This document shows positions 1 to 64,000 of a stretch of 64,000 nt of DNA, piece by piece. Origin of the DNA: Thermoplasmatales archaeon. Lineage in GTDB: Archaea > Thermoplasmatota > Thermoplasmata > Thermoplasmatales > Thermoplasmataceae. Within the stretch, counting starts at the first letter, position 1. Every line of letters begins with the position of its first letter. The stretch is from assembly GCA_026127925.1 (NCBI GenBank), contig JAJSLM010000006.1, forward strand, positions 22,302 through 86,301, given 5' to 3'. The notes under the pieces were generated by a model. It was not told the DNA's origin. It searched no databases and saw only the letters and a program-made list of their open reading frames with translations. The position numbers and the translations under genes were made by a program.

Positions 1-461
1 TAGGTCCAGAAGGTATAGAGAAGAGCACTAATGAAATACTTAGACTGGTGAACACCCCTGACTCGTTTGATGTGTCCGTGAAATTTGTGGAAAACAAGGA
101 CTATGATGGGATTCTATTAGCGAGAGCAAATCACATAATCCCTGATAATTCTTACAGAGTCGAATCAGGAGGCAAGTCATTAGTTTACACCGGAGATACA
201 ACATATTCCACTTCTGTCGCGGAACTAGCAGAACGATCAGATTACCTCCTGCATGAATGCACTTATCCGGATCACATGGCCGATGTGGCTGCACGGTGGA
301 AGCATTCTACGGTTTCGGACGCAATACGTGTTCGTGCCGAATCGAGAAGTAGGACCCTTATTCCTATCCACCTTACACAAGAATCTCTAGAACAGCTTAC
401 TTCAATGAGAGAGCGCGAAATGATCAGGATTCCATTTGAAGGTAGTACACTAGATTTTTGA
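1..461 (+). CDS. MBL-fold metallo-hydrolase (RNase Z-like), 3' part; the reading frame is open to the window start
   Basis: Frame is open from nt 3. C-terminal region has HST and HxH-type MBL motifs (WKHSTVSDA...IPIHLTQE), as in RNase Z/ElaC C-termini. Confidence 0.5.
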   Translation, partial: GPEGIEKSTNEILRLVNTPDSFDVSVKFVENKDYDGILLARANHIIPDNSYRVESGGKSLVYTGDTTYSTSVAELAERSDYLLHECTYPDHMADVAARWKHSTVSDAIRVRAESRSRTLIPIHLTQESLEQLTSMREREMIRIPFEGSTLDF

Positions 462-483
462 CCTGAAACCACATTACTGATCC

Positions 484-1452
484 ATGAAGAAAGTTGCCAT
501 TACTCTTGGTGATCCTGCCGGGATAGGTACAGAAATAACCCTGAAAGCTTTGAAAAAATTAGATAGGGATGGCATTCAATTTTTCCTTATCGGCGACATT
601 TCGAATCTTGGGAAAACATGGAGTAGTATCCGCGTTGATCTAAATGACAATGTTGAACTTATCGATGCTGGAAGCAGCGACGCACTGCTGAAAGGTCCAT
701 CAGAATCAGGCGGGTTGGTGTCGATACATGCCATTGAACTCGCTACGAATATGGCACTGAAGGGCGAGATTGACGCAGTAGTAACTGCGCCTATAAGCAA
801 GGAATCTCTTCGATTGGCAGGCTCAAAGGACATCGACCACACACAATTATTTTCTAGGCTATCTGGCGAAAGGCATGTTTCAACGGTATTTGAGACGAAA
901 AATTTGAGAATTTTGTTTCTCACGAAACATGCTCCACTCCTGCAAGCGTTGAGGACCATAACCGTCGAAACAGTAATCAATGGCATAGAAAGTTCCTACA
1001 TCGCGCTCAGATTGCTTGGTATAGAAGGCAAAAGGATTGGGGTTGCTGCCATCAATCCGCATGCCGGAGAAAATGGATTGCTTGGAAGCGAGGAACTTAC
1101 GATAATAAGACCTGCGGTGGATGCTTTAAAAGAGAAGTATGAAGTCTCAGGACCATTTCCCGCGGACAGCGTGTTTTACCAGGCCGCAGAGGGAAAATTT
1201 GACATAGTGTTGTCGATGTACCATGACCAGGGCCATATCGCTGCTAAGATGCTTGATTTTCATGAGACGGTCAGCTTGAATACAGGCCTACCATTCCTGA
1301 GAACCTCGGTGGACCATGGAACGGCGTTCGATATAGCCGGCCATGGTATCGCAAATGAAAGCAGCATGATCAGCGCAATATACAAAGCCACAAAATATTG
1401 TACATTATACAGGCAGAATTTTATGGAACTGAAACACATCGGTATATTATAG
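484..1452 (+). CDS. PdxA-family NAD-dependent 4-hydroxythreonine-4-phosphate dehydrogenase-like protein
   Basis: N-terminal ITLGDPAGIGTEI signature and HDQGHIAAK motif typical of the PdxA/PdxA2 family. Confidence 0.7.
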   Translation: MKKVAITLGDPAGIGTEITLKALKKLDRDGIQFFLIGDISNLGKTWSSIRVDLNDNVELIDAGSSDALLKGPSESGGLVSIHAIELATNMALKGEIDAVVTAPISKESLRLAGSKDIDHTQLFSRLSGERHVSTVFETKNLRILFLTKHAPLLQALRTITVETVINGIESSYIALRLLGIEGKRIGVAAINPHAGENGLLGSEELTIIRPAVDALKEKYEVSGPFPADSVFYQAAEGKFDIVLSMYHDQGHIAAKMLDFHETVSLNTGLPFLRTSVDHGTAFDIAGHGIANESSMISAIYKATKYCTLYRQNFMELKHIGIL

Positions 1453-1472
1453 TCGTAGTTTCATTAAGGAAT

Positions 1473-2150
1473 CTAAACTATGGTGTCATGCTCCGAAGGG
1501 ATCCTTATGAAATTTACAAGATTGAATGGATTCTTTAGTAGATTATCGACTAAGGATGGTGTTCTCGGTGTTCTCATTTTCCACCCAGCTTCTTTTTTCA
1601 TGGCAATCATCTCTTGAAGGATGTAGCCATGTATTCTTGATAGCCCGTATCTTGACGAAGATGAAACCATGACCAGGAAATTGAAACGAACTCTCTTTAA
1701 TAACAATGTCCTCGCCGATCTGATTATGACCGTGTAGAGAAGCGGTGTTTCTTCGTCCATCTCTGAGAATTCAAGGAGATTTCTTGCAAATCTTGGGTAG
1801 TATTCTTCACGGTCTTTTCTGAAGTTTCTTAAGTTTGCAAGCACAAAACGATTTGAGAAATTGTTAAAATCAACATCTGCGTCTTCTGTTATTGCATCAT
1901 AGAGCCTGTAGAAGAAGAACCTCATCCTGTTTAGATCTTCAAGAGATGTGCTTGTTATGAAAAATCTCGTGGTGTTTCCATTGCACAGTGCATGAAACCT
2001 GTTTTCCTCGTTTACCTTCGGAATCAGGAGTTCGGCTTTTTCCTTGTATAACATTAGGTCAGTTTTCACTCTGTCCTTGGTGAATACGAGTTCGTTTGTT
2101 CTCTCCATCTTAGTTATAGAATTGTGAAATATTTTATAATACTTGTTCAA
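1473..2150 (-). CDS. hypothetical protein
   Basis: Long ORF with no motif I recognise. Confidence 0.35.
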   Translation of the reverse strand: MNKYYKIFHNSITKMERTNELVFTKDRVKTDLMLYKEKAELLIPKVNEENRFHALCNGNTTRFFITSTSLEDLNRMRFFFYRLYDAITEDADVDFNNFSNRFVLANLRNFRKDREEYYPRFARNLLEFSEMDEETPLLYTVIIRSARTLLLKRVRFNFLVMVSSSSRYGLSRIHGYILQEMIAMKKEAGWKMRTPRTPSLVDNLLKNPFNLVNFIRIPSEHDTIV

Positions 2151-2159
2151 TGACCCGCA

Positions 2160-4007
2160 ATGGATAATGAAGAATTTTTTGACAATTATTTTTCCTACAG
2201 AAACCTAGATACTGTGGATCTTAGGCTTAGCAGGGATATTGTGAGTTATGTGTCGTCGGCAACATTTAAAACAAAGAAAATGCAGACAGAGAGCTCAGTT
2301 ATCATACGGCAGATCAGCACCCATGGAATTGTAAAGAAATTCAGTGATCCGGGTGCCAGTTATTCCGACGCAAAACTCAACCCTTCAGGAACAAAAATAG
2401 CTATCGTGCAGAAGAAAGGAAAATCGGATTACCTGGTGATTCACCACCTGGAAACTCACAGGGAAGAAAAACTTGCGGTTGAAACTAGCATCCATTCAAT
2501 TGAATGGAAAGACGATGAATCATTGATACTTTTGATGTCAGATCCTATGGCAAAAGATAAGCTGGAAAGAAGAGCACTGGGAGACGATCCAATTTTTTTC
2601 GATAAAGAGGATCCATTCTGGTCACTGTATTTATACAATCCTTCCGACGGTATAGGAAAGATTACCTCCGATTTGCAGATTTGGGAATTCAATGTTTTAA
2701 GAAATACTATAGTGGCTGTCGGTTCGGACAATCCCACCGAAAGCTCATGGTACGAAGCAAAGCTCTATACCCTTAATATTTCTGACGGCGAGCGAACTCT
2801 TCTTTACGATCCAGGAAGGCGGCAGATAGCAAGGCCACGAATTTCCCCAGACGGGAAGAACATAGCTTTCCTCGAATCATTATGGAGCGATCGCGGTGTT
2901 AATTCTGGTGACATAATTGTAACCAATCTATCATCTAATAGTAGCTCCAATGTAACGAAAGGAATGGAAAAAAGCTACTCAGATCTCTCTTGGGGTAAAG
3001 ATGGCAGAATTTACGCGCTCTGGACAATGGAGTTGAATTTCGGAGTATCTGTGTTTGATGGAAGGTGGACCGACATATGGAAGGCACCTGGCACGGTGTA
3101 TCCCTTGGGATCTCCAGAGTTCTCTCTTTCCGAAGATCATTTGGCATTTGTTTTCTCCGATGATTTGCTACCTCAGGAAGTAATTCTTCTCTCACTGAGC
3201 GGATCTACCGATACAATAAGCTCCGATAATATGGGCATGAAAGAAAATCTAAAAAAATATCCATACGAAATTCTCAAATGGAAAGCAGATGATGGATTAG
3301 AGATATACGGACTCCTGAGGAGCCTGGGGCCAGATAAACCACTCGTAGTTGATGTTCATGGCGGGCCAACATCATTTTCCGGATTGGTATTCCTTAGCAG
3401 AAATAACTTGTATCTTGATAATGGCTTCTCCGTCTTTTCCCCGAACTACAGAGGGAGTATCGGGAAAGGGAGGAAGTATGCCGAATCGAACATCGGGGAT
3501 CTTGGTGGGAAAGACTTTCAGGACATACTGTCGGGGATTCAATTCCTCAGAACAACAGGTCGGCTGAAATCTAATAACATTTTCATAACTGGCGGATCAT
3601 ATGGAGGATTCATGAGCGCATGGGCCATCACGCAGACGGACATTTTCAAGGCAAGTGTTTCACTCTTCGGCATAAGCGACTGGTTGAGTTTCCACGGGAC
3701 TTCAAATCTTTCGACGTGGGATCGACTTCACATGGATGACGATCCTTACTCCCACAAACTTTATGAGAAATTCTCTCCAATAAATTATGTTGACAAAGTC
3801 AGGGCACCGATACTTCTGATGCACGGAGAGATGGATAAATATGTCCCGGTAGGACAGTACATACAGTTCTATAGGGCTCTAAAGGATCAGGGAAAAGATG
3901 CTGAGTTAATAATATTCCCGAGAGAAGGCCATGGCTTCAAGGAGAAGCTGCATCAGGAAACCTATCTTAAGAAAGCTGTTGAGTGGTTTGTGAAACATTC
4001 ATCATGA
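2160..4007 (+). CDS. S9 family serine peptidase (prolyl oligopeptidase/acylaminoacyl-peptidase type), beta-propeller plus alpha/beta-hydrolase
   Basis: GGSYGGF nucleophile elbow, downstream HGEMDKYVP and GHGF catalytic Asp/His context, long N-terminal propeller-like region. Confidence 0.8.
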   Translation: MDNEEFFDNYFSYRNLDTVDLRLSRDIVSYVSSATFKTKKMQTESSVIIRQISTHGIVKKFSDPGASYSDAKLNPSGTKIAIVQKKGKSDYLVIHHLETHREEKLAVETSIHSIEWKDDESLILLMSDPMAKDKLERRALGDDPIFFDKEDPFWSLYLYNPSDGIGKITSDLQIWEFNVLRNTIVAVGSDNPTESSWYEAKLYTLNISDGERTLLYDPGRRQIARPRISPDGKNIAFLESLWSDRGVNSGDIIVTNLSSNSSSNVTKGMEKSYSDLSWGKDGRIYALWTMELNFGVSVFDGRWTDIWKAPGTVYPLGSPEFSLSEDHLAFVFSDDLLPQEVILLSLSGSTDTISSDNMGMKENLKKYPYEILKWKADDGLEIYGLLRSLGPDKPLVVDVHGGPTSFSGLVFLSRNNLYLDNGFSVFSPNYRGSIGKGRKYAESNIGDLGGKDFQDILSGIQFLRTTGRLKSNNIFITGGSYGGFMSAWAITQTDIFKASVSLFGISDWLSFHGTSNLSTWDRLHMDDDPYSHKLYEKFSPINYVDKVRAPILLMHGEMDKYVPVGQYIQFYRALKDQGKDAELIIFPREGHGFKEKLHQETYLKKAVEWFVKHSS

Positions 4008-4982
4008 TTTTTTGGAAATTCCTCTCTGCTCCAGTATTTCTGCAGTTGCCTTGGTAACAGCCTCATCACTTGTGAATTTGTTCTTCCATCCCATACCTTC
4101 AAGTTTTTTAATGTCGAGCTGTGCAACTTTGACGTCCCCCTTCCATCCTCTTCCGTCCACGCCGCCGGTGAACACATATTTTACATTGTGAAGCCCCATC
4201 TGGGAAGTTACTGTGTCAGCTATTGTCCTAACTGAGGTTACGCCACTGTTTCCCAGATTTACAACGTCTGTCTTCTTGATCTTGCTGTGTACATAGATCA
4301 TTGAACCCACGCAGTCATCTACGTGCATATACGATTTTCTTTGCGTGCCATCTCCAAGGATTTCCAGCTCCTTCTTGTTGGCCATCAGCTTGTTGATAAA
4401 ATCATGGATAACGCCGTGAGTTGAATTTCTCCCGACTATGTTCGCAAAACGGAAAATGCTTCCTCTTATTCCATAATAATGCGAGTATGCAAATATGAAG
4501 CCCTCACCAGACATCTTGGAGGCGCCATAACTTGATATCGGCATATATGGGCCGTAATCTTCCGGTGTAGGCAGCACGTCTGTTTCACCATAAACTGTTG
4601 AGCTTGATGAAAACATGATCTCAGGAATTTCCTTTCTCCTCATGAATTCCAATACGTTGAAAGTGCCTTGAGTGTTGCTTTTGAAATCTATTGACGGATC
4701 TATTGAACCATTTCGGACATCAGAATTTGCTGCCAGGTGTATAACGAGATCAAAATTTATGGCGTCCTGAATATCAAATATGGAGTTTATGTCGTCCTTG
4801 ATGAACTTGAAGTTTCTGTTGCCTTCAAACTCTTCAATGTACCTTCTATCAACTCCCGAAAGATCATCCAGAACGGTGACCTCATTGTTCGGAAGCAGTC
4901 TTCTTACCATATTGGACCCAATAAAGCCAGCCCCACCAGTTATCAGTATCTTCTTGTTTTCCACGGAAAAGTTAGAAACCAT
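4002..4982 (-). CDS. NAD-dependent epimerase/dehydratase (UDP-sugar 4-epimerase family, extended SDR)
   Basis: ILITGGAGFIGSN Rossmann motif, YGASK catalytic YxxxK. Confidence 0.8.
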   Translation of the reverse strand: MVSNFSVENKKILITGGAGFIGSNMVRRLLPNNEVTVLDDLSGVDRRYIEEFEGNRNFKFIKDDINSIFDIQDAINFDLVIHLAANSDVRNGSIDPSIDFKSNTQGTFNVLEFMRRKEIPEIMFSSSSTVYGETDVLPTPEDYGPYMPISSYGASKMSGEGFIFAYSHYYGIRGSIFRFANIVGRNSTHGVIHDFINKLMANKKELEILGDGTQRKSYMHVDDCVGSMIYVHSKIKKTDVVNLGNSGVTSVRTIADTVTSQMGLHNVKYVFTGGVDGRGWKGDVKVAQLDIKKLEGMGWKNKFTSDEAVTKATAEILEQRGISKKS

Positions 4983-5096
4983 AATGGAAGATTATCACCC
5001 TAATGTAAATAAGTTTCTCCTAGCACTTCGGGTACTTTTCTTTTCCGGCTAGATTCGGCTGCTACGAAATATTTTTGTAAAAAATCAAGTTACACA

Positions 5097-6389
5097 TTGA
5101 ATTTAAATTCTAAAGGCCTTTTGATGAACAACAAAACAATCATAGCGCTGAGATCGTTCATTGTTGCAGTTGGAGCAACTGCAGCTTCAGCGTTTGTCGG
5201 GGTTTATGGTGCATTCCTTGGAGCTTCCCCTGCAGAAATGGGCTGGCTTCAGTCCGCTGCAAACTCTGTTGGAAACGGAGCTCAGCTGTTCTGGGGGAGA
5301 ATGAGCGATAGATTCGGTGTGAGAAAATTCTTTCTGGTGGTCGGCGGAGCGATACTTGCCCTTCTGTGGTTTCTAATGGGAGTTGTAAAAACACCAGTTG
5401 AGCTGATTATCGCATATGGCGGAATATCCTTTTTCGGTTCCATGATCACAGTAAATTGGTTCTCGTTGATTGCCGAGCAGGCTGAATCATCCTCCAGAGG
5501 AAAATTTCTATCTATAGTGAACAATCTCGCATCAGTTGGAACAATCATTTCCCTACTCTTAATGTCCATTTTCTTCACTGGCAAGGTTACAAGTGAAATC
5601 AGGATACCTTTCTTTGTCGCTGCAGTATCATACCTGATCTCTATCATAGTTGTTGCACTTATAAGGGAGAAAAAGCACTCTTCGGTCTCGAAAAAAAGCC
5701 TACTAGAAACCATGAAAACCTTGAAGGGGGAGAAACTGTTCTACAGATATTTCCTGGCCATGAACATCCAGGGCTATTTCTGGTCCATGGCCTGGCCCCT
5801 TTTCCCATTAACGATCGTGGATCTGATGCACTTTAACCTTTCTGAGATTGCTTACCTTACTGTTGCTGCATCTGCGACAACTGTGTTTTTCCAATTCATG
5901 GTTGGAAGGATAACGGACAAAATCAATCGACCTCCACTTATATTCCTCAACCGAGTAATGCTCAGTCTGATTCCAATATTCTATGCATTCTTTCACAACT
6001 TCCAGGAGTTCATAATACTTGAACTCTACAGTGGAGGACTTAGTGCCCTTCAAAACGTAGTCATGAATTCCTACTTGCTTGATATAATTCCCGTTGACAG
6101 GAGGGGCGAATTCATATCCATCCTAAACGGATTCAACGGCTTAGTTTACCTGTTTGGTGCTCTAACGGGGGGTTATCTGCTCCAGGCGTTCATATCTTTC
6201 ATGCCTCTGGGTATATCGCTAACGATTGCTTATTTGATTATATTTTCGGGTAGATTCCTTTCCTCTTTCCTCTTCTACAGACTCAAAGAACCACAGGATA
6301 GAGGGAAGGGACCACTCTCGCTATTTCAATTGATTCTACGGCAAAAACCGGCTGGGAGTCCGTCAGGTGGAACAATTAAAGTACGATGA
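5097..6389 (+). CDS. MFS transporter
   Basis: About 12 hydrophobic segments, G-rich MFS loop (WGRMSDRFGVRK). Confidence 0.7.
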   Translation: MNLNSKGLLMNNKTIIALRSFIVAVGATAASAFVGVYGAFLGASPAEMGWLQSAANSVGNGAQLFWGRMSDRFGVRKFFLVVGGAILALLWFLMGVVKTPVELIIAYGGISFFGSMITVNWFSLIAEQAESSSRGKFLSIVNNLASVGTIISLLLMSIFFTGKVTSEIRIPFFVAAVSYLISIIVVALIREKKHSSVSKKSLLETMKTLKGEKLFYRYFLAMNIQGYFWSMAWPLFPLTIVDLMHFNLSEIAYLTVAASATTVFFQFMVGRITDKINRPPLIFLNRVMLSLIPIFYAFFHNFQEFIILELYSGGLSALQNVVMNSYLLDIIPVDRRGEFISILNGFNGLVYLFGALTGGYLLQAFISFMPLGISLTIAYLIIFSGRFLSSFLFYRLKEPQDRGKGPLSLFQLILRQKPAGSPSGGTIKVR

Positions 6390-6443
6390 ATTAACAACCA
6401 TTAAAGGGCCATATTGACAAATACGGCATCAATTGCTTTATTC

Positions 6444-6866
6444 TCACAGCTTTTTCTGATTCAGGAAGTTCTCGACCTTTTCAAGCAAATCTTTCTGCGT
6501 TAGATATCGGAGTTCCTTCATTGCGGTTTTGTAATCAAGCCACTTGAATCCGATATGTTCGCTGGAAATTCTGGGCTTAGACCCGTTATTCGCTTCTCCA
6601 ACGAATACTATGACTTTTTTATTTACTGTGACGCCGTTTGACTTGAAATGGTAGTTTATCATTTCTCTGAAGCCAGGCATAGGTTCTATTTCTAGACCAG
6701 ATTCTTCCCTGGTTTCTCTTTTTGCAGCGGTTATTTCGCTTTCGCCTTTTTCAATATGCCCTTTGGGAAAGTCCAAATAATCTTCGCCTTTTTTAAGGAA
6801 AAGATACTCCCTTTTATCATTAACCTCGCGAAAGACAAGTATTCCACTGCTTACTTCGTTCCTCAT
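6444..6866 (-). CDS. NUDIX hydrolase
   Basis: Canonical Nudix box GHIEKGESEITAAKRETREESGL. Confidence 0.85.
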   Translation of the reverse strand: MRNEVSSGILVFREVNDKREYLFLKKGEDYLDFPKGHIEKGESEITAAKRETREESGLEIEPMPGFREMINYHFKSNGVTVNKKVIVFVGEANNGSKPRISSEHIGFKWLDYKTAMKELRYLTQKDLLEKVENFLNQKKL

Positions 6867-6980
6867 ATGATAATTAATGACTTAACTTGTAATAAACAAT
6901 TGCTAGGTTATATTCGATTCTTGAAAATATTGTTGTGGCATTATATATATCGCAATAATTTTATTCCTACATTTTCTGAC

Positions 6981-8306
6981 TCAGGCTGATACCTCCTCCA
7001 GCGTCATCCGTGTAGCTTTTGCCCCACCAACTATTACGAGTATACCTGCAATAAGTCCAGTGACCGCTATGAATTCAAAACCAATAGAAAACGAATATGT
7101 TGCCACAAGAAATGGGAGAAATAATGCACCGAAAGCTCCGCCAAGGTGCCCAATCCCGTCAGTTAAAGCAAATCCAGAACTCCTTGCTCTCGTTGGATAA
7201 TTCTCAGCAGTGTACGTGTAAGCAACCTGCAGGTACATGCCTAAAGCCAGTGATGCCATGAACGATCCAACGAACACAGCATCAGTAGTTTTTAGTGAGA
7301 AGATTATCAATCCCACAAACCATACAACAGTATCAACGAATATTATGTATTTCCTCTCAAACTTATCAGCTACGGCAATCATAATGGCTGCACCAACGGG
7401 ATATCCGACAGCTCCGACCGCGAGAAACAGGATAGATGAAGCGATAGTGAATCCCGCACTGGATAGCATGGTAGCAGCATCGCCTAGAAACGCATAATTA
7501 CCGATGTACCAGAAGAACCAAACAAAGACTAATAGTGCAAGTCGGCTTGAATATGGTTTCTTAAACAGATATAGGGTTGGGTACTTTTGTTTTTCGATTA
7601 CAACATCGCTCAAGACAGGTTCAGGCAACTTTTTGACCTTTTTCAATGCAGTCCTTTCCATCAATTCAAGAACTTTTCTTGCCTTTGGGATATCTTTCTT
7701 CTTTGTTGCCAGCCACCTTGGTGATTCCGGAAGTTCGAACCTCAGAATAAGAGCCACAAAGGCGATTATGGCACCTATACCGAAAAGCCATCTCCATCCA
7801 GTATAGAACACAGGAACGAGTGAAAGTCCCACAAATGGCGTTATAGATTGACCGAGAATCCCAACAAGGAATGCCCAAACAGTTATTTTTCCCCTTATTG
7901 CTGGGGGTGCAAACTCGCTTATGTAAGTTGAAACTAAGTTAAGATCTGCTCCAAGGCCAAGCCCAGTTATGAATCTAAAGATAGTCAGTTCTGGCACGTT
8001 GACAGAAATAGCATCCCCGAATGAACCCAGCGCTGTCAGGCCCATGGTCAGAATCATGGAGCGATACCTTCCAAAAAGATCAGCTGTGCTTCCTATTATG
8101 TAGGAACCGATTCCGTACCCGATCAGGCCCACAGAGAGCGCTATGAAAAGACTCATGGACGTGCCTATGTGGAACTGGGCAGAAATGGCAGGCATTGCTA
8201 GTCCTATATCTGATATGTCATAGAATGTGAAAAAAATACCCCAATCCCAATATTGCAAGGAAAGAAGCAGGGAGCGACCAAACTGGGATTCTGTTGACTC
8301 TGGCAA
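6981..8306 (-). CDS. MFS transporter (sugar-porter-like, PESPRWL motif)
   Basis: LPESPRWL and GRYRS MFS motifs, 12 TM pattern. Confidence 0.75.
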   Translation of the reverse strand: MPESTESQFGRSLLLSLQYWDWGIFFTFYDISDIGLAMPAISAQFHIGTSMSLFIALSVGLIGYGIGSYIIGSTADLFGRYRSMILTMGLTALGSFGDAISVNVPELTIFRFITGLGLGADLNLVSTYISEFAPPAIRGKITVWAFLVGILGQSITPFVGLSLVPVFYTGWRWLFGIGAIIAFVALILRFELPESPRWLATKKKDIPKARKVLELMERTALKKVKKLPEPVLSDVVIEKQKYPTLYLFKKPYSSRLALLVFVWFFWYIGNYAFLGDAATMLSSAGFTIASSILFLAVGAVGYPVGAAIMIAVADKFERKYIIFVDTVVWFVGLIIFSLKTTDAVFVGSFMASLALGMYLQVAYTYTAENYPTRARSSGFALTDGIGHLGGAFGALFLPFLVATYSFSIGFEFIAVTGLIAGILVIVGGAKATRMTLEEVSA

Positions 8307-8541
8307 TTATATCCTTAATTTCGTCATCTTCACTTTGCATGCTGAAAGGGACGCGAGATTTCTATATGAATATATTGACTGATATATTAGCCTACTATAG
8401 TTTAAAGAATAAAACTAACATCTTTTTTTACGCAGGCTTATCGCATACTATCTGAAGAAAAGCCATGGGACTTTAGATAAATTGAATTGATTCGTTTAGG
8501 ATATTACTAATGGAAATTAATTATTAAAAAAAAGTTAAATA

Positions 8542-9804
8542 GTGATACGTCTTAACGTGCTAGAAAGTATCATGGATGGACAAAAGAGTGATATAACAGT
8601 AATAAAAGAGGCAAGTACTATTGGAGGGTTGTTGAAGGTAGTCATACCTGTCGCTCTTGGAATGTTCCTTGTTGGTTTTGACGCTAACCTTTTCTTCTTT
8701 GGTGGGACGTTTATTGTCAGTGCCATACATCTCAGCCCGAATTCGATTTACATTGGAATTGCTGGCTCAGGATTTGCAGCTGGAATAGCGATATTCAGCG
8801 TGATTGGTGGGTACATCTTCGACAAGATTACAACAAGGGATGGCATTCTTATTTCCTTGGCAATAATATCTCTTTTTTCCACACTTACGGGTTTTGTTAC
8901 TAATAAATACGAATTGGTTGCATACAGATTCTTGGTTGGTTTTGGTACAGGAATGATCCAGCCTGAAATAATTGCATTCCTAGGTGACATTCGGCCTAGA
9001 GCAAGGCAGACAGTCATTGCATCTGAAGGGATTGCCTTTGGTCTTGGGCTGTTCGTGTCGCCTTATATCTATTCCCGGTTTTCAACAGTCTCCACGTTTG
9101 ATATACCATTTATAATCGCTGGTGTGGCAGGAGTGGCCCTGATAGCTACTGTTGTTGCCCTTGTTCCATCAAAGTACAAATTGTACAAAAAACCGAAAGG
9201 AAACATCCTGGAGATCCTTAACAGTTCACTGATTCTCATATCCATTTCCTTCCTGTTTTTCGGCATCGCCTTCTTTGCTTTCGAGAGCTATTTCACTCCT
9301 TACCTAATCAACTTCGGCTTCACTGAAACTGAAGCTACTTTCATATACTCTTTCTTTGGTCTTGCATACCTGATCCTAGTTCTGCCAGGAGGAATCCTTG
9401 GAGACAGAGTGATGAGGAAACTTGTCCTGATTATTTCGGGGTCAGTCCTTGTGGTGAGCTCTCTTATACTATTCCTAAAGACCCCGATAGTGCTGACGGC
9501 GGCCATAGGCACAATACTCTTCGGTGCGGGGTACGGTATTTATTCCAACACTGCAGCATTTGCACAGGAAACTGTTGAAGACCAATGGAGAGGGTCAGCA
9601 GTTGGATTCATGTTTCTTATATTCAATGTTGGAACAATTATCGGATCAAGCCTGATGGGAGCTATGATAAAAATAGTCGGTTACTATTTAGCTGGAATTT
9701 ACGTACTCATAATTCCACTTGTGCTTTGCCTGTTGTTCATTGTGGCCACTCCAAGGCCCTCCCATAACCTTTCGGAGGTTTCTGGTACGTCTGAAGAAGC
9801 ATAA
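8542..9804 (+). CDS. MFS transporter
   Basis: Polytopic membrane protein with MFS-like D/R-rich loops. Confidence 0.6.
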   Translation: MIRLNVLESIMDGQKSDITVIKEASTIGGLLKVVIPVALGMFLVGFDANLFFFGGTFIVSAIHLSPNSIYIGIAGSGFAAGIAIFSVIGGYIFDKITTRDGILISLAIISLFSTLTGFVTNKYELVAYRFLVGFGTGMIQPEIIAFLGDIRPRARQTVIASEGIAFGLGLFVSPYIYSRFSTVSTFDIPFIIAGVAGVALIATVVALVPSKYKLYKKPKGNILEILNSSLILISISFLFFGIAFFAFESYFTPYLINFGFTETEATFIYSFFGLAYLILVLPGGILGDRVMRKLVLIISGSVLVVSSLILFLKTPIVLTAAIGTILFGAGYGIYSNTAAFAQETVEDQWRGSAVGFMFLIFNVGTIIGSSLMGAMIKIVGYYLAGIYVLIIPLVLCLLFIVATPRPSHNLSEVSGTSEEA

Positions 9805-9917
9805 CAAAAATTCTCTCACGTTTTTTAATTAACTTTCAGAATACAAAATGTTTATCTCTCTCGTATTGAATACTACCTGAATAAAAGTTGAGTGCTTGAT
9901 TCAGGTGATACAGAAAA

Positions 9918-11144
9918 ATGATTCATAATCGCAGGACATCAGCAGAGAAAATATTTTCACGTGTAACCGGCAAAGACGTAACGGCGGGAGACTTTGTTTG
10001 GGCAAGTCCCGATCTGGTCTATCTTCACGATGTCCTTGGGCCAATGACAATTGAGAGTATGAAGCGGATAGACAATGGGAATGTGAGATTTGCTGGGCAG
10101 ATCGTTGTAGTTAATGATCACATTTTCCCACCAAAGGATGTTGCCAGTTCAAACAACGAGAAAAATCTTGTCGAATTTGCAAAAAATAGAGGCTGGACAG
10201 TTATCCCATGGGGTGAAGGGATCGAGCACACCCTCCTGATTGAGAATGGGATTATTCTACCCGGGATGCTTGTTGCGGGAACAGATTCTCATACTGTTAC
10301 TGCTGGCGCGGTTGGCGCAATGGGTATCGGTCTCGGTTCTACAGATATGGCCGCACTCATTTCAATCGGTAAATTGTGGTTCAAAGTTCCAGAAACTATT
10401 CTAGTTAGAGTGCATGGTAAAAGGGGTAAGTTCGTAACCGGAAAAGATGTAGTTTTAAAAATTCTATCTATCCTCGGGACAAACGGGGCAAATTACAAAT
10501 CAATAGAGGTAAGGCTTGATAAGGAATGCGACATGTCCCAGGACGACAACCTCGCCATAGCGAACATGACCGTTGAGGCTGGAGCGAAGACATCCATTAT
10601 CATGAACGAGGCTCTACACAATCTCGGCGCTGATGTTATTTCTGATTACGGATCGGATTACGAAGAACTGGATCTAGGAATGGAAGGAATGGTTCCACTT
10701 ATTGCAGCACCGTATTCACCTGGTAACGTAAAGCCAGTTGTGGACTATGAGGGAACAGATGTCGATCAGGTTTACATTGGAAACTGTTCAAACGGCACAC
10801 TCTCAGACATGAGAGAAACAGCAAAAATTTTAAAGGGGAATCGTGTGAAAAGCGGAGTTAAATTGATTATTGTTCCTGCTACAAGGAACATTTATAAACA
10901 TGCTCTAGAAGAAGGTCTTATAGGAATCTTCGTGGAATCAGGTGCAACGGTCGCTCCTCCAACTTGTGGAGCGTGTGCAGGTTTGCATATGGGCGTCTTG
11001 GCGAAAGATGAAGTATGCATAACGAACATAAACAGGAATTTTAGGGGGAGAATGGGCGATCCCACCAGTAAGGTATATATTGCAAATTCTTATGTTGCTG
11101 CGGCAAGTGCAATTTCAGGCAAGATAACTGTACCGGGTGAGTGA
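9918..11144 (+). CDS. leuC: Aconitase-family dehydratase large subunit (3-isopropylmalate dehydratase/homoaconitase LeuC/HacA type)
   Basis: GTDSHT motif and CGACAG Fe-S ligands; ~410 aa archaeal-type large subunit. Confidence 0.8.
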   Translation: MIHNRRTSAEKIFSRVTGKDVTAGDFVWASPDLVYLHDVLGPMTIESMKRIDNGNVRFAGQIVVVNDHIFPPKDVASSNNEKNLVEFAKNRGWTVIPWGEGIEHTLLIENGIILPGMLVAGTDSHTVTAGAVGAMGIGLGSTDMAALISIGKLWFKVPETILVRVHGKRGKFVTGKDVVLKILSILGTNGANYKSIEVRLDKECDMSQDDNLAIANMTVEAGAKTSIIMNEALHNLGADVISDYGSDYEELDLGMEGMVPLIAAPYSPGNVKPVVDYEGTDVDQVYIGNCSNGTLSDMRETAKILKGNRVKSGVKLIIVPATRNIYKHALEEGLIGIFVESGATVAPPTCGACAGLHMGVLAKDEVCITNINRNFRGRMGDPTSKVYIANSYVAAASAISGKITVPGE

Positions 11145-11649
11145 AATGGCAAGAATATTTCTGTTTGGAAATAACATTGATACAGACGTTATTGCGCCTG
11201 GCGGCTACTTGCATTTGCCTCTAGAGTCGCAAAAGGTTCACTGCTTTGAATCCATTTACCCGAACTTTTCGAAGCAGGTAAAAAGGGACGATATCATAAT
11301 AGCTGGGGAAAACTTTGGATCAGGATCATCTCGGGAACAGGCCCCAGCCCTGCTCAGGGAAATAGGAATAGGCGGGGTATTTGCAAAAAGTTTTTCGAGG
11401 CTTTTCTTCAGAAACGCTATTAATGTTGGGCTATTCGTAGGTACATATAATTTCGATACGTTATTCAGTGATTGTGACGAGGTAACAGTATCATTCGAGG
11501 ACGAGGAAATCCGTTCGCAGAATTCGGTGTTGCATTTCACCTCGCCGTCTGGTATACCAAGGGATATACTGATGGCTGGAGGTATGATCAACTTCGCTAA
11601 AAAAGTGATACAAAATGGAAGTGTGAATCGGGATAAGTTAACAGAATAA
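11137..11649 (+). CDS. leuD: Aconitase-family dehydratase small subunit (LeuD/HacB type)
   Basis: Starts right after the large subunit with a small overlap; GENFGSGSSREQA swivel-domain motif. Confidence 0.8.
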   Translation: MSEMARIFLFGNNIDTDVIAPGGYLHLPLESQKVHCFESIYPNFSKQVKRDDIIIAGENFGSGSSREQAPALLREIGIGGVFAKSFSRLFFRNAINVGLFVGTYNFDTLFSDCDEVTVSFEDEEIRSQNSVLHFTSPSGIPRDILMAGGMINFAKKVIQNGSVNRDKLTE

Positions 11650-11675
11650 AAAAGTGTTAAAAATTAGGAAAGGTC

Positions 11676-13046
11676 CTAATTTGCAATCTGCTCAACAAAT
11701 CTCCTTGTGCTTTTTGGACCCAGCAGTATTAGAACTAGGGAAACTATGACAACCAGAATCCACACAAACGTGAATATGCCAGGTGCGTTTTTGGCGCCTA
11801 TGAAAAATACAATAAACAGGACAAGAATTGTTGTTGAGATCCTGCTTATAGAATAGACGAACCCGGCTGCTGTGGTTCTGACCCTTGTAGGGAAGATCTC
11901 TGCGTTATATTGATGCATGAAGTTCGAGAAGTTCCACAGCATGAAAGCTGTTAGGAATCCAAAGATGACTGCTTCATCTAGCCCATGAATTATAGCAAAG
12001 AATGTTCCGAAAACTCCACCAAGGATGGCGAACATTATAATACCCCACTTTCTTTCTATTTTGTCTATAATGAAAATATTGAACACGCTTCCTACCAGGA
12101 AACCAGAGAATATCACCGCTGCAGCTCCTAATGGATCGCTCTTGGGATACGCTACTACGACCAATCCTGGGGCAAACGTGACGAATCCATAAAATATGCC
12201 AGACTGGAAAAACATAAAAATCGCCATCATTATAGTGGTCTTTCTCACGTCCTTTGCAAATATGTCCTTATATTTAGAAACCTGAATCGGGGTCTCAAGA
12301 GTGTCCGTAACAGGTGGGAGTTCTTTTAACCCGGTACTCTTCTTTACCTCATCTTCTATCTTGTCCATCATCTTTTCGGCTTCTTTCATCTTTCCATGAT
12401 TCGCCAGCCATCTCGGGGATTCCTTTAATCTGAATCTTACCAACCAGACAATTATCCCTGATATCCCCATGATCCAGAGTGGTATCCTGAAAGAGTAATA
12501 TGGGATACTGGCGGTCAGTGATGTGATGTATATTATCAAGGGTGCAGATGTAACCGCTATGGTATAGATCAGGGCAAGCCACGCTCCCCTGTTTTTTCCA
12601 GTGAAAACTTCAGTTCCATAACTGTCTACCAGTGGGAACTCCCCTCCAACTCCTATACCGCCTATCAATACGAATATTGCAACAAGTTGCCAATCGGTCA
12701 TGAATCCGGCAATAATCATTCCAAGACCGAATAACAATTGATTGATCAGGAACACTGCCCTTCTTCCTCTGGTATCTGCAAGCCTTCCGAATAGAATGGA
12801 ACCTATGAACTCGCCAACAAAGAAGAATGCCGGAAGTGCATATGTGGACAAATCTCCGGTTAAGGCAAAAGCTGTTGCAACAAGCCCAAGAATAGCTCCA
12901 TTTCCAAGCAACATTAAGCTCTCAGCCCACTCTCCGCTTGTAAGCATAAGAGCAAATTTTACATGAAAACTGCTACGCGGTAATCGTTCTAGCCTTCCTG
13001 CAATATTTTCAGGATCGTACCTAGGGTCTACCATATTAAGATGCAC
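11676..13046 (-). CDS. MFS transporter (metabolite:H+ symporter-like)
   Basis: GRLADTRGRR and LKESPRWL motifs, 12 TM. Confidence 0.75.
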   Translation of the reverse strand: MHLNMVDPRYDPENIAGRLERLPRSSFHVKFALMLTSGEWAESLMLLGNGAILGLVATAFALTGDLSTYALPAFFFVGEFIGSILFGRLADTRGRRAVFLINQLLFGLGMIIAGFMTDWQLVAIFVLIGGIGVGGEFPLVDSYGTEVFTGKNRGAWLALIYTIAVTSAPLIIYITSLTASIPYYSFRIPLWIMGISGIIVWLVRFRLKESPRWLANHGKMKEAEKMMDKIEDEVKKSTGLKELPPVTDTLETPIQVSKYKDIFAKDVRKTTIMMAIFMFFQSGIFYGFVTFAPGLVVVAYPKSDPLGAAAVIFSGFLVGSVFNIFIIDKIERKWGIIMFAILGGVFGTFFAIIHGLDEAVIFGFLTAFMLWNFSNFMHQYNAEIFPTRVRTTAAGFVYSISRISTTILVLFIVFFIGAKNAPGIFTFVWILVVIVSLVLILLGPKSTRRFVEQIAN

Positions 13047-13184
13047 TAGTTAGAAATATTTAAAGTTACCTTGTAACAGGTTAAAGTTTTACTCAGAATA
13101 TTTTGACCGTTGAGACATTTATTTTCCCACTGATAAAATTGCCAACGAAAAAGTTAGGCGAGGCTGTGTTACAGCAATGAATAA

Positions 13185-13838
13185 TTAATTTCCCAAGAAC
13201 TTCTGTAAAATCTTCCTCTCTCCATTTCTCAGGTGATACAGCACGCTGGTCTTAGAAGCGCCCACGGAATTTGATATCTTTGAAAGCTGTGCTGTCCTTG
13301 GCCACGAGTAATAGCCGGCAGAATAGGCAATTCTAAGAATCTTCCATTCCACAGGGGTAATATTAGCCAAAGGGTAATAGTGTAATATATTGAAAGAACT
13401 CAACAGAATGTTTTCATCATTTATTCGATCGTAATTCATTGTCTCGATCTTGTTGCCAGACTTTAAGACATTCTTTTCCACTGTTTCAATGCCTTCCAGA
13501 TCCTTGACAACGTATCCGAAGTTTTCGGTCCCATTTTTTGCTATCACGGGCATTAACAATAATCCACTCCCTTCCGATATGGCTGAGATCATCCCATGAC
13601 CTTTCTTTTCTCCGTATATGAAAACAGCTCTCTTCATTTTTGAAATATGGATATCAAGAAAATCCTTGGATAAATCATGCCTCATGGAATCCTTGTTCTT
13701 ATCATCACTGAAGGCAAATACCATATTTTTCCCATTTGATCTGTGGTTTACAGAAGTTGTTATTATACTGCTTTCAGAAGAATCTGCAGCTAGTGTCAAA
13801 CCGCACTGGCTTACAATTGTTAGGTTAACCAGGAGCAT
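13185..13838 (-). CDS. Transcriptional regulator with C-terminal Bat-type HTH_10 domain
   Basis: C-terminal TPVEWKILRIAYSAGYYSWPRTAQLSKISNSVGASKTSVLYHLRNGERKIL resembles the bacterio-opsin-activator HTH. Confidence 0.6.
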   Translation of the reverse strand: MLLVNLTIVSQCGLTLAADSSESSIITTSVNHRSNGKNMVFAFSDDKNKDSMRHDLSKDFLDIHISKMKRAVFIYGEKKGHGMISAISEGSGLLLMPVIAKNGTENFGYVVKDLEGIETVEKNVLKSGNKIETMNYDRINDENILLSSFNILHYYPLANITPVEWKILRIAYSAGYYSWPRTAQLSKISNSVGASKTSVLYHLRNGERKILQKFLGN

Positions 13839-13912
13839 AGTACTCTAATGGAAGCAACAAATAAAGATTTTCTATATTTTATATATTTTAATTCGTCATT
13901 TGCCGATGTAAT

Positions 13913-15076
13913 TCAAAGTAAAGTACTTATTTTTCTTAGATGATCAATTTTTTCCTGTGAGTAACCTAATGACTTAAGCACGGCATCAGTGTCCGCCCCT
14001 AAATCTGGTACCATGCCAGTATATTCATTTCCGTATACTGGAGTCGCAGGTACTCTTAGTATTTTCCCATCGTAATCAACTCTGACAAACTTGTCCTTTG
14101 CCTGATCGTCTTCCAGAAGCTCCCATGGTTTCTTAAGCATGGAGAAAACGATGTTGTTTTTTTCAAGAACTTCTATGACGTCTGAAGAATTGAGGCGCTT
14201 GATATTTTCAGCTATCCTTGGTATCAGAGTATCTCTGTTGAGGTATCTGCCATCATTGTGTTCGTAAATCCTTTCGGCGCAAAACCCCATGTTAAAGGAA
14301 AGGCAGAACTTCTTCCACTGATTATCTGTTGTTACCGCGATAAATATCTTTTTCCCATCCTTTGTATTAAAAAAGTCATAAATTCCCCAAGCAAACCCAC
14401 TCTCATTAATAGGATCGAGCTCTTTTCCTAGCATCTCTTCGGTCACGATGTGCTGCCCAACAAGGAACATAGCAGTTTCGAATAAACCGATTTCTATCTT
14501 TTTTGCTTCGTCACTTCCCCCCCTCTTAGAAAGAGCATCTAGAGCACCTACAACTCCAAATAGGGCAGAAGAGATGTCAACAACTGAGGCACCGACCCTA
14601 AGCGGGCGGTTCTTCAGGCCGTTCATGAAGGCCATACCACTATGCACTTCTATGGGGTAGTCAAGGGATTTTCTGTTCTGAAGCGGACCAGGGCCGTATC
14701 CATGTATTGATACGTAAATCAGATTATGCCGTATTTTTTTAAGATCCTTGAAGCCGAGTCCGAGAGAATCCATGGTACCGTTGCTAAGGTTGTCTATCAA
14801 GATATCCGAAGTCCTAACGATATCCTTGAACGCCTCCTTTCCCTCAGGCATCTTCAGATCTATAGCCACACTTTTTTTGTTCCTATTGAACGTTGGAAAA
14901 GCACCCTTACTTGATCCTTCTAACTTTCGAGCTATGTCTCCACCGTCAGGGTTTTCTATTTTTATTACCTCGTGCCCAAGATCTGCAAGAATTAGGCCTG
15001 CAGTTGGTCCAGCTACAATGTGACCAACTTCAATTACTCTTACCGTAAATGTCACCCCACATCTTTTTAAGTTCAA
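13913..15076 (-). CDS. Family III CoA-transferase (CaiB/BaiF/formyl-CoA transferase family)
   Basis: N-terminal VIEVGHIVAGPTAGLILADLGHEVIKIENP motif; the true start is probably internal, because the ORF overlaps the upstream gene by 47 nt. Confidence 0.75.
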   Translation of the reverse strand: MNLKRCGVTFTVRVIEVGHIVAGPTAGLILADLGHEVIKIENPDGGDIARKLEGSSKGAFPTFNRNKKSVAIDLKMPEGKEAFKDIVRTSDILIDNLSNGTMDSLGLGFKDLKKIRHNLIYVSIHGYGPGPLQNRKSLDYPIEVHSGMAFMNGLKNRPLRVGASVVDISSALFGVVGALDALSKRGGSDEAKKIEIGLFETAMFLVGQHIVTEEMLGKELDPINESGFAWGIYDFFNTKDGKKIFIAVTTDNQWKKFCLSFNMGFCAERIYEHNDGRYLNRDTLIPRIAENIKRLNSSDVIEVLEKNNIVFSMLKKPWELLEDDQAKDKFVRVDYDGKILRVPATPVYGNEYTGMVPDLGADTDAVLKSLGYSQEKIDHLRKISTLL

Positions 15077-16079
15077 TCAATGAGATCGGCTTCCCAGATT
15101 CAACGGATCTCCCCTTTGCAAGATCCATTAGTACCTTGAGTTTTCCCTCATCCACGGCAAGACCCTCTGACCTCAATATATTCTTTAACATGTTACGTCC
15201 CGTGTATACGTTAACCGAAAAGTTTTTTCCCACAAAAACATCGCCAAATGCTGCATGTGTGCCAGCGGTGTGGATCTTTACATTTTTTCCATACATCGGG
15301 AAATTGTCAGCAAAAAAACCTATTCCGATCTTTTCCACAATTAACGCTTTTAAATAATCATAGACGGCCATAAGCTTAGGCATTATTATACCTGTTGGAA
15401 CATTCATTGAAGATAGAATTGAAACCAGTGAGGCCGTGTCTGATATGCCGTTTCTTTCACCTATTCCAAATATAGTTGTATCAACATGATCCGCTCCTGC
15501 CTCGATCCCGGCCAGTGCATTTGCTATCGAGCTCCCAGAGTCGTTGTGACAGTGAACTTCAATCTCTGCATCCGTTATTCCTCTTACGAAATTAACAACC
15601 CTCCGTATCTTTTCCGGTGTTCCCTTTCCCATGGTATCTGGTAACTGTATTACGTCTGCACCGTTTTCCCTAAGCCCCCTAACAAGCTTTTCAATGTCTT
15701 CCAGAGAAAAATCTATAACGTCTACAATTGCAACTTCTACTTTTTTCCCGCTGTTAGAGGCGTACTTAACGGCATCATATACGCTACTTATGTCGTCGAT
15801 CTTGAATGGAAGATGCAGGGCTATATTTGCCCCTGTACGGAGAATTGTGTCAACATCTCCTCTGGTTGTACGACCAAGGGCAAACACTTCGTTAAATATG
15901 TTCTGTTCAACAATTTTTTTTGTTACAGCAACCTCACTTTCGTGCGCCGAAGGGTATGAAACAAGCGCGCTCTTAATTCCAGCCTCCTTCAGAAGCGACG
16001 CCAATTTTAGTTTCTCTTCAATTGTGAAAGCCATTCCAGGGGCCTGTAAGCCTTCCCTGAGGGTATCATCTTTAATCAT
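15030..16079 (-). CDS. DRE-TIM metallolyase (HMG-CoA lyase / citramalate-isopropylmalate synthase catalytic-domain-like) without a regulatory domain
   Basis: N-terminal DDTLREGLQ (DTxLRDGxQ-type) motif and HxH metal-site motif (EVHCHND); 349 aa. Confidence 0.7.
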   Translation of the reverse strand: MIKDDTLREGLQAPGMAFTIEEKLKLASLLKEAGIKSALVSYPSAHESEVAVTKKIVEQNIFNEVFALGRTTRGDVDTILRTGANIALHLPFKIDDISSVYDAVKYASNSGKKVEVAIVDVIDFSLEDIEKLVRGLRENGADVIQLPDTMGKGTPEKIRRVVNFVRGITDAEIEVHCHNDSGSSIANALAGIEAGADHVDTTIFGIGERNGISDTASLVSILSSMNVPTGIIMPKLMAVYDYLKALIVEKIGIGFFADNFPMYGKNVKIHTAGTHAAFGDVFVGKNFSVNVYTGRNMLKNILRSEGLAVDEGKLKVLMDLAKGRSVESGKPISLIELKKMWGDIYGKSN

Positions 16080-16135
16080 TGCAGGAATAACAACGCATAG
16101 GATTATTTGAAGTAGGCATATAATGTGTTAAAGTT

Positions 16136-17278
16136 TTACGGTCCGCCAGCATCCATCAGTAACGCAAGGACATCAATATTTTTAGCTGCTGTTTTTCTAA
16201 AGATCTCACTCACAGAGATTTCACTAAGTTCGATACCAGAAAGGCACTCCATAAAGCTTTCAAATGCAGTCTCTCTACTCTCCATGATTGTCTTGGTCAA
16301 TAAGTGTGAAAGCCTGTCCTCCTCCGTTAATCTCTTCTCAATTCGGCCTTCATACTTTCTGATTTTGCTGTTATTTTCTGTTCCCTGGCTTTCCACAATG
16401 AAATCAGCAGCAGCCATTGCTGTGGAGAATGCTTCATTGTACGATGTGAAAAAGAAGTGGTTGAAAAGTCCAGAAGCTAATCCTATGTTGAGGAATCTTC
16501 CGTTTCCGTAATCGATGTTTTGCAACGCCATAATTTTTTCACTCCCAGAGGTTACGCTATTTTCATAAAGTTCGCTTCTCTCTTTAACCATATCCACTGA
16601 GTCAACCGAAACATAGTTGATCCATTTTTTCGCTACGGGCATCTGATATTCTATTATCCTTGGATCGCCGGTACCCACGTGAATAGTGGGCTTTTGATTT
16701 TCTGTAGAATAGGCCTCTCTCTTGTACATGAAGTAAAAGTTGTCGAATTCTGCTGCATTGTGATAGCCGCTATTCAGTAGCAATGGTTTTATTCCACCTG
16801 TGGCATTTATAACATAATCCGCCTGTATGTTTCGGTACTTTCCCATCTTCAAGACGTGTAGGCCGTAACCATCTTTTTCCTTCAGGATATCTTTGACCTC
16901 TGATCTTATCTCAATTGCTGCTCCTTCTTCAACTGCAAGACTTGCCAGTTCCTTCTGGAATCTATCTCCAGCTATGACAGCATTGAAAACATCTTTTTCT
17001 GGCGTAGAATGCATGTAAAACGATGCCCCAGATTTATCAGAAGCAAAAGTTATTTCATTAATGTGGTCAAGTAATATGTTATCTGCGTTTACTCCTGTTT
17101 CCGTTAGCAACCTTGAATTTATGAGATCTGAGCACATGTCGGGAGCACCGATCTCAATTCTTTTGTCAAGCACAATCACTTTCAGGCCGTTTTCACTCAG
17201 CTTCCTAGCGGCTAAAGTGCCGGATGGGCCACCACCTATAATGGCAACATCGTATCTGGAATTTCCATTCTCTCCCAT
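16136..17278 (-). CDS. Geranylgeranyl-reductase-family FAD-dependent oxidoreductase
   Basis: YDVAIIGGGPSGTLAARKLSENGLKVIVLDK FAD-binding motif. Confidence 0.75.
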   Translation of the reverse strand: MGENGNSRYDVAIIGGGPSGTLAARKLSENGLKVIVLDKRIEIGAPDMCSDLINSRLLTETGVNADNILLDHINEITFASDKSGASFYMHSTPEKDVFNAVIAGDRFQKELASLAVEEGAAIEIRSEVKDILKEKDGYGLHVLKMGKYRNIQADYVINATGGIKPLLLNSGYHNAAEFDNFYFMYKREAYSTENQKPTIHVGTGDPRIIEYQMPVAKKWINYVSVDSVDMVKERSELYENSVTSGSEKIMALQNIDYGNGRFLNIGLASGLFNHFFFTSYNEAFSTAMAAADFIVESQGTENNSKIRKYEGRIEKRLTEEDRLSHLLTKTIMESRETAFESFMECLSGIELSEISVSEIFRKTAAKNIDVLALLMDAGGP

Positions 17279-17476
17279 GTGTAGGTCCTGATTGATAGTT
17301 TCATTAAAAGCATGACTGTTCGACTCTAAAACAAAAGAAGCGGTATTACGCTTAAATCTTTTTCAAATATTTGTAGCGTTCGGGGCTAAATGGAATGTTC
17401 ATAAAGGTTGGTGTTGACGTAAGGTTATCATCGGCAAATTTTAAATAAAATCTCGGATACGTGAGAGGACATTAAT

Positions 17477-18922
17477 ATGAAAGACAGCTATGATTACGAT
17501 ATTGTGGTCGCTGGCGGGGGACTATCAGGTACCGTTGCAGCGGCAATGGCAGCTAAAGCTGGTTTGAAGGTAATAATTCTTGACAGGAATGATCAAGATA
17601 ATGTGGGCCGAAAGACAATTTCCGGGTGGATATGTGGAGATGCTGTGGCCGGTTCTCATATAGATTATATAACAAGGAAGCTCGGGGTTTCTTTCGGAAA
17701 ACCTGAACTGGACAGGGAAGTCGACGGCGTCTATGCCATATCACCAGATCTCTCCACTCGCTTCAAGTTTGATGGCGTTGGATATACCCTTGATAGGCCA
17801 GAGTTCGAAACTAAGCTTTTGAACATAGCTCTTAAAGCCGGTGCTGATTACAAACCCCAGTTCGAAGTAGACGGCCCATTAATTGAATCAAACAGGATCG
17901 TTGGCGTGTATGGGCGAGACAAGGATAAAAACGAGATTAAGTTTCACTCAAAGGTAGTCATCGATGCCTTAGGTGTATCGACTGTCATCAGGAGGAAACT
18001 TCCAGAAAATCCATATGTCGATAGAACCGTAGATATAGACGATCTGGAGTATACTGGCCGTTACATCTATGAATTCGAGCTTGATCATACAGATCTGAGT
18101 TACTACGATCCGGATAACGCTCTGATCCACTTAAACAACGAAATTGCACCTGGAGGTTATGGCTGGGTCTTTCCTAAGAGCGACAACAAGATCAACATAG
18201 GTCTAGGCGTCCAGAAAACAAGCCTGGAGATAAGAAACAAAGCTATGGGGCGCTCTGACAATCTTCAGAGCCTTATTGATCAGTACGTGAAATGGAATCC
18301 AGTATTCAAGAACCTGAAATTGTTCAACAAGAACAACAACGGTAAGGGAAACTGGTCCGTTGCCGTTAGAAGGCAGATGGAATCGCTTGTCTACGAAGGT
18401 TATCTCGGTGCCGGGGACAGCATGGTAATGCCCAACCCTATAAGCGCAGGCGGTATAGGCCCTGCACTCATTTCAGGGGTTCTGGCTGGAGAGAATGCAG
18501 CTCTCGCTGTAGAGAGCAGAGATACAAGCGTAAAAGCAATGTGGAAATATAACCTTGAGTTCAATGAAGCATATGGAAAGAAAACCGCTGGAATGGAGAT
18601 ATTCAGGATATACCTGCAGTCTCTTAACAACAAGGTCCTCAACTATGGAATGAATAAGTTTCTTACTACAAAGGAAGCTTCTGACATAACACTGGGTCTT
18701 GTTCCCGAACTTAGTCTTGCATCAAAGTTCAAGTTTGTCCTCAAGGGAGCAAGCAACATTAATGCTTTCAGAAACCTTGTTTTCGTCATGTCAAAAATGA
18801 AGGAAATGAACGCCATATACGAGAACTACCCGAAGAGTCCTGATGAGTTTATATCCTTTAAAAGCAGGGTAAAAGAAAACATAGAGGACGCGAAGACCAG
18901 GTTCAAGCCTAACCCCGTTTAG
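17477..18922 (+). CDS. Geranylgeranyl-reductase-family FAD-dependent oxidoreductase (long paralog, 481 aa)
   Basis: YDIVVAGGGLSGTVAAAMAAKAGLKVIILDR FAD motif; divergently transcribed from the other GGR-like gene. Confidence 0.75.
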   Translation: MKDSYDYDIVVAGGGLSGTVAAAMAAKAGLKVIILDRNDQDNVGRKTISGWICGDAVAGSHIDYITRKLGVSFGKPELDREVDGVYAISPDLSTRFKFDGVGYTLDRPEFETKLLNIALKAGADYKPQFEVDGPLIESNRIVGVYGRDKDKNEIKFHSKVVIDALGVSTVIRRKLPENPYVDRTVDIDDLEYTGRYIYEFELDHTDLSYYDPDNALIHLNNEIAPGGYGWVFPKSDNKINIGLGVQKTSLEIRNKAMGRSDNLQSLIDQYVKWNPVFKNLKLFNKNNNGKGNWSVAVRRQMESLVYEGYLGAGDSMVMPNPISAGGIGPALISGVLAGENAALAVESRDTSVKAMWKYNLEFNEAYGKKTAGMEIFRIYLQSLNNKVLNYGMNKFLTTKEASDITLGLVPELSLASKFKFVLKGASNINAFRNLVFVMSKMKEMNAIYENYPKSPDEFISFKSRVKENIEDAKTRFKPNPV

Positions 18923-19553
18923 TCCCGCTATAATATTCACAATATTTGTTTATCCTGCATTTTTTGCATAACGGATGCACTGGCTTGCAAATAGTTTTTC
19001 CGAATTCCACCATTGTAGGGTTGAACCCAATCCACATTTTTTTTGGCACTATCTTTTCGAGAATACGTTCGGTTTCCTCTGGGTCAGATGATCTTGACCA
19101 CCCTACTCTGACGCTTATTCTCTGAACATGAGTGTCTACGGCTATGGCCGGAATTGACATGGAGTCCGAGAGAACAACATTTGCGGTCTTCCTGCCCACT
19201 CCCGGTATCCTGGTCATGTCTTCAAGGTTTTTCGGAACCTTTCCTCCAAATTCATTTACAATTAAGCGTGCAGCATTTATTATTCTCCCCGATTTAACAT
19301 TGCTGAATCCGACTCTTGCTATCAGTTCCTTTACGTCATTGACATCTGCACTGCTCAGGTTTTCTGCAGTTCTGTATTTGTTGTAGAGGCCCCTTGCAGC
19401 GGCATCTGTAACCTCATCCTTCGTCCTGTGCGAAAGCATTGTTGTGATAAGAACCCAGAATGGATCTCTGAATTCAAAATGATGAGGTGGACTCATCTTT
19501 CTTATTTCCTTGTATATTCGTGGAAACGTTTCAATTGCTTTTTTCCTGTTCAA
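18909..19553 (-). CDS. nth: Endonuclease III (HhH-GPD DNA glycosylase with 4Fe-4S cluster)
   Basis: HhH-GPD region (GVGRKTANVV) and C-terminal CKPVHPLCKKCRINKYC cluster loop. Confidence 0.85.
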   Translation of the reverse strand: MNRKKAIETFPRIYKEIRKMSPPHHFEFRDPFWVLITTMLSHRTKDEVTDAAARGLYNKYRTAENLSSADVNDVKELIARVGFSNVKSGRIINAARLIVNEFGGKVPKNLEDMTRIPGVGRKTANVVLSDSMSIPAIAVDTHVQRISVRVGWSRSSDPEETERILEKIVPKKMWIGFNPTMVEFGKTICKPVHPLCKKCRINKYCEYYSGTKRG

Positions 19554-22500
19554 TGTTCCAGTAGCTCCTTATTTCTCTGCTCTTCGTAGCAACACTGCTC
19601 GCCCCGATGAGGGTCGTCGTTGCAAGTTTTATGTTTGTTATCAACGGTATCCCGTATTTCACCGACAGCCTCCTTATCTGGTTTCCATCCCGGATAGGAC
19701 CAGAGCGAAGCGATGGCGTATTTATCACGATATCAGGCTTATGCTCCAGGATGAAATCTTCAACGTTTGGCTGGCGTAAATCCTCCATCTTATAGACCAC
19801 ATCGCAATTAACACCATTTTCCATCAAGACTTTTCTTGTTCCGGGTGTGGCGAAGATCTGGATGCCAATATTTGAAAACTCTTTTCCGATATTCACGATC
19901 TGATCCTTATCCTCGTCTCTAACTGATATGAGCGCAACAGAATTTCCATGTAGCGATATCTTGTGGAATTTTAGGTATTTTGCAACAGCCTCTTCAAGGG
20001 TTTTTCCGGGAAGCATGGCTTCCCCTGTGGATTTCATCTCCGGACCTAGGACAGCATCAACGTCAAGGAATCTGTTGAAAGGAAATGCCGGAATCTTAAC
20101 AAAGTATCCATGGTTGTTCTTATCTATTCTTCTTATTTTTCCCTCCATTATTGCGTAATATGCCTCATTGACCCAGTCTATGTCTGTCGCTTTGCATACA
20201 AAGGGTACAGATCGGCTCGCTCTGGCGTTCAGCTCTATGATCATAATTTCGCCATACTTAACTGCCAGTTGCAGGTTTGAAAGTCCAGTCAGATCGTACT
20301 CCCTGGAAAGCATGTCTACAATCTTCTGAATGCGCTTTACAAGTTTTGCATCCGGTATCCTCGGCCCCATCAGCATCGTTGCATCCCCGGAATGTGTACC
20401 TGCTTCCTCAACATGAATCAAAATTCCACATATTACCGATTTTCTTCCGTTCGAGATAAAATCAACGTCGATCTCCGTGGCGTTTTCTATATACTTGCTT
20501 ATGAGTATGTGGGAATCTGGTTTATCTTCAAACAAGTTGGCGAGCCTTTCGTGAAGGATTTCCCTATCCGTGATTATGTCCATTGCCCTTCCGCCTATGA
20601 TAAAGCTGCTCCTGACAATAACGGGTAACTCTATGTTTTGAGATACTTCGACGGCTTCCTGCATGTGGTTAACTATTATGAAATCAGGCTGTTTCAGTCC
20701 AAAAAATTTCAAGTTCCTTGAGAATTTCGTTCTGTCCTCGATCTTCTCAATATTCTCTGGAGACGTGCCAAGAAAAATATCTGGACCGAATATATCCTGC
20801 AGTGGCATAGCCATGTTCTGTCCCGTCTGACCTGAAAACTGCACAATAATCCTGCATGGGCTTTCTCTCCGTACTATATTTGACACATGTTCGATCGTCA
20901 ATGGCTCAAAGTAGAGCGTGTCTGATATGTCAAAGTCAGTTGAAACTGTTTCTGGGTTGCTGTTTATCATCACCGCCCTGTAGCCATGTTTCTTTAGTGA
21001 AGCTATCATCTTTACGGAGACATAATCAAACTCCAAGCCCTGCGATATCCTGTTTGGTCCGGATCCGATTATTAGCACGGTTCCTTTTTTGTCTGCCGGG
21101 GGTGGGAACTCGTCCTGCTGATCGTATGTAGAATAGAAGTAAGGCGTCTTTGCCTCAAACTCACCGGAACATGTATCTATGGCCTTATAGACTGGAAGAA
21201 TGCCCCCATCGAATCTTTTCTTCACGAGATCGGTCTCAGATATGCCAGTGAATACAGATATTACAGAATCCGGGATTCCAAGTTTCTTGATCTCCAGGAG
21301 GTCGGAAGGAATGAAACCACGTTTCATTCTTGAAATTCTATCGGTGAGATTCCTAAGCTTTTCTATGAAATAAGAATCTATTCTTGAAAGTTTTGCGATC
21401 CTCTCCGGATCCATATTATGGAGCAGCGCCTCGATTATGGCATAAATTCTAAGGTCCGATGGTTGGGACAATAAAAACTCAAGATCATGCTCGTGGTTCG
21501 ATAGAAGGATGCGGCCGGATTCGGGTGTGTCGAGGGAAGCGATAGCTTTCATGAACGCTTCTTCGAACGTCCTTCCAATGCCCATAACCTCGCCTATGGA
21601 TTTCATCTGTACGCCTATCGTCCTGTCAGTGGAAAACTTGTCGAATGGCCATCTTGGAATCTTTACAGTAACATAATCAAGCGACGGCTCAAACGCAGCA
21701 TATGTCGACCTTGTTATCGGATTGATGATTTCATTAAGGTTATAACCAATCGCAATCTTTGTTGCTATACGTGCGATTGGGTATCCGCTTGCCTTGGATG
21801 CAAGAGCGGATGATCTGGAAGTCCTCGGGTTGACCTCTATAACGTAGTATTTATTGAGGTCTTGATCGAGTGCGAACTGGACATTGCATGCGCCCCTTAT
21901 GCCTATAGCTGAAACTATTTTTATGGACGCGTCTCTGAGCATCTGGTAGTCCATGTCGCTCAATGTCTGAGAAGGCGTAACAACAACACTCTCACCCGTA
22001 TGAACGCCCATCGGATCGAGGTTTTCCATGTTGCAAACGATCACGCAATTGCCTTCATTATCCCTTACTACCTCGTATTCAATCTCCTTGAGCCCCTCTA
22101 TGGATTCTTCCAGTTCGAGTTCCTCTTCAGGGTGCGCATAGAAAAAGTCAGAGCATAATCTCATTAATTGATCCTTGTCTCTGACGATAAGTCCTCCTGA
22201 TCCGCCAAGTGAAAACGAGGTTCTTACAATAGCGGGAATGAATTTTAGTTCTTCAACCCCGGATTTAAAAGAATCTTTGCTGAGTCTGACGGAAGAAGTG
22301 ATAGGCTCTCCTATTCTGTTCATCAGGTCATGAAAACTTCTCCTATCCTCAGCGATCTCTATGGATCTTATCGACGTGCCCAGAACTCTTATCCCGTGGC
22401 TATCTAAAACATGTTTCTTGTCCAGTTCTATGGCGAGATTTAATGCAGTCTGGCCACCCATGGTTGGAAGGATCGCGTCGACATGCTCAGCCTCTATTAT

Positions 22501-22728
22501 ATCCAAGACAGAATCAACATTTATCGGTTCTATGTAAACGCGATCCGCTATCTCATGGTCGGTCTGAATGGTTGCAGGATTAGAGTTGAGGAGAACGACT
22601 TTGACCCCCTCCTCCTTCAGTGAAAGGCATGCCTGCGATCCAGAATAGTCGAATTCTGCTGCCTGGCCAATGATGACCGGGCCGGAACCCAGGACCAGGA
22701 CGGTTTTTATGCTCCTGTCAATCGGCAT
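19531..22728 (-). CDS. carB: Carbamoyl-phosphate synthase large subunit
   Basis: 1065 aa with duplicated ATP-grasp domains and C-terminal MGS-like domain; overlaps carA by 11 nt. Confidence 0.95.
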   Translation of the reverse strand: MPIDRSIKTVLVLGSGPVIIGQAAEFDYSGSQACLSLKEEGVKVVLLNSNPATIQTDHEIADRVYIEPINVDSVLDIIEAEHVDAILPTMGGQTALNLAIELDKKHVLDSHGIRVLGTSIRSIEIAEDRRSFHDLMNRIGEPITSSVRLSKDSFKSGVEELKFIPAIVRTSFSLGGSGGLIVRDKDQLMRLCSDFFYAHPEEELELEESIEGLKEIEYEVVRDNEGNCVIVCNMENLDPMGVHTGESVVVTPSQTLSDMDYQMLRDASIKIVSAIGIRGACNVQFALDQDLNKYYVIEVNPRTSRSSALASKASGYPIARIATKIAIGYNLNEIINPITRSTYAAFEPSLDYVTVKIPRWPFDKFSTDRTIGVQMKSIGEVMGIGRTFEEAFMKAIASLDTPESGRILLSNHEHDLEFLLSQPSDLRIYAIIEALLHNMDPERIAKLSRIDSYFIEKLRNLTDRISRMKRGFIPSDLLEIKKLGIPDSVISVFTGISETDLVKKRFDGGILPVYKAIDTCSGEFEAKTPYFYSTYDQQDEFPPPADKKGTVLIIGSGPNRISQGLEFDYVSVKMIASLKKHGYRAVMINSNPETVSTDFDISDTLYFEPLTIEHVSNIVRRESPCRIIVQFSGQTGQNMAMPLQDIFGPDIFLGTSPENIEKIEDRTKFSRNLKFFGLKQPDFIIVNHMQEAVEVSQNIELPVIVRSSFIIGGRAMDIITDREILHERLANLFEDKPDSHILISKYIENATEIDVDFISNGRKSVICGILIHVEEAGTHSGDATMLMGPRIPDAKLVKRIQKIVDMLSREYDLTGLSNLQLAVKYGEIMIIELNARASRSVPFVCKATDIDWVNEAYYAIMEGKIRRIDKNNHGYFVKIPAFPFNRFLDVDAVLGPEMKSTGEAMLPGKTLEEAVAKYLKFHKISLHGNSVALISVRDEDKDQIVNIGKEFSNIGIQIFATPGTRKVLMENGVNCDVVYKMEDLRQPNVEDFILEHKPDIVINTPSLRSGPIRDGNQIRRLSVKYGIPLITNIKLATTTLIGASSVATKSREIRSYWNIEQEKSN

Positions 22729-23776
22729 GCCGCTTTGCTACCTCCTTTTGAATAAATTCAAAGAAAACCCTCGCGTCATGCGGTCCGGGAGAAGCCTCAG
22801 GATGGTATTGAATTGAATATATGGGCAAAAATGCGTGCTTCAGGCCTTCAACGGTACCATCATTTACATCCTTCTGCGTGACCTGTAGCCCCGTGGATTT
22901 CATGGATGCTTCATCCACTGCATAGCCATGATTGTGTGTCGTTATCAGAATCTTGTTCCCGGCGGACACAGCATGGTTTGATCCTCTGTGTCCAAACTTC
23001 ATCTTCACAGTCTTCGCGCCAAAGGCAAGTGAAATGAGTTGGTGCCCTAAGCAGACACCAAATATTGGTACCGTTCCTGATTTATCCTTTATAAATTCTA
23101 CCACATTCCTCAGGGATTCGTGGCTTGGGTCACCTGGGCCGTTGGATATGAAGACAGCATCGTAATTCCACTCAAGTTCAGAAAAGTTATAATTGTATGG
23201 TACAACATAGAGATCTGCAATTTTAGAAATCTCGTTCAGGAGGCTTTTCTTTGTCCCAACGTCTATGTAGAGAATCTTATACTTTGAATCCGTGTTGACA
23301 CCGTAAGCCTTCTTGCATGAAACTTTTGACACAACATCTTCCGCCATCGGGTCTTCGAACTCTCTTTTTAGTTCCGGATAGGATGTTATGTACGCTCTTT
23401 CTACACCCCTGTCTCGAATTCTTCGGACAAGGGCTCTGGTGTCGATCATGTCTATCCCTGGCACATGATTCCTTATGAGGTAATCATTGAATGAATCCCA
23501 ACCTACCCCGGATTTTAGAATTGCATGGGCATCCTTTGTTACGAGGCCAGATACTTGAGCCTCGGAGCTTTCCTCTCTTCCATGTTCAAGGGGGTAATTT
23601 CCTATAGTTGGAGATGCAAAAATGAGTATCTGATTCCTGTATGATGGATCCGATAAGGATTCGAGGTAACCAGTCATTGAGGTTGTAAAAACAAGCTCAC
23701 CGTATCTCTCCCCCGTATATCCATATCCAGTACCTTCAAATATTGATCCATCCTGAAGCACAAGAAAGCGCTTCAT
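22718..23776 (-). CDS. carA: Carbamoyl-phosphate synthase small subunit (glutamine amidotransferase)
   Basis: GVCLGHQL class I GATase motif; immediately upstream of carB. Confidence 0.95.
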   Translation of the reverse strand: MKRFLVLQDGSIFEGTGYGYTGERYGELVFTTSMTGYLESLSDPSYRNQILIFASPTIGNYPLEHGREESSEAQVSGLVTKDAHAILKSGVGWDSFNDYLIRNHVPGIDMIDTRALVRRIRDRGVERAYITSYPELKREFEDPMAEDVVSKVSCKKAYGVNTDSKYKILYIDVGTKKSLLNEISKIADLYVVPYNYNFSELEWNYDAVFISNGPGDPSHESLRNVVEFIKDKSGTVPIFGVCLGHQLISLAFGAKTVKMKFGHRGSNHAVSAGNKILITTHNHGYAVDEASMKSTGLQVTQKDVNDGTVEGLKHAFLPIYSIQYHPEASPGPHDARVFFEFIQKEVAKRHAD

Positions 23777-23963
23777 GGAATCACATCCATCTGATCAAAG
23801 GAAATGGAAGAATAAATGCACCCAGAATTGTGAAAAAATATTGAGTTATTTATCTCGCTTATCACTGGTCTTCAAAAATAAGTATTACCAATATCAATAA
23901 AATACTTTTCAACTTTTTTGATCATGTACGTAATTTTTTTCGAGATGCTAAGCGAAATCTGGA

Positions 23964-24851
23964 TTAAAATTCTGATTGTCCGCTGGATAGATTGAACATA
24001 GTGCGTGATTTCTTCCTCTTTATTGCAGACTTTATGTCGTCTTCATTGAAACCTTCAGGAAGACCTTTTCCGTTTATGTAATCAAAGAGCACAAGCTTAA
24101 GAACGTTCATGTAAGTGTAATTAAGGACAACCCCAAAAGCCATAAGTGCAATCCCTGCGATTATGAGGGCCACCAAGATAAAGACTGGAAGTGCAACGGA
24201 TATGAGGAAAATTCCAAGCAATAACAGAGCAAAGCCACCGAGTGTAAATATTAGGGTGTAGAGATCGACATAGGCGACACCTCCAAACGTTGTTCCAAAA
24301 TTTCTCGTGATGGTAGATACGCTCTCTTTCACGGCTTTAATAGGCCCAGATTTATTGTCAAGTATCGATGGTATGGCAAAAAATGTCGCAATCGCTATCA
24401 TCATTGATCCCACAGCACCTATCACGAGCTGAGCGATCCCTCTTAATCGTGATTCAATTATCCTGAGTATGACTACCAGCATTGTGTAGAACAGTGCCCA
24501 TTCTAGGGCCTGAAGCCTGTAGGCCCATGCCCTGCCAAAAGCCTCTCTCAGTGATACTGGACTTCCCGAGTTATTAGCACGATATGCGATGAGCATTGCA
24601 AGAAGTATTAGCGTTGAGACGAAGCCTACAACTATGTAGGCCACCAGAAGGGACAATATGTAGATTTCTACAGAACCGCCGACAGTAAAATTCAGTGGAA
24701 ATGAAATAAAAAGAGAAACGAATGTAAATGCAAATACAGCTATGGCAACAATACCTGATATCAGAGGATAGTAAAACAGACTCTTGCTTCTGGAGACGCT
24801 TTCTCTTACTTGCCTTGCCAATCTCCAGCCAGCTTTCATCCTTTCAAACAT
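23964..24851 (-). CDS. Hypothetical polytopic membrane protein
   Basis: Multiple hydrophobic helices, no recognisable motif. Confidence 0.4.
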   Translation of the reverse strand: MFERMKAGWRLARQVRESVSRSKSLFYYPLISGIVAIAVFAFTFVSLFISFPLNFTVGGSVEIYILSLLVAYIVVGFVSTLILLAMLIAYRANNSGSPVSLREAFGRAWAYRLQALEWALFYTMLVVILRIIESRLRGIAQLVIGAVGSMMIAIATFFAIPSILDNKSGPIKAVKESVSTITRNFGTTFGGVAYVDLYTLIFTLGGFALLLLGIFLISVALPVFILVALIIAGIALMAFGVVLNYTYMNVLKLVLFDYINGKGLPEGFNEDDIKSAIKRKKSRTMFNLSSGQSEF

Positions 24852-24932
24852 ATTTTAGCCTATTAAGAATCATTACTAAAGCGTTACGCCACGTTAATTT
24901 TTCTTAAAAAAAATATTAATATTTATGTTCAA

Positions 24933-26141
24933 TCATTTAGTTATCCCGAGTTTTTTTCCTATATCGGAAAATGATGAGATTGCATAATCAAGATCCTTTT
25001 TCGAATGCAGAGCCGAAGGCATCAACCTTATTCTAGCTGTTCCAGATGGGACGGTCGGGTACACAATCGGTGATGCAAAAACATTCTTTTCCCTAAAAAG
25101 CCGATCGCTTAATTCCAGGGTCTTTTTCTCGTCTCCAACCATGACAGGCGTAATCGGTGTTTTACTGTGTCCTGTGTTGAATCCGGCTTCGCTGAGGCCC
25201 TTCTTAAGGTAGTCGGAATTTTCCCAGAGCTTTCTGACCAGGGAATCGTCGCTCTCCAAGATCTCTATTGATTTTAGAACCGCAGCTGCATCACCAGCAT
25301 TAAGCGCGCTGCTGAAAAGGAATGGTCTGGACTTTCTCTTAAGGTATTCTATGAGGTCATTGCTGCCAGCAACGAATCCTCCCATTGATCCTATCGCCTT
25401 CGAAAAGGTACCCATTTCAATATCTATCTTGTCTGAAACCTTGAAATAGTCGCATATGCCTCTTCCATGATCGCCGAGAACTCCTTCCCCATGGGCATCA
25501 TCAACATAACTCATGGCACCATATTTTTCGGAATTTTCAATGATTTCTGGTAGCGGTGTTATGTCTCCGTCCATGCTAAAAACTCCGTCGGATATGACCA
25601 GCTTTTTTCCGGAATTTCCCGAAGCTTCCATTAATTTTTTTTCAAGATCATTCATATCAAGGTGCTTATACACAACTCTCTGTGCCGAACTTAACCTGAC
25701 ACCGTCGATTATACTCGCATGGTTGAGTTCTTCGCTGAAAACAACATCTTCTTTTCCAACAAGGACAGGTATCGTACCAGTGTTTGCGAGCAATCCACCC
25801 TGATATACAAGTGCAGATTCCATATGTTTGAACTTCGCAACCTTTTCTTCGAGCTTAACATGTATTTCTTCAGTGCCTGCTATAGATCTTACTGCGCCTG
25901 CGCCGACACCATATTCCTCGATCGCGTCAATGGCTGCCTTCTTAACTCTTGGATCATTAGCTAAGCCGAGATAATTGTTCGAGCACATGTTTAGCATGTC
26001 TTTTCCATCAATCTTAACCCAAGCTCCCTGAGAGCTCTGCAAGATCTTTATCGGTATGAATCTTCCTGAACTCTTCAGTTCCTCAATTTCCCTGCTTACC
26101 CAATCAAGTCCTTTGGAAACCATGGATAAGTATTTCGCCAT
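24933..26141 (-). CDS. PLP-dependent alpha-oxoamine synthase (2-amino-3-ketobutyrate CoA ligase / 8-amino-7-oxononanoate synthase family)
   Basis: GTFSKA PLP-lysine motif and class II aminotransferase fold pattern. Confidence 0.8.
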   Translation of the reverse strand: MAKYLSMVSKGLDWVSREIEELKSSGRFIPIKILQSSQGAWVKIDGKDMLNMCSNNYLGLANDPRVKKAAIDAIEEYGVGAGAVRSIAGTEEIHVKLEEKVAKFKHMESALVYQGGLLANTGTIPVLVGKEDVVFSEELNHASIIDGVRLSSAQRVVYKHLDMNDLEKKLMEASGNSGKKLVISDGVFSMDGDITPLPEIIENSEKYGAMSYVDDAHGEGVLGDHGRGICDYFKVSDKIDIEMGTFSKAIGSMGGFVAGSNDLIEYLKRKSRPFLFSSALNAGDAAAVLKSIEILESDDSLVRKLWENSDYLKKGLSEAGFNTGHSKTPITPVMVGDEKKTLELSDRLFREKNVFASPIVYPTVPSGTARIRLMPSALHSKKDLDYAISSFSDIGKKLGITK

Positions 26142-26238
26142 GGAATTATAATTTTTGTAATTCTATAACCCAGTCCCTGAATTATTTACCATGCTATGGC
26201 TACATTGTGATTTTATACTTTATTAGCTTGCAGGCTTT

Positions 26239-26580
26239 ATGGCTGGAAAATTATTGGTAATAATTTCATCTGGAGAAGAGGCAAGAGAAAAGGCAGTTAC
26301 AGGATTGAGATTCGCAGTTTTATCTAAAAAATTCAAATGGATGGACGAAGTCGAGGTGGTGCTGTTTGGGCCGTCGGAAAAACTCGCTACCAAGGACGAG
26401 GAATTTAAGGATCTGATTAAAGAAGGCAGTGATATTGGTATTGTTCCTATCGCATGTTCAAACATCGCACAAAGGGACAATATAACTGAATCGCTCAAGC
26501 ATCTTGGTTTTTCCGTCGATCCTATCGGGCCAGTCATCACTGGCTTCATGAACAAGGGCTTCGTTCCAATGACATTTTGA
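26239..26580 (+). CDS. DsrE/DsrF-like small protein
   Basis: ~110 aa with an overall DsrE/YchN-like pattern (LLVIISSG...IVPIACSN); weak. Confidence 0.35.
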   Translation: MAGKLLVIISSGEEAREKAVTGLRFAVLSKKFKWMDEVEVVLFGPSEKLATKDEEFKDLIKEGSDIGIVPIACSNIAQRDNITESLKHLGFSVDPIGPVITGFMNKGFVPMTF

Positions 26581-26673
26581 TGATTCTTCAATTATTCCTT
26601 CCTTTTAGGTCATTGGTCCGGAAAAACAACTTCAAAGCAGAAATATAAAATAGATATTCCTGCATGTTATATT

Positions 26674-27270
26674 ATGCCAAAAGATCTAATAATATCCGGA
26701 ATAAAACCGCTTATTGGACGTGTGACAGTCTCATGGAAATGGTACGATCAGGTCAAAGGAACGGTCGAGTACACCTTTTCTAACGTTGGGCAGAAAGAGC
26801 GATCGGTAGTACTTTACCGATCCGGTTACTATTTTGGAAACGCGTATTTTCCTGTCTACCTCGCAAACAAGGGATTCAACACGTCATGGTCAGAAAACAA
26901 GGCGCTTGAGGATCTGGGTGCTGAAAACAATTCAGCCCCAGTTGCTCCGGTGAATTTCAATGGACAATATCTAATCGCATTTGTTTTTACGTTATCTCCA
27001 GGGCAGGTGTGGTCCATGCTTGAGGGTGGATTCCAGGGAGCCGAACCAACCGGCGTTGTAGCTTATCCTGTAAGTTCCAATGGGATGGCCGAATTTTGCG
27101 TCTTGTATGATAAAGAGCAGGTTGTAGACTGGGACGAACAGACGGGTACTTCCCTGAAAGGTTTTGCGCCAAACCCAAAATCGGTGAAGAGTGCGTATTA
27201 CGCATGCTCAGCTAATTACGTCCAACTTTTCAACGATGTCGTAACTAAAGGAAAATGTGGCGGACCTTGA
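26674..27270 (+). CDS. Hypothetical protein
   Basis: ORF only. Confidence 0.3.
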   Translation: MPKDLIISGIKPLIGRVTVSWKWYDQVKGTVEYTFSNVGQKERSVVLYRSGYYFGNAYFPVYLANKGFNTSWSENKALEDLGAENNSAPVAPVNFNGQYLIAFVFTLSPGQVWSMLEGGFQGAEPTGVVAYPVSSNGMAEFCVLYDKEQVVDWDEQTGTSLKGFAPNPKSVKSAYYACSANYVQLFNDVVTKGKCGGP

Positions 27271-27285
27271 TCGGCTAAAGGTATC

Positions 27286-27939
27286 CTAAGGCCTTTCTGG
27301 CGATAGGAAATAGACAGAGACAACTATGATCCAAACTGAAAGTGCCACTGCTTCTATCATCTCGAAAAGTCCCAGCCCGAATCCAGTATAAATAAAATCT
27401 GTAACACTTTGTATTATGCCCGTAATGATGGCAATAAGAGATATGGCTGCCATGACGAGCCCAACAGGAACTAGTGCCAGATGCTTCAATGCATATGTCA
27501 GACTGTAGTATATTATTCCTATAGGGAAGAATAGGAAATAGAACAGAGCAGATATAAGATGCACATGGGGGTCGGCGTTCTCGTTGAAGCGCCCAACCAT
27601 TGAAAGACCTATGGCTCCTATTATCAAAAGCACAGTTGTGGGTACATTCGAGAAACCTTTTCTGTACATTCCGTAGGCAAATACGGCTATCATCAGCCCC
27701 CCTGCAGTCACTGCGTAGTTGAAAAGATAAGAATAAGTATGAACGCCAAGGTCACTCAGTGCATTTTTGTACCATGAGAAACCACCAGGAAAAAGAAAAA
27801 TATTAATCCATATGAGCAAAAGTGTAAAAACAGGAGCAGCAATACCAAATACGATCAGCGCTTTAGATTTATCTTCTCTATTCTCCATGAATATGTATAT
27901 ACGTTTTTTAATATAAATTTTTGTTCTTATTGTGCTCAA
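27286..27939 (-). CDS. Hypothetical membrane protein
   Basis: Six or more hydrophobic segments. Confidence 0.4.
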   Translation of the reverse strand: MSTIRTKIYIKKRIYIFMENREDKSKALIVFGIAAPVFTLLLIWINIFLFPGGFSWYKNALSDLGVHTYSYLFNYAVTAGGLMIAVFAYGMYRKGFSNVPTTVLLIIGAIGLSMVGRFNENADPHVHLISALFYFLFFPIGIIYYSLTYALKHLALVPVGLVMAAISLIAIITGIIQSVTDFIYTGFGLGLFEMIEAVALSVWIIVVSVYFLSPERP

Positions 27940-28235
27940 GTGTTGAACTCATCTATGGGAACTGCAAGAGAATCTATGAAAAGTAAATGTTTGTGGACCT
28001 TTCTTTGTTTGTAGTTGAATTTCCCTTAAGTACTCAGTGGGATCTGATGCAGCAAAACGTTTATACTACATTGTTACATCGGAGAATGCATTCAACGTGC
28101 TTTAGCCGGCGTGTCGATAGGTTTGATGTATTATCGAAGCAAATGACACCGCATGAAAGGCAGTGGCATCAACTATCTGGGACAAAAATAGTTAAATGCA
28201 ATAGTTGGATTGTATTATCAAAGATGTGATTTCCC

Positions 28236-29057
28236 ATGGTTGAAGAAAATACAAATAAAGTTCCAGCTGTTAAGGTTGGCATAGATTTGAAAGGCAGAGT
28301 TGCTCTCGTCACAGGCTCAAGTTCCGGCTTAGGTATGGAGATTGCGAAGTACCTTGCAATGGCCGGCGCAACAGTTGCCATACATTATCATTCAGAGAAG
28401 CAGCAGGCGGATCAGGTAGCGGCAGAGATTAACAATAGTGGCGGAAAAGCAGCAGTTTTTGGCGGTGATGTATCAAACAAGAGCGAAGTGGAATCAATAT
28501 TCAATAGCATAGACGAAAAACTAGGAAGTATCGATGTACTCGTCAACAATGCAGGAATTGATGGTAAGAGAGAACTCTGCGGAGATGACATTCCCGAAGA
28601 CTGGGAGAAGGTCATAGCAATTAATCTCATGGGGCCTTACTACTGTGCAAGGGAAGCCGTCAAAAGGATGAAGAAATCCGGACATGGAGTCATAATCAAC
28701 ATCACTTCAGTTCACGAATATCTACCGTGGTCTGGATATACTGCGTACTGCAGCGCTAAAGCAGGTCTATCCATGTTCACGAAAACATTGGCTCAGGAAG
28801 TCTCAGATTTTGGAATCCGGGTTGTCGCTGTAGCTCCGGGCGCGATCAAGACTCCAATAAACAAGAATGTTTGGAATAACCCGGACACATACAAGGATCT
28901 GCTGGAAAAGATCGCTATGCCTCGAATGGGTGAACCTGTGGACATAGCCGAGGCAGTAACATTCCTGGCAAGTGATCTAGCTTCGTACATAACGGGAACG
29001 ACTCTTGTGGTAGACGGCGGCATGCTCCTTTATCCGGCGTTCAAGCACGGCGGTTAA
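28236..29057 (+). CDS. Short-chain dehydrogenase/reductase (glucose-1-dehydrogenase/3-oxoacyl reductase-like)
   Basis: VALVTGSSSGLG cofactor motif, NNAG, YxxxK (YCSAK). Confidence 0.85.
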   Translation: MVEENTNKVPAVKVGIDLKGRVALVTGSSSGLGMEIAKYLAMAGATVAIHYHSEKQQADQVAAEINNSGGKAAVFGGDVSNKSEVESIFNSIDEKLGSIDVLVNNAGIDGKRELCGDDIPEDWEKVIAINLMGPYYCAREAVKRMKKSGHGVIINITSVHEYLPWSGYTAYCSAKAGLSMFTKTLAQEVSDFGIRVVAVAPGAIKTPINKNVWNNPDTYKDLLEKIAMPRMGEPVDIAEAVTFLASDLASYITGTTLVVDGGMLLYPAFKHGG

Positions 29058-29066
29058 AAAGCAAAA

Positions 29067-29693
29067 TTATTTAGGCTGTGCCGGTGGTTCCGGAGGAACC
29101 ATGTTGGTTTCTACGTACAACTTATTGGCCGTAACTAGATTATTTGGATAGACCACTACTGTTTTATCTGCTCTCTCAACAAAACTGTACATGGCAGTTA
29201 CGTCTATGACTTTGCCGTCATCTCCAAGTAGGTTTATCCTATCATGTATTTTGAATGGTCTGCTTATCAGCACTATCAGGCCTGAAACAAGCTGGCCCAG
29301 AGTCGAGGCGAGAGCCATACCAATTACAATACCAAGGAATCCCCCAAATGCCACACCAGCAATAGCACCTGCAAACGAGCCGATAACTGCTGCTACAAGC
29401 GCACCTACCCCGATAATTCTGACTACATTCCTAACTGCCGCAGCAGTGCCATGATCATGTTTTATCCTCATGTTCCAGTATATGATCTGCGAAAAAGCAT
29501 TGATTATTAGATATCCGAAGAGTATTGCTAGAAGCACATCAACATAGCGTGTGTAAGAATAGGCAGAAATGTACACCTTTGCAATCAGTGGAATTATAAG
29601 GTTATCTATAACCGCTGTCACGGCAACAAACAAAACTATGTAGACAATAAGTTTCACTATGGAATCTCTGATGCCCTTAGTTACTTCAGACAT
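29067..29693 (-). CDS. Small-conductance mechanosensitive channel (MscS family)
   Basis: TM helices followed by MscS beta-domain-like ISRPFKIHDRINL...VIDVT. Confidence 0.6.
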   Translation of the reverse strand: MSEVTKGIRDSIVKLIVYIVLFVAVTAVIDNLIIPLIAKVYISAYSYTRYVDVLLAILFGYLIINAFSQIIYWNMRIKHDHGTAAAVRNVVRIIGVGALVAAVIGSFAGAIAGVAFGGFLGIVIGMALASTLGQLVSGLIVLISRPFKIHDRINLLGDDGKVIDVTAMYSFVERADKTVVVYPNNLVTANKLYVETNMVPPEPPAQPK

Positions 29694-29809
29694 TTACATG
29701 TTGACAACATTATCCTCTATTTAAATATAATTGTAGACAAAAAATAAATGTCATAAAACCAGATGATTTTAATATCGATACGGAAATACTGGTGTTCCTG
29801 TGGTTTTGC

Positions 29810-30742
29810 ATGAAAAGCATACTTATTGCACTTGGTGGTAACGCACTTCTTAGAAATGGAGACGAGGCAACATATGAGTCCCAATACAGGCGTGCTTTTG
29901 AGTCTTTTCAGAGAATGTCACACATCGTCTCTGAAAATGAGGTCGTCATTACACATGGCAATGGCCCCCAGGTTGGGAACATACTTCTGCAGAATGAATA
30001 TTCGAATAAGATAACTCCTTCAATGCCACTTCATGCATGCGGTTCAATGTCTCAAGGTCTCATAGGTGAAATACTTGTAAGCGCCTACGATTCTGTGAGG
30101 GCAATTTCCGGGATCTCCAAGGAAGCATCCGTGATAATAACACGCACTGTCGTAGATAAAAATGATCCAGCTTTCCAGAAACCGTCTAAACCAATAGGTC
30201 CCTATTATGATTCAGACGCATCAAAAAAATTGGTTGAGAAACGCGGATGGATCATGCGTGAGGAGAGCGGCAAGGGTTACCGGAGGCTGGTCCCATCACC
30301 TCAACCCATGGACATACTTGAAAGGAACTCCATATTTGGGCTACTGAAGGATGGATTCTTACCGATATGCGTCGGTGGCGGTGGAATTCCTGTTGTGAGA
30401 ACGGCGAAGGGATTCGAAGGCGTAGACGCTGTCATAGACAAGGATCTCGGTTCCTCACTGATAGCTACAATACTTGAGCTTGATAAGTTCGTGATTCTTA
30501 CTGACGTTGATGGCGTATACATCAATTATGGGAAGCCGGATCAGAAAATCATCAAGCACATCTCTGCGGACGATGCGGGAAACCTCGTTAACAGCGGGGC
30601 TCTTCCAAGTGGAAGTATGGGTCCAAAAGTATTGGCAGCGATTAATTTCGTAAAGAAGGGTGGCAAGGAAGCGATCATAGGATCACTGGATGACGCGGAA
30701 AACGTAATCTCCGGTTATTCCGGTACGGTTGTAGAAAGATGA
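29810..30742 (+). CDS. arcC: Carbamate kinase
   Basis: KSILIALGGNAL and VITHGNGPQVG signatures; ATG at 29810 is preferred over the upstream GTG. Confidence 0.85.
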   Translation: MKSILIALGGNALLRNGDEATYESQYRRAFESFQRMSHIVSENEVVITHGNGPQVGNILLQNEYSNKITPSMPLHACGSMSQGLIGEILVSAYDSVRAISGISKEASVIITRTVVDKNDPAFQKPSKPIGPYYDSDASKKLVEKRGWIMREESGKGYRRLVPSPQPMDILERNSIFGLLKDGFLPICVGGGGIPVVRTAKGFEGVDAVIDKDLGSSLIATILELDKFVILTDVDGVYINYGKPDQKIIKHISADDAGNLVNSGALPSGSMGPKVLAAINFVKKGGKEAIIGSLDDAENVISGYSGTVVER

Positions 30743-30747
30743 TGGAG

Positions 30748-31398
30748 TCAGTATGGTGGCCCGAAAAGACCGCTTGATGGCTTCTCTATCTTCTTCGCTG
30801 CTACAAGATCATTGAGTATGCTGTCAAGGTGACCTGATTCCAGCACAAGACCAAAGTTGTCTTCAAGCTTTTTTTCTATAAGCGCAGTCTCCATTTCCTG
30901 GGTGAGGACTTTCAAAACAAGATTGCCCATATCTTCGTATACGTTCCACGGGAATATGAACCAGGTCCAGTCTTTTTCCTCGATTTCTGAAGCATAGTAA
31001 TCCGGGTTGAAGGAAGATCTCGTTATGTGGAGCATGACAGCGGTCTTCAAAGCTTTCGATTGCTGCTTTACAACATAATCGTAAGCAAGCTTCATGCTCT
31101 GTCCCGTGTCTGTTATATCGTCAACTATGAGAACGTTCTTTCCGGAGAGGTCAAGGCTTCCTGGATCTTTCAAAGTTGCTTTTCCATCTCTCGTTGCCGT
31201 AACGCCCCAATGCTCAGTCTTCACTGCAACAAGATCTTTGATCCACAGCATGTCCGATAGAATCCTTCCTGGTACCAGGCCGCCGCGTGAAAGCGCTATT
31301 ATGATGTCCGGTTTGTAGGAATCGATAATTTTATCTCTCAGTTTCTTGCACCATTCTTCGATCTCGTTCCATGAAACAAGGTATGCCTTAAATTCCAT
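30748..31398 (-). CDS. Type I phosphoribosyltransferase (purine PRTase-like)
   Basis: PRPP-binding VLIVDDITDTGQS motif. Confidence 0.65.
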   Translation of the reverse strand: MEFKAYLVSWNEIEEWCKKLRDKIIDSYKPDIIIALSRGGLVPGRILSDMLWIKDLVAVKTEHWGVTATRDGKATLKDPGSLDLSGKNVLIVDDITDTGQSMKLAYDYVVKQQSKALKTAVMLHITRSSFNPDYYASEIEEKDWTWFIFPWNVYEDMGNLVLKVLTQEMETALIEKKLEDNFGLVLESGHLDSILNDLVAAKKIEKPSSGLFGPPY

Positions 31399-31580
31399 TA
31401 TTGATCAAACCAATATGTCTAGGTTTACTTAATTTCTTTTCAACAATTTCTATGGCACTATGGTGCGGTGATTAAGGTCTTTTCACTTATATATTATACC
31501 TTCTCTAAAAATTTCGATTTAATCCTGGACTACCAAAATTTCTTAGGAATCTATATATATAAAATTAACCATGCCTCTTC

Positions 31581-32420
31581 ATGGCAGTAATAAGTGGTGG
31601 AGACATAGCTCTCATTATTGTGGTTATTATCATATTGATAATATTCCTGAGTGGTTTGCACATTTTAAAGGAATGGGAAAGAGGAGCTGTATTCACTCTC
31701 GGCAGATTCTCAATGATGAAGGGTCCAGGTATCATATACGTGTGGCCTATAATCAGCAAGGTAAGTCCAATACTTTCCACGAGGGTGCAGGTTGTATCAT
31801 TCAAGACAGAGAGTACATTCACAAAAGATAACGTTCCGATAAATGTGGACGCGGTCATGTATTTCCAGATTATCGATCCCCAAAAATCGGTACTGAACGT
31901 TGAAAATTTTGGCTCAGCAACAAATTATTCAGCGCAGACAACACTGAGAGAAGTTCTTGGAAAGAGTTCATTTGACGAAGTCCTCTCTGAAAGGGAGAAG
32001 CTGGGGGAGGAAGCCAGAGAGATTATTGATGAAAAAACCGAGAACTGGGGCATAAAAGTATCTGCAGTCGAGATAAGGGATGTAATAGTTCCACAGAACT
32101 TGCAGGAAGCAATGTCAAGGCAGGCTTCTGCGGAAAGAGAAAGAAGGTCAAGAGTAACGCTGGCCCTGGCTGAGGTTGAGGCAGCGCAGAAAATGGTTGA
32201 AGCTGCAAATCAATACAAGGATGATCCAACGGCTTTCCAGTTGAGATGGTTAAACATACTTTACGAAATAGGTCTAGAAGGCAAAGGAACACTTATGATG
32301 GTTCCAACATTTGTTCCAACAGCCGGAATAGCCGGAAATCCGTTCACTGCCATGGGCATGATGGATGCGTCTGGTAAAAATCTCACTACTCCGGGAAAGA
32401 ATTCTGCAGACAATAAGTGA
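31581..32420 (+). CDS. SPFH/band-7 (stomatin/prohibitin-like) membrane protein
   Basis: N-terminal TM then band-7 domain; A/E-rich coiled C-terminus. Confidence 0.8.
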   Translation: MAVISGGDIALIIVVIIILIIFLSGLHILKEWERGAVFTLGRFSMMKGPGIIYVWPIISKVSPILSTRVQVVSFKTESTFTKDNVPINVDAVMYFQIIDPQKSVLNVENFGSATNYSAQTTLREVLGKSSFDEVLSEREKLGEEAREIIDEKTENWGIKVSAVEIRDVIVPQNLQEAMSRQASAERERRSRVTLALAEVEAAQKMVEAANQYKDDPTAFQLRWLNILYEIGLEGKGTLMMVPTFVPTAGIAGNPFTAMGMMDASGKNLTTPGKNSADNK

Positions 32421-33135
32421 GTTCTACATATTCTTCCGGGGTCAATTCCCCCGGCCTCATATCATGAAATTTCTCGGGAACATTGTTAAGAATAGTCCCT
32501 AATTTTTTTCTTCTGTTTGAAAAAACTGTTCTTAAAATATTGTCTACTTTTGAAAGTAAATCTTCGCCATATGTGTTTCTTAATTTCAGCATTATTATCT
32601 TGGAATTCACCTTCGGCTTCGGATGAAACTTTTCTCTTGAGACTTTTCTGACTGCTGTTATTTCATATCTTAATTGAGCATTTATGGATATCCTTGCATA
32701 GTCTCTGCTATTCGGCCTTGCGATTAGGCGGTCAGAGAATTCCTCCTGCACCATCAAAACTGCTTTGTCGAACTCGAAATCATTCAGTTTGAAAATTATG
32801 CCTGAAGAAATATGGTATGGAATGTTTCCAATGATCCCGTCAAAGGTGGCTTTTTCATGGCTAAGGAAATCCATTTTTTCTATGTTCAATCTTCTGTCAT
32901 TTATTTCGGAGGGAAATTTTTCTCGAAGGATTTCCACAAATCTATGATCGCTTTCTACGCATGTTACCATATAACCGCTATCCAGCAATATTTTCGTAAG
33001 AATTCCCTCGCCGGGCCCTATTTCAAGGATTCTTGATTCGGGTGGAAGCTCAAGCAGCAAAACCTCAAACCGTGCCACATTTCTGTCTTTCAGAAATACC
33101 TGGCCATATCTTCTTGTAAAAAGAGTAGGGTTCAT
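32386..33135 (-). CDS. ksgA: 16S rRNA (adenine1518/1519-N6)-dimethyltransferase KsgA/Dim1
   Basis: GQVFLKD (QNFL-type) and LEIGPGEGILT SAM motif; last gene of the conserved L21e-rpoF-DUF655-ksgA string. Confidence 0.85.
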   Translation of the reverse strand: MNPTLFTRRYGQVFLKDRNVARFEVLLLELPPESRILEIGPGEGILTKILLDSGYMVTCVESDHRFVEILREKFPSEINDRRLNIEKMDFLSHEKATFDGIIGNIPYHISSGIIFKLNDFEFDKAVLMVQEEFSDRLIARPNSRDYARISINAQLRYEITAVRKVSREKFHPKPKVNSKIIMLKLRNTYGEDLLSKVDNILRTVFSNRRKKLGTILNNVPEKFHDMRPGELTPEEYVELTYCLQNSFPE

Positions 33136-33680
33136 TTTGCGACAAAGAGCTTGTATTTCTCGTGGCGTTCCTTGAGTTCCTCTACTATCCTGTTCGCGAG
33201 CATCTTCTGCGGGTTGTGCAAAGTCTTCACTCTCTCGGTGAGATCATTGAAAGACTTGAATGGTTCCTTCTTTCTCTCATCAAGTATTCCCCACATGATC
33301 TTGTTTCCGAGTCCGGGAAGCAACTCCATGGAGTGAAGTCTTGAATTGATCGAATCGGCGGTGTTGAAAAACTTGACAAAATCCTGTTCTCTGGACTGAA
33401 TTATTGCTTCTAGAATATACGGAAGCTCATTTGTTGCGCCTGCAGTTAGTTCGGAATATGATATCCTTCTTCTCACAGAAAGTATCTTGGCTCTTTTTTC
33501 AGGTTCCTTGCCTATGTAAACGCGTTCCCCTATTGCAATAACAGCATCATTCTTGGGAATAAGTTCAAGAAGCTTGAATTCGGTTTCCCCTATCGCCAGA
33601 GCTATTGGTGTCTTATGATACCCCTTTTCTTCCGCTCTCCCCTGTGGCAAATAATCTAAAATGTAAGCATACGATTCCAA
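33132..33680 (-). CDS. DUF655-family RNA-binding protein (conserved archaeal partner of KsgA)
   Basis: Size, YILDYLPQG N-terminus and conserved position between rpoF and ksgA. Confidence 0.55.
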   Translation of the reverse strand: MESYAYILDYLPQGRAEEKGYHKTPIALAIGETEFKLLELIPKNDAVIAIGERVYIGKEPEKRAKILSVRRRISYSELTAGATNELPYILEAIIQSREQDFVKFFNTADSINSRLHSMELLPGLGNKIMWGILDERKKEPFKSFNDLTERVKTLHNPQKMLANRIVEELKERHEKYKLFVAK

Positions 33681-33700
33681 TAGCAGGCACCTCCGGCCAG

Positions 33701-34003
33701 TTAGTCATTAAAATAGTCCTCAACCTTATTTAAATCTTCCTCTGATAGCATAACGCCGTAGGTGGATAATATAACTGTAAGTTCTTCCTTTGTCCCGGGT
33801 TTGAGATCCACAAGCTTTACCGCGGCCTTTTCAGGTAACTTGAATTCACTCATAAGATAATTCACAGCCTTCCTGGCATCCTTTCCTTTGTACTTCAAAA
33901 AAGCCTCTGTATAGGAAAGATTTTCCTTTTCGAAATCGTTATGTTCCTTCTCCTTTGAAAGTATATCGAAAGCTTCCGAGTTGGTTGTGTATTTCGCCTT
34001 CAT
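33701..34003 (-). CDS. rpoF: DNA-directed RNA polymerase subunit Rpo4/F
   Basis: ~100 aa acidic protein immediately downstream of rpl21e, the conserved position of rpoF. Confidence 0.55.
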   Translation of the reverse strand: MKAKYTTNSEAFDILSKEKEHNDFEKENLSYTEAFLKYKGKDARKAVNYLMSEFKLPEKAAVKLVDLKPGTKEELTVILSTYGVMLSEEDLNKVEDYFND

Positions 34004-34005
34004 AC

Positions 34006-34302
34006 TTATCCCTCAATTTTCTTAAGGTGGACAGGTCCTGCAAGCAACTTTTTTTCAACTCCGCCCACTCTGACTGAAAGGATGTAACACTCTCCCTGTT
34101 TGTCTGTTATTCTCCCGGTTAGCCCCTGGAAACCATGATACGGCAGACCAGCGTGTATTGATGGTTCTATGTCTATTGCAGCAAGGTCCCCAATATTGAA
34201 TGATTTCATGAATCTTGAAACTGGAGGGAAACCTCTCTCGCTCTTCCTTTTCGTCATAGTTTTTCTTGATCCGGCCCTCGGGCCGTGTGACATTTTTACC
34301 AT
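34006..34302 (-). CDS. rpl21e: 50S ribosomal protein L21e
   Basis: SHGPRAGSRKTMTKRKSERGFPPVSRFM...GDLAAIDIEPS matches the L21e pattern. Confidence 0.85.
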   Translation of the reverse strand: MVKMSHGPRAGSRKTMTKRKSERGFPPVSRFMKSFNIGDLAAIDIEPSIHAGLPYHGFQGLTGRITDKQGECYILSVRVGGVEKKLLAGPVHLKKIEG

Positions 34303-35460
34303 TTAATCATTCTCCCTGTGTATCTCAACTACGTCAAGATAAAGTATCTCAGGCATTTCCCCGTATTCCCTAGAAATACTTGGTTCAGTTCGTCCATCAT
34401 CCCCATGGACTAACTCCTTAATGTATGTTCCGCTCTCTGCCCTGATCAGCAGAGTAACCTCGCTTTCCGTGGAATCTTCAAGTTCGAGTTTCCTGATGGT
34501 CCTTTTTCTGACTAGATCGGATCTTCTACTGGAAACCCTTAATGGTGTCCTTTGATAAATATCTTTTCCAGAAAATTTTTCTTCAAGCATTTTTAGTTTC
34601 GCCATGTCGACTGTTGTGGGAAATTTCAGTCCAAGGCGGTAGGTCTTGTCATTTTTTTCGGCTTTTATCATAACTACGCTTTCTTTTGATGAAGGCTTGA
34701 GGCCAAAAACTTCAACACCCTCTCCAGAGCCGTTTATCAGCGATTCAAGACCAGATAAACTGAACATCCTCTTCTTGGGATTCTCGACCTCGATTGCGAA
34801 TTCGCGGCCATTGCCGAGCATGAGCACGTCGACGTCCTCTCTTCCGGCTCCGTGCAGGAAAAAATTTGTTCCGTTAGCCAGAAGGTTGATTCTATTTCCG
34901 ATAATTGTCTCGACAGATGGAGAGGAAGGATCCCTATGAATCCATCTGGTTTGAGGGATGCCTCTTACAAGTTTTCTGTATGTTCCAGAGACAAACAGGC
35001 TCTTTATCTGCAGCGAAAAGGAATCGTACCTCATGTCCATTCGTATCATAATTTCCGGTTCCTTGAAGTTGACTTTTTTCTCTGTTTTCTCGGAAATAAA
35101 TTTTCCAAATTCGCGGTTAAATTCCTTTTTTATGCTTTCGCCTTTGTTTTGGAAAATTTCCTGGATTTCCTTTTCCTGTTCAATTGCAGAATCGTCAAAT
35201 GTGGAGCCAACAAGAAAATCATTGAACTCGTATTCTGACAGATCTTTCTGTATCATATCAAAATAATGTTGAAATTTGAGGAATATGCCATTGCAGAACT
35301 GGCAATCATCTTCGTCGACCATCTCATAACCTTTTGATGATAGGGCTTCGAAATGATCTATGAACTTCTCTCCACGTTCTAAATTAGATTCACCATGCCC
35401 TTCTAGAGCAAAACAGCGCCCGAAGCATCTTTTGCATATTTTACGGTAATTCGATGTCAA
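34303..35460 (-). CDS. pus10: tRNA pseudouridine(54/55) synthase Pus10
   Basis: N-terminal CxxC...CxxC zinc THUMP-like region and catalytic AGREDVDVLMLGNGREF motif. Confidence 0.8.
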   Translation of the reverse strand: MTSNYRKICKRCFGRCFALEGHGESNLERGEKFIDHFEALSSKGYEMVDEDDCQFCNGIFLKFQHYFDMIQKDLSEYEFNDFLVGSTFDDSAIEQEKEIQEIFQNKGESIKKEFNREFGKFISEKTEKKVNFKEPEIMIRMDMRYDSFSLQIKSLFVSGTYRKLVRGIPQTRWIHRDPSSPSVETIIGNRINLLANGTNFFLHGAGREDVDVLMLGNGREFAIEVENPKKRMFSLSGLESLINGSGEGVEVFGLKPSSKESVVMIKAEKNDKTYRLGLKFPTTVDMAKLKMLEEKFSGKDIYQRTPLRVSSRRSDLVRKRTIRKLELEDSTESEVTLLIRAESGTYIKELVHGDDGRTEPSISREYGEMPEILYLDVVEIHREND

Positions 35461-35472
35461 GAGATATGCTGA

Positions 35473-35604
35473 TCATTTTGTGTATACTACTTTCTCTATG
35501 CTTGGTCTTTCCTTAACAAAAACTCTGGAACCACATTCGCATTCTATATCGGATGTCCCGTACGACTTTTCCAGCGGGCGGCCACATCTGATACACTTAT
35601 ACAC
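35473..35604 (-). CDS. rpoP: DNA-directed RNA polymerase subunit Rpo12/P (zinc ribbon)
   Basis: YKCIRCG...[13 protein letters not shown] zinc ribbon directly after rpl37ae; a GTG at 35604 is the likely start, since the 62-aa ATG ORF would overlap rpl37ae by 65 nt. Confidence 0.6.
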
Positions 35605-35857
35605 TCTCTGCCACCTCTTGTTTCTTCGGTGCCTGGATAAATTCAGGAGTATAAGATCCACCGGCGAATTTGTATCCGCAATGTCTGCATTCCCAAATGC
35701 CAGAAGACAATCTCTTCACCTTTTTCTGCTTACACGATGGACACGTATAAGCAGCGATTTTCTGCTTTTCGATCTCATTCCACGCTTTTCTTATCGTTAC
35801 TCCGTAGCGAGGACCAAAACGGCCAGAAGCCCCTACCTTAATAGTTCTTTTAGACAT
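35597..35857 (-). CDS. rpl37ae: 50S ribosomal protein L37ae
   Basis: [19 protein letters not shown]...CPSCKQ...CRHCG zinc ribbon. Confidence 0.9.
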
Positions 35858-36214
35858 GTAAGCCACCATCGATCTAAACGATTGCGTTCAGATTCAGGAA
35901 ATACTGAAATTGTTACAAAGATTTAAACATGCCTATGGACGACGGTTGTTCATTTTAATTCGGTTAGAAGATTTCTATAGATATATTTTCTAATGGAATT
36001 TAAAAACAATTGATTTTCCGTTCCTCCCTATTTCGACGGAGGTCGAGCACCATGGAGCCTGTTAATGGTAGGGATATATTAAATCTAAGAATCGCGTATA
36101 AAATGTTCCTGAATTCGATAATGAATTGTTAGCGTGATTTTGCTGATGCAAAACAGGTCTATGATAGCTAATTAAGATAACTATTTATACAGATGATGTG
36201 TTATGTTACTAACT

Positions 36215-36811
36215 ATGAAAGCAAATGAGGTATTAAACCTGTTGCGTATTTCCAGAAAAACGCTTCATGTATATGCATCAACAGGCAAAATAAAATTTAC
36301 AGTTATGCCTAATGGCCATTATGATTACAATGATGAGGATGTTTATAAATTATTGAATAAAGATATTAAAAGAAAGACGATCATCTATGCAAGGGTATCA
36401 ACAACAAAGCAGAAGAATGATCTCGAGAACCAGATACAGCAGTTAAAACAATGGTGCTTTATGAATGGTTATACTATCAATGCGATATATTCAGATGTCG
36501 CGTCAGGAATATCGTTCAATAAGAGGAAAGGACTCTTTGAACTGCTCGATGAAATTATAAATTATAGAGTAGAAAAGGTAATAATAACATATAAAGATAG
36601 ATTAAGCAGAGTTGGCTTTGATTTATTTAAGCATCTTTTTGCTAAATTCGGTACAGAGATTGTTGTTATTTCCGATGTAGGTAGTATAAAATTAGATTCA
36701 GAAGAGATTTTTGAGGACATCATAAGTATGCTTCACTGCTATTCCATGAAGATGTATTCAAAGAGAAGAAAGAATTCAATTGAGGTTGGATATGAAGGTA
36801 ACGAGGACTGA
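36215..36811 (+). CDS. tnpA: IS607-type transposase TnpA (MerR-like HTH plus serine recombinase/resolvase domain)
   Basis: IYARVSTTKQ catalytic serine motif and resolvase core (DRLSR); N-terminal HTH. Confidence 0.85.
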   Translation: MKANEVLNLLRISRKTLHVYASTGKIKFTVMPNGHYDYNDEDVYKLLNKDIKRKTIIYARVSTTKQKNDLENQIQQLKQWCFMNGYTINAIYSDVASGISFNKRKGLFELLDEIINYRVEKVIITYKDRLSRVGFDLFKHLFAKFGTEIVVISDVGSIKLDSEEIFEDIISMLHCYSMKMYSKRRKNSIEVGYEGNED

Positions 36812-38036
36812 ACAGATCTTTATCCGAGACAATGGCACAGTATCTGAAATGTGCCATATATCGAAGAATCTCTATAATCAGGTCAATTACATTCTGAGAA
36901 ACCAGTTCTTCAATAAGGAGAAGATGTCTTCTTAGAAGGAACTTGCAAGACAATTCTCAAGGCCATCTGAGATAGAAGAAAACAACAACTTCCAGAAGCT
37001 CCCAGCACAGACAGCACAATGGACAATAAAGAAGGTAAAACAGTCATGGAATTCATTCTTCAAAGCCATGAGATCATGGAAGAAGCATCCGGAATTATTC
37101 AAGGGAGTTCCAAAACCACCAAGATACAAACATAAGGATGGAGAATTCATTCTCGTATTCACCAATCAGCAGTGTAGTATCCGCGATGGTATATTGAGAT
37201 TCCCAAAAATAATGAATCTGGAGGTTAAGACGAGACTAAAAGATGTGAATCTGAGAGAAGTGAGAATAATACCATTGGGGATCGGTTATAATATCGAGAT
37301 AGTGTATGTGAAAGAGATAACAGATACTTCTGAAATAAAGGCAGAGAGGATTATGGGTATTGATATCGGTGTGAGAAACCTCGCAACCATCGGTAACAAC
37401 ATTCCCGAACAGGGAATTGCTGTAAGGGCGGGATTGATCAAGTCAATAAATCAATACTTCAACAAAGAACTTGCAAGATACAGAAGCATAAACGATCTAC
37501 AGGGAAACGAAAGAAAGGACACAAAAAGGATACGAGAGCTCTTCATGAAACGGAACAACAAGATCAAAGACGTAATGCACAAGGTATCCAGATCAATAAT
37601 AGACTATGCAAAGTCGAAGAACATCGATACAATAGTCATAGGGCACAACGATGGATGGAAGCAATCGGTTAACATGGGAACGAAGAACAACCAGAATTTC
37701 GTTCAGCTCCCCTTCGATACATTGATCCATCAGATTAAGTACAAAGGGGAAGAGATCGGAATTAATGTAATTGTACAGAGAGAGGATCACACAAGCAGGT
37801 GTTCATTCCTTGACAATGAAACAATAGAACATCATGACACATACATGGGAAATAGAATAAGGAGAGGCACATTCAGATCGGCTAACGGAACTCTCATCCA
37901 TGCGGATCTCAATGCATCATACAACATAATAAAGAAGGCAATCCCTGAAGCTTTCGCGAACGGGATAGAGGATATCGGGTTATACCCAAGAAGTTTAAGC
38001 ATCAGACAGATGATAACTTCCAAAGGTGGATGTTAA
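36792..38036 (+). pseudogene. tnpB: TnpB (OrfB, RuvC-like RNA-guided nuclease family) interrupted by an in-frame TAG at 36933-36935; a 322-aa ORF resumes at the internal ATG 37068
   Basis: Manual translation from ATG 36792 gives MKVTRTEQIF...ILRNQFFNKEKMSS*KELARQFS...KLPAQTAQWTIKKVKQSWNSFFKAMRSWKK, continuous with the 322-aa ORF in one frame. RuvC-I GIDIGVRN and RuvC-III HADLNASYNI motifs are present. Confidence 0.75.
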
Positions 38037-38093
38037 CATGGTTAACGGAAATCATAACCTAGTGCGAAGCAATTGTGGTTATAGTGACATAGT

Positions 38094-38741
38094 TTGTTCA
38101 AAGACAGAAAGGAAGCTGGGATTAAACTTGTCAATATCCTCTCAAAAACTGTTCATGCTCCGTGTGTTATTTACGCAATTCCAAGAGGGGGTGTTCCAGT
38201 TGGTTTCGAGATAGCAATGAGAATGAAATGTCCTTTGGAGATCATAGCTGTAAAAAAAATAGGAGCACCTGGTGATGAGGAATTGGCTCTGGGAGCAGTA
38301 ACCGAAGGCAATCCAAAGGAACTGTTCCTGAATGAATATATTATAAGACAATTTCACATCGACAAAGCTCAGTTGGATAGCATCATCAACAGAAAGCATC
38401 ATGAGGCTGATGAACTCGGAAATATATACCGTCAAGGAAGACCAATGATTCTAAACCGCGATGCAGTATCAATTGTGGTCGATGATGGGATTGCTACAGG
38501 TGCAACGGTTATAGCTGCAGTGAACCTCCTGAAGAATCGTGGGCAGGAAAGAATCATAATAGCAACACCTGTTGTAGAGGAAAGTACCGCAGGGCGCCTG
38601 AGATCAATGGTCGATAACCTTGTCTCGGTGGATTTGCCCAAAGAAATGTATTCTGTTGGTGAGTTTTACCAAAATTTTCCGCAAGTTACGGATCAGGAAG
38701 TAATAGTGGCGATGGATAATTCAAGATATTTTATGAACTAG
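38094..38741 (+). CDS. Predicted phosphoribosyltransferase (type I PRTase domain)
   Basis: VSIVVDDGIATGATV PRPP-binding motif. Confidence 0.7.
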   Translation: MFKDRKEAGIKLVNILSKTVHAPCVIYAIPRGGVPVGFEIAMRMKCPLEIIAVKKIGAPGDEELALGAVTEGNPKELFLNEYIIRQFHIDKAQLDSIINRKHHEADELGNIYRQGRPMILNRDAVSIVVDDGIATGATVIAAVNLLKNRGQERIIIATPVVEESTAGRLRSMVDNLVSVDLPKEMYSVGEFYQNFPQVTDQEVIVAMDNSRYFMN

Positions 38742-38770
38742 ATTTAACGTCAGAAAATTCTCATCACTTT

Positions 38771-38850
38771 CGGATGCCAGGAACATCCGACTTCAAAACA
38801 TTTCAATTTCCGAAACGCGTTAGAAATTCTGTCAAAAAAATTTTTTTTGG
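38771..38850. terminator. Candidate bidirectional terminator between the convergent PRTase and rrp42 genes
   Basis: Hairpin CGGATG-ccaggaa-CATCCG at 38771-38789, then palindromic A7T9 tract at 38834-38849. Confidence 0.4.
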
Positions 38851-38859
38851 ACCAGCCCC

Positions 38860-39654
38860 TTATGCTGGTTCTTCCGAGAAAAATTTCTCTCTCAGGGTTT
38901 TACCGACCTGAAGAGAATTGTTAATGGCTGTTTTGACCTCATCCATCGTGAGATAACCTACCTCGCCTTTCTGCATGGCCCTGATATGCCCATCTTCCGT
39001 TGTTGTCACAGTAATCCTTGTAGAACCCATCTGCTCTTCCTCTGTATCGGGATCACATACCAGGACATCACCTATTTTTGACATGGTAACCGATATCGGA
39101 ATATGCTTCAGAACAAGCTTTGTATCTTTCCCACCCTCTTTCGAACCAGGAATAACAGCATTCCTCAGGGCGGATACAGCTGCAAGTGTGCACGCATCGA
39201 TGAGGTTCCCGTCAAAGTCCAGCACATCAATATCAACAAATACGATCCACACTTTTTCTCCGGGAGTTATGACGAGGCTATCCATGTCTATCATTTTACT
39301 CTCTCTGATTCCACGATCTACGACACGGGCAAGTTCAATTGTACCCTCACCTGGAGGTCCAGATTCAAACGTTGGGAACGCCATAGGAAGTAACTCTACA
39401 TTCGTAGTCAAAACACCACTGTCCGGGGTGTCGGGAAAAGGCTCTCCAGATTCTATTTTGACACCGGCGACAACTTTTGTCTTTCCGAGTTCAACTCTGG
39501 CAGAACCAGAAGCCCTTGGTACGTAACCAGGAAAGATCTTTATTTCCCTGAAATCAAGAGGTGATCTCCCATCTCCTCTCTTTCCCTCTTTCAATCTATT
39601 GATTATGTAACTTTTCTTGATCTCAGATAATACCCCTGCTTCATCTTTCGGCAT
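38860..39654 (-). CDS. rrp42: Exosome complex component Rrp42 (inactive RNase PH-like)
   Basis: RNase PH fold pattern, ~264 aa, directly downstream of rrp41. Confidence 0.8.
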   Translation of the reverse strand: MPKDEAGVLSEIKKSYIINRLKEGKRGDGRSPLDFREIKIFPGYVPRASGSARVELGKTKVVAGVKIESGEPFPDTPDSGVLTTNVELLPMAFPTFESGPPGEGTIELARVVDRGIRESKMIDMDSLVITPGEKVWIVFVDIDVLDFDGNLIDACTLAAVSALRNAVIPGSKEGGKDTKLVLKHIPISVTMSKIGDVLVCDPDTEEEQMGSTRITVTTTEDGHIRAMQKGEVGYLTMDEVKTAINNSLQVGKTLREKFFSEEPA

Positions 39655-40400
39655 TATTCACCACCTTCCTCAAGTGCTATATCTCTGTATTTCCCTGCAA
39701 GGGCTTCCCTCTGGATCTCGCTGATCCTTTTTATGGCATCGTCTATCATTTCGGTTGCCTTGTTGAATTCTTCAATCGTCAAGTCTCCATCCATCTGCAT
39801 CAGCACTATCTTCCCGGATTTCACCAGCTGCGCTATCGGGAGATCCGCTTCACCGAAGTTATCCTCCTCCTTGCCAAGATCCAGTACTATCTGTCCTGCC
39901 ACCTTCCCGGCTGTACATCCCGCGACCATATCCCTCATAGGAATGCCAGCGGCAGCCAGGGCTACGGCCGATGCTGTAAGGCCTGCTATCCTTGTCCCTG
40001 CATCTGCCTGGAGAACCTCGATAAAAACATCGATCTGGGTTCTCGGGAACTGCTCAGCAAGAATTGCAGTCTGCAGAGCTTCAGATACAACCTTTGAGAT
40101 CTCTATTGATCTCCTGTCAGGTCCAGGCCTCTTTCTTTCGTCGACTGAGAAAGCTGCCATGTTGTATCTCGCTTTAACTACTGCCATATCCATGTTCTGC
40201 GTGTGCTTAGGATATGCTTCCCTTGGTCCATACACGGAGGCAATAATCTTGTTGCCTCCCCATTCAATCATCGCTGATCCATCAGCATTTTCTAATACGT
40301 CCGTCTGTATCTTTATAGGTCTAAGTTCGCTGGGAGACCGGCCATCTAACCTGAGGCCGTTCTCGTCTATTAACTTTAGATCTGTTTTTGCTCCACCCAT
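39654..40400 (-). CDS. rrp41: Exosome complex exonuclease Rrp41 (RNase PH-like)
   Basis: LRLDGRSPSELRP N-terminus and RNase PH motifs, 248 aa. Confidence 0.85.
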   Translation of the reverse strand: MGGAKTDLKLIDENGLRLDGRSPSELRPIKIQTDVLENADGSAMIEWGGNKIIASVYGPREAYPKHTQNMDMAVVKARYNMAAFSVDERKRPGPDRRSIEISKVVSEALQTAILAEQFPRTQIDVFIEVLQADAGTRIAGLTASAVALAAAGIPMRDMVAGCTAGKVAGQIVLDLGKEEDNFGEADLPIAQLVKSGKIVLMQMDGDLTIEEFNKATEMIDDAIKRISEIQREALAGKYRDIALEEGGE

Positions 40401-41090
40401 CTAATTTCCTCCTTTCAATCCTTTCAAAAAATTCCCAACTCTATCTGTCAATCCATTTGTGTGCGCTTCCCTTTCAACCATCCTAATTGCAGAAACTGCA
40501 TTCATTATGTTCTCAGGACTTCCGTCTATCCAAATTAGGCCGTTTTGTCCAAGTACGATTCTTGTTGATGTCGCATCTTTTATCATGTTGACCATATTTC
40601 CACCCTTTCCTATGATCCTCGGGACCTTTGGGGAAGGAACGGATATAATGTGTCCACCTTCTAATTTCCTCAAGCCGACATCTCTCAGAGTGATCCAGCT
40701 CTCCTTAAGCTCGTTAACTGTCATAACTTTTGCATACACGTAGTCCCCCATGGAAAGGTATTTCTTCAGTTCGCCACTGTTTATGCGCCATGGGCTGTCA
40801 TTTGAATGCAGCATCGTAAGGTATGCTGAATTGATATCTATCGTCCACATGGAAGGTCCGATGTCTATGACTTTTCCAATAACCTTGTCGCCCCTTCTTG
40901 GCACATATCTTCCATAAAATGGAACTACGTCTACGAAACCATTTCCCGTTTGGACTACACCAAAATATGAGGAACAGAAATTATTCTCACTGCATTTATA
41001 GATCCCGTTTCTTGGTCTGTCCTGAGTTATCTCAATTACGTCTCCGGGAACCACTATTCTTTTTGTGTCCATTGTTTGTTCACCTGTCAA
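40401..41090 (-). CDS. rrp4: Exosome complex RNA-binding subunit Rrp4 (S1 + KH)
   Basis: S1 domain then KH motif IGKGGNMVNMIK. Confidence 0.85.
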   Translation of the reverse strand: MTGEQTMDTKRIVVPGDVIEITQDRPRNGIYKCSENNFCSSYFGVVQTGNGFVDVVPFYGRYVPRRGDKVIGKVIDIGPSMWTIDINSAYLTMLHSNDSPWRINSGELKKYLSMGDYVYAKVMTVNELKESWITLRDVGLRKLEGGHIISVPSPKVPRIIGKGGNMVNMIKDATSTRIVLGQNGLIWIDGSPENIMNAVSAIRMVEREAHTNGLTDRVGNFLKGLKGGN

Positions 41091-41344
41091 GTATCAAGCC
41101 AATTGCGCACTCAGAATCCAATGCATCCATAACGGACAGGACACAACTCCCGCCTTAAATATGTCTGGATGGAGTGATCAACTGGATATTTTTTACTCTC
41201 TTTTCGGTCTTATATGATACCTGACTATTTATTATTTATTTAACTCCATCTGATGTTCTTGAAAAGAGGTGACTTGGAGTCGAAGTATCGGCCTATGAAT
41301 CTAATTCGGACACGGTAGAAGCTGTTGAATCCAAACACAGGCAC

Positions 41345-42091
41345 TTACGGAATCACGCGGCTGTCCTTGAAATCTTTGATAAATCCCTCAGAGGTATTTT
41401 TCGAATCCGACGTAGGATTTCTGTTTATAAGAATGGCATTCATTCCAGATTCCCTGGCAGCCCTGATCTCCTTCTCAGAGTCAGATATGAAGATCAAATT
41501 TTTCTTATTTTTTCCTATTTTTTTAGCAATTCTGCTATAACTCTCAGGGTCTGTTTTCTTCCCAACGGACATATCGAAAAATCCATCTATGTACATCGCC
41601 AGGTCTCCGTACACAGTTGTGCTGAAAAGAAGTCTTTGCGACAGGGCGCTTCCTGATGAATATATGTATATCCCTATGCTTCCACCCCTCCATTTTTTAA
41701 ATGCCTCAGGTACGTCATCGTATACCTCGCCTCTTATGGATCCATTTCTGTACCCTTCTTCCCAGATGAATCCCTCTATCTCTTTCAATGGAGCTGTCTT
41801 ACTGTCCTTTTCCACCAGGTATCTTATTGCAGACGATACACGATTGAGAAAATTTTCTGTAGCATACTTATCTGCTGGAACAAATTCTAAAGGTAGATCT
41901 GGGAGTATTCTAAGTCTTTCAATACAACCAGCAATCTCAGGCCTACGGTAATTACTGTGCAAAAACGTTGCGACGTTTTCCTTGACGTAATCAAAAAGTG
42001 TGGAGTGAACAAATTCAATTGGGGTAGTAGTTCCTTCAATGTCCAGTATCACAGAGTTAATGCCAATATCCACCAGACCCATTAAGATCAT
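41345..42091 (-). CDS. mtnC: Enolase-phosphatase E1 (HAD hydrolase of methionine salvage)
   Basis: VILDIEGTTTPIEFV signature; likely start ATG at 42091 forms an ATGA overlap with the mtnD stop. Confidence 0.7.
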   Translation of the reverse strand: MILMGLVDIGINSVILDIEGTTTPIEFVHSTLFDYVKENVATFLHSNYRRPEIAGCIERLRILPDLPLEFVPADKYATENFLNRVSSAIRYLVEKDSKTAPLKEIEGFIWEEGYRNGSIRGEVYDDVPEAFKKWRGGSIGIYIYSSGSALSQRLLFSTTVYGDLAMYIDGFFDMSVGKKTDPESYSRIAKKIGKNKKNLIFISDSEKEIRAARESGMNAILINRNPTSDSKNTSEGFIKDFKDSRVIP

Positions 42092-42705
42092 CTTCGCTTT
42101 GTTGTAGGTATATACGAAGGCCCAAAACATACGGGCTCATATGATTGCTCCTTTCCACTTCCCGTGTAATAAGGAGTCCAGCCAGCTGGGTCCTGAAACA
42201 GCCTTATAGCCTTGATCCTTTTTTCGTTGCATAGATCAAACCAGTGTCTCGTTCCCCTGGGTATGCGGATAAGATCGCCTGTCTCAACCTCTACTGAAAC
42301 AACTTCATCCGTTTCAGTATGGATATAGAATATACCTCTGCCCTCTATTGCGTACCTCACTTCGTCTTCGCTGTGCGTATGTTCCTTCCTGAACTTTTGA
42401 AGCATAGAATCAAGATCAGGGGTATCTGGTTTCATATCAATTACGTCTGCCGTTGTGTAGCCACCTATTCTCTTGAGTCTCCGCACATCTTCATCGTATG
42501 CTTCAAGAATCTTTTCTGGATCGGTTTCATCACTGCTTAATTTGCCAGTATCCCACCTTTCGTAATGTATCCCTATATTTTCCAGAAAAACTTTTGCCTC
42601 TCCACTGCTTTCAATCTTTATACCTTTGTCAGGAACGCTTATAACTACCATTGAATCATCACCTTTTTCTCTTAAATTACATTCCGGAATTAACAAGCCT
42701 TCCAT
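42088..42705 (-). CDS. mtnD: Acireductone dioxygenase (cupin)
   Basis: HTHSEDEVRYAIEGRGIFYIH...IRIPRGTRHWF cupin metal-site pattern of the ARD family. Confidence 0.7.
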   Translation of the reverse strand: MEGLLIPECNLREKGDDSMVVISVPDKGIKIESSGEAKVFLENIGIHYERWDTGKLSSDETDPEKILEAYDEDVRRLKRIGGYTTADVIDMKPDTPDLDSMLQKFRKEHTHSEDEVRYAIEGRGIFYIHTETDEVVSVEVETGDLIRIPRGTRHWFDLCNEKRIKAIRLFQDPAGWTPYYTGSGKEQSYEPVCFGPSYIPTTKRR

Positions 42706-42766
42706 GGACCTCCAACAGGAACTCTAAGACTTCAGTATGCCTCTTTGCAGCCTCAACATTATTCCC

Positions 42767-43342
42767 TCATACATACAGGCCATGGCCGGAAAGAAGGAAA
42801 CAATGTAGGTTTTTATCATTTTTGAGTAAATCGTTGACCTTAGCGGAAAGGGAGAGCATGTCCTGCGAATTTTCTAAAACCGGGATCCATTCGGAATGAT
42901 CGTGAGATACTACGTTTTCAAGTCCTTTGAGCATTTCATATCCCTCCATCTGAAATCCCCCATCCTTGAGGTATTTCTTTGAGAGAATTGTTCCCCAAAT
43001 AGAGTGAGTGTGGAACACGGCGCTACAGTTCCTCTGTTTGATCGCAGCAACATGAAGCAATGTTTCACTTGATGGTTTTCTCTCCCCGGAGAGGATTCTT
43101 CCAAGATCATCAACGTAAACTATGTCTCGCAAGTTCAACATGCTTTTGTCAAGGCCGCTTCCCGTAATGGAAAGAACAAATGGAGATCTCGAGATCAGTG
43201 CACTCAGATTCCCGCTTGTGCCAAAAAGCCATCCTCTTCTGTAGAATTCGTACGCAATTTTTATTAGATCGAGTGAGACGTTAAGATTTGCTTCCCGAAT
43301 CCCCTGGTTTCCTACATTTACTTCCTGCAATTTATTTGTCAC
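42767..43342 (-). CDS. mtnB: Methylthioribulose-1-phosphate dehydratase / class II aldolase-adducin family
   Basis: SGNLS, HTHS and GHG motifs of class II aldolase/MtnB. Confidence 0.65.
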   Translation of the reverse strand: MTNKLQEVNVGNQGIREANLNVSLDLIKIAYEFYRRGWLFGTSGNLSALISRSPFVLSITGSGLDKSMLNLRDIVYVDDLGRILSGERKPSSETLLHVAAIKQRNCSAVFHTHSIWGTILSKKYLKDGGFQMEGYEMLKGLENVVSHDHSEWIPVLENSQDMLSLSAKVNDLLKNDKNLHCFLLSGHGLYV

Positions 43343-43591
43343 TCTAAGGTCCGATTAAGTCATGCTGTTTTAATTTTTTGTGCTAATTTATTACCATTGG
43401 TAATTTACATGATCCAAGCTAGTGTAATATAATTGCCCTATCGTAATATTAGAAACGGGCCGATCCAATGAAGATATTAAGGAGTGAAAAGACTTGGGTT
43501 GACTTGATGGTTATAAGCAGTAGAGGACTATTTGCTTAATTCTAATCCAAATGTTTCTGTAGGAGAATCTTTAGTTGATTTTGATATAAAT

Positions 43592-44284
43592 CTATGGCTT
43601 AAATTCTTGATGCTGAAATAAGTAGATGTAAGAAATGACCATTATTATTGCTAGGAAAGAGGCAGTGGCAAGGCCAAGAGAAGGATCCACGTTAATAATC
43701 CCCTTCTTATAATATTCGAAGCTAGTTAACGGGGTTAAGAAATAAAGTATCATCCCCATGGGCAATCCCGAGGTTATGCCAAGGCTTACATAATTTTCAA
43801 TCAATTCTACTGCAGCAATAGGGATCAAAAGAATAAACACTATACTGATCATAAATGCATTCAACTGAGAAGGCGATAGAGAGGATAAAATGGAAATCGA
43901 CGCATATACCAAAAGAGAAATTAAAATTGGGATAACGAGAAACGTGTTTTTTGTGATCAATAATATGGATACCTCTGTTACTATGAATGGTAAAAGGCCC
44001 AGTGCAAATACTATAAGTTTTGAAATTGCTATTCGTTTCCAACTTCCAAGGAAGGAAAGTTCGAAAACGGTCATAAGTTTATTACGAGTAAAGTGTGATC
44101 CGACAATTAAAATAATAAATGGAATCAGCAACATCTGAGTCAGCAATGAAAATTCCACAAGGCTCTTCAGATATTCAATAGTGTATAATTGTGTAAGAAT
44201 GATCATAGACAATATAGGAACATATATTGGCAGAGGGAATACCCCTTTTAGATACCACTTAACGGTCATTGTCAAATTGGCCAT
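43592..44284 (-). CDS. ABC-2-type transporter permease
   Basis: Six hydrophobic helices; overlaps the ATPase gene by 26 nt. Confidence 0.5.
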   Translation of the reverse strand: MANLTMTVKWYLKGVFPLPIYVPILSMIILTQLYTIEYLKSLVEFSLLTQMLLIPFIILIVGSHFTRNKLMTVFELSFLGSWKRIAISKLIVFALGLLPFIVTEVSILLITKNTFLVIPILISLLVYASISILSSLSPSQLNAFMISIVFILLIPIAAVELIENYVSLGITSGLPMGMILYFLTPLTSFEYYKKGIINVDPSLGLATASFLAIIMVISYIYLFQHQEFKP

Positions 44285-45095
44285 ATATTCTGCGCACTCC
44301 GGATTTTCTGAAACCTATTATTACGCCACTCTCTAACAGCTTCGCAAGTTTTTTTATGTCCGATTTAACAAGACAAATATCACCATACCTGAACAAGCAT
44401 TCCATTTTAATCTGTGCGCTTCTGGTCATGTACACTTCAAAAATGTCTGATGAAAATAGGTCACTTATTGTTCCGTTCCAGACTGCTCGTCCATTGTTAA
44501 GAATCACTATGTAGTCGGCTAGAGTTTCGGCTTCTTCAGGGACATGAGTTGAAAAAATCAAATCTCTATTCATACGGTACATGTCGTTCATTACATTTCC
44601 TGTCCTAGAAATGTCAATGTGAGTGAACGCTTCATCAGCTATTATTCTTGAAGTATTCCGTGAGAAGGCACTTAATAGAGTCATGAGTTGCTCTTGACCT
44701 GACGAGAGCTTAAATAGCCTTTCGTCATAAAATTCTTCAAGATCTAATTGTTTAAGCATGGGCTCAAAATCAGGCCCCAAATCAGGGGAACGGCGAGCAA
44801 AGTTAATAAATTCTTTTACTTTCATCCTGTAGGATAGTTTAGGCTTTTCAAAGAGAAATGTTGAACTTTTAAGTGCTTCGGCTCTGTTTTTATACGGTTC
44901 GATTCCGTTGATCTCCAGAGAACCTGTTGAGGGAGTCAAGATACCTGCTATTATAGAAAGAACTGTTGTTTTGCCACTTCCATTTTGTCCTAAAAAACAT
45001 AATCGGTTTGTTTCTACCTCAAGATTTAAAGTATCCAAGGCTTTTTTTTGCTCGCCAAACTTCTTTGTCAAGTTTTTGGCCTTTAATAAGAACAT
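44259..45095 (-). CDS. ABC transporter ATP-binding protein
   Basis: Walker A GQNGSGKTT, signature LSSGQEQ, Walker B IIADEA. Confidence 0.85.
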   Translation of the reverse strand: MFLLKAKNLTKKFGEQKKALDTLNLEVETNRLCFLGQNGSGKTTVLSIIAGILTPSTGSLEINGIEPYKNRAEALKSSTFLFEKPKLSYRMKVKEFINFARRSPDLGPDFEPMLKQLDLEEFYDERLFKLSSGQEQLMTLLSAFSRNTSRIIADEAFTHIDISRTGNVMNDMYRMNRDLIFSTHVPEEAETLADYIVILNNGRAVWNGTISDLFSSDIFEVYMTRSAQIKMECLFRYGDICLVKSDIKKLAKLLESGVIIGFRKSGVRRIYGQFDNDR

Positions 45096-45100
45096 TGAAT

Positions 45101-45925
45101 TCAGTTCGCCTTCCTATAGACGTATACAGCCAGAATTGCAGAAGAAAGCAATAATATTATGTTCAAAGGGAACGCAAAGCCAAAACCATAATATATCCAC
45201 CCAAACCAGTCTTGGGCGGGAACACCGTTTCCTGTACCAAGGTTCATAATCGTTAGGCCAGCTACATGTATAGCGCTCATGTTGAAAGTGAAGCTTGGAA
45301 ATATATATGTGAGTAAGTTTATCGTGTTATTTGATGCTTGGGTTAGAAACGCGGACATTGCGAGTTGAGAACCGAAGTGTACGTAACTAACCTCTATGTT
45401 TGTAAAATTAGGTTCGTTAAAATAATAATCTGGAAATCCAAGGTAGCCACTTGGGTTCATGTTTTCAGCGGAATGTGATATAGTAAAATTTAATATGCGA
45501 TCACTGACCGTGTTTCCGTTCGGAAACAGCATATTAATAAGACTGTATTCGCTTCTTGTAAAGTTTCCAGAATAGTTGGAAATCTCTACAACAGATGAAC
45601 CATAAAATGGTGGAGCAGGAAGCAATTTAGCATTAAATCCCGTGCCTGTTGGTGAAGGATACACTTTATAGAGTTTCGAGTCAACGTGGTAATATTCAGT
45701 TTTCATTTTCGTTATATTTACTGTTACCCCTAAATCGTACATTGTATAGTTCTTTTTCACAACCGTACCAAAAATACCGTAGTACTCCAGTGAGATCCCC
45801 GAAGAAAAACTATCCTTGTATTCTTTATGTATGTATGTACCAAAAGTATATGTTGATGCAGGGATGAAATTAACAGCGACTCCTATGATCACAAGTGCGA
45901 GTATAACTACTGTCAACTTTTTCAT
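45101..45925 (-). CDS. Hypothetical secreted/membrane-anchored protein
   Basis: N-terminal signal/TM and C-terminal TM helix; N/T/Y-rich. Confidence 0.4.
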   Translation of the reverse strand: MKKLTVVILALVIIGVAVNFIPASTYTFGTYIHKEYKDSFSSGISLEYYGIFGTVVKKNYTMYDLGVTVNITKMKTEYYHVDSKLYKVYPSPTGTGFNAKLLPAPPFYGSSVVEISNYSGNFTRSEYSLINMLFPNGNTVSDRILNFTISHSAENMNPSGYLGFPDYYFNEPNFTNIEVSYVHFGSQLAMSAFLTQASNNTINLLTYIFPSFTFNMSAIHVAGLTIMNLGTGNGVPAQDWFGWIYYGFGFAFPLNIILLLSSAILAVYVYRKAN

Positions 45926-45966
45926 TCATATCCACCAAATGAGAAAAATAATATATATTATTATAT

Positions 45967-46500
45967 CTATGCGTCAAAAGTTACGTCAAAATCAATTGGT
46001 ATGCCACCAACACCTGATTGATAGTAGCCGGTGCCGTAAATGTACACGTAATTCACGTACTGTCCATTACCCACATATTCCATTTGATTTACCAAAGTAC
46101 CTGTCAAATGTTGGCCAACGGCACTGTTTAAACTGTAGTCGACACTACTAGAAAGATCCGTTGAGCTTTCATGACTAGATGTACCCGTGATAGATCCACC
46201 GTCAGGCCAAACTCCACCGCTATTTGTAACTAATTTTGTATTCGTGTTCAGCTGAAAATCTCCATTGTTATAGGTAGCAAAATACTGCCAGTTATTGTTA
46301 ACCCATGCCATGTGGATTCCGAATATGTCTGTGGCATAAACCTGGCTGTACGCATGGTTGCCATAAGAGTCTGCGTGGGTCACACCTGAAATCACCAATA
46401 TAAGCAAAAGCCCAAACAATACTGAAAGTGTTGTTACGAGCAAATGCCACTTCTTTTTACTCTTTTGTGTTTTCATTATGTTGCTCACCAAATGGTTCAT
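45967..46500 (-). CDS. Hypothetical secreted protein
   Basis: K-rich N-terminus then TM/signal, G/Y/N/T-rich body. Confidence 0.4.
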   Translation of the reverse strand: MNHLVSNIMKTQKSKKKWHLLVTTLSVLFGLLLILVISGVTHADSYGNHAYSQVYATDIFGIHMAWVNNNWQYFATYNNGDFQLNTNTKLVTNSGGVWPDGGSITGTSSHESSTDLSSSVDYSLNSAVGQHLTGTLVNQMEYVGNGQYVNYVYIYGTGYYQSGVGGIPIDFDVTFDA

Positions 46501-46985
46501 GTCATATATATATATAATTTTCGTTTAAACTACGCCAATTATAAACCGCTGTTTCAACTTTTGTTGCAGTTTGAGAAATAACCTAACATCAACTCGTTGC
46601 TGTATGGACTATCCAGAATGTAATCCTTATCGACGAGAATGACTATCATTTTCCTTTCCATGTCTTATCTCTCGAAGACGATATTTCAGTATCTATGATT
46701 GTTCACATTCTGGAAGCGTATGAGTGTTTCTCCGTTTTGTGAAATTACATTAACCGTCACAATATTGCTGCGCCCCCCTCCTTGTGGAATAGTATACTCA
46801 TATTGCTGTTTGTCCCATCCATAGTCACTTTATGGTTCTGTGAAAAGACACTGGTCCTCTCTTACAGAATCGACTGGTAACAAATTTCGCTGATAGGAAT
46901 ATACATTATGGATTTACATAAATTTCTCTTGATAAAAGATACTTCTATGAAAATTAACGTATTTATTAATCTAGGGTTGGAGTGG

Positions 46986-47684
46986 CTAACGCGGTTTTAC
47001 GATCCGTATTTCCACGTTCTCCCTGGACTTCCTTGAAAGCTGACTCATTATGTCTCCAACAATTCCAGCAGGTACCTCCAGAAGGCCCATCCATGAGCCA
47101 TCTTTACCCCATTCTTCCTTGATCAGATAACCCGTTCTCAGAATATCGCCATAAACCTTTCCATAGGCATCTCCCGTTAGTTTCACTGCAAGTTTCGTCT
47201 TATCCATTCTAATGGGCAGTATTGGCTTTATTGCCTTTAATATGGTCTGAAGTTGATCCCCTGCGCTCTTGAAAGGGTCGACATGAACTTTTGCCTCTTC
47301 CATAGCCTGTGCAATCCTTACCGCAGGGTGTGGTGTATTTGTCTGCGGGTTTATGGATTCACGTACGATTAGTTCTATAATCTGTTTCTTTCGGCGTTCA
47401 AGCAGTTCTCTTCTCTGGTCTGTAGTGAGTTCAATTTGTCCCTTTCTGACAATCTCGGTTGCAATTTCCTTGATGTCTGCGGTTTTAAAGACTTCTTTTA
47501 TCGCTTCTTCTCCTGCCTTTTCTCCTTTACGAGCGTCTTTGTAAACTTCGTCTATTGCGAGGTCCTGGTCCGCGTCTATCTTTCCTTCCTTGATGCGATC
47601 TGTAGCATCCGGATCGACGAATATCTCGAACTTATGACCGTGTGATTCCAGTCTAGCAATTATCGCATCTTCCAACCTGACCAT
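46986..47684 (-). CDS. sdo1: SBDS-family ribosome maturation protein (Sdo1)
   Basis: MVRLEDAIIARLESHGHKFEIFVDPD N-terminal FYSH domain; conserved superoperon position; the ORF-track start (47756) is likely an upstream artefact. Confidence 0.8.
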   Translation of the reverse strand: MVRLEDAIIARLESHGHKFEIFVDPDATDRIKEGKIDADQDLAIDEVYKDARKGEKAGEEAIKEVFKTADIKEIATEIVRKGQIELTTDQRRELLERRKKQIIELIVRESINPQTNTPHPAVRIAQAMEEAKVHVDPFKSAGDQLQTILKAIKPILPIRMDKTKLAVKLTGDAYGKVYGDILRTGYLIKEEWGKDGSWMGLLEVPAGIVGDIMSQLSRKSRENVEIRIVKPR

Positions 47685-48038
47685 ACGATCCGTTATTTTT
47701 CTATAAGAGAAAAAATTTGCGTATATATTAATTCTGAAAAAAATAGGTGGAATCAAGTTTAGGAAAATTAAAAAGCGAAGATGAATGAGAACAAAGCGTC
47801 ATGTTCCAGACTCAGGAATTAGAGTTTGATTTGCAAAGTTTATGGAATGTGTAATTTATTCATCTATTCTTAATGATTCGTTTACAAAAAGTAATAGCGT
47901 GGCCATCACTGAAGAATCAAGCGGCATTTCGATGAGTTAAAAAATTTAAAAATATAGGGCATATACTTGTTGCAATAGATCTATAAGTCTTATATTGTCA
48001 TTCACTATTAACAATATTGTAAAACTGGACGGATAATA

Positions 48039-48611
48039 ATGAAAGAACTTACACTTTACAGAATCCGGGAAATGGCGCTAGAATCGAAAAGGGCAGTTTA
48101 TACAACACCTCAGTTGTCTAATCTGATTGGCAAAGAATACACTACCGCGTCCGTTTATATGACAAGGCTCTGGAAAAGTGGTCTTGCTAAACATTTGGTA
48201 AGAGGAAAAATTTCTTTCATAGATAACGACTTTGTGAATGCATCTCAGCTAATTGAACCATCTTACATATCCTTATCCTCTGCCTTATTGTTTTACAATG
48301 CATCGCAGCAGGTTCCACGTAGGGTTCAGTCCGTAACTCCTGTCAATTCTATGACGTTCGAAGACCTTGGTTTAGAATATCATAAGATTCCTCCAGGACT
48401 TATGTTCGGTTACGAACGTCACTTAGTAGGGGGAAGTTACTGCTTTGTCGCAACTGTGGAAAAAGCTCTCCTTGATGGGTATTATCTCAACTATTTCTCA
48501 GCAGGGGATCTTGATTCGTATGTAGGGAGTAAAAGAATGAAAGAATTCAGACCTTATTTGGACAAATTTAAGGGCAAAGGAAAATTAAAGCTGCTCGAGG
48601 TGGTCAGATGA
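48039..48611 (+). CDS. AbiEi-family antitoxin / transcriptional regulator (type IV TA)
   Basis: SYISLSSALLFY motif typical of AbiEi; 4-nt overlap with the AbiEii gene. Confidence 0.55.
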   Translation: MKELTLYRIREMALESKRAVYTTPQLSNLIGKEYTTASVYMTRLWKSGLAKHLVRGKISFIDNDFVNASQLIEPSYISLSSALLFYNASQQVPRRVQSVTPVNSMTFEDLGLEYHKIPPGLMFGYERHLVGGSYCFVATVEKALLDGYYLNYFSAGDLDSYVGSKRMKEFRPYLDKFKGKGKLKLLEVVR

Positions 48612-49360
48612 TTGATTCAAAGAAGATAATGGAAATTTCCCAACTATCACACTTGAGGCCATGGCAGCAGGAAAAGCATTATCTGCAGAGTTTAATCCTC
48701 ACAACCATTTCGGACTATCCTCTCGTGTTTAAAGGGGGAACATATCTATGGTTTTTTCACGGGCTTAACAGATTTTCTGAGGATTTAGATTTCACCGCAA
48801 AAGGCCTATTCAAAAGAGAATTGCCTGAATTTGTTTCAAGATCCTTGAGACTATACGGTTATGAAAACAAGTTAAAGATCATAAATGAGAATAATTTCAA
48901 TGTATCAGCAAGATTCATGATCGATGGTCCCCTGCACACGAATGAAAAGGATAGATGCATAGTGTACGTTGAGATCAGCATGAGGGAAAAGGTCATTCTT
49001 CCAGGTATACCATTGAGTATAAATCTTCCCCAATATGATATTCCTGTTCGAACAATCACCGGAATGAACCTTGATGAAGTAGGAGCAGAAAAAGTCAGGG
49101 CAATTCTTACACGAAACAAGGACAGAGACGTATACGATTTATTTTATCTCATTCGTCTAAAGAACATTCTGTTCGATCAGGAATTAATCAACAGAAAGCT
49201 CGACTATTACAATAAAAAATTTGACCCTGCTGAATTTCTCAATAGATTAGGCCAAGCTCAAAAAACGTATAAAAAGGAATTAAGGCAAACAGTTCTGGGC
49301 GAGCTACCTGATTTTGATGTAGTCCGAGCCTATATAGAGAACTGGGTGAAAGGGGGATAA
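48608..49360 (+). CDS. AbiEii/AbiGii-family nucleotidyltransferase toxin (DUF1814)
   Basis: FKGGTYLWFFHGLNRFSEDLDFTA matches the GGTAL...RFSEDIDF signature. Confidence 0.75.
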   Translation: MIDSKKIMEISQLSHLRPWQQEKHYLQSLILTTISDYPLVFKGGTYLWFFHGLNRFSEDLDFTAKGLFKRELPEFVSRSLRLYGYENKLKIINENNFNVSARFMIDGPLHTNEKDRCIVYVEISMREKVILPGIPLSINLPQYDIPVRTITGMNLDEVGAEKVRAILTRNKDRDVYDLFYLIRLKNILFDQELINRKLDYYNKKFDPAEFLNRLGQAQKTYKKELRQTVLGELPDFDVVRAYIENWVKGG

Positions 49361-49530
49361 GGAAATATTTTTGAGAATTGCATTTGATTAAAGCAGAAAC
49401 AACTTTACTTGAATTTCTTACATAAACGTAATTTGTTACCACACTTCTTCCGTATGAACTGCTGCATAGGAATGTTGATGTAAGCAATATATCTAAAAAA
49501 AATTGGTATTGTCGAGAAGCTCTCGAATCT

Positions 49531-50241
49531 TTATGCTTCCTTGAAGACCTTATCAACTTCTTCCTTTGAATAGATGTGGAATTTCTTCCCTTTAACTATC
49601 GTCGCGACCTCGGGACTCCTTATCTCTGATCCTTCTTCACTTACAGATTTAAGTGCCCTTATGCCCAGCAAAACAGCTTCGCTTTCTGACATCCCTTCCT
49701 TGTATTCTTTCTCAAGGAATGCTGTAACCTGATCCTTAAGCGCGCCTATGATCACTGCCCTGTACTCATTGATAGTTCCCGCGGGATCGCAGTCAAAAAG
49801 TTTTGGTGCAATACTGTCTATACCGGCGAAAATCATGGATACACCATACGGTCTTACGCCTCCGTACTGTGTGTATTGCTGCATCTGATCGGCAACTCTC
49901 TTGACAAGGTTCTCAAGGTTCACGAGAGACCCATATGTGATCTTCTCCTGCTGTGCCGCAACCCTTGCAAAATCAACAAGAACTCTCGCATCAGCAACAA
50001 GGCCAGATGTAACGGTTGCAACATTATCATCTATGAGCTGGATCTTTTCCATCGAATTCTGCTCAACCAGTTTACTCTTGAATTTCTTATCAGATATCAG
50101 TGCCACGCCATCTCCAAATTTTATTCCTAAGGCAGTCGAACCTTTCTTAACAGCTTCCCTTGCATACTCTACCTGAAATAACCTGCCATCAGGGGAAAAT
50201 ACAGTTATAGCTCTATCATACGCCATTTGGGCTTGTTGCAT
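49531..50241 (-). CDS. psmA: Proteasome subunit alpha
   Basis: [21 protein letters not shown]-terminal alpha-subunit signature. Confidence 0.9.
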
Positions 50242-50347
50242 TTAATTCACCTTTCTATTCAGTAGGATAATCGAATAATAAATGTTTTCTACAAATTTTC
50301 CTGACGTTATAAAACCTTTTTGTAGTTACCTTTTCATGAATCCAGGT

Positions 50348-50363
50348 GCAAATTTTGTTGTGA
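50348..50363 (-). terminator. Candidate hairpin terminator just downstream of the rad50 stop
   Basis: GCGGAA-(T-rich loop)-TTCCGC inverted repeat 20 nt after the rad50 stop, on the coding strand. Confidence 0.3.
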
Positions 50364-50382
50364 GATGCGGAAAAAATTCCGC

Positions 50383-53106
50383 TCATATTACCGATGATAC
50401 CATTGAGTTTCCATTCTGCTTCACAACCTCGAATACGTTATCTGCAGCCGTGTAAAGATCGGTGTGATGTGTAACTATGATCATCTGTGGAACAGGAGTA
50501 TCCTCGCTGCTAAACGTGTACTGTATTATATCCTTCAAGTTGCTCCTTCGATCCTGATCCAGGTAAGTGGTTGGTTCATCCATGATCATTGTTTTTATGT
50601 TTTCCATAACGTATTTTGCAAGTGCTAGTCTCAGGGCAATCGAGAGTGCTGTTTTTTCTCCGCCACTCAGCATATCTACGCTTTCTGTCTGGCCATTCTG
50701 GGATATCTCTATGTTCATGTCCTCGCTGACTTTAACGTCATCAAAATTAAGATTGAAAGAATCTGCGTAATCCATTACTTTTAAGGTTAGAAATTCCGCA
50801 GAATCCTTCCTTATTGCTTTCTGTATGCCGTCACGATCAAAGCACTGCCTGAGTTTTTCCATCTCTGTAATTGCATCGGCCAATCTCTCAAGTTTTTCCT
50901 GTTTAATTTTCAGATCAGATATTTTCACATCAAGTTCTTCGATCTGTTTTTCATAAACCTCTTTTCTTGTCTCTAATTTTGAAATATTTCCTAAGGCATC
51001 CTCATGGTTTTTTTGTGAATCTACTAACATCTTGTCCGTGTTCTTGAACTCGGTTTGGATACTGGGGTAAGATGCGACCGACTTATAAAGTTCCTCGATC
51101 TCCTTGTTCAGATCTGATAATGACGCACTATCTGCTTCTACCCGAGCTCTCACGGATGTAACGTCTGTCTTTATGCCCTGGATCTTTTTATCAAGTCCCT
51201 CCATTTTTTGAATTGTTTCTAACGTAAAACGACCCGGGATAAAACCCAGCTCCAGCTCTATTGTCATGAGATCCTTTTCAATCTCCTCAATGTTTGATAC
51301 TAAGGCACCAGTTTCTTCCTGGATTTTTCCTATATCCATATGAGATAGGCTAATCTTCAGGGATTCATATTTCTGGTAGCTCATTTCCAAATTTTTGAGC
51401 TCTTCTTTCTTCAGATCCTTCTGTTTCTGCTTTTCTGTATAACTCAAATATTCGAATTCAAGTTTCTTGGTATCGTCATTTAATTTCTCGTATTTTTCTC
51501 TGTGAGACTTCAGGTTCTCTGTATCTCTGTAAAAATCGTTAATCTTCCTGCTGTTGAGGAAATCGTTAATTTTGTTAAGTTCTTTCAGTTCATTATTAAT
51601 TTTTTTTACCAGATTATTGTTATCCCCGATCTCGCCATCTATTTTAGAGATTTCATTATTATAGCCTTCCAGGATCACAGCCCTATGTTCGTCGGTTATT
51701 GGTTGCTGGCATAGGGGGCATGTAGTGATGCCTGATATTGTCCCGATTTTCTCTTTAATTATTTTTACCTGATCTTCAAGGCCTCTTATTTCGGAATCTA
51801 GGACCGATTTTTGTTTCTGGTTCTCCTGGAAAAGCTCTCTCTTCTGATTTACTATATCCTCAAGCTTTTCACGGCTATCTATCTCTACACCCAGTACTGC
51901 CTGAATCTCAACTTTCTCGCTAGAAATCCGTTTTTCTATCTTATCTATCTCTTCTTTCTCACTCGATGCGAGTTCCAGTTTCCTCCTGTAATTTTCATAC
52001 GCATCTTTCAGTTCGTCCAATTCCGCTTCAATGGAATCCATCTCTTTTTTGAGAATCAGGTATCTTTCATGCGGTTTTTCGAGTTGTTGAAGTTCGGACT
52101 TCATTTCATTGTATGAGTTAATCTGCTCTTCATTTTTCTTCAGGCGTTCCCTTTTGTCGCTGATCTTATCCTTCTTGCTTAAGTATTCATTTACTCTATC
52201 TTTCTTCTGCAGAAGGGCGCGATCGATGTTCTTCTCGAGGCTATCAGCTCTGGAAGAGAATTCCTCTGTTTTCTGTAAATCTTCCTTGATTCTTTTCTCG
52301 AGCTCTAATCTTTTGTTCTTTTTCTGCTCCAGGGTGTCTGAATCCGCTTTAATTTTATTCAGCTTGCCGAGAAGTCCGTCCCTTTTCTCTTTTGTAATAT
52401 CGAGCTGCGCCTTAATATCTGACGCCTTTTGTGTCGCGGTGGCCAGTTCGGCTAAAGTGTCCTGTACGGACTGATCGATATCGTTCCTTTGATCCTTGGT
52501 TAATTTCAACTCATCCGGTATTCCAAGGAGCAAACTCCTTTTCAAGTCAAGGTCCTTCTTTAGCGTTTTAAGTTCGTCTGCATATTCTGTGAGTACGTCA
52601 AGACCAACAATTTTTCCGAATATCTTTTCGCGCTCAGATTTCGCACTTGACACCAGAGCGTCTATTTCTCCCTGTTCAACAAATACTGAATTAAGGAATA
52701 CTTCTTTATTTATTCCCACGTAATTAGGATCTTCTATGGCTTTGTCTACACCGGAAACATGCCGTGCGATCTCTATTCCGTCCCGAACAAGAACGGCGTC
52801 CCTATCCTTAACATTGCCGTTTTTTCCTATGCTCATCTGCCTTGTTATGAGATAATTGTGATTTCCTATAGTAAAATCCAGAGAGACAGAACAGTCTGTT
52901 TTTCCCCTCTTTACAAGATCCTCTATTTTAGATCCCCGACGTTCGCCAAGGAAAGCGAATTTCATTCCGTCTATTATGCTGCTCTTCCCGGCTCCATTCT
53001 TTCCTATGATTATGTTTACGCCTTTCTCCAGAGATATTTCGGTGTCGTTGTGGGACAGGAAATTATGCAGCTTCAGCCTATTGATTATCATCGTCCTCCA
53101 CTCCAA
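50383..53106 (-). CDS. rad50: DNA double-strand break repair ATPase Rad50
   Basis: Walker A GKNGAGKSS, long coiled coil with CPLCQQPI zinc hook, C-terminal signature/D-loop. Confidence 0.9.
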   Translation of the reverse strand: MEWRTMIINRLKLHNFLSHNDTEISLEKGVNIIIGKNGAGKSSIIDGMKFAFLGERRGSKIEDLVKRGKTDCSVSLDFTIGNHNYLITRQMSIGKNGNVKDRDAVLVRDGIEIARHVSGVDKAIEDPNYVGINKEVFLNSVFVEQGEIDALVSSAKSEREKIFGKIVGLDVLTEYADELKTLKKDLDLKRSLLLGIPDELKLTKDQRNDIDQSVQDTLAELATATQKASDIKAQLDITKEKRDGLLGKLNKIKADSDTLEQKKNKRLELEKRIKEDLQKTEEFSSRADSLEKNIDRALLQKKDRVNEYLSKKDKISDKRERLKKNEEQINSYNEMKSELQQLEKPHERYLILKKEMDSIEAELDELKDAYENYRRKLELASSEKEEIDKIEKRISSEKVEIQAVLGVEIDSREKLEDIVNQKRELFQENQKQKSVLDSEIRGLEDQVKIIKEKIGTISGITTCPLCQQPITDEHRAVILEGYNNEISKIDGEIGDNNNLVKKINNELKELNKINDFLNSRKINDFYRDTENLKSHREKYEKLNDDTKKLEFEYLSYTEKQKQKDLKKEELKNLEMSYQKYESLKISLSHMDIGKIQEETGALVSNIEEIEKDLMTIELELGFIPGRFTLETIQKMEGLDKKIQGIKTDVTSVRARVEADSASLSDLNKEIEELYKSVASYPSIQTEFKNTDKMLVDSQKNHEDALGNISKLETRKEVYEKQIEELDVKISDLKIKQEKLERLADAITEMEKLRQCFDRDGIQKAIRKDSAEFLTLKVMDYADSFNLNFDDVKVSEDMNIEISQNGQTESVDMLSGGEKTALSIALRLALAKYVMENIKTMIMDEPTTYLDQDRRSNLKDIIQYTFSSEDTPVPQMIIVTHHTDLYTAADNVFEVVKQNGNSMVSSVI

Positions 53107-54295
53107 GGGTTCTCTTGAGCCATTTTATTCCATCTTCCTTGGTATTTGCATCCCTTCCGCCCATGTTTGCATAGAAATCCACTGCAAGTTTCGCAGTTTC
53201 AGGACTGTCTGAAAAATAGGAGTTGATGTAATCGCTTATCTTTTCCATGCCAGGTTTTATCTCAACTGTACGCTCTATGCTGTGAAATTCTGGATTCCTG
53301 AAAATTATGTTATCGTAGGTTGCGAGTTTCTCCTTGACTGATTCCCTGCTTCCCTCTCCTGTTATCCTCACCGAGACTACAGGTTTCTTTGTTTCAAAGT
53401 TCATCGAATATTTGTTGATCATGGTATCAATGTCACTGGCATAATTGGAGAAATCAGAATCTATCCTGTACTGGAATCTCACGCTCTTCAGGATCCTTCT
53501 CTCAACCTTTACGTTTCCATCGTCCATCGTCACTATATTTATGGATTTCCCGTTCTTGAGGAAGCCAGAGATCTCGTTTGTGGATTTCATCTCTGTCGAT
53601 CCAGCATATGAAAAAACGGGGTAGGTGCTGTCCCTTAATGCCCAGTCGTGAACGTGGCCAAAGGCGAGGTAGCTGAAGTGCTGCGGCAGTTCCTCGTACC
53701 TGGCCTCACAGGCCTCATCATAAAGAAAGCCCTCTATAGCCTGGTGTGACATCAGAATTGAGTTCTTATAACCTAAAGCCAGTTTGTCGGCCTGCTGATA
53801 AGCCTCGAGTAGTTCAGGTTTTCTCATACCCTTGAGGTTAGATATGCCGGCAATCAGGACTTGTTCATCGTTGATCTCTACAACGTGGTGCTCCAGGCTA
53901 TCCATTCCCAGAAGCTTGATTCCAGCGAAGTCAAATATGCGCGCAGCTGGATAATCCTTTCTCTTCGGGCGGTCGTGGTCACCGAGGATCAGGAAAAAAG
54001 GGATCTTGCGTTCCATGATCGGAAGTATACTGTCTTTGAACTCAGTAAGCGCCCTGTTGCTAGGGCTCCAGGTATCAAAAAGATCCCCCGTATGAATGAT
54101 GAAATCAACATTTTCACGAAGAGCTATATCCATTGCTTCACGGAAAGCATCGTAGAAGTCCTGTTCCCTCTCATCGATCATGTACTGCCTGCTTCCAAGG
54201 TGCGTATCAGAAACATGCATGAACTTGAGCATCCTAATCACCAAGTATTCTTGAGACGCGCTTGAGGTCTTCCTGTGCAGATTTCTTCTTTTCAC
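53078..54295 (-). CDS. mre11: DNA double-strand break repair nuclease Mre11
   Basis: Calcineurin-like phosphoesterase motifs MHVSDTHLG, GDLFD, GDHD; the true start is probably near 54232. Confidence 0.9.
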   Translation of the reverse strand: MKRRNLHRKTSSASQEYLVIRMLKFMHVSDTHLGSRQYMIDEREQDFYDAFREAMDIALRENVDFIIHTGDLFDTWSPSNRALTEFKDSILPIMERKIPFFLILGDHDRPKRKDYPAARIFDFAGIKLLGMDSLEHHVVEINDEQVLIAGISNLKGMRKPELLEAYQQADKLALGYKNSILMSHQAIEGFLYDEACEARYEELPQHFSYLAFGHVHDWALRDSTYPVFSYAGSTEMKSTNEISGFLKNGKSINIVTMDDGNVKVERRILKSVRFQYRIDSDFSNYASDIDTMINKYSMNFETKKPVVSVRITGEGSRESVKEKLATYDNIIFRNPEFHSIERTVEIKPGMEKISDYINSYFSDSPETAKLAVDFYANMGGRDANTKEDGIKWLKRTLGVEDDDNQ

Positions 54296-55787
54296 GCTCT
54301 TCCAGGGCTTCTTTAAGGAGTGGAACGAGGTTCACATCGCCTCCACCTTCCATGCTCTCCCTCTGCCTTATCCTCACGTTCACAGGCATCTTAACAAACT
54401 GTCCAACTAATATCGCTTCACCTATATTCAGTGATGGCAGATCCTGCAGAATCGATTCGCTTATGCTCTCACCGCTCTCTATTATTGCATTTTGATCCAG
54501 AGGGTTTGTTACTCTTAGTATTATTTCGGAATTGCACTGGCTGAGGATATCCTGATCAATCTTTCCGGGTCTCTGCGTTATTATCACAAGAAACAGACCG
54601 AATTTCCTGCCCTCCGATGCGATTTTTCTAATGATCTGTGCTATCTCCGTCTGAGACTTTGGAGGTATGAAATTATGTGCCTCCTCTATGAAGACGAATA
54701 TAGGGTATTTGTACTGGCCTGACATTTTCGCTTCCATCATGGCTGTAAGTACCCTGAGGGAGAAGTAGTTCGCCAGGAACTGGTCGAGGCCAGAGAGATC
54801 GAGAACGGACATAAGTCCGGGTGAAAGATAATCGGTCATGTCGGTCGTTCTTTCTGAAAATATGGATTTTACCTTGGACAGAAATCTCAGTCTTCCAGCC
54901 AGCTTCTTATAATCCTCTGGATCAAGGTTTTCCACCGTGTTCATGAACTCCTGGAAATCCTTCCTACCATGCATTTTTGAAAGTGCGTTCTCAACTGCTT
55001 TTCTCAGTGAGACCCATGATTCCTTTATGCCCATGATCTGGGACAGATCATCTGCGTCAAGATCCGAGAATTTCAGGGTGAACTGATCCACAACACCGTT
55101 CTGGATCGTGTCGTACCTCCCGGTGCTAAGAGGAGTTCTGAATACCTTTATATCGTTCTGGTAGTGTTTCCCAGAGCGGTCCCTCCTCATTAGGACATAA
55201 TCTGCATGTGGATCTAGAACGACTATAGATGCACCCTTCTTGAGAAGTTCCTCCATGATCACGCCTGCTGTGTGGCTCTTTCCTGCCCCGGTCTGTGCAA
55301 TTATTGCGACGTGCCTTCTCATACCGTTTATATTCACCGATACTCTGACATCCGGCCTGTCAGCAAGATAGCCGATATCCAGGGCTTCTTCATCCGATGT
55401 TCGGAATACCCTCTCAAGCAGATCGGAGGGAGCACGGTAGACAGGCGTTCCGGGCTTTACGAGTTCCCTAGAGAGTTCTATATTGTCTCCATCCACTAGT
55501 CCTAAAGTTTTCGCAATACACACGCTTGTTGAGTACTCAAGGTGTGTGGAAACATACTTCGAAACACTTTCGTAGTCAAGTCCTTCATTCAGCAGGTCGC
55601 TCTTCGACTGTATCCCCTCGATCCTTCCCAGGATCTTGCGGTCCTTAAGGTCGATGTATACGTATTCCCATTTTCTCACGTTCAAGTCCTCTGGAATCAC
55701 GAACCTGAAGGAGTCCGAAGTGTTAATGCCAACGACGTAGCCCAGCTTATATTCTGATTCTTGCACGTCTCTCCCCCCTGGTTTCAT
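54234..55787 (-). CDS. herA: HerA-type FtsK/HerA-family DNA helicase
   Basis: Walker A QTGAGKSHT, HAS-barrel N-terminus. Confidence 0.85.
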   Translation of the reverse strand: MKPGGRDVQESEYKLGYVVGINTSDSFRFVIPEDLNVRKWEYVYIDLKDRKILGRIEGIQSKSDLLNEGLDYESVSKYVSTHLEYSTSVCIAKTLGLVDGDNIELSRELVKPGTPVYRAPSDLLERVFRTSDEEALDIGYLADRPDVRVSVNINGMRRHVAIIAQTGAGKSHTAGVIMEELLKKGASIVVLDPHADYVLMRRDRSGKHYQNDIKVFRTPLSTGRYDTIQNGVVDQFTLKFSDLDADDLSQIMGIKESWVSLRKAVENALSKMHGRKDFQEFMNTVENLDPEDYKKLAGRLRFLSKVKSIFSERTTDMTDYLSPGLMSVLDLSGLDQFLANYFSLRVLTAMMEAKMSGQYKYPIFVFIEEAHNFIPPKSQTEIAQIIRKIASEGRKFGLFLVIITQRPGKIDQDILSQCNSEIILRVTNPLDQNAIIESGESISESILQDLPSLNIGEAILVGQFVKMPVNVRIRQRESMEGGGDVNLVPLLKEALEEREKKKSAQEDLKRVSRILGD

Positions 55788-56802
55788 AGAGGCTTATGCC
55801 TATCTCCTTTTCAAATGCACGCATAAAAACATTCTCCGTTTCTTCGCTCCTGAATTTTACTAGATCATCGACCCTTGAGAGCCAGATATTGTGTACCTTA
55901 AGCCCGCCATATCCCCAGAATAGCAGGCTGCGTATATCCTCCCTTAGATCTTCATTTCCGTCGTTTTTTGATGCAACGATCTCCACCTTAAATGGTAAAT
56001 CCCTTGTATCCGGCAGTATGTGTGTCGTAATTATAGGGATCTCCATCTGTCGATCGCCAGTGGCAAGCTTCATAGTGTGGGATACTGGAAATGAATATCC
56101 GGGATAAGTGGCCATGGACTTTATTATGAAATGGTCAGTGCTGCGGCTCTTCCTCTCAAGATCGATTTTTTTACCTTCCGCCTGCACCTGGGACAGAAGG
56201 AAATTCCTGAATATGGAACTGTCAGAACTCTTTGCTATAAATATCAGGGGTATATTTTTTCTAACAGCAAGATCGACCATCGTTAAGAGCGACGTGAAAT
56301 ATTCATTCCTAAACTCCTTAAAATCATCAGCATCTATGGCAATCTCTTCCGAAAATATTCTTCCGCTTAATGAACCATCCACCAAAATATAATCCGGACT
56401 CTCGTTTTCAAGCATTTTCAGTATGCTCAGGTGTTCGGAGTGCTCCATGCTCATTATGGTGTATCTCTGCACATCCTCACGGGCGACAACCTGCAACTTT
56501 GTCAGAAAACTTTCGTAGTTTTTGTTCTGGATGCTTGTAAGGGAGCGGAAAAGCATCAGTTTTTTTCCATTGTATAACTCTCTTATGATTTCAGAGCTAT
56601 CCGTTGCTGAGATCATGCCATGTGGTTCGGAATAATTTGGCATAGGGAAGAAATACTTGTCGAAGATCTCGGAATACAGTGATCTTCTCCAGGAATCTTT
56701 TGGTATCATCAGGTCGCCTTTGATCTGCTCCCTGTTCTTTCGTAAAAATTCAACATAATCGTAGAATCCTGTACTCATTTCTGCAATGATTATGAACACC
56801 AC
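55747..56802 (-). CDS. nurA: NurA 5'-3' nuclease
   Basis: Position immediately upstream of and overlapping herA; size and general NurA-like pattern. Confidence 0.6.
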   Translation of the reverse strand: MVFIIIAEMSTGFYDYVEFLRKNREQIKGDLMIPKDSWRRSLYSEIFDKYFFPMPNYSEPHGMISATDSSEIIRELYNGKKLMLFRSLTSIQNKNYESFLTKLQVVAREDVQRYTIMSMEHSEHLSILKMLENESPDYILVDGSLSGRIFSEEIAIDADDFKEFRNEYFTSLLTMVDLAVRKNIPLIFIAKSSDSSIFRNFLLSQVQAEGKKIDLERKSRSTDHFIIKSMATYPGYSFPVSHTMKLATGDRQMEIPIITTHILPDTRDLPFKVEIVASKNDGNEDLREDIRSLLFWGYGGLKVHNIWLSRVDDLVKFRSEETENVFMRAFEKEIGISLYETRGERRARIRI

Positions 56803-56842
56803 GGTTATAAAGTGTTCTCTGCATACTCAGCACAAGGCGAGC

Positions 56843-57928
56843 TCAAGGAAGTGCGCTAATAGGGATTATAGTGAATGTTACTGCAAACATTAGAAGCGCT
56901 ATAACACCAAGGGCAATGTCTCTGGACTTTATGTTTGAGTAATCGTCAAGCGCCGGAGGATGTGTGAGTCCCATCAGTACTACCAGAATCGCGATGATCC
57001 ACCACCCCGTATAATAAAACCCCGCAATAAATAGAAAACCAACAAATATGTAATCTACGTAATTCGCCTTCTTTCCCAACAAGCCTCTTATAACGTGGCC
57101 ACCATCAAGCTGGCCTGCAGGTATGAGGTTCATGGCGGTAGCAAACATTCCTACCCACACCGCAAGTACCATTGGAAACACAGGCCTTGTCGATATGTAA
57201 TGAAGATGGAAAAGGGAATAGATCAACGGGTAATTTATCACAAATGGATATGGAGACGGAATTCCTGGAATTGGAGCGTAGATATGGGAGAAGTAGTTAG
57301 CAACGAACAGCAGTGGAAGAGCTGTGACAAAGCCAAATATGGGGCCTGCTATTCCTATCTCAGTCATCACCTTTCTGTTAGGCATTGGATCTCTCAGCGA
57401 AATGAAAGCGCCAAAGGTTCCGATTTCATATGGTATGGGTATAAAAAAAGGGAGAGAAGCTCTCACCTTATGGAGTCTCGCTACGATAAAATGTCCGGTT
57501 TCATGTATGCCAAGAATCGCCATAATGGGGAGGGAGAAAAATACGAAACCGTAGAATATCCTTGACTGTAAACCTCTGAAAAATGGTTCGGCCCACAGAG
57601 TGCCGACATAAATGGTAGATGCAAGTGTTGCTATAAGCAATATGATGTTTATAATCACGCCACGAAAGTGAGTTTCAGGCCTTCTTGTAACTTCTAGGAA
57701 GTGCTCCTGACTCTCGTTCAGGAAAGGTACGTAATTCTTTGGAACAAGCTCCTTCCTTATCTCGTCAAAAGCTTCGGTAAGATCAAGATTGTCGCTATTG
57801 AAATAATAAAACTTTATTGAAATCGGGTCAACTACCACATCATATGTAACAAGTTTTGATTTCACAAAATCTACAACATACTCAAGATCATCGCTTTGCA
57901 CCTTAATTTGACTTGTTCCTGCTTCCAT
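56843..57928 (-). CDS. Site-2 protease (M50 family) membrane metalloprotease
   Basis: HETGHF HExxH motif within a polytopic membrane protein. Confidence 0.75.
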   Translation of the reverse strand: MEAGTSQIKVQSDDLEYVVDFVKSKLVTYDVVVDPISIKFYYFNSDNLDLTEAFDEIRKELVPKNYVPFLNESQEHFLEVTRRPETHFRGVIINIILLIATLASTIYVGTLWAEPFFRGLQSRIFYGFVFFSLPIMAILGIHETGHFIVARLHKVRASLPFFIPIPYEIGTFGAFISLRDPMPNRKVMTEIGIAGPIFGFVTALPLLFVANYFSHIYAPIPGIPSPYPFVINYPLIYSLFHLHYISTRPVFPMVLAVWVGMFATAMNLIPAGQLDGGHVIRGLLGKKANYVDYIFVGFLFIAGFYYTGWWIIAILVVLMGLTHPPALDDYSNIKSRDIALGVIALLMFAVTFTIIPISALP

Positions 57929-58258
57929 CAGACACCTTTAATGATTTAATTTTCCCCAGTTTAACGAGAGCTAATCACGTTTCATAGTTCTACTGACCCC
58001 TGGGGAATTTTTCGCCCACCGCTGATCGAGTGATCACTGCCTGGATTTCGGCCAGCTGCTGAACTCGAGGCCCATGGTTGGGCGAATTTTATTCCCATGT
58101 CGTCATATGTGATCATGAATCACACATACTATTTTATGGGACAAATACCAGAGCGTAATCGCATAATAATAATTTACCCCAGTCAATCAAGTATATCTAT
58201 TAACGATAACGAAGAAAAATTATAATGATAATAACTATGTCGTCTGGTTGAAAAGGGG

Positions 58259-58331
58259 CTTGTGGTCTAGCGGTTATGACATCGCTCTCACACAGCGAAG
58301 GTCGCCGGTTCAAATCCGGCCAAGCCCATTC
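58259..58331 (+). tRNA. tRNA-Val (anticodon CAC), no encoded CCA
   Basis: Manual fold: acceptor GGGCTTG/CAAGCCC plus discriminator A, anticodon stem TCGCT/AGCGA with loop CTCACAC, T-arm GCCGG-TTCAAAT-CCGGC. Confidence 0.85.
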
Positions 58332-58550
58332 TATATACGGTTTAGTTTTTTACAATATTACCTAAAATACTAGACCTGCAATCAACTAAATGGTACATGT
58401 ATCAAGGAGTATTTTCAGGTTTGCTTATATACTCACGGTTTACATTTTGAAATATAATAATGGTCGAATACAAGGACACAGAACATTAAACATCACCAGT
58501 ATCTTTTGTTTCATCGTGTGTCCTTTAATAGCCTATTAGGTTATTGAATA

Positions 58551-58961
58551 CTAACTTCTAAAATTAGGGAACTTACCCCTGTGATGCAGTTCAAATTGTT
58601 TCTTTGGAGGTTCAGTTTTTTGGTTGGTGTTATATTTAGGTTTATTCTCATAAATTAACTGCTTCTCTATTTTGAATGCAACGTCCTTTGGCACCTCTGT
58701 TATGTAAACTGACTTTCCTGTCCCTTCCATACATGCATCTAAAACTGTCCAGTCATGGTAATAACGGGCTCTTATACCTCCTGCCCACAATTTTCCATCC
58801 TTCTCTCTTTGTTTTTGAGTGGTGGCACCGATGTAAAGCGGTACATTATTTGAATCCGCAACCACATATACGCAAGGGAATTCATATTTCCCTTCATCAT
58901 TTTCTATTATTTCCTTCCAACTGGAAAACCTCAACCACTTCAATTCTATCCGAGCTGCCAC
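58551..58961 (-). CDS. GIY-YIG nuclease-domain protein
   Basis: CVYVVADSNNVPLYIGATT (GIY-x10-YIG), then conserved R (GGIRARYYH) and E/N (IYENKPKYN). Confidence 0.55.
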   Translation of the reverse strand: MAARIELKWLRFSSWKEIIENDEGKYEFPCVYVVADSNNVPLYIGATTQKQREKDGKLWAGGIRARYYHDWTVLDACMEGTGKSVYITEVPKDVAFKIEKQLIYENKPKYNTNQKTEPPKKQFELHHRGKFPNFRS

Positions 58962-59130
58962 TGACTGTTCAATATTCTTGAGACATATAAATCCTTCCTC
59001 TTAAAATAGGACCAAAATCTAATAGCCATTAACATAAGCGTTCTCGGATATATTCCTATCATTAAAAATAAGCAGACACATCGGTTGCGTCAATAACCAA
59101 TGAATAAATAGGTTCATAAGATTCATTTGC

Positions 59131-59652
59131 ATGGAAGCTTCAGAGAAAGTAGTAGAAAGTTATTTCAGATATGTGAAAGGATACTTCACAATTCCCAATC
59201 TAAGATGTAGGGGTCAAAAAGAAGTTGACCTAATAGGAATGAAGGAAAGTGATGGAAAAATTCAAAGAATTCATGTAGAAGTGAGCGTAACAACATCCGG
59301 TGAATTCAATAAAATAAACGCTAAGCCTTATTCTGAAGCTAAGAAAAAAACTAGAGGTGGATCTGCATCGGAGAGAGTTAAGATAGGTTACTTCACCGAT
59401 AGCAAATTTAACGATTCAAATGTGTTGTCGACGCTAAAAGGTTATGGATTTTCAAAAGATAATTACGAAAAGATAATTGTATCATGGGACTGGGAACCGG
59501 CAGTAGAACCCATTTCTAAAAAAAAGGAGATCAAGCTCCTAAGATTTAAGGATATACTGAAAGAGATGATGGATGTATTTGGAAAGAAGGAATCCTATTT
59601 CTCAGATGATACGGTCAGATTGCTGCAACTTCTAAAAAAAAGCAGGGTTTAA
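59131..59652 (+). CDS. Hypothetical protein, possible Hjc/PD-(D/E)xK-like nuclease fold
   Basis: KEVDLIGMKESDGKIQRIHVEVSV resembles the Hjc xDLIA...IEVK core, but the lysine is replaced by serine. Confidence 0.3.
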   Translation: MEASEKVVESYFRYVKGYFTIPNLRCRGQKEVDLIGMKESDGKIQRIHVEVSVTTSGEFNKINAKPYSEAKKKTRGGSASERVKIGYFTDSKFNDSNVLSTLKGYGFSKDNYEKIIVSWDWEPAVEPISKKKEIKLLRFKDILKEMMDVFGKKESYFSDDTVRLLQLLKKSRV

Positions 59653-59724
59653 TTGAAAGACCTTTGTGAAATTTAGCTTCTTCTTATATGATATGAGCAG
59701 GATTAATATTACTTCAAAAGAAGG

Positions 59725-59886
59725 TCACTCAATCTTCCTAACCACAATCTCCCCTTTAATTTCATAAAATCCTATATGTTCCGATTCTGAAACATTCAAC
59801 TTCTCTGCTATCTCTTTTGGTAAAGTGATCCTCAATGATGAGCCCCTGGAAGATGTCTTCGATACTGCGATTAGTTTATCTGACAT
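59725..59886 (-). CDS. Small AbrB/MazE/SpoVT-type (swapped-hairpin) DNA-binding protein, 53 aa; not in the ORF track
   Basis: Manual translation: MSDKLIAVSKTSSRGSSLRITLPKEIAEKLNVSESEHIGFYEIKGEIVVRKIE; the RGSSLRITLPKEIAEKL pattern is typical of AbrB-like antitoxins/regulators. Confidence 0.5.
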   Translation of the reverse strand: MSDKLIAVSKTSSRGSSLRITLPKEIAEKLNVSESEHIGFYEIKGEIVVRKIE

Positions 59887-60144
59887 TGGGAGGGTAATAA
59901 ATTAAACTTTTCATTAAAATTTTTCCAGTAAAAAGTAGTTTCTACACTTACCTATTTAGAGATGGATGAAGAGGTTCCATTTTCTTAGGTTCCTCTATTT
60001 CCAAGATTGTCTTAAGGAAAGACCAATTTAGTTCAAAAATAGGCGCGGCAGACCATGAACATAGAAATTATCATGAAGGTTGACGCTTTATTGACAAAAT
60101 TTATGTTCAGATACCGGACATGTTCATGGAAGGTTACCTTAATC

Positions 60145-60693
60145 TTACACAGAATTATGGAAACTACGATCATTCTTGAATGAATTTATCCAGTTATCGT
60201 AAATGTTCTTATTTATTTGCTTAGGGGAGTCAACTGATCGGCAAACATAGTATTCGGATTCTTTGTGTTTTCCGATGTAAAACTGTTTTTTGTTCATATT
60301 GTATTGCTCGACTTCTTCTCTACGGAATAAGAAGATCTTGGTGTCTATCGATATTCTTGAATTTTCTCCTTTTTCTCCTTTGGGGATGAAAGGGAAGTAC
60401 ACAGTAAGAACAAGGAAATCTAGGTGTTGATCGATTTTGACAGGTTTGCTAAACCAGCCATGAAATTCTACTTTGTATTTCTTTTGATCTGATGGGGATG
60501 TATCATAAGACCTTGAACTTTTTATCTGAAAGGTTACACTTTTTCTGGTTTCTATATTGAGTAATGCTACATCAAAGTACTTCTGTTGCCTGCTGGTCGG
60601 AATAACCACAGAATACTTATCTTTGTCGAAGCTCTTTGAGAGAGTATCAGCAAATTCAAACTCAGAATACTCTAAAGTAAAAAATGGCTTCAA
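60145..60693 (-). CDS. Hypothetical protein downstream of the methyltransferase (candidate nuclease/accessory subunit)
   Basis: ORF only; weak D...E.K-like FDVALLNIETRK stretch. Confidence 0.3.
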   Translation of the reverse strand: MKPFFTLEYSEFEFADTLSKSFDKDKYSVVIPTSRQQKYFDVALLNIETRKSVTFQIKSSRSYDTSPSDQKKYKVEFHGWFSKPVKIDQHLDFLVLTVYFPFIPKGEKGENSRISIDTKIFLFRREEVEQYNMNKKQFYIGKHKESEYYVCRSVDSPKQINKNIYDNWINSFKNDRSFHNSV

Positions 60694-61028
60694 GAGAATG
60701 TTCTCCCGTATTCTAACATATCAACAGTCATAATGTTTAGCAATTTAACTCTTCTCATACCCTTATCTTACGTTGACCTGAGTAAGAAAGTAGGCTTATC
60801 TTTCCATATAACTGGCTTTCATTGGCAAAATGACATTGGTGCCCTAATGGACCATTTTACTCTTTTATTTATTACAAACACATACTGATAGGACATTAAC
60901 CATAATTATGTGTAGGACTAACGATACCTCTATTTTCTTCCAATATCAAGAATATCGTTGAGTTTCCTACATTCTCTAATGGCATTTTTACAGTTTCTAT
61001 TCTTTTTACGATACGATTCTTAAAGGCA

Positions 61029-61931
61029 TCAAGTGGATATGTTCTCTCCGTTTAAATTCTTACTAAATAAAAATTCTCTATCTAAATCTGCATTTCGAGG
61101 AGTCCACAAATTATTGAGATTTTCAGTGAAATAATAATCCCTGCGGTATTTATCTATGCTATCGCTTGGTCTTAATTCCCTTAATCTTTCTTCTATCTTT
61201 TTAGTATTTACTGGGTCGATTTCAATTCCAATATACTTTCTCGATAGCTGTTTCGCTACCACTAGAGTCGTACCCGTCCCTGCAAACGGATCAAAAACCA
61301 AATCTCCAATATTGCTGGAAGATAATATTATCCTCAGCAGAAGAGCTACAGGAGATTGTTGTTTGTGAAATCTTTCACCATTTTCCATCCTTAGTGCTTC
61401 ATCACCAGCAAAATATCCTGATGTTAGTTCCCTAATATCATCCCATACGTCAGTAACATACATACCATTTGGTCTCTCATACCTTTCCGTAATTAATCTT
61501 GGTGGATTTATCCTAAGTTTATTAAAAACTCTTGGTTTATCGCCCTTTGTAGCAAATACAATTATTTGATAATGCAATCCAAATTTGTTATTCTGTGGAA
61601 CAGCAGACGTTTTCTTTTTCCATATAATTAAGTTCTGGTAAGTCCAGCCGGTATCTTCAAGAACCTTCATTACTCGAGCTGTATTCTTCTCTCTTTGCAT
61701 AAAATATATTGAACCACCATCAGAAGTCCTATTATATATCAATCTGCAAACCCTTTTCATGAATATCCAATATTCCTCTTCCGGGATATCATCATCGCTA
61801 ACTCTGTAATCTTTTCCTTGATTGAAAGGGGGGTCTAAAAAAGATAGATCTATTTGAAGGTCTTTTTTTGGAGTTTTCGATAGAAACTTTACGCAATCGT
61901 CATTAATTATCATGTTTTCCTTCATTATCAT
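61029..61931 (-). CDS. Beta-class DNA methyltransferase (N6-adenine or N4-cytosine)
   Basis: Motif IV DPPF near the N-terminus and motif I LVFDPFAGTGTT near the C-terminus (the IV-then-I order defines the beta class). Confidence 0.85.
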   Translation of the reverse strand: MIMKENMIINDDCVKFLSKTPKKDLQIDLSFLDPPFNQGKDYRVSDDDIPEEEYWIFMKRVCRLIYNRTSDGGSIYFMQREKNTARVMKVLEDTGWTYQNLIIWKKKTSAVPQNNKFGLHYQIIVFATKGDKPRVFNKLRINPPRLITERYERPNGMYVTDVWDDIRELTSGYFAGDEALRMENGERFHKQQSPVALLLRIILSSSNIGDLVFDPFAGTGTTLVVAKQLSRKYIGIEIDPVNTKKIEERLRELRPSDSIDKYRRDYYFTENLNNLWTPRNADLDREFLFSKNLNGENIST

Positions 61932-63418
61932 GCCTCACCTAACAACGTTTTTAAGTCTAACTTGAAGAATTCTCCCTCTTTTATTATCAATTTATACTGT
62001 AATAGCTTTTCAATTATACTTTCACCGTTTGTCATAGGAAATATTTCTGAAAGCTTTTCCTTTAACTCTGGTTCGGTATGTTTCCTATCAGACAGATAAT
62101 AAAGAACCATTGCACATAGAAAGTCAGAAGTTTCTATAACGTTCTTGTTTTTATTGAATTTTTTTATCAAGATAGAGGCGTATCTCCCTATTTGATAAAG
62201 ATTCCTTTTTAAATTTATGTCGCTTCTCACTATCACTCTGCTAAATAAATTCCTCACATCCTTATCTGGCTTGACTCCGTATACCTTGAAAATAGATACA
62301 GCATAATCTTCTTCTTTTTCAGATAAATAATTTAGCAACTGGATAGAATCGTCAAAAATATTGTCATAATCAGCTTGAGCTTTTCTAATGACGTCCAAAT
62401 TCGATTCAATAGTTATGGTTTCAGTATTTGCTCTCCAAAGAGCCTTCTTCTTGGCATATCCTAAATTCATCTTATTGAGATTCACCGAGCTTACAACGAC
62501 TCTCTTTTCAGTAATTATAAGCTTTGCATGAAGGGGATGCTTTGGTTTTCTTAGTTCAATGTTATTAGCCATCAATCTTGGGTATAGTTCTCTTATCCGT
62601 TCATTGAAATCTTGGCTTTCGCTACCTGTAAGTATTTTGATTGTTTTACCCTTTATAGAATTAGTAATCAAAAATGGTATGATTGCTGTATCTGTGAAAC
62701 TTTCCGTGGATATATAAACATAATCAGAGGCTTCGCTTATTACCATCTCCCATAAATCTCTGGCTTTGCACTCAATAGGTGCAATGTAAACCTTGTCTTC
62801 AATAGATGTAATGTTCTTACATATCTCTGCGGGATAATCCCTAATCCAATGTAACTTCACTTCCGGTTCGGTTATTGTCCTTGGTGCAACGAACAAAGCT
62901 TCTTTACTGTCATATGTCGTCTGCTCTACTAAATTCTTAATACTCCCTTCTCCAAATAATGCCAATAAAGTCAGAAATTTTTCATTAAACTCTTTGATTT
63001 TTCCTTCTTCTTTGTATATTAGCATGGCGTCTAGTTCCGGTTCTTCCGTAAGATTGGCAGATAAGGATATCGCTACGTTATCCGTTACTAAAAATTTACC
63101 ATGAAATGAATACCACCGACCTATCGCCGTTGTTGTTCTCTCAGGGTCTCCTATTCCCCATTTTGAAAAATATACCTTAGCTCCATTGGTCTTTATTCTT
63201 TCAATCCTGTCCTTTACTTTGTCCCTAATATCCTCATTTATACTATCGTATGGTAAAGTAAAAATCTCAACTTCGATACCCTTTGTCAAAATGCTGTCAA
63301 TAGCGTCATATATAAATTCATTATGAATTTGAAATACAGCTATCCTAACGTATTTTTTTGCCTCTTTAATCTCTTTAACCACGCGGTCAATCACATCTAG
63401 ACTAAACTCGAATTCCAT
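61928..63418 (-). CDS. Phospholipase-D-superfamily nuclease with two HKD motifs and a ~190-aa C-terminal extension (candidate restriction endonuclease)
   Basis: HGKFLVTDNVAISLSANLT and HAKLIITEKRVVVSSVNLN (HxKx4D/Ex6SxN twice); no TM segments; 4-nt overlap with the MTase gene. Confidence 0.75.
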   Translation of the reverse strand: MEFEFSLDVIDRVVKEIKEAKKYVRIAVFQIHNEFIYDAIDSILTKGIEVEIFTLPYDSINEDIRDKVKDRIERIKTNGAKVYFSKWGIGDPERTTTAIGRWYSFHGKFLVTDNVAISLSANLTEEPELDAMLIYKEEGKIKEFNEKFLTLLALFGEGSIKNLVEQTTYDSKEALFVAPRTITEPEVKLHWIRDYPAEICKNITSIEDKVYIAPIECKARDLWEMVISEASDYVYISTESFTDTAIIPFLITNSIKGKTIKILTGSESQDFNERIRELYPRLMANNIELRKPKHPLHAKLIITEKRVVVSSVNLNKMNLGYAKKKALWRANTETITIESNLDVIRKAQADYDNIFDDSIQLLNYLSEKEEDYAVSIFKVYGVKPDKDVRNLFSRVIVRSDINLKRNLYQIGRYASILIKKFNKNKNVIETSDFLCAMVLYYLSDRKHTEPELKEKLSEIFPMTNGESIIEKLLQYKLIIKEGEFFKLDLKTLLGEA

Positions 63419-63475
63419 TGTTATCCCTTTATCTATTGTTTTTACAATTAATTGTAGTTAAACTCGATGATACGG

Positions 63476-63799
63476 TTACCTAGTACAAGATTTCTTAATA
63501 TAGTATGTTTCAGACCTATTTACTGTCTCAACATAACGAGTTTCTATTTTACTATCAGAAACCATACTATCTAAAAGCTTACCAAAAGAGAATCCTGTCA
63601 TTAACGCGTCAAACATTTTCCAACCTATAGTATCTCTAGGCTTTGTAAAAGACAAATTTGCGTTCAGTGCCATTTGTATTTCTGTCTGAGTCCGAGCTTT
63701 GCAATCACCAAGTAATTTTTCAATAGCGCCCTTTAAAGTGGTTTCAGTATATCCTTTCTTAAATTCGTCAGAACTTATTGCCATGAATAGCCATAACAT
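63476..63799 (-). CDS. Hypothetical protein
   Basis: ORF 57 nt upstream of the PLD-nuclease gene on the same strand. Confidence 0.3.
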   Translation of the reverse strand: MLWLFMAISSDEFKKGYTETTLKGAIEKLLGDCKARTQTEIQMALNANLSFTKPRDTIGWKMFDALMTGFSFGKLLDSMVSDSKIETRYVETVNRSETYYIKKSCTR

Positions 63800-64000
63800 T
63801 ATTAAATAAAATGCTTACTTACGATGCTTAATACAATTTATTTCCCTTTGAGGTTGTCTCCAAAAATTATATCAGCACCAGAAAAATCTTTCACCAATCT
63901 TGGTCATCATCCTCATCATCAGAGCCTAGATGGTCGATTATCCATGCTAACCCCTTCGCAATATCCTTATTCTTCTGCCATTGAAGTTTTTCCTTTTCCA

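Follow-up and report, generated by a model that had tools for sequence, protein, structure and literature searches.

We conclude with good confidence that the window, a 64,000-nucleotide stretch of a contig from an acidophilic Thermoplasmatales archaeon, holds an intact and putatively autoregulated AbiE operon in a lineage-specific block (47807-49530) that was most likely gained after the split from the closest sequenced relative. The two genes of the block, coding for proteins of 190 and 250 aa, both starting with ATG, make up what is well supported as an intact AbiEi/AbiEii toxin-antitoxin module of the AbiE kind. Its behaviour is that of a small accessory cassette with a promoter, two genes, and a short tail (Table 1). 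The reading frames are joined by a 4-nt ATGA overlap (...cagATGAttg), immediately 5' of which lies a Shine-Dalgarno-like GAGGTGG. The pair is situated between psmA and SBDS, with abiEii convergent with psmA (170 bp from stop to stop) and abiEi divergent from SBDS (354 bp from start to start, the real SBDS ATG being at 47684 within an open reading frame listed as 46986-47756). An identical gene arrangement is present on an independent public contig from SRR15116022. The open reading frame list and the sequence thus confirmed what an earlier note on this DNA had claimed about the layout, namely the overlap, the strand opposite to psmA and SBDS, and the position between them, as well as the motifs it had quoted (LVFKGGTYLWFFHGLNRFSEDLDF for the larger of the two proteins, EPSYISLSSALLFYN for the smaller).

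Table 1. Features of the abiE block and its surroundings (window positions; residue numbers for AbiEii motifs)
Feature	Position	Strand	Basis or remark
SBDS (CDS 46986-47684) with conserved upstream region (47685-47806, 122 bp)	46986..47806	-	Pfam SBDS_N, SBDS_domain_II, SBDS_C; L002 alignment
Left junction segment	47807..47976, 170 bp		no similarity to L002 or closest abiE loci
abiE promoter/operator region	47977..48038	+	nucleotide-level conservation with L037-L042
abiEi, antitoxin and predicted autorepressor, 190 aa	48039..48611	+	PADLOC, AlphaFold2/Foldseek
abiEii, DUF1814 nucleotidyltransferase toxin, 250 aa	48608..49360	+	Pfam, PADLOC, motifs
AbiEii motif I	G43-G44		
AbiEii motif II	R55...D59-L-D61		Ser57 = phospho-acceptor equivalent
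AbiEii motif III	K162...R169		
AbiEii motif IV	R173-D174-x-x-D177		
Module 3' tail, with T5 run 49368-49372	49361..49389	+	L037-L042 homology reaches 49382-49389
Right junction segment without homologue	49390..49530, 141 bp		L002 homology ends at 49531
psmA, proteasome alpha subunit	49531..50241	-	Pfam Proteasome 186.4 bits and Proteasome_A_N

The AbiEi/AbiEii identity that the earlier note had proposed was borne out by profile and fold comparison. AbiEii matched Pfam AbiEii PF08843 with 88.8 bits (cut-off 22.5; profile positions 10-234 of 238) and, over its full length, PADLOC AbiEii PDLC02323 with 221.6 bits (positions 1-247 of 248). Its closest PDB sequences are the DUF1814 proteins 4o8s/4ok0 (E 7e-08) and 6y56 (E 0.062). 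The former, deposited as 'Putative', we take to be JHP933 of Helicobacter pylori, a DUF1814 nucleotidyltransferase encoded in a plasticity zone; among solved structures it is the nearest in sequence, and its active-site stretch RFSEDLDF is identical. Across 40 homologues, every residue named for motifs I-IV in Table 1 is either invariant or conserved to at least 90%, and Ser57, located inside RFSEDLDF two positions ahead of the first catalytic Asp, does not vary in the family alignment. In S. agalactiae AbiEii, motifs I-IV (hG[G/S]...R-x3-DhD; K-x6-R; +DxxD) are essential (PMC3985639), and the phospho-acceptor is T65, corresponding to S78 in MenT3 (preprint 10.64898/2026.01.19.700257). Judged by sequence, the motif residues found here correspond to these mutationally essential motifs and to the T65 phospho-acceptor.

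Recognition of the antitoxin required PADLOC and fold comparison, because it was missed by Pfam, NCBIfam, and PDB sequence searches: Pfam and the PDB sequences returned nothing significant for the window AbiEi itself, NCBIfam matched neither protein of the pair, and a profile built from 59 AbiEi orthologues found no match among PDB sequences. With PADLOC, the protein scored 78.1 bits (E 1.8e-22) against AbiEi, with 15 AbiEi models matched, and Pfam recognized AbiEi_1 in 34 and AbiEi_4 in 27 of the 59 orthologues, in addition to winged helix-turn-helix families. The AlphaFold2 model (pLDDT 93.4, pTM 0.87) had S. agalactiae AbiEi (6Y8Q, chains A and D) as its only Foldseek match in the PDB at E<=0.001, aligned over the full length with E 2.2e-06, TM 0.56, and 16% identity over the structural alignment. 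Furthermore, the N-terminal ~60 residues of the model match IclR/MarR winged helix-turn-helix domains. The modelled architecture is that of an N-terminal winged helix-turn-helix followed by a C-terminal AbiEi domain. Compared with the nearest sampled copy of the pair (L037), dN/dS amounts to 0.10 for AbiEi and 0.16 for AbiEii, and this purifying selection, together with the intact motifs, speaks for both genes being functional.

Some 70 metagenomic copies of the pair occur in other contexts, and Ferroplasma acidiphilum encodes a homologue, FAD_0835. In each of the 70 loci with both genes complete, the AbiEi homologue (~190 aa) lies directly 5' of the AbiEii gene (~250 aa); the frames overlap in 66 of them, by 4-25 nt, and psmA or SBDS is found near none. 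Nucleotide homology to the closest copy is limited to 47977-49389, the closest loci being L037-L042. A common promoter architecture became apparent in this family. In the window, a TATA-like TTATATT (~47990-47996) precedes abiEi, followed at 48009-48022 by the palindrome TAACAATATTGTAA, which agrees with the family consensus TAACAATATTGTTA at 13 of 14 positions, has a degenerate right half-site (TGTAA in place of TGTTA), and sits 17-30 nt before the start codon of abiEi, where it overlaps with the predicted start of transcription. The palindrome TAACAATATTGTTA occurs 15-40 nt upstream of abiEi in all 59 unique related loci, in every case with a TATA-like box on one side and the start codon on the other. 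Complementarity of its arm positions 4-8 is kept in 57-59 of these loci. This conserved palindrome is likely the operator of AbiEi. We also considered an RNA hairpin hiding the Shine-Dalgarno sequence, as the outer ATCAC...GTGAT symmetry might allow, but favour a DNA operator since the TATA-like box puts the predicted start within the inner palindrome. The site upstream of abiEi is the single near-consensus one in the 64-kb window, where further palindromes of this kind did not exceed the number expected by chance, so that a wider AbiEi regulon is unsupported. At the other end of the operon, the T5 run in the 3' tail may serve as the abiE terminator.

By analogy with bacterial homologues, free AbiEii would act as a DNA-polymerase-beta-type nucleotidyltransferase that extends tRNA 3' ends with nucleotides, and such tRNA 3'-end modification would halt translation and growth. 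The C-terminal domain of AbiEi would neutralise the toxin by inducing its auto-phosphorylation at the Ser/Thr two positions before the catalytic DxD, here presumably Ser57, and its N-terminal winged helix would bind the palindrome TAACAATATTGTAA and thereby repress the operon. Translation of the two proteins is probably coupled via the ATGA overlap and the internal GAGGTGG.

The best comparison is provided by AbiE of S. agalactiae and L. lactis, composed of a COG5340 antitoxin and a DUF1814/COG2253 nucleotidyltransferase toxin, and classified first as a type IV and, by a recent proposal, as a type VII system. Common to these and the archaeal module are the bicistronic organization with the antitoxin first and overlapping genes, the nucleotidyltransferase motifs I-IV with a Ser/Thr two positions before DxD, an antitoxin consisting of a winged helix-turn-helix and a C-terminal domain in a 6Y8Q-like fold, and an inverted repeat in the promoter. 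In contrast, the system described here has an archaeal host and a TATA-type promoter. Its sequence identity to the bacterial proteins is low (16% to 6Y8Q), and Pfam AbiEi models are insignificant on the window protein. The operator differs as well, as it would be one compact palindrome of ~14-16 bp, whereas S. agalactiae has two inverted repeats of 23 bp each (PMC3985639). MenAT of M. tuberculosis is a more distant relative, in which DUF1814 nucleotidyltransferase toxins modify the 3' ends of tRNAs and the antitoxin neutralises them by inducing their phosphorylation, with MenA3 being a COG5340/AbiEi-like antitoxin; its target tRNAs and nucleotide preference are not transferable to the AbiEii found here. 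This relationship is consistent with the weak match to 6y56, which is presumably MenT4.

What the module does for its host might be virus defence, self-stabilisation, or both. Membership in the AbiE family suggests an abortive-infection (antiviral) role by analogy, and L. lactis AbiE and related DUF1814 systems indeed give phage resistance; however, when S. agalactiae AbiE was tried against 32 coliphages it did not protect, and 'abortive infection' is therefore not guaranteed within the family. It is thus possible, albeit rather unlikely, that the pair is a selfish, addiction-type toxin-antitoxin cassette without any antiviral role, kept because its loss is costly. Such a reading would agree with the stabilisation of plasmids by AbiE systems (PMC3985639) and with the position of the pair, which stands alone between housekeeping genes and not within a defence island; likewise, no relative of the pair was found on the viral contigs scanned, which leaves a viral origin unsupported. 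On the other hand, PMC12988326 counts AbiE as one of the validated defence systems that Thermoplasmatota have retained, and the closest homologous copy adjoins other toxin-antitoxin modules, HicAB and a second AbiE. Selfish and defence roles are, moreover, not mutually exclusive.

The lineage-specific presence of the module emerged from the synteny comparison, which agreed with the earlier note in that psmA and SBDS are adjacent in 24 of 34 informative archaeal loci and that the pair is absent from the junction in related genomes. Most relatives have only 42-62 bp between psmA and SBDS, and outgroups at ~80% SBDS identity have spacers of 42-43 bp. The closest relative, L002 (99% aa identity in SBDS, 96% in psmA), lacks the pair, and its nucleotide homology to the window breaks at 47806 and, on the other side, exactly at the psmA stop codon (49531). 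Its psmA-SBDS spacer is gene-free and 422 bp long, including 302 bp unrelated to the window block. This unexplained sequence, where a compact spacer would be expected, could be a deletion scar, in which case the pair would have been ancestral at the junction of both organisms and lost from L002, and the divergence between the two (dS 0.58-0.76) allows time for either gain or loss. Nevertheless, we consider such retention improbable. A tblastn search at E<=10 detected no trace of abiEi or abiEii in the L002 spacer, and the search of its 302 bp for AbiE remnants or any other similarity to the window block or the AbiE family yielded shuffle-level scores and tblastn matches with E>=0.1. In addition, the outgroups L003, L004, and L028 possess compact spacers without the pair, so that retention requires a gain plus a loss, versus the one gain of the favoured scenario. 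Under gain and retention alike, the ancestral order is psmA-SBDS, to which the pair was added as an accessory.

The gain that we favour left few marks. The two junction segments have no match in any compared locus or in the rest of the window, the 1.7-kb block is devoid of recombinase, transposase, and integrase genes, and a search for direct or inverted repeats, such as a target-site duplication or terminal repeats, around 47600-49650 turned up nothing but short A/T-rich chance matches. A single tRNA gene is present, at 58256, and the block borders are without a tRNA attachment site; nor do they qualify as those of an integrated mobile element, be it an IS, an integrative element, or a provirus. 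Two further candidates were set aside. A 16-nt A-rich direct repeat, D6 (14/16 matches, 47733/49492), is most likely a chance occurrence rather than an insertion scar, and it does not bracket the block, as one copy falls within the SBDS-upstream sequence common to L002. The local GC deviation, which the earlier note had listed among its checks, is weak (37.0% vs 41.2%, 10th percentile); with gene z-scores of -0.46 and -1.13, neither GC nor codon deviation is strong enough to count for or against transfer.

The archaeal exosome superoperon was reportedly described by Koonin et al. 2001 as psmA-SBDS-rrp4-rrp41-rrp42 and further genes. It is also mentioned in PMC2695463. In the window, psmA, SBDS, rrp4, rrp41, and rrp42 keep the same strand and the canonical order within 11.4 kb, whereas contiguity is lost at two junctions: 1.85 kb with the abiE pair on the opposite strand separates psmA from SBDS, and ~5.9 kb with seven other, unrelated genes (an ABC transporter cluster as well as MtnB-like, ARD, and HAD genes) splits SBDS from rrp4-rrp41-rrp42. 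The pair therefore does not interrupt an intact conserved superoperon, as had been assumed. Nor is its location unusual, since eight other Thermoplasmata loci hold different inserts at the psmA-SBDS junction. The cargos of different lineages comprise at least five unrelated kinds: AbiE, a Rieske/cytochrome b cluster, a vWA and kinase cluster, a DtxR-like regulator, and a small membrane ORF. The AbiE pair is thus an ordinary accessory module at a place where Thermoplasmatales often acquire foreign genes. Only tentatively do we go further and propose that the psmA-SBDS boundary is a preferred landing site for foreign cassettes in this order, and that with TAACAATATTGTTA the AbiEi repressors of archaea would have their first defined operator. 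One possible reason for such a preference is that a spacer running from a terminator to a promoter tolerates insertion.

Putative signals of this type flank the block. On the minus strand, 5-36 nt past the psmA stop, a 6-bp hairpin (49512-49526) and a U8 tract (49495-49502; an A8 run on the plus strand, within the right junction segment) form a putative psmA terminator; in fold energy, the putative terminators do not stand out from shuffles, and an Rfam search of 46400-50400 gave chance-level matches only. The SBDS upstream region shared with L002 contains a TATA-like TTAATATATA, and even the compact spacers of relatives have a T-rich, TATA-like element ~30 nt ahead of the SBDS start codon, an indication that SBDS is served by a promoter of its own. 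An effect of the insertion on co-transcription, as raised in the earlier note, is accordingly unsupported, and psmA and SBDS expression is probably little affected because each gene retains its own putative signals. That the insertion instead rewired its neighbours, by breaking psmA-SBDS co-transcription or by antisense or divergent-promoter coupling to the toxin-antitoxin system, is very unlikely: the convergent and divergent gene orientations and the narrow spacing in most relatives would permit it, but the signals on both sides are kept, an AbiEi-type palindrome is absent near the psmA and SBDS promoters, and many Thermoplasmata tolerate 0.8-5 kb of other genes at this junction.

Our finding leaves the current understanding of AbiE and of the superoperon unchanged, and its main practical value lies in annotation, as the product of abiEi, 100% identical to the NCBI protein LVQ96_06610 of a 'Thermoplasmatales archaeon' MAG and deposited as a hypothetical protein, can now be named AbiEi. 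The synteny survey further shows that in Thermoplasmatales specific junctions of the exosome superoperon have eroded, so that contiguity should be used with caution as a functional argument there. Beyond this, the block represents a clean and datable case of a solitary toxin-antitoxin cassette that, with no mobility genes in view, has settled between two archaeal genes that are essential and normally neighbours. The palindrome offers a concrete operator candidate for a subfamily of archaeal AbiE, one that is common among DPANN archaea and acidophilic Thermoplasmata.

Profile searches agree with the earlier note in identifying the 250-aa protein as an AbiEii toxin, since it matches Pfam AbiEii (PF08843) at 88.8 bits and the PADLOC AbiEii model end to end at 221.6 bits; the motifs quoted for the pair, KGGT...RFSEDLDF and SYISLSSAL, were both found in the two proteins. 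By sequence, the nearest solved structures are the DUF1814 proteins 4o8s and 4ok0, with 6y56 matching weakly. An alignment that adds 39 homologues shows each residue of the four AbiEii motifs (G43-G44; R55, D59, D61; K162, R169; R173-D174-x-x-D177) to be invariant or no less than 90% conserved, and mutating these motifs in S. agalactiae AbiEii abolishes toxicity (PMC3985639). Likewise invariant is Ser57, which corresponds in position to the phospho-acceptors of S. agalactiae AbiEii (T65) and of MenT3 (S78) (preprint 10.64898/2026.01.19.700257).

The 190-aa protein has no match in Pfam or NCBIfam, nor in PDB sequence searches, including those with a 59-sequence profile. Its assignment as AbiEi is nevertheless sustained by PADLOC, where 15 AbiEi models matched (best E 1.8e-22), and by its predicted fold: the AlphaFold2 model built from 56 homologues is confident (pLDDT 93.4, pTM 0.87), and Foldseek returned only two PDB matches at E≤0.001, both of them chains of 6Y8Q, the AbiEi antitoxin of S. 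agalactiae, in full-length alignments with a TM of 0.56. The first ~60 residues of the model also match IclR/MarR-type winged helices. Among its orthologues, Pfam recognizes AbiEi_1 in 34/59 and AbiEi_4 in 27/59, along with several wHTH families. The protein is identical to NCBI LVQ96_06610 from a 'Thermoplasmatales archaeon' MAG, annotated there as hypothetical.

In the ORF listing the two frames overlap by ATGA, and a GAGGTGG Shine-Dalgarno-like run lies immediately 5' of the abiEii ATG; the ORF and Pfam map confirms that the pair is opposite in strand to both psmA and SBDS. An independent public contig shows the identical arrangement of psmA, AbiE pair and SBDS. The minus-strand gene map (see table) therefore retains the canonical order psmA-SBDS-rrp4-rrp41-rrp42 but breaks it twice, so that of the conserved superoperon claimed earlier the order stands and the contiguity does not. 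The NurA-HerA-Mre11-Rad50 operon lies directly 5' of psmA on the same strand.

Coordinates of the features discussed (L-numbers denote comparison loci)
Feature	Sequence	Coordinates	Strand	Remark
NurA, HerA, Mre11, Rad50	window	50383-56802	-	first in 5' to 3' order, then psmA
psmA	window	49531-50241	-	Pfam Proteasome (186 bits), Proteasome_A_N
abiEii	window	48608-49360	+	250 aa
abiEi	window	48039-48611	+	190 aa
palindrome TAACAATATTGTAA	window	48009-48022		
SBDS	window	46986-47756 (ORF)	-	real ATG at 47684; all three SBDS domains
177-aa protein	window	45967-46500	-	no Pfam match; 3' of SBDS
274-aa protein	window	45101-45925	-	no Pfam match
ABC ATPase, 230-aa protein	window	within 43592-46500 (range includes 177-aa and 274-aa genes)	-	230-aa protein presumed permease of the ATPase
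class II aldolase (MtnB-like), ARD, HAD hydrolase	window	41345-43342	-	
rrp4, rrp41, rrp42	window	38860-41090	-	last in 5' to 3' order
IS607-like pair	window	36203-38036	+	
serine recombinase of pair	window	36203-36811	+	MerR-type HTH, Resolvase
TnpB/OrfB_IS605 of pair	window	37068-38036	+	Cas12f1-like TNB domain
N6_N4 DNA methylase	window	61029-61931	-	
PLD-domain protein	window	61928-63418	-	
302-bp stretch	L002	9579-9880		
QueA-like (Queuosine_synth) gene, short-chain dehydrogenase (SDR)	L002	10700-13438	other strand	SBDS to MtnB-like interval
TnpB	L009	17948-18913		77% identical to window's
second AbiEii (214 aa), 196-aa partner	L037	4096-4740, 3509-4099		
HicA/HicB pair	L037	2048-2543		
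Rieske/cytochrome b cluster, ~5 kb	L009; L010; L013	4884-10000; 2980-8012; 4967-10000		psmA/SBDS junction
vWA + protein-kinase cluster, ~3.5 kb	L017; L020; L025	2302-5772; 6531-10000; 2905-6725		psmA/SBDS junction
DtxR-like repressor, second gene (335-aa ORF)	L015	8060-10000		psmA/SBDS junction
small membrane ORF, 169 aa	L019	9242-10000		psmA/SBDS junction

Was the pair gained here or lost elsewhere? We fetched 35 loci around SBDS relatives and mapped the window genes on them; in 24 of the 34 informative loci, Archaeoglobus and Asgard representatives included, psmA and SBDS are adjacent with spacers of 42-125 bp (42-43 bp in the next-closest Thermoplasmata, at ~80% SBDS identity). The nearest relative, Thermoplasmata archaeon YS3.bin24 (L002; amino acid identity 99% for SBDS and 96% for psmA, ~88-90% at the nucleotide level), has the same NurA-HerA-Mre11-Rad50-psmA-SBDS order without AbiE, and the synteny check thus bears out both the contiguity elsewhere and the absence of the pair from this junction. 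Nucleotide homology between the two stops precisely at 49531, the end of psmA, and restarts at 47806, 122 bp 5' of the SBDS ATG; between these breakpoints lie 1724 bp in the window versus 302 bp in L002, which showed no similarity on comparison, and no AbiE remnant was found in the L002 spacer. The simplest reading of these alignments is that AbiE was gained on the window's branch. Loss in L002 would require one extra event, and is a possible history because the two have diverged to a dS of 0.58-0.76. Searches at the borders of the block found neither a recombinase nor terminal repeats, a target duplication or a tRNA. The GC of the block is only mildly low (37.0% vs 41.2%, 10th percentile; gene z-scores -0.46 and -1.13), a weak deviation to be expected since the closest sampled copy lies on a contig of comparable GC (39%).

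In L002, 302 bp separate the psmA stop from the conserved region 5' of SBDS, a place where more distant relatives have ~45-60 bp in total; the one ORF in this stretch, of 80 aa, is doubtful, and the stretch matched nothing among the sequences compared.

The site is less unusual than the earlier note held, as unrelated genes occupy the psmA/SBDS junction in eight further Thermoplasmata loci; in these eight, rrp4-rrp42 were not found downstream of SBDS. The SBDS-rrp4 junction varies too, with ~6 kb of extra sequence in L006 and L034, and with the QueA-like and SDR genes of L002 in the place of the window's ABC transporter cluster. Even the compact spacers of relatives hold a T-rich, TATA-like element ~30 nt before the SBDS ATG, and the SBDS upstream region common to the window and L002 is kept in the window. 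On its own strand, psmA is followed by a 6-bp hairpin and then a U8 tract, and a T5 run lies 3' of abiEii. Taken together, the cargo elsewhere, the variable junctions and these signals give no support to the suggested disruption of superoperon co-transcription, and we infer from the sequence that psmA and SBDS expression is probably little affected by the block.

Within the variable SBDS to MtnB-like interval, the window's genes for the 177-aa and 274-aa proteins, the ABC ATPase and its presumed permease have a GC of 35-41%. The IS607-like pair adjoins a phosphoribosyltransferase gene and the 3' end of rrp42, and its recombinase has the lowest GC of any gene in the window (32%). The overlapping methylase and PLD genes (GC 34-35%) look like a restriction-modification-type module, a second defence-type locus.

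Database relatives of the toxin number 2719 at E≤1e-5 (best non-identical, 74% identity), the named ones from Thermoplasmatota, Micrarchaeota, Marsarchaeota and Diapherotrites. Around these we collected 86 loci (six contigs and 80 metagenome loci), none with psmA or SBDS nearby. A ~190-aa AbiEi-related gene stands directly 5' of the toxin gene in all 70 loci with both genes complete, the frames overlapping by 4-25 nt in 66 of them. Only 47977-49389 shares nucleotide homology with the closest copy; this stretch comprises the promoter, the two genes and a tail of 22-29 bp. Against the closest copy, dN/dS is 0.10 for abiEi and 0.16 for abiEii. That copy (L037; 69% and 78% amino acid identity) sits inside a small TA cluster with a second, divergent AbiEii and its partner, a HicA/HicB pair and, further on, an IstB-like gene.

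A consensus palindrome, aTAACAATATTGTTAt, occurs 15-40 nt 5' of the abiEi start in 59/59 unique loci (among L037-L122), and is kept even where protein identity drops to 35-50%. Complementarity between its arms at positions 4-8 holds in 57-59 of the 59, and a weaker outer ATCA...TGAT symmetry extends into the Shine-Dalgarno region. The window copy is the sole near-consensus site in 64 kb. A TATA-like TTATATT lies ~16 nt 5' of it and, as archaeal TATA-to-start spacing is usually ~26 nt, transcription is predicted to start inside the palindrome. By analogy with the inverted repeats on which S. agalactiae AbiEi acts to repress its own promoter (PMC3985639), the palindrome is a putative AbiEi operator.

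In S. agalactiae, AbiEii modifies tRNAs as a pyrimidine-specific NTase and is inactivated by AbiEi-induced auto-phosphorylation at T65 (preprint 10.64898/2026.01.19.700257); MenT toxins act on the acceptor stems of tRNAs, extending or blocking them. By homology, the window AbiEii would modify tRNAs as an NTase toxin, and AbiEi would silence it via auto-phosphorylation and repress the abiE promoter via inverted-repeat binding; sequence features for every step (toxin, neutralisation, autorepression) are present in the pair. An antiviral role is plausible, because Thermoplasmatota retain AbiE among their defence systems (PMC12988326) and AbiEi/AbiEii pairs were already noted in Thermoplasmatales genomes (PMC10354927). 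Since S. agalactiae AbiE failed to protect against 32 phages, such a role is not assured.

Thus, the identity of the pair and its lineage-specific presence are supported, while the significance first attached to them was overstated: this is an archaeal AbiE module of an already known type, of low general importance. Two modest by-products are evidence that, in Thermoplasmatales, foreign genes are taken up repeatedly at the psmA/SBDS junction, and, for this AbiE subfamily, a candidate operator with good support.

Follow-up and report, generated by a model that had tools for sequence, protein, structure and literature searches.

A candidate Type II restriction-modification family pairing a predicted single-chain, double-HKD PLD nuclease with a beta-class DNA methyltransferase

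Introduction

In a Thermoplasmatales archaeon, a gene for a PLD-family protein with two HKD motifs adjoins a gene for a DNA methyltransferase (MTase), close to the end of the 64,000-nt stretch of DNA analysed here (the window). This raises the question of whether the two genes form a restriction-modification (R-M) system and, if so, of what type. PLD-type restriction and defence nucleases are known, namely, BfiI/BmrI, NgoAVII/CglI, SauUSI, and MtsD, in which two identical subunits build a single active site (PMC4081073, PMC4267654, PMC5737866). The first-pass annotation of the window saw in the pair, a nuclease wired to an MTase on an archaeal island, a candidate R-M or defence module of an unusual kind. 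The analysis presented here points the same way, with the conserved and permuted linkage of the two genes across genomes as its strongest support, and an R-M function of the pair is, judging from the sequences, very likely.

Results

Genomic setting

The module sits on a recently acquired, foreign low-GC island of approximately 8 kb that abuts a tRNA-Val gene (Table 1), at which the GC content drops from 42-46% in the chromosome to 34% in the island. No att repeat of the tRNA-Val 3' end was found in the extended contig, where an integrase is absent as well, and searches of a phage collection, a plasmid collection, and IMG/VR gave no matches for the module in mobile carriers.

Table 1. Window coordinates of the predicted R-M genes, their domains and motifs, and the chromosomal edge of the island
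Feature	Position	Strand	Remarks
tRNA-Val(CAC), chromosomal edge of low-GC island	58256..58328	+	ARAGORN
M gene, beta-class amino-DNA methyltransferase, 300 aa	61029..61931	-	PF01555, E 1.8e-44
MTase motif I FDPFAGTGTT (residues 213-222)	61266-61295	-	
MTase motif IV DPPF (residues 33-36)	61824-61835	-	
ATGA stop/start overlap of R and M genes	61928..61931	-	
R gene, predicted restriction endonuclease	61928..63418	-	496 aa, single-chain tandem-HKD PLD-family nuclease
C-terminal winged-helix domain (residues 426-496)	61931..62143	-	AF2 models
Helical linker (residues 356-425)	62144..62353	-	AF2 secondary structure
PLD lobe 2 (residues 205-355)	62354..62806	-	holds HKD motif 2
HKD motif 2, HAKLIITEKRVVVSSVN (residues 297-313)	62480-62530	-	H297, K299, E304, S311, N313
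PLD lobe 1 (residues 1-135)	63014..63418	-	holds HKD motif 1
HKD motif 1, HGKFLVTDNVAISLSAN (residues 106-122)	63053-63103	-	H106, K108, D113, S120, N122

The PLD protein

A regular-expression search for HxK(x4)[DE](x6)SxN returned exactly two matches in the PLD protein, which bears out the initial observation of two complete motifs on one chain, and the Pfam family PLDc_2 matched the protein twice (E 2.2e-25). Among 33 homologues, H106, K108, S120, N122, H297, K299, S311, and N313 are invariant, as are, outside the HKD motifs, E128 and D130 in lobe 1 and W328, N331, T332, and E333 in lobe 2. The protein has no membrane segment (the highest Kyte-Doolittle 19-residue mean is 1.04), as had been claimed, and the accompanying claim that it is not a cardiolipin synthase also stands: no lipid-synthase family (Cls, Pss) scored above the cut-off in NCBIfam or Pfam, and the family matches are confined to the generic PLDc_2 plus weak ones to NucT, DrmC, and DpdK. 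A sequence search against PDB chains retrieved NucT alone, with an E-value of 0.34, and is uninformative beyond the PLD superfamily; BfiI was absent.

The AF2 model (pLDDT 91) comprises two PLD lobes, a helical linker, and a C-terminal winged helix. The lobes are predicted to pack like those of single-chain PLD enzymes, giving a bilobal protein with one inter-lobe active site. The linker carries a basic net charge and includes a 36-residue helix (residues 386-421), and the winged helix is net acidic with a hydrophobic third helix and is, as modelled, unlike a typical sequence-reading domain. The catalytic lobes, with the family-specific invariant loops GDPERTTTAVGRWY, STESFTD, and WRANTE, are better conserved than the winged helix. 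Two expectations about the C-terminal part had to be revised: the extension, first given as about 190 aa, is really about 140 aa, since the PLD fold stops near residue 355, and the structure check for a B3-like fold returned the linker and winged helix instead.

The methyltransferase and the gene junction

Both motifs on which the beta-class assignment had been based, DPPF and FDPFAGTGTT, were located in the MTase (Table 1), and the former lies upstream of the latter, which is the beta-class order. PADLOC gave a Type II MTase match (3e-39), and the nearest solved relatives in the PDB are CcrM (1e-21) and M.MboIIA (5e-20). Among the MTases of the module, motif IV reads DPPF in 29 of 35 and DPPY in the other 6. 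The DPP[FY] motif, together with the kinship to CcrM and M.MboIIA, makes the enzyme look like an m6A methylase, and some JGI names for it read 'adenine-specific'.

The R/M junction is GCATGATAATG. The 4-nt overlap of the R stop with the M start that was originally described holds if the first ATG is the start; one gene caller chose the second in-frame ATG, 6 nt downstream (298 aa). The same 4-nt overlap is called in close relatives at 83-87% identity.

Linkage of the two genes across genomes

An alignment-based homologue scan, with one genome per species, yielded 54 loci/genomes from about 20 archaeal and bacterial lineages, with PLD homologues at 37-69% identity. The carriers are Thermoplasmata, Micrarchaeota, Methanoperedens, Bathyarchaeia, Nitrosopumilaceae, Asgard lineages, Methanosuratincola, and Altiarchaeales, as well as WOR-3, Anaerolineae/Chloroflexota, Ignavibacteria, Bacteroidota, Spirochaetes, Cloacimonadota, and Saccharibacteria. 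At E<=1e-30, the PLD family itself forms a compact set of 89 clusters out of 1.84 billion representatives.

An orthologous MTase (54-73% identity) adjoins the PLD gene in 47 of the 47 loci that can be judged; in the remaining 7 of the 54, the gene is truncated by a contig end or stops 0-252 nt short of one. The gene order is R>M in 37 of these loci, M>R in 7, and divergent in 3. R and M co-diverge: across pairs of loci, their identities are correlated with a Mantel r of 0.74, a value reached by none of 2000 permutations. When the ORFs flanking the 54 loci were clustered, the only recurrent partner outside conserved synteny was a second N6_N4 MTase (6 loci); neither a Type I MTase near the module nor an ATPase or helicase within +/-5 kb recurs.

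In terms of gene content, the module has the attributes of a Type II system, i.e., separate and adjacent R and M genes that are inherited together, with no NTPase or translocase gene. It is likely, on these grounds, that the two genes make up a self-contained Type II R-M system, and there is a strong expectation that the nuclease acts as a single chain and independently of ATP.

Predicted recognition site

The observed/expected ratio of GGCC in module-bearing loci has a median of 0.26 and lies below 0.6 in 90% of them, against a median of 0.87 and 21% below 0.6 in 73 random metagenome contigs (Fisher p 2e-14) and 44% below 0.6 in GC-matched controls (n=32), in a comparison in which the module loci are phylogenetically clustered and their taxon mix differs from that of the controls. 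The other 15 palindromic tetramers are alike in module loci and controls, and the depletion is equal over all 16 contexts of NGGCCN. The R-M genes themselves contain 16 GGCC against 100 expected, with none at all in 42 of 57 modules, and they are short of GGCC even in modules whose flanks are not depleted. In the window, the island holds one GGCC, at its edge, against 5.8 expected, and the host chromosome does not avoid the word (142 observed vs 134 expected). From this pattern of avoidance, the chance that GGCC is the recognition site of the pair is put at about even. GGCC avoidance is in general fairly common in lower-GC genomes.

GGCC holds no adenine, so if it is the site, the MTase would be an N4-cytosine enzyme; the avoidance thus predicts m4C, despite the DPPF motif. 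A further candidate, CGATCG, which published work predicts as the site of the MTase beside Aba4572I, was rejected because it shows no avoidance either in the window (9 observed vs 10.8 expected) or in the pooled loci (90 observed vs 110 expected).

Alternative readings of the gene pair

Several features would suit a pair that is not a classical double-strand cutter, e.g., a nicking or exonucleolytic PLD enzyme (PLD3/4-like) that breaks down unmethylated DNA once some other trigger has acted, or a selfish addiction cassette in which the winged helix mainly autoregulates the operon. PLD3 and PLD4, which are 5'-3' exonucleases, are among the best structural matches; the winged helix, besides its acidic charge, is weakly conserved and has no polar recognition helix; and the fold also resembles that of TrmB-family regulators, in which a winged helix and a long helix are joined to a PLD-like domain. 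Set against this is the fact that a single 4-bp palindrome is strongly and specifically avoided both in hosts with the module and in the module genes, which would be the product of sequence-specific restriction, and a purely regulatory protein is disfavoured by the invariant catalytic residues. This explanation is considered quite unlikely.

Alternatively, the protein could be a Type IV, modification-dependent endonuclease whose winged helix senses N6-methyladenine, with the MTase unrelated or non-conflicting. A C-terminal winged helix on a PLD nuclease is the domain logic of the PLD-wH fusions Aba4572I and CbaI, in which two HxK-type motifs are mentioned as well. These belong to a set of 27 PLD-wH proteins (Helbrecht et al. 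2024, PMC11037411) that was identified by way of DpnI-like winged helices and read as Type IV enzymes dependent on 6mA, none of them purified; the toxicity of CbaI was Dam-dependent, and Aba4572I, from an Anaerolineaceae bacterium, lies beside an amino-MTase. The present family, too, occurs in Anaerolineae and Chloroflexota. It differs in always being accompanied by one orthologous beta-class MTase, whereas the published PLD-wH proteins are mostly stand-alone or near Type I MTases, which do not recur here. An MTase that co-diverges with its neighbour in all judgeable loci and in three gene orders is the signature of a protecting methylase rather than of a stand-alone Type IV enzyme, and when the PDB was searched with a profile of the C-terminal domain, neither DpnI nor any other 6mA reader came up at E<=10. 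Moreover, the toxicity of Aba4572I was seen in Dam- cells and was lower in Dam+ cells (PMC11037411), opposite to what 6mA dependence would lead one to expect; such behaviour might be explained if Aba4572I were a methylation-blocked member of the family described here. Altogether, the modification-dependent interpretation is judged very unlikely.

The pair might also be a fragment of an ATP-dependent system (DISARM, NgoAVII/CglI-type, or MANTIS/SauUSI-like) with its motor encoded elsewhere. All characterised PLD restriction nucleases besides BfiI/BmrI need a helicase-like ATPase (PMC4267653, PMC5737866), and PADLOC matched the PLD protein to DrmC, weakly and partially (1.7e-13, 48.6 bits, lobe 2 only), and to DpdK (2e-4). 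The helicase or ATPase partner suspected beyond position 64000 is nevertheless absent from the contig (L001), which stretches 9.4 kb past the window end, and such a gene is recurrent in none of the 54 loci. DrmC, R.NgoAVII, and MtsD, furthermore, have one HKD motif per chain and act as dimers, in contrast to the two motifs per chain found here. A DISARM system was rejected for want of drmA/drmB equivalents in the window, L001, or related loci, given that the DrmC match is partial, and an NgoAVII/CglI-type system for want of a helicase gene and a B3 domain. The fragment hypothesis is accordingly regarded as highly improbable.

A role for the PLD protein in lipid metabolism, as public annotation would have it (as a phospholipase or a cardiolipin or phosphatidylserine synthase), with an incidental MTase neighbour, is scarcely credible, given the lack of a membrane segment and of a lipid-synthase family match, a C-terminal winged helix, a strict, permuted, and co-diverging linkage to a DNA MTase for which a lipid enzyme offers no rationale, and a patchy, HGT-type distribution with a low-GC island, unlike that of a housekeeping lipid enzyme.

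Discussion

Proposed mechanism

In the preferred reading, that of a Type II R-M pair, the beta-class amino-methyltransferase would mark host DNA and the PLD protein would cut DNA that lacks the mark. One chain would supply the inter-lobe active site for which BfiI, Nuc, SauUSI, and MtsD need two subunits, and would suffice for it because the two HKD lobes are predicted to pack as the halves of single-chain PLD enzymes. By analogy with BfiI (PMC4081073, PMC2853115), cleavage would be metal-independent and would pass through a covalent phospho-histidine intermediate, with the single site cutting the strands sequentially, one and then the other. Sequence reading would fall to some part of the PLD lobes, the linker, or the winged helix. 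Were the site the palindrome GGCC, a monomer would need to bind in both orientations, nicking each strand in turn. Such behaviour has been reported for the monomeric Type II enzymes BcnI, MvaI, and MspI.

The description in full, i.e., a widespread family in which a single-chain, ATP-independent (and, by PLD chemistry, metal-independent), pseudo-dimeric PLD nuclease specific for GGCC is paired with an N4-cytosine MTase bearing DPPF/Y, is offered tentatively, the combination of all its parts being somewhat doubtful.

Comparison with known systems

The Type IIS enzymes BfiI/BmrI have one HKD motif per chain and form homodimers, whereas the present protein carries both HKD lobes on one chain, and sequence similarity between it and BfiI is undetectable. 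As a homodimer, BfiI has a pair of B3-like DNA-binding domains and engages two sites; here, a linker and a winged helix are found in their place. Nuc (pKM101) and NucT (H. pylori) are non-specific single-HKD homodimers that are secreted or periplasmic and have neither an MTase partner nor an appended domain. PLD3/PLD4 and Tdp1 are, like the protein described here, single-chain tandem PLD enzymes acting on nucleic acids, but they serve in eukaryotes as ssDNA/RNA exonucleases or in repair, share 11-14% identity with it, and have no MTase or winged helix. NgoAVII/CglI, SauUSI, MANTIS MtsD, and DISARM DrmC resemble the present pair as PLD restriction/defence nucleases of which some are paired with an MTase; they differ in their single HKD motif per chain, their dimeric state, and their need for a helicase-like ATPase, no gene for which is linked here.

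If the assignment of GGCC is right, the pair would share its site and type of methylation with the archaeal m4C systems SuaI/M.SuaI and PhoI/M.PhoI (PMC5809426, PMC11033074). SuaI is not counted as a member of the PLD family, since sequence analysis placed R.SuaI in the PD-(D/E)XK superfamily (PMC2441816).

Significance

PLD-type restriction enzymes as such are already known; the novelty lies in a predicted, uncharacterised R-M family with both HKD motifs on a single chain, i.e., a new variant. It raises the question of how one asymmetric monomer with one active site and a single appended domain would cut both DNA strands, perhaps at a palindrome, and, if the prediction is true, cutting of a palindrome by one PLD site on one chain would be mechanistically new. 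A survey of archaea based on REBASE counted 5 Type II MTases and 0 Type II REases per Thermoplasmatales genome and described REases as under-detected (PMC10609329). The partner methylases of the present family would be counted as orphans because the nuclease is annotated only as 'PLD-like' or 'cardiolipin synthase-like', so that the family, if real, would explain part of the apparent surplus of 'orphan' Type II methylases in archaea. The nuclease would then also represent an EDTA-resistant HaeIII isoschizomer from acidophiles and thermophiles, and a metal-independent, acid- or thermo-tolerant 4-bp cutter would be of practical use.

Neighbouring genes and irregular loci

The 107-aa and 182-aa ORFs beside the module, once suggested as members of the same operon, are better left out of it: the former recurs in only one close relative among the module loci, and the latter, which is separated from the MTase gene by 335 nt, recurs in none and occurs elsewhere in unrelated defence islands. 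Searches of the small neighbouring ORFs (107, 115, 182, 173, and 350 aa, and the ORFs of relatives) against Pfam, NCBIfam, PADLOC, and PHROGs gave nothing, except for a MazE/AbrB fold in 53- and 55-aa ORFs and a sub-threshold GIY-YIG match in a 136-aa ORF. In some MAG loci (L029, L044), the MTase gene is broken next to an apparently intact PLD gene. A broken MTase is unexpected for an active R-M pair, and several of the assemblies in question are error-prone long-read MAGs.

Linkage of the PLD gene to a DNA methyltransferase gene

An alignment-driven scan with one genome per species yielded 54 loci that span about 20 lineages of archaea and bacteria, and in which methyltransferase (MTase, M) orthologues were located by tblastn with the MTase of the window as query. 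An MTase orthologue (54-73% identity) directly adjoins the PLD gene (R) in 47 of the 54 loci, and in the remaining seven (L039, L040, L043, L047, L048, L053, and L055) a contig end either truncates the PLD gene or is 0-252 nt away from it. The genes are arranged as R then M (37 loci), M then R (seven), or divergently (three), with gaps of mostly 20-140 nt. Pairwise identities of R and M co-vary (Mantel r 0.74, reached in 0 of 2000 permutations), the MTase being more conserved than the PLD protein (mean pairwise identity 0.63 vs 0.49). Such a strict, order-permuted, and co-diverging pair with a patchy cross-domain distribution is the classical signature of Type II restriction-modification (R-M), and the comparison of sequences thus supports a two-gene Type II R-M system. 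The central interpretation of the first-pass annotation, i.e., a nuclease and an MTase forming an unusual R-M module, is therefore upheld, mainly by comparative evidence. The PLD family is discrete, cross-domain, and horizontally spread, and is mislabelled as a lipid enzyme in current annotation.

Clustering of the flanking ORFs within 5 kb revealed no other recurrent partner besides Methanoperedens host synteny and a second MTase. The 107-aa and 182-aa ORFs, initially proposed as possible operon members, do not belong to the module: the small neighbours in the window (107, 182, 173, and 136 aa) are all missing from the 54 loci, and among Thermoplasmatales relatives a single contig carries the 107-aa ORF and no contig the 182-aa ORF. 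In these relatives, the module is accompanied by an AbrB/MazE-like 55-aa gene and a 115-aa gene. In L028, L041, L046, L049, L051, L052, and L053, an intact MTase gene lies beside a PLD gene that is fragmented or has an internal deletion, and in L029 and L044 a split MTase gene lies beside an apparently intact PLD gene; these could reflect real R-gene decay or assembly errors, and are given little weight since many of the genomes are draft MAGs.

The second MTase, a different N6_N4 enzyme of 385-460 aa, adjoins the module in six loci, in some cases with an N-terminal UPF0758/helix-hairpin-helix domain, and is the only MTase seen in L039. It could add a second specificity or methylate in a strand-specific manner. 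A sequence identical to the 182-aa ORF occurs as LVQ96_06670 in a Thermoplasmatales archaeon MAG, and just four homologue clusters were found for this ORF among 5.8 billion proteins. Homologues (e.g., in L060) lie in other defence-type islands beside a Schlafen/AlbA_2 protein, and also near an unrelated 497-aa tandem-PLD protein with a weak Regulator_TrmB Pfam match in its N-terminal region. Behind the tandem-PLD protein come a 375-aa ORF and an SF1-type helicase of 898 aa; these three may constitute a separate uncharacterised PLD-helicase system.

Features of the window and of related loci (window coordinates unless a locus is named)
Feature	Position	Strand	Remark
Archaeal Pus10	34.3-35.5 kb		
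IS607-family transposase and TnpB homologue	36203-38036	+	
Double-strand-break repair operon	50383-56802	-	50.4-56.8 kb
Rad50	50383-53106	-	repair operon
Mre11	53078-54295	-	repair operon
HerA	54234-55787	-	repair operon
351-aa ORF	55747-56802	-	NurA position; no NCBIfam match
tRNA-Val(CAC)	58256-58328	+	at GC drop
136-aa ORF	58551-58961	-	in island
173-aa ORF	59131-59652	+	in island
SpoVT/AbrB gene	59725-59886	-	
182-aa ORF	60145-60693	-	ORF listing; 335-nt gap from MTase ORF
300-aa MTase ORF	61029-61931	-	ORF listing
496-aa PLD ORF	61928-63418	-	ORF listing
107-aa ORF	63476-63799	-	ORF listing
SpoVT/AbrB gene	L001 8957-9124		
182-aa ORF homologue	L060 5001-5525		
Second MTase	L006 50-997		
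Second MTase	L021 414-1796		
Second MTase	L027 4967-6124		
Second MTase	L030 10800-11957		
Second MTase	L039 1516-2769		
Second MTase	L041 6599-7981		

Module genes, nuclease family, and predicted structure

The HxK(x4)[DE](x6)SxN pattern is matched exactly twice in the 496-aa protein (HGKFLVTDNVAISLSAN at residues 106-122 and HAKLIITEKRVVVSSVN at residues 297-313), which contains two PLDc_2 stretches (Pfam, E 2.2e-25) and no membrane helix (highest 19-residue Kyte-Doolittle mean 1.04). The 300-aa protein is an N6_N4_Mtase (E 1.8e-44) in which DPPF (residues 33-36) precedes FDPFAGTGTT (213-222), the order of the beta class. The two HKD motifs in one chain, the lack of a transmembrane segment, and the MTase motifs had all been read correctly from the DNA. 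The same holds for the 4-nt stop/start overlap: at the R/M junction (GCATGATAATG), the ATGA overlap is real, provided that the first ATG is the M start. One gene caller chose a second ATG 6 nt downstream; the 4-nt overlap is likewise called in relatives at 83-87% identity. The C-terminal extension, first estimated at about 190 aa, is shorter (about 140 aa), since the PLD fold extends to about residue 355.

A search of 5.8 billion proteins with the PLD protein returned 360 matches, of which the best 120 are nearly all full-length (about 500 aa), come from Cuniculiplasma, Metallosphaera, Nitrosopumilaceae, Altiarchaeales, WOR-3, and Anaerolineaceae, and are named only 'PLD-like domain-containing' or 'cardiolipin synthase-like'. 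The two HKD motifs do not vary across 33 diverse members, and neither do the family-specific stretches GDPERTTTAVGRWY ahead of HKD1, STESFTD, and WRANTE behind HKD2. When 1.84 billion cluster representatives were searched exhaustively with a profile, 89 proteins reached E<=1e-30 and 928 reached E<=1e-3. By these searches, the family is compact and set apart from generic PLDs.

In the AlphaFold2 model, which is confident (pLDDT 91, pTM 0.88), a helical segment separates lobe 1 (residues 1-135) from lobe 2 (205-355). Behind lobe 2 come a helical region with one helix of 36 residues (386-421) and a helix-helix-helix-hairpin unit (430-487). Its structural matches are 7e0m phospholipase D (29.6), PLD4 exonuclease (28.8), vaccinia F13 (28.6), PssA (25.9), per lobe Nuc (19.3) and NucT (18.8), both at 19-23% identity, SauUSI (16.9), BfiI (13.6), and R.NgoAVII (13.2), with Foldseek in agreement. 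Based on these matches, the two lobes are predicted to form a single inter-lobe active site within one chain; the modelled fold by itself does not tell a DNA substrate from a lipid. In distant homologues, identity to the window protein is 57% and 48% in the PLD lobes and 32-35% in the helical region and winged helix. A net negative charge (9 K+R vs 13 D+E) marks the winged helix, with mostly hydrophobic conserved positions in its third helix, unlike the helical linker, which is net basic.

Proposed mechanism and relation to known systems

Directly established are two invariant HKD motifs in one soluble chain, an obligate partner MTase, and no linked ATPase; a bilobal fold with an appended winged helix is predicted from the model. 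By analogy to BfiI chemistry, cleavage would be metal-independent and proceed via a covalent phospho-histidine intermediate, with one histidine as the nucleophile and the other as the general acid, and the lone active site would cut both strands one after another (PMC4081073, PMC2853115). If the recognition site is palindromic, a monomer would have to bind it in two orientations. Such binding of palindromes has been reported for the monomeric enzymes BcnI, MvaI, and MspI. Instead of a monomer, the protein may form a dimer via the long helix.

Among Type II, PLD-based, ATP-independent enzymes, BfiI/BmrI are functional analogues. However, BfiI has one HKD motif per chain, dimerises, and carries a B3 domain, whereas the window protein has two HKD motifs in one chain and no B3 domain; its C-terminal unit is a winged helix rather than the B3-like fold considered at first. 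NgoAVII/CglI, SauUSI, MtsD, and DISARM all require a helicase-like ATPase, and none is present at this module. A look beyond position 64000 for such a partner had been suggested, and L001, a Logan contig with an identical PLD gene, extends the window by 9.4 kb. Upstream of the PLD gene, this stretch contains no helicase or ATPase and nothing besides small ORFs (102/107, 115, and 55 aa), an ORF of 319-350 aa with no family match, and a small-molecule-type SAM methyltransferase.

The closest published architecture is that of the PLD-wH endonucleases (Helbrecht et al. 2024, PMC11037411), a set of 27 proteins, none purified, that were proposed to act as Type IV enzymes dependent on 6mA. These are mostly stand-alone or near Type I MTases, whereas the present family always occurs with one orthologous beta-class MTase; a profile search of the PDB at E<=10 showed no DpnI similarity of its C-terminal domain. 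One PLD-wH protein, Aba4572I from an Anaerolineaceae bacterium, adjoins an amino-MTase. In E. coli, its induction was toxic to Dam- cells and less so to Dam+ cells, contrary to the methylation-dependent behaviour claimed for the class (PMC11037411). This would fit a methylation-blocked enzyme, and Aba4572I might belong to the present family.

The general idea of diverse PLD REases is not new, as a 2014 review noted that REBASE contained more than 40 putative PLD REases of 'different organizations'. No restriction enzyme with tandem HKD motifs in a single chain was found to have been characterised or described, and this nuclease architecture is so far uncharacterised. A REBASE-based archaeal survey reported five Type II MTases and no Type II REases per Thermoplasmatales genome, and stated that REases are under-detected (PMC10609329); families like the present one are likely part of this gap. 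The general understanding of R-M systems is not overturned by these findings.

GGCC avoidance and the predicted recognition site

Word avoidance was assessed as the observed count against a second-order Markov expectation, with 73 of 80 control contigs, drawn from metagenomes by a translation-GTPase motif, in the comparison. GGCC separates module loci from controls (Fisher p 2e-14, Mann-Whitney p 6e-13), whereas the other 15 palindromic tetramers behave alike in both. CCGG and GCGC are near 1 in the module-locus sequences (0.89 and 0.88 in the module genes). Depletion is even across the 16 NGGCCN contexts (0.23-0.35), and what is avoided is thus the tetramer as such. Some loci are almost free of GGCC (L051, 1 observed vs 34 expected; L052, 2 vs 55; L044, 0 vs 27), and it is absent from 42 of 57 modules, including ones with undepleted flanks (L003, L010, and L001). 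The window chromosome shows no depletion, and the pattern in the window fits a recently arrived element carrying, or long living under, GGCC restriction.

GGCC observed relative to the Markov expectation
Sequences	Observed	Expected	Ratio	Below 0.6	Below 0.3
54 loci and window, pooled (685 kb)	567	1546	0.37	49/55	
PLD and MTase genes	16	100	0.16		
Window chromosome (1-58250)	142	134			
Low-GC island (window 58330-64000, L001 7342-15090)	1 (island edge)	5.8			
Module loci			0.26 (median)	90%	56%
73 control contigs			0.87 (median)	21%	7%
32 GC-matched controls (GC<=0.52)			0.63 (median)	44%	12.5%

Based on this avoidance in hosts, modules, and the island, GGCC is predicted as the recognition site, with chances that we put at about even. 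As GGCC lacks adenine, an amino-MTase protecting it must make m4C, as do M.SuaI and M.PhoI (PMC5809426, PMC11033074). Against GGCC stand I) MTase motif IV, which is DPPF or DPPY, II) the closest solved MTase relatives, which are the adenine enzymes CcrM and M.MboIIA, III) GGCC avoidance being fairly common anyway in lower-GC genomes, and IV) the phylogenetic non-independence of the module loci. The architecture and the GGCC/m4C prediction are directly testable. CGATCG, the REBASE-predicted site for the MTase of Aba4572I, was rejected as the site here, as it is not avoided in these sequences.

The island and its surroundings

GC content falls from 42-46% to 34% at about 58.3 kb, exactly at the tRNA-Val gene, and the low-GC stretch ends about 8 kb from the tRNA (near L001 7.2 kb). 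Neither an integrase nor a repeat of the tRNA-Val 3' end was detected in the window and L001. Two SpoVT/AbrB genes (MazE-antitoxin fold; 53 and 55 aa, 51% identical) bracket the module, and homologues accompany it in Cuniculiplasma (L002) and in the Thermoplasmatales-type contigs L056-L058, but do not occur with it in distant lineages. The two genes could be passengers of the island or encode a lineage-specific regulator. The 136-aa ORF has a sub-threshold GIY-YIG nuclease match (E 0.002), and the 173-aa ORF has no family match and, by eye, a D...E-x-(S/K)-like pattern; elsewhere, both ORFs are unlinked to the module.

The window is archaeal. Outside the island, it contains an archaeal Pus10 and an archaeal double-strand-break repair operon, herA-mre11-rad50, with a 351-aa ORF whose presumed NurA identity follows from its position only. 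A second low-GC patch, of about 36.5% GC, contains an IS607-family serine transposase (202 aa, E 2e-55) and, behind it, a homologue of the RNA-guided endonuclease TnpB (322 aa, E 7e-39).
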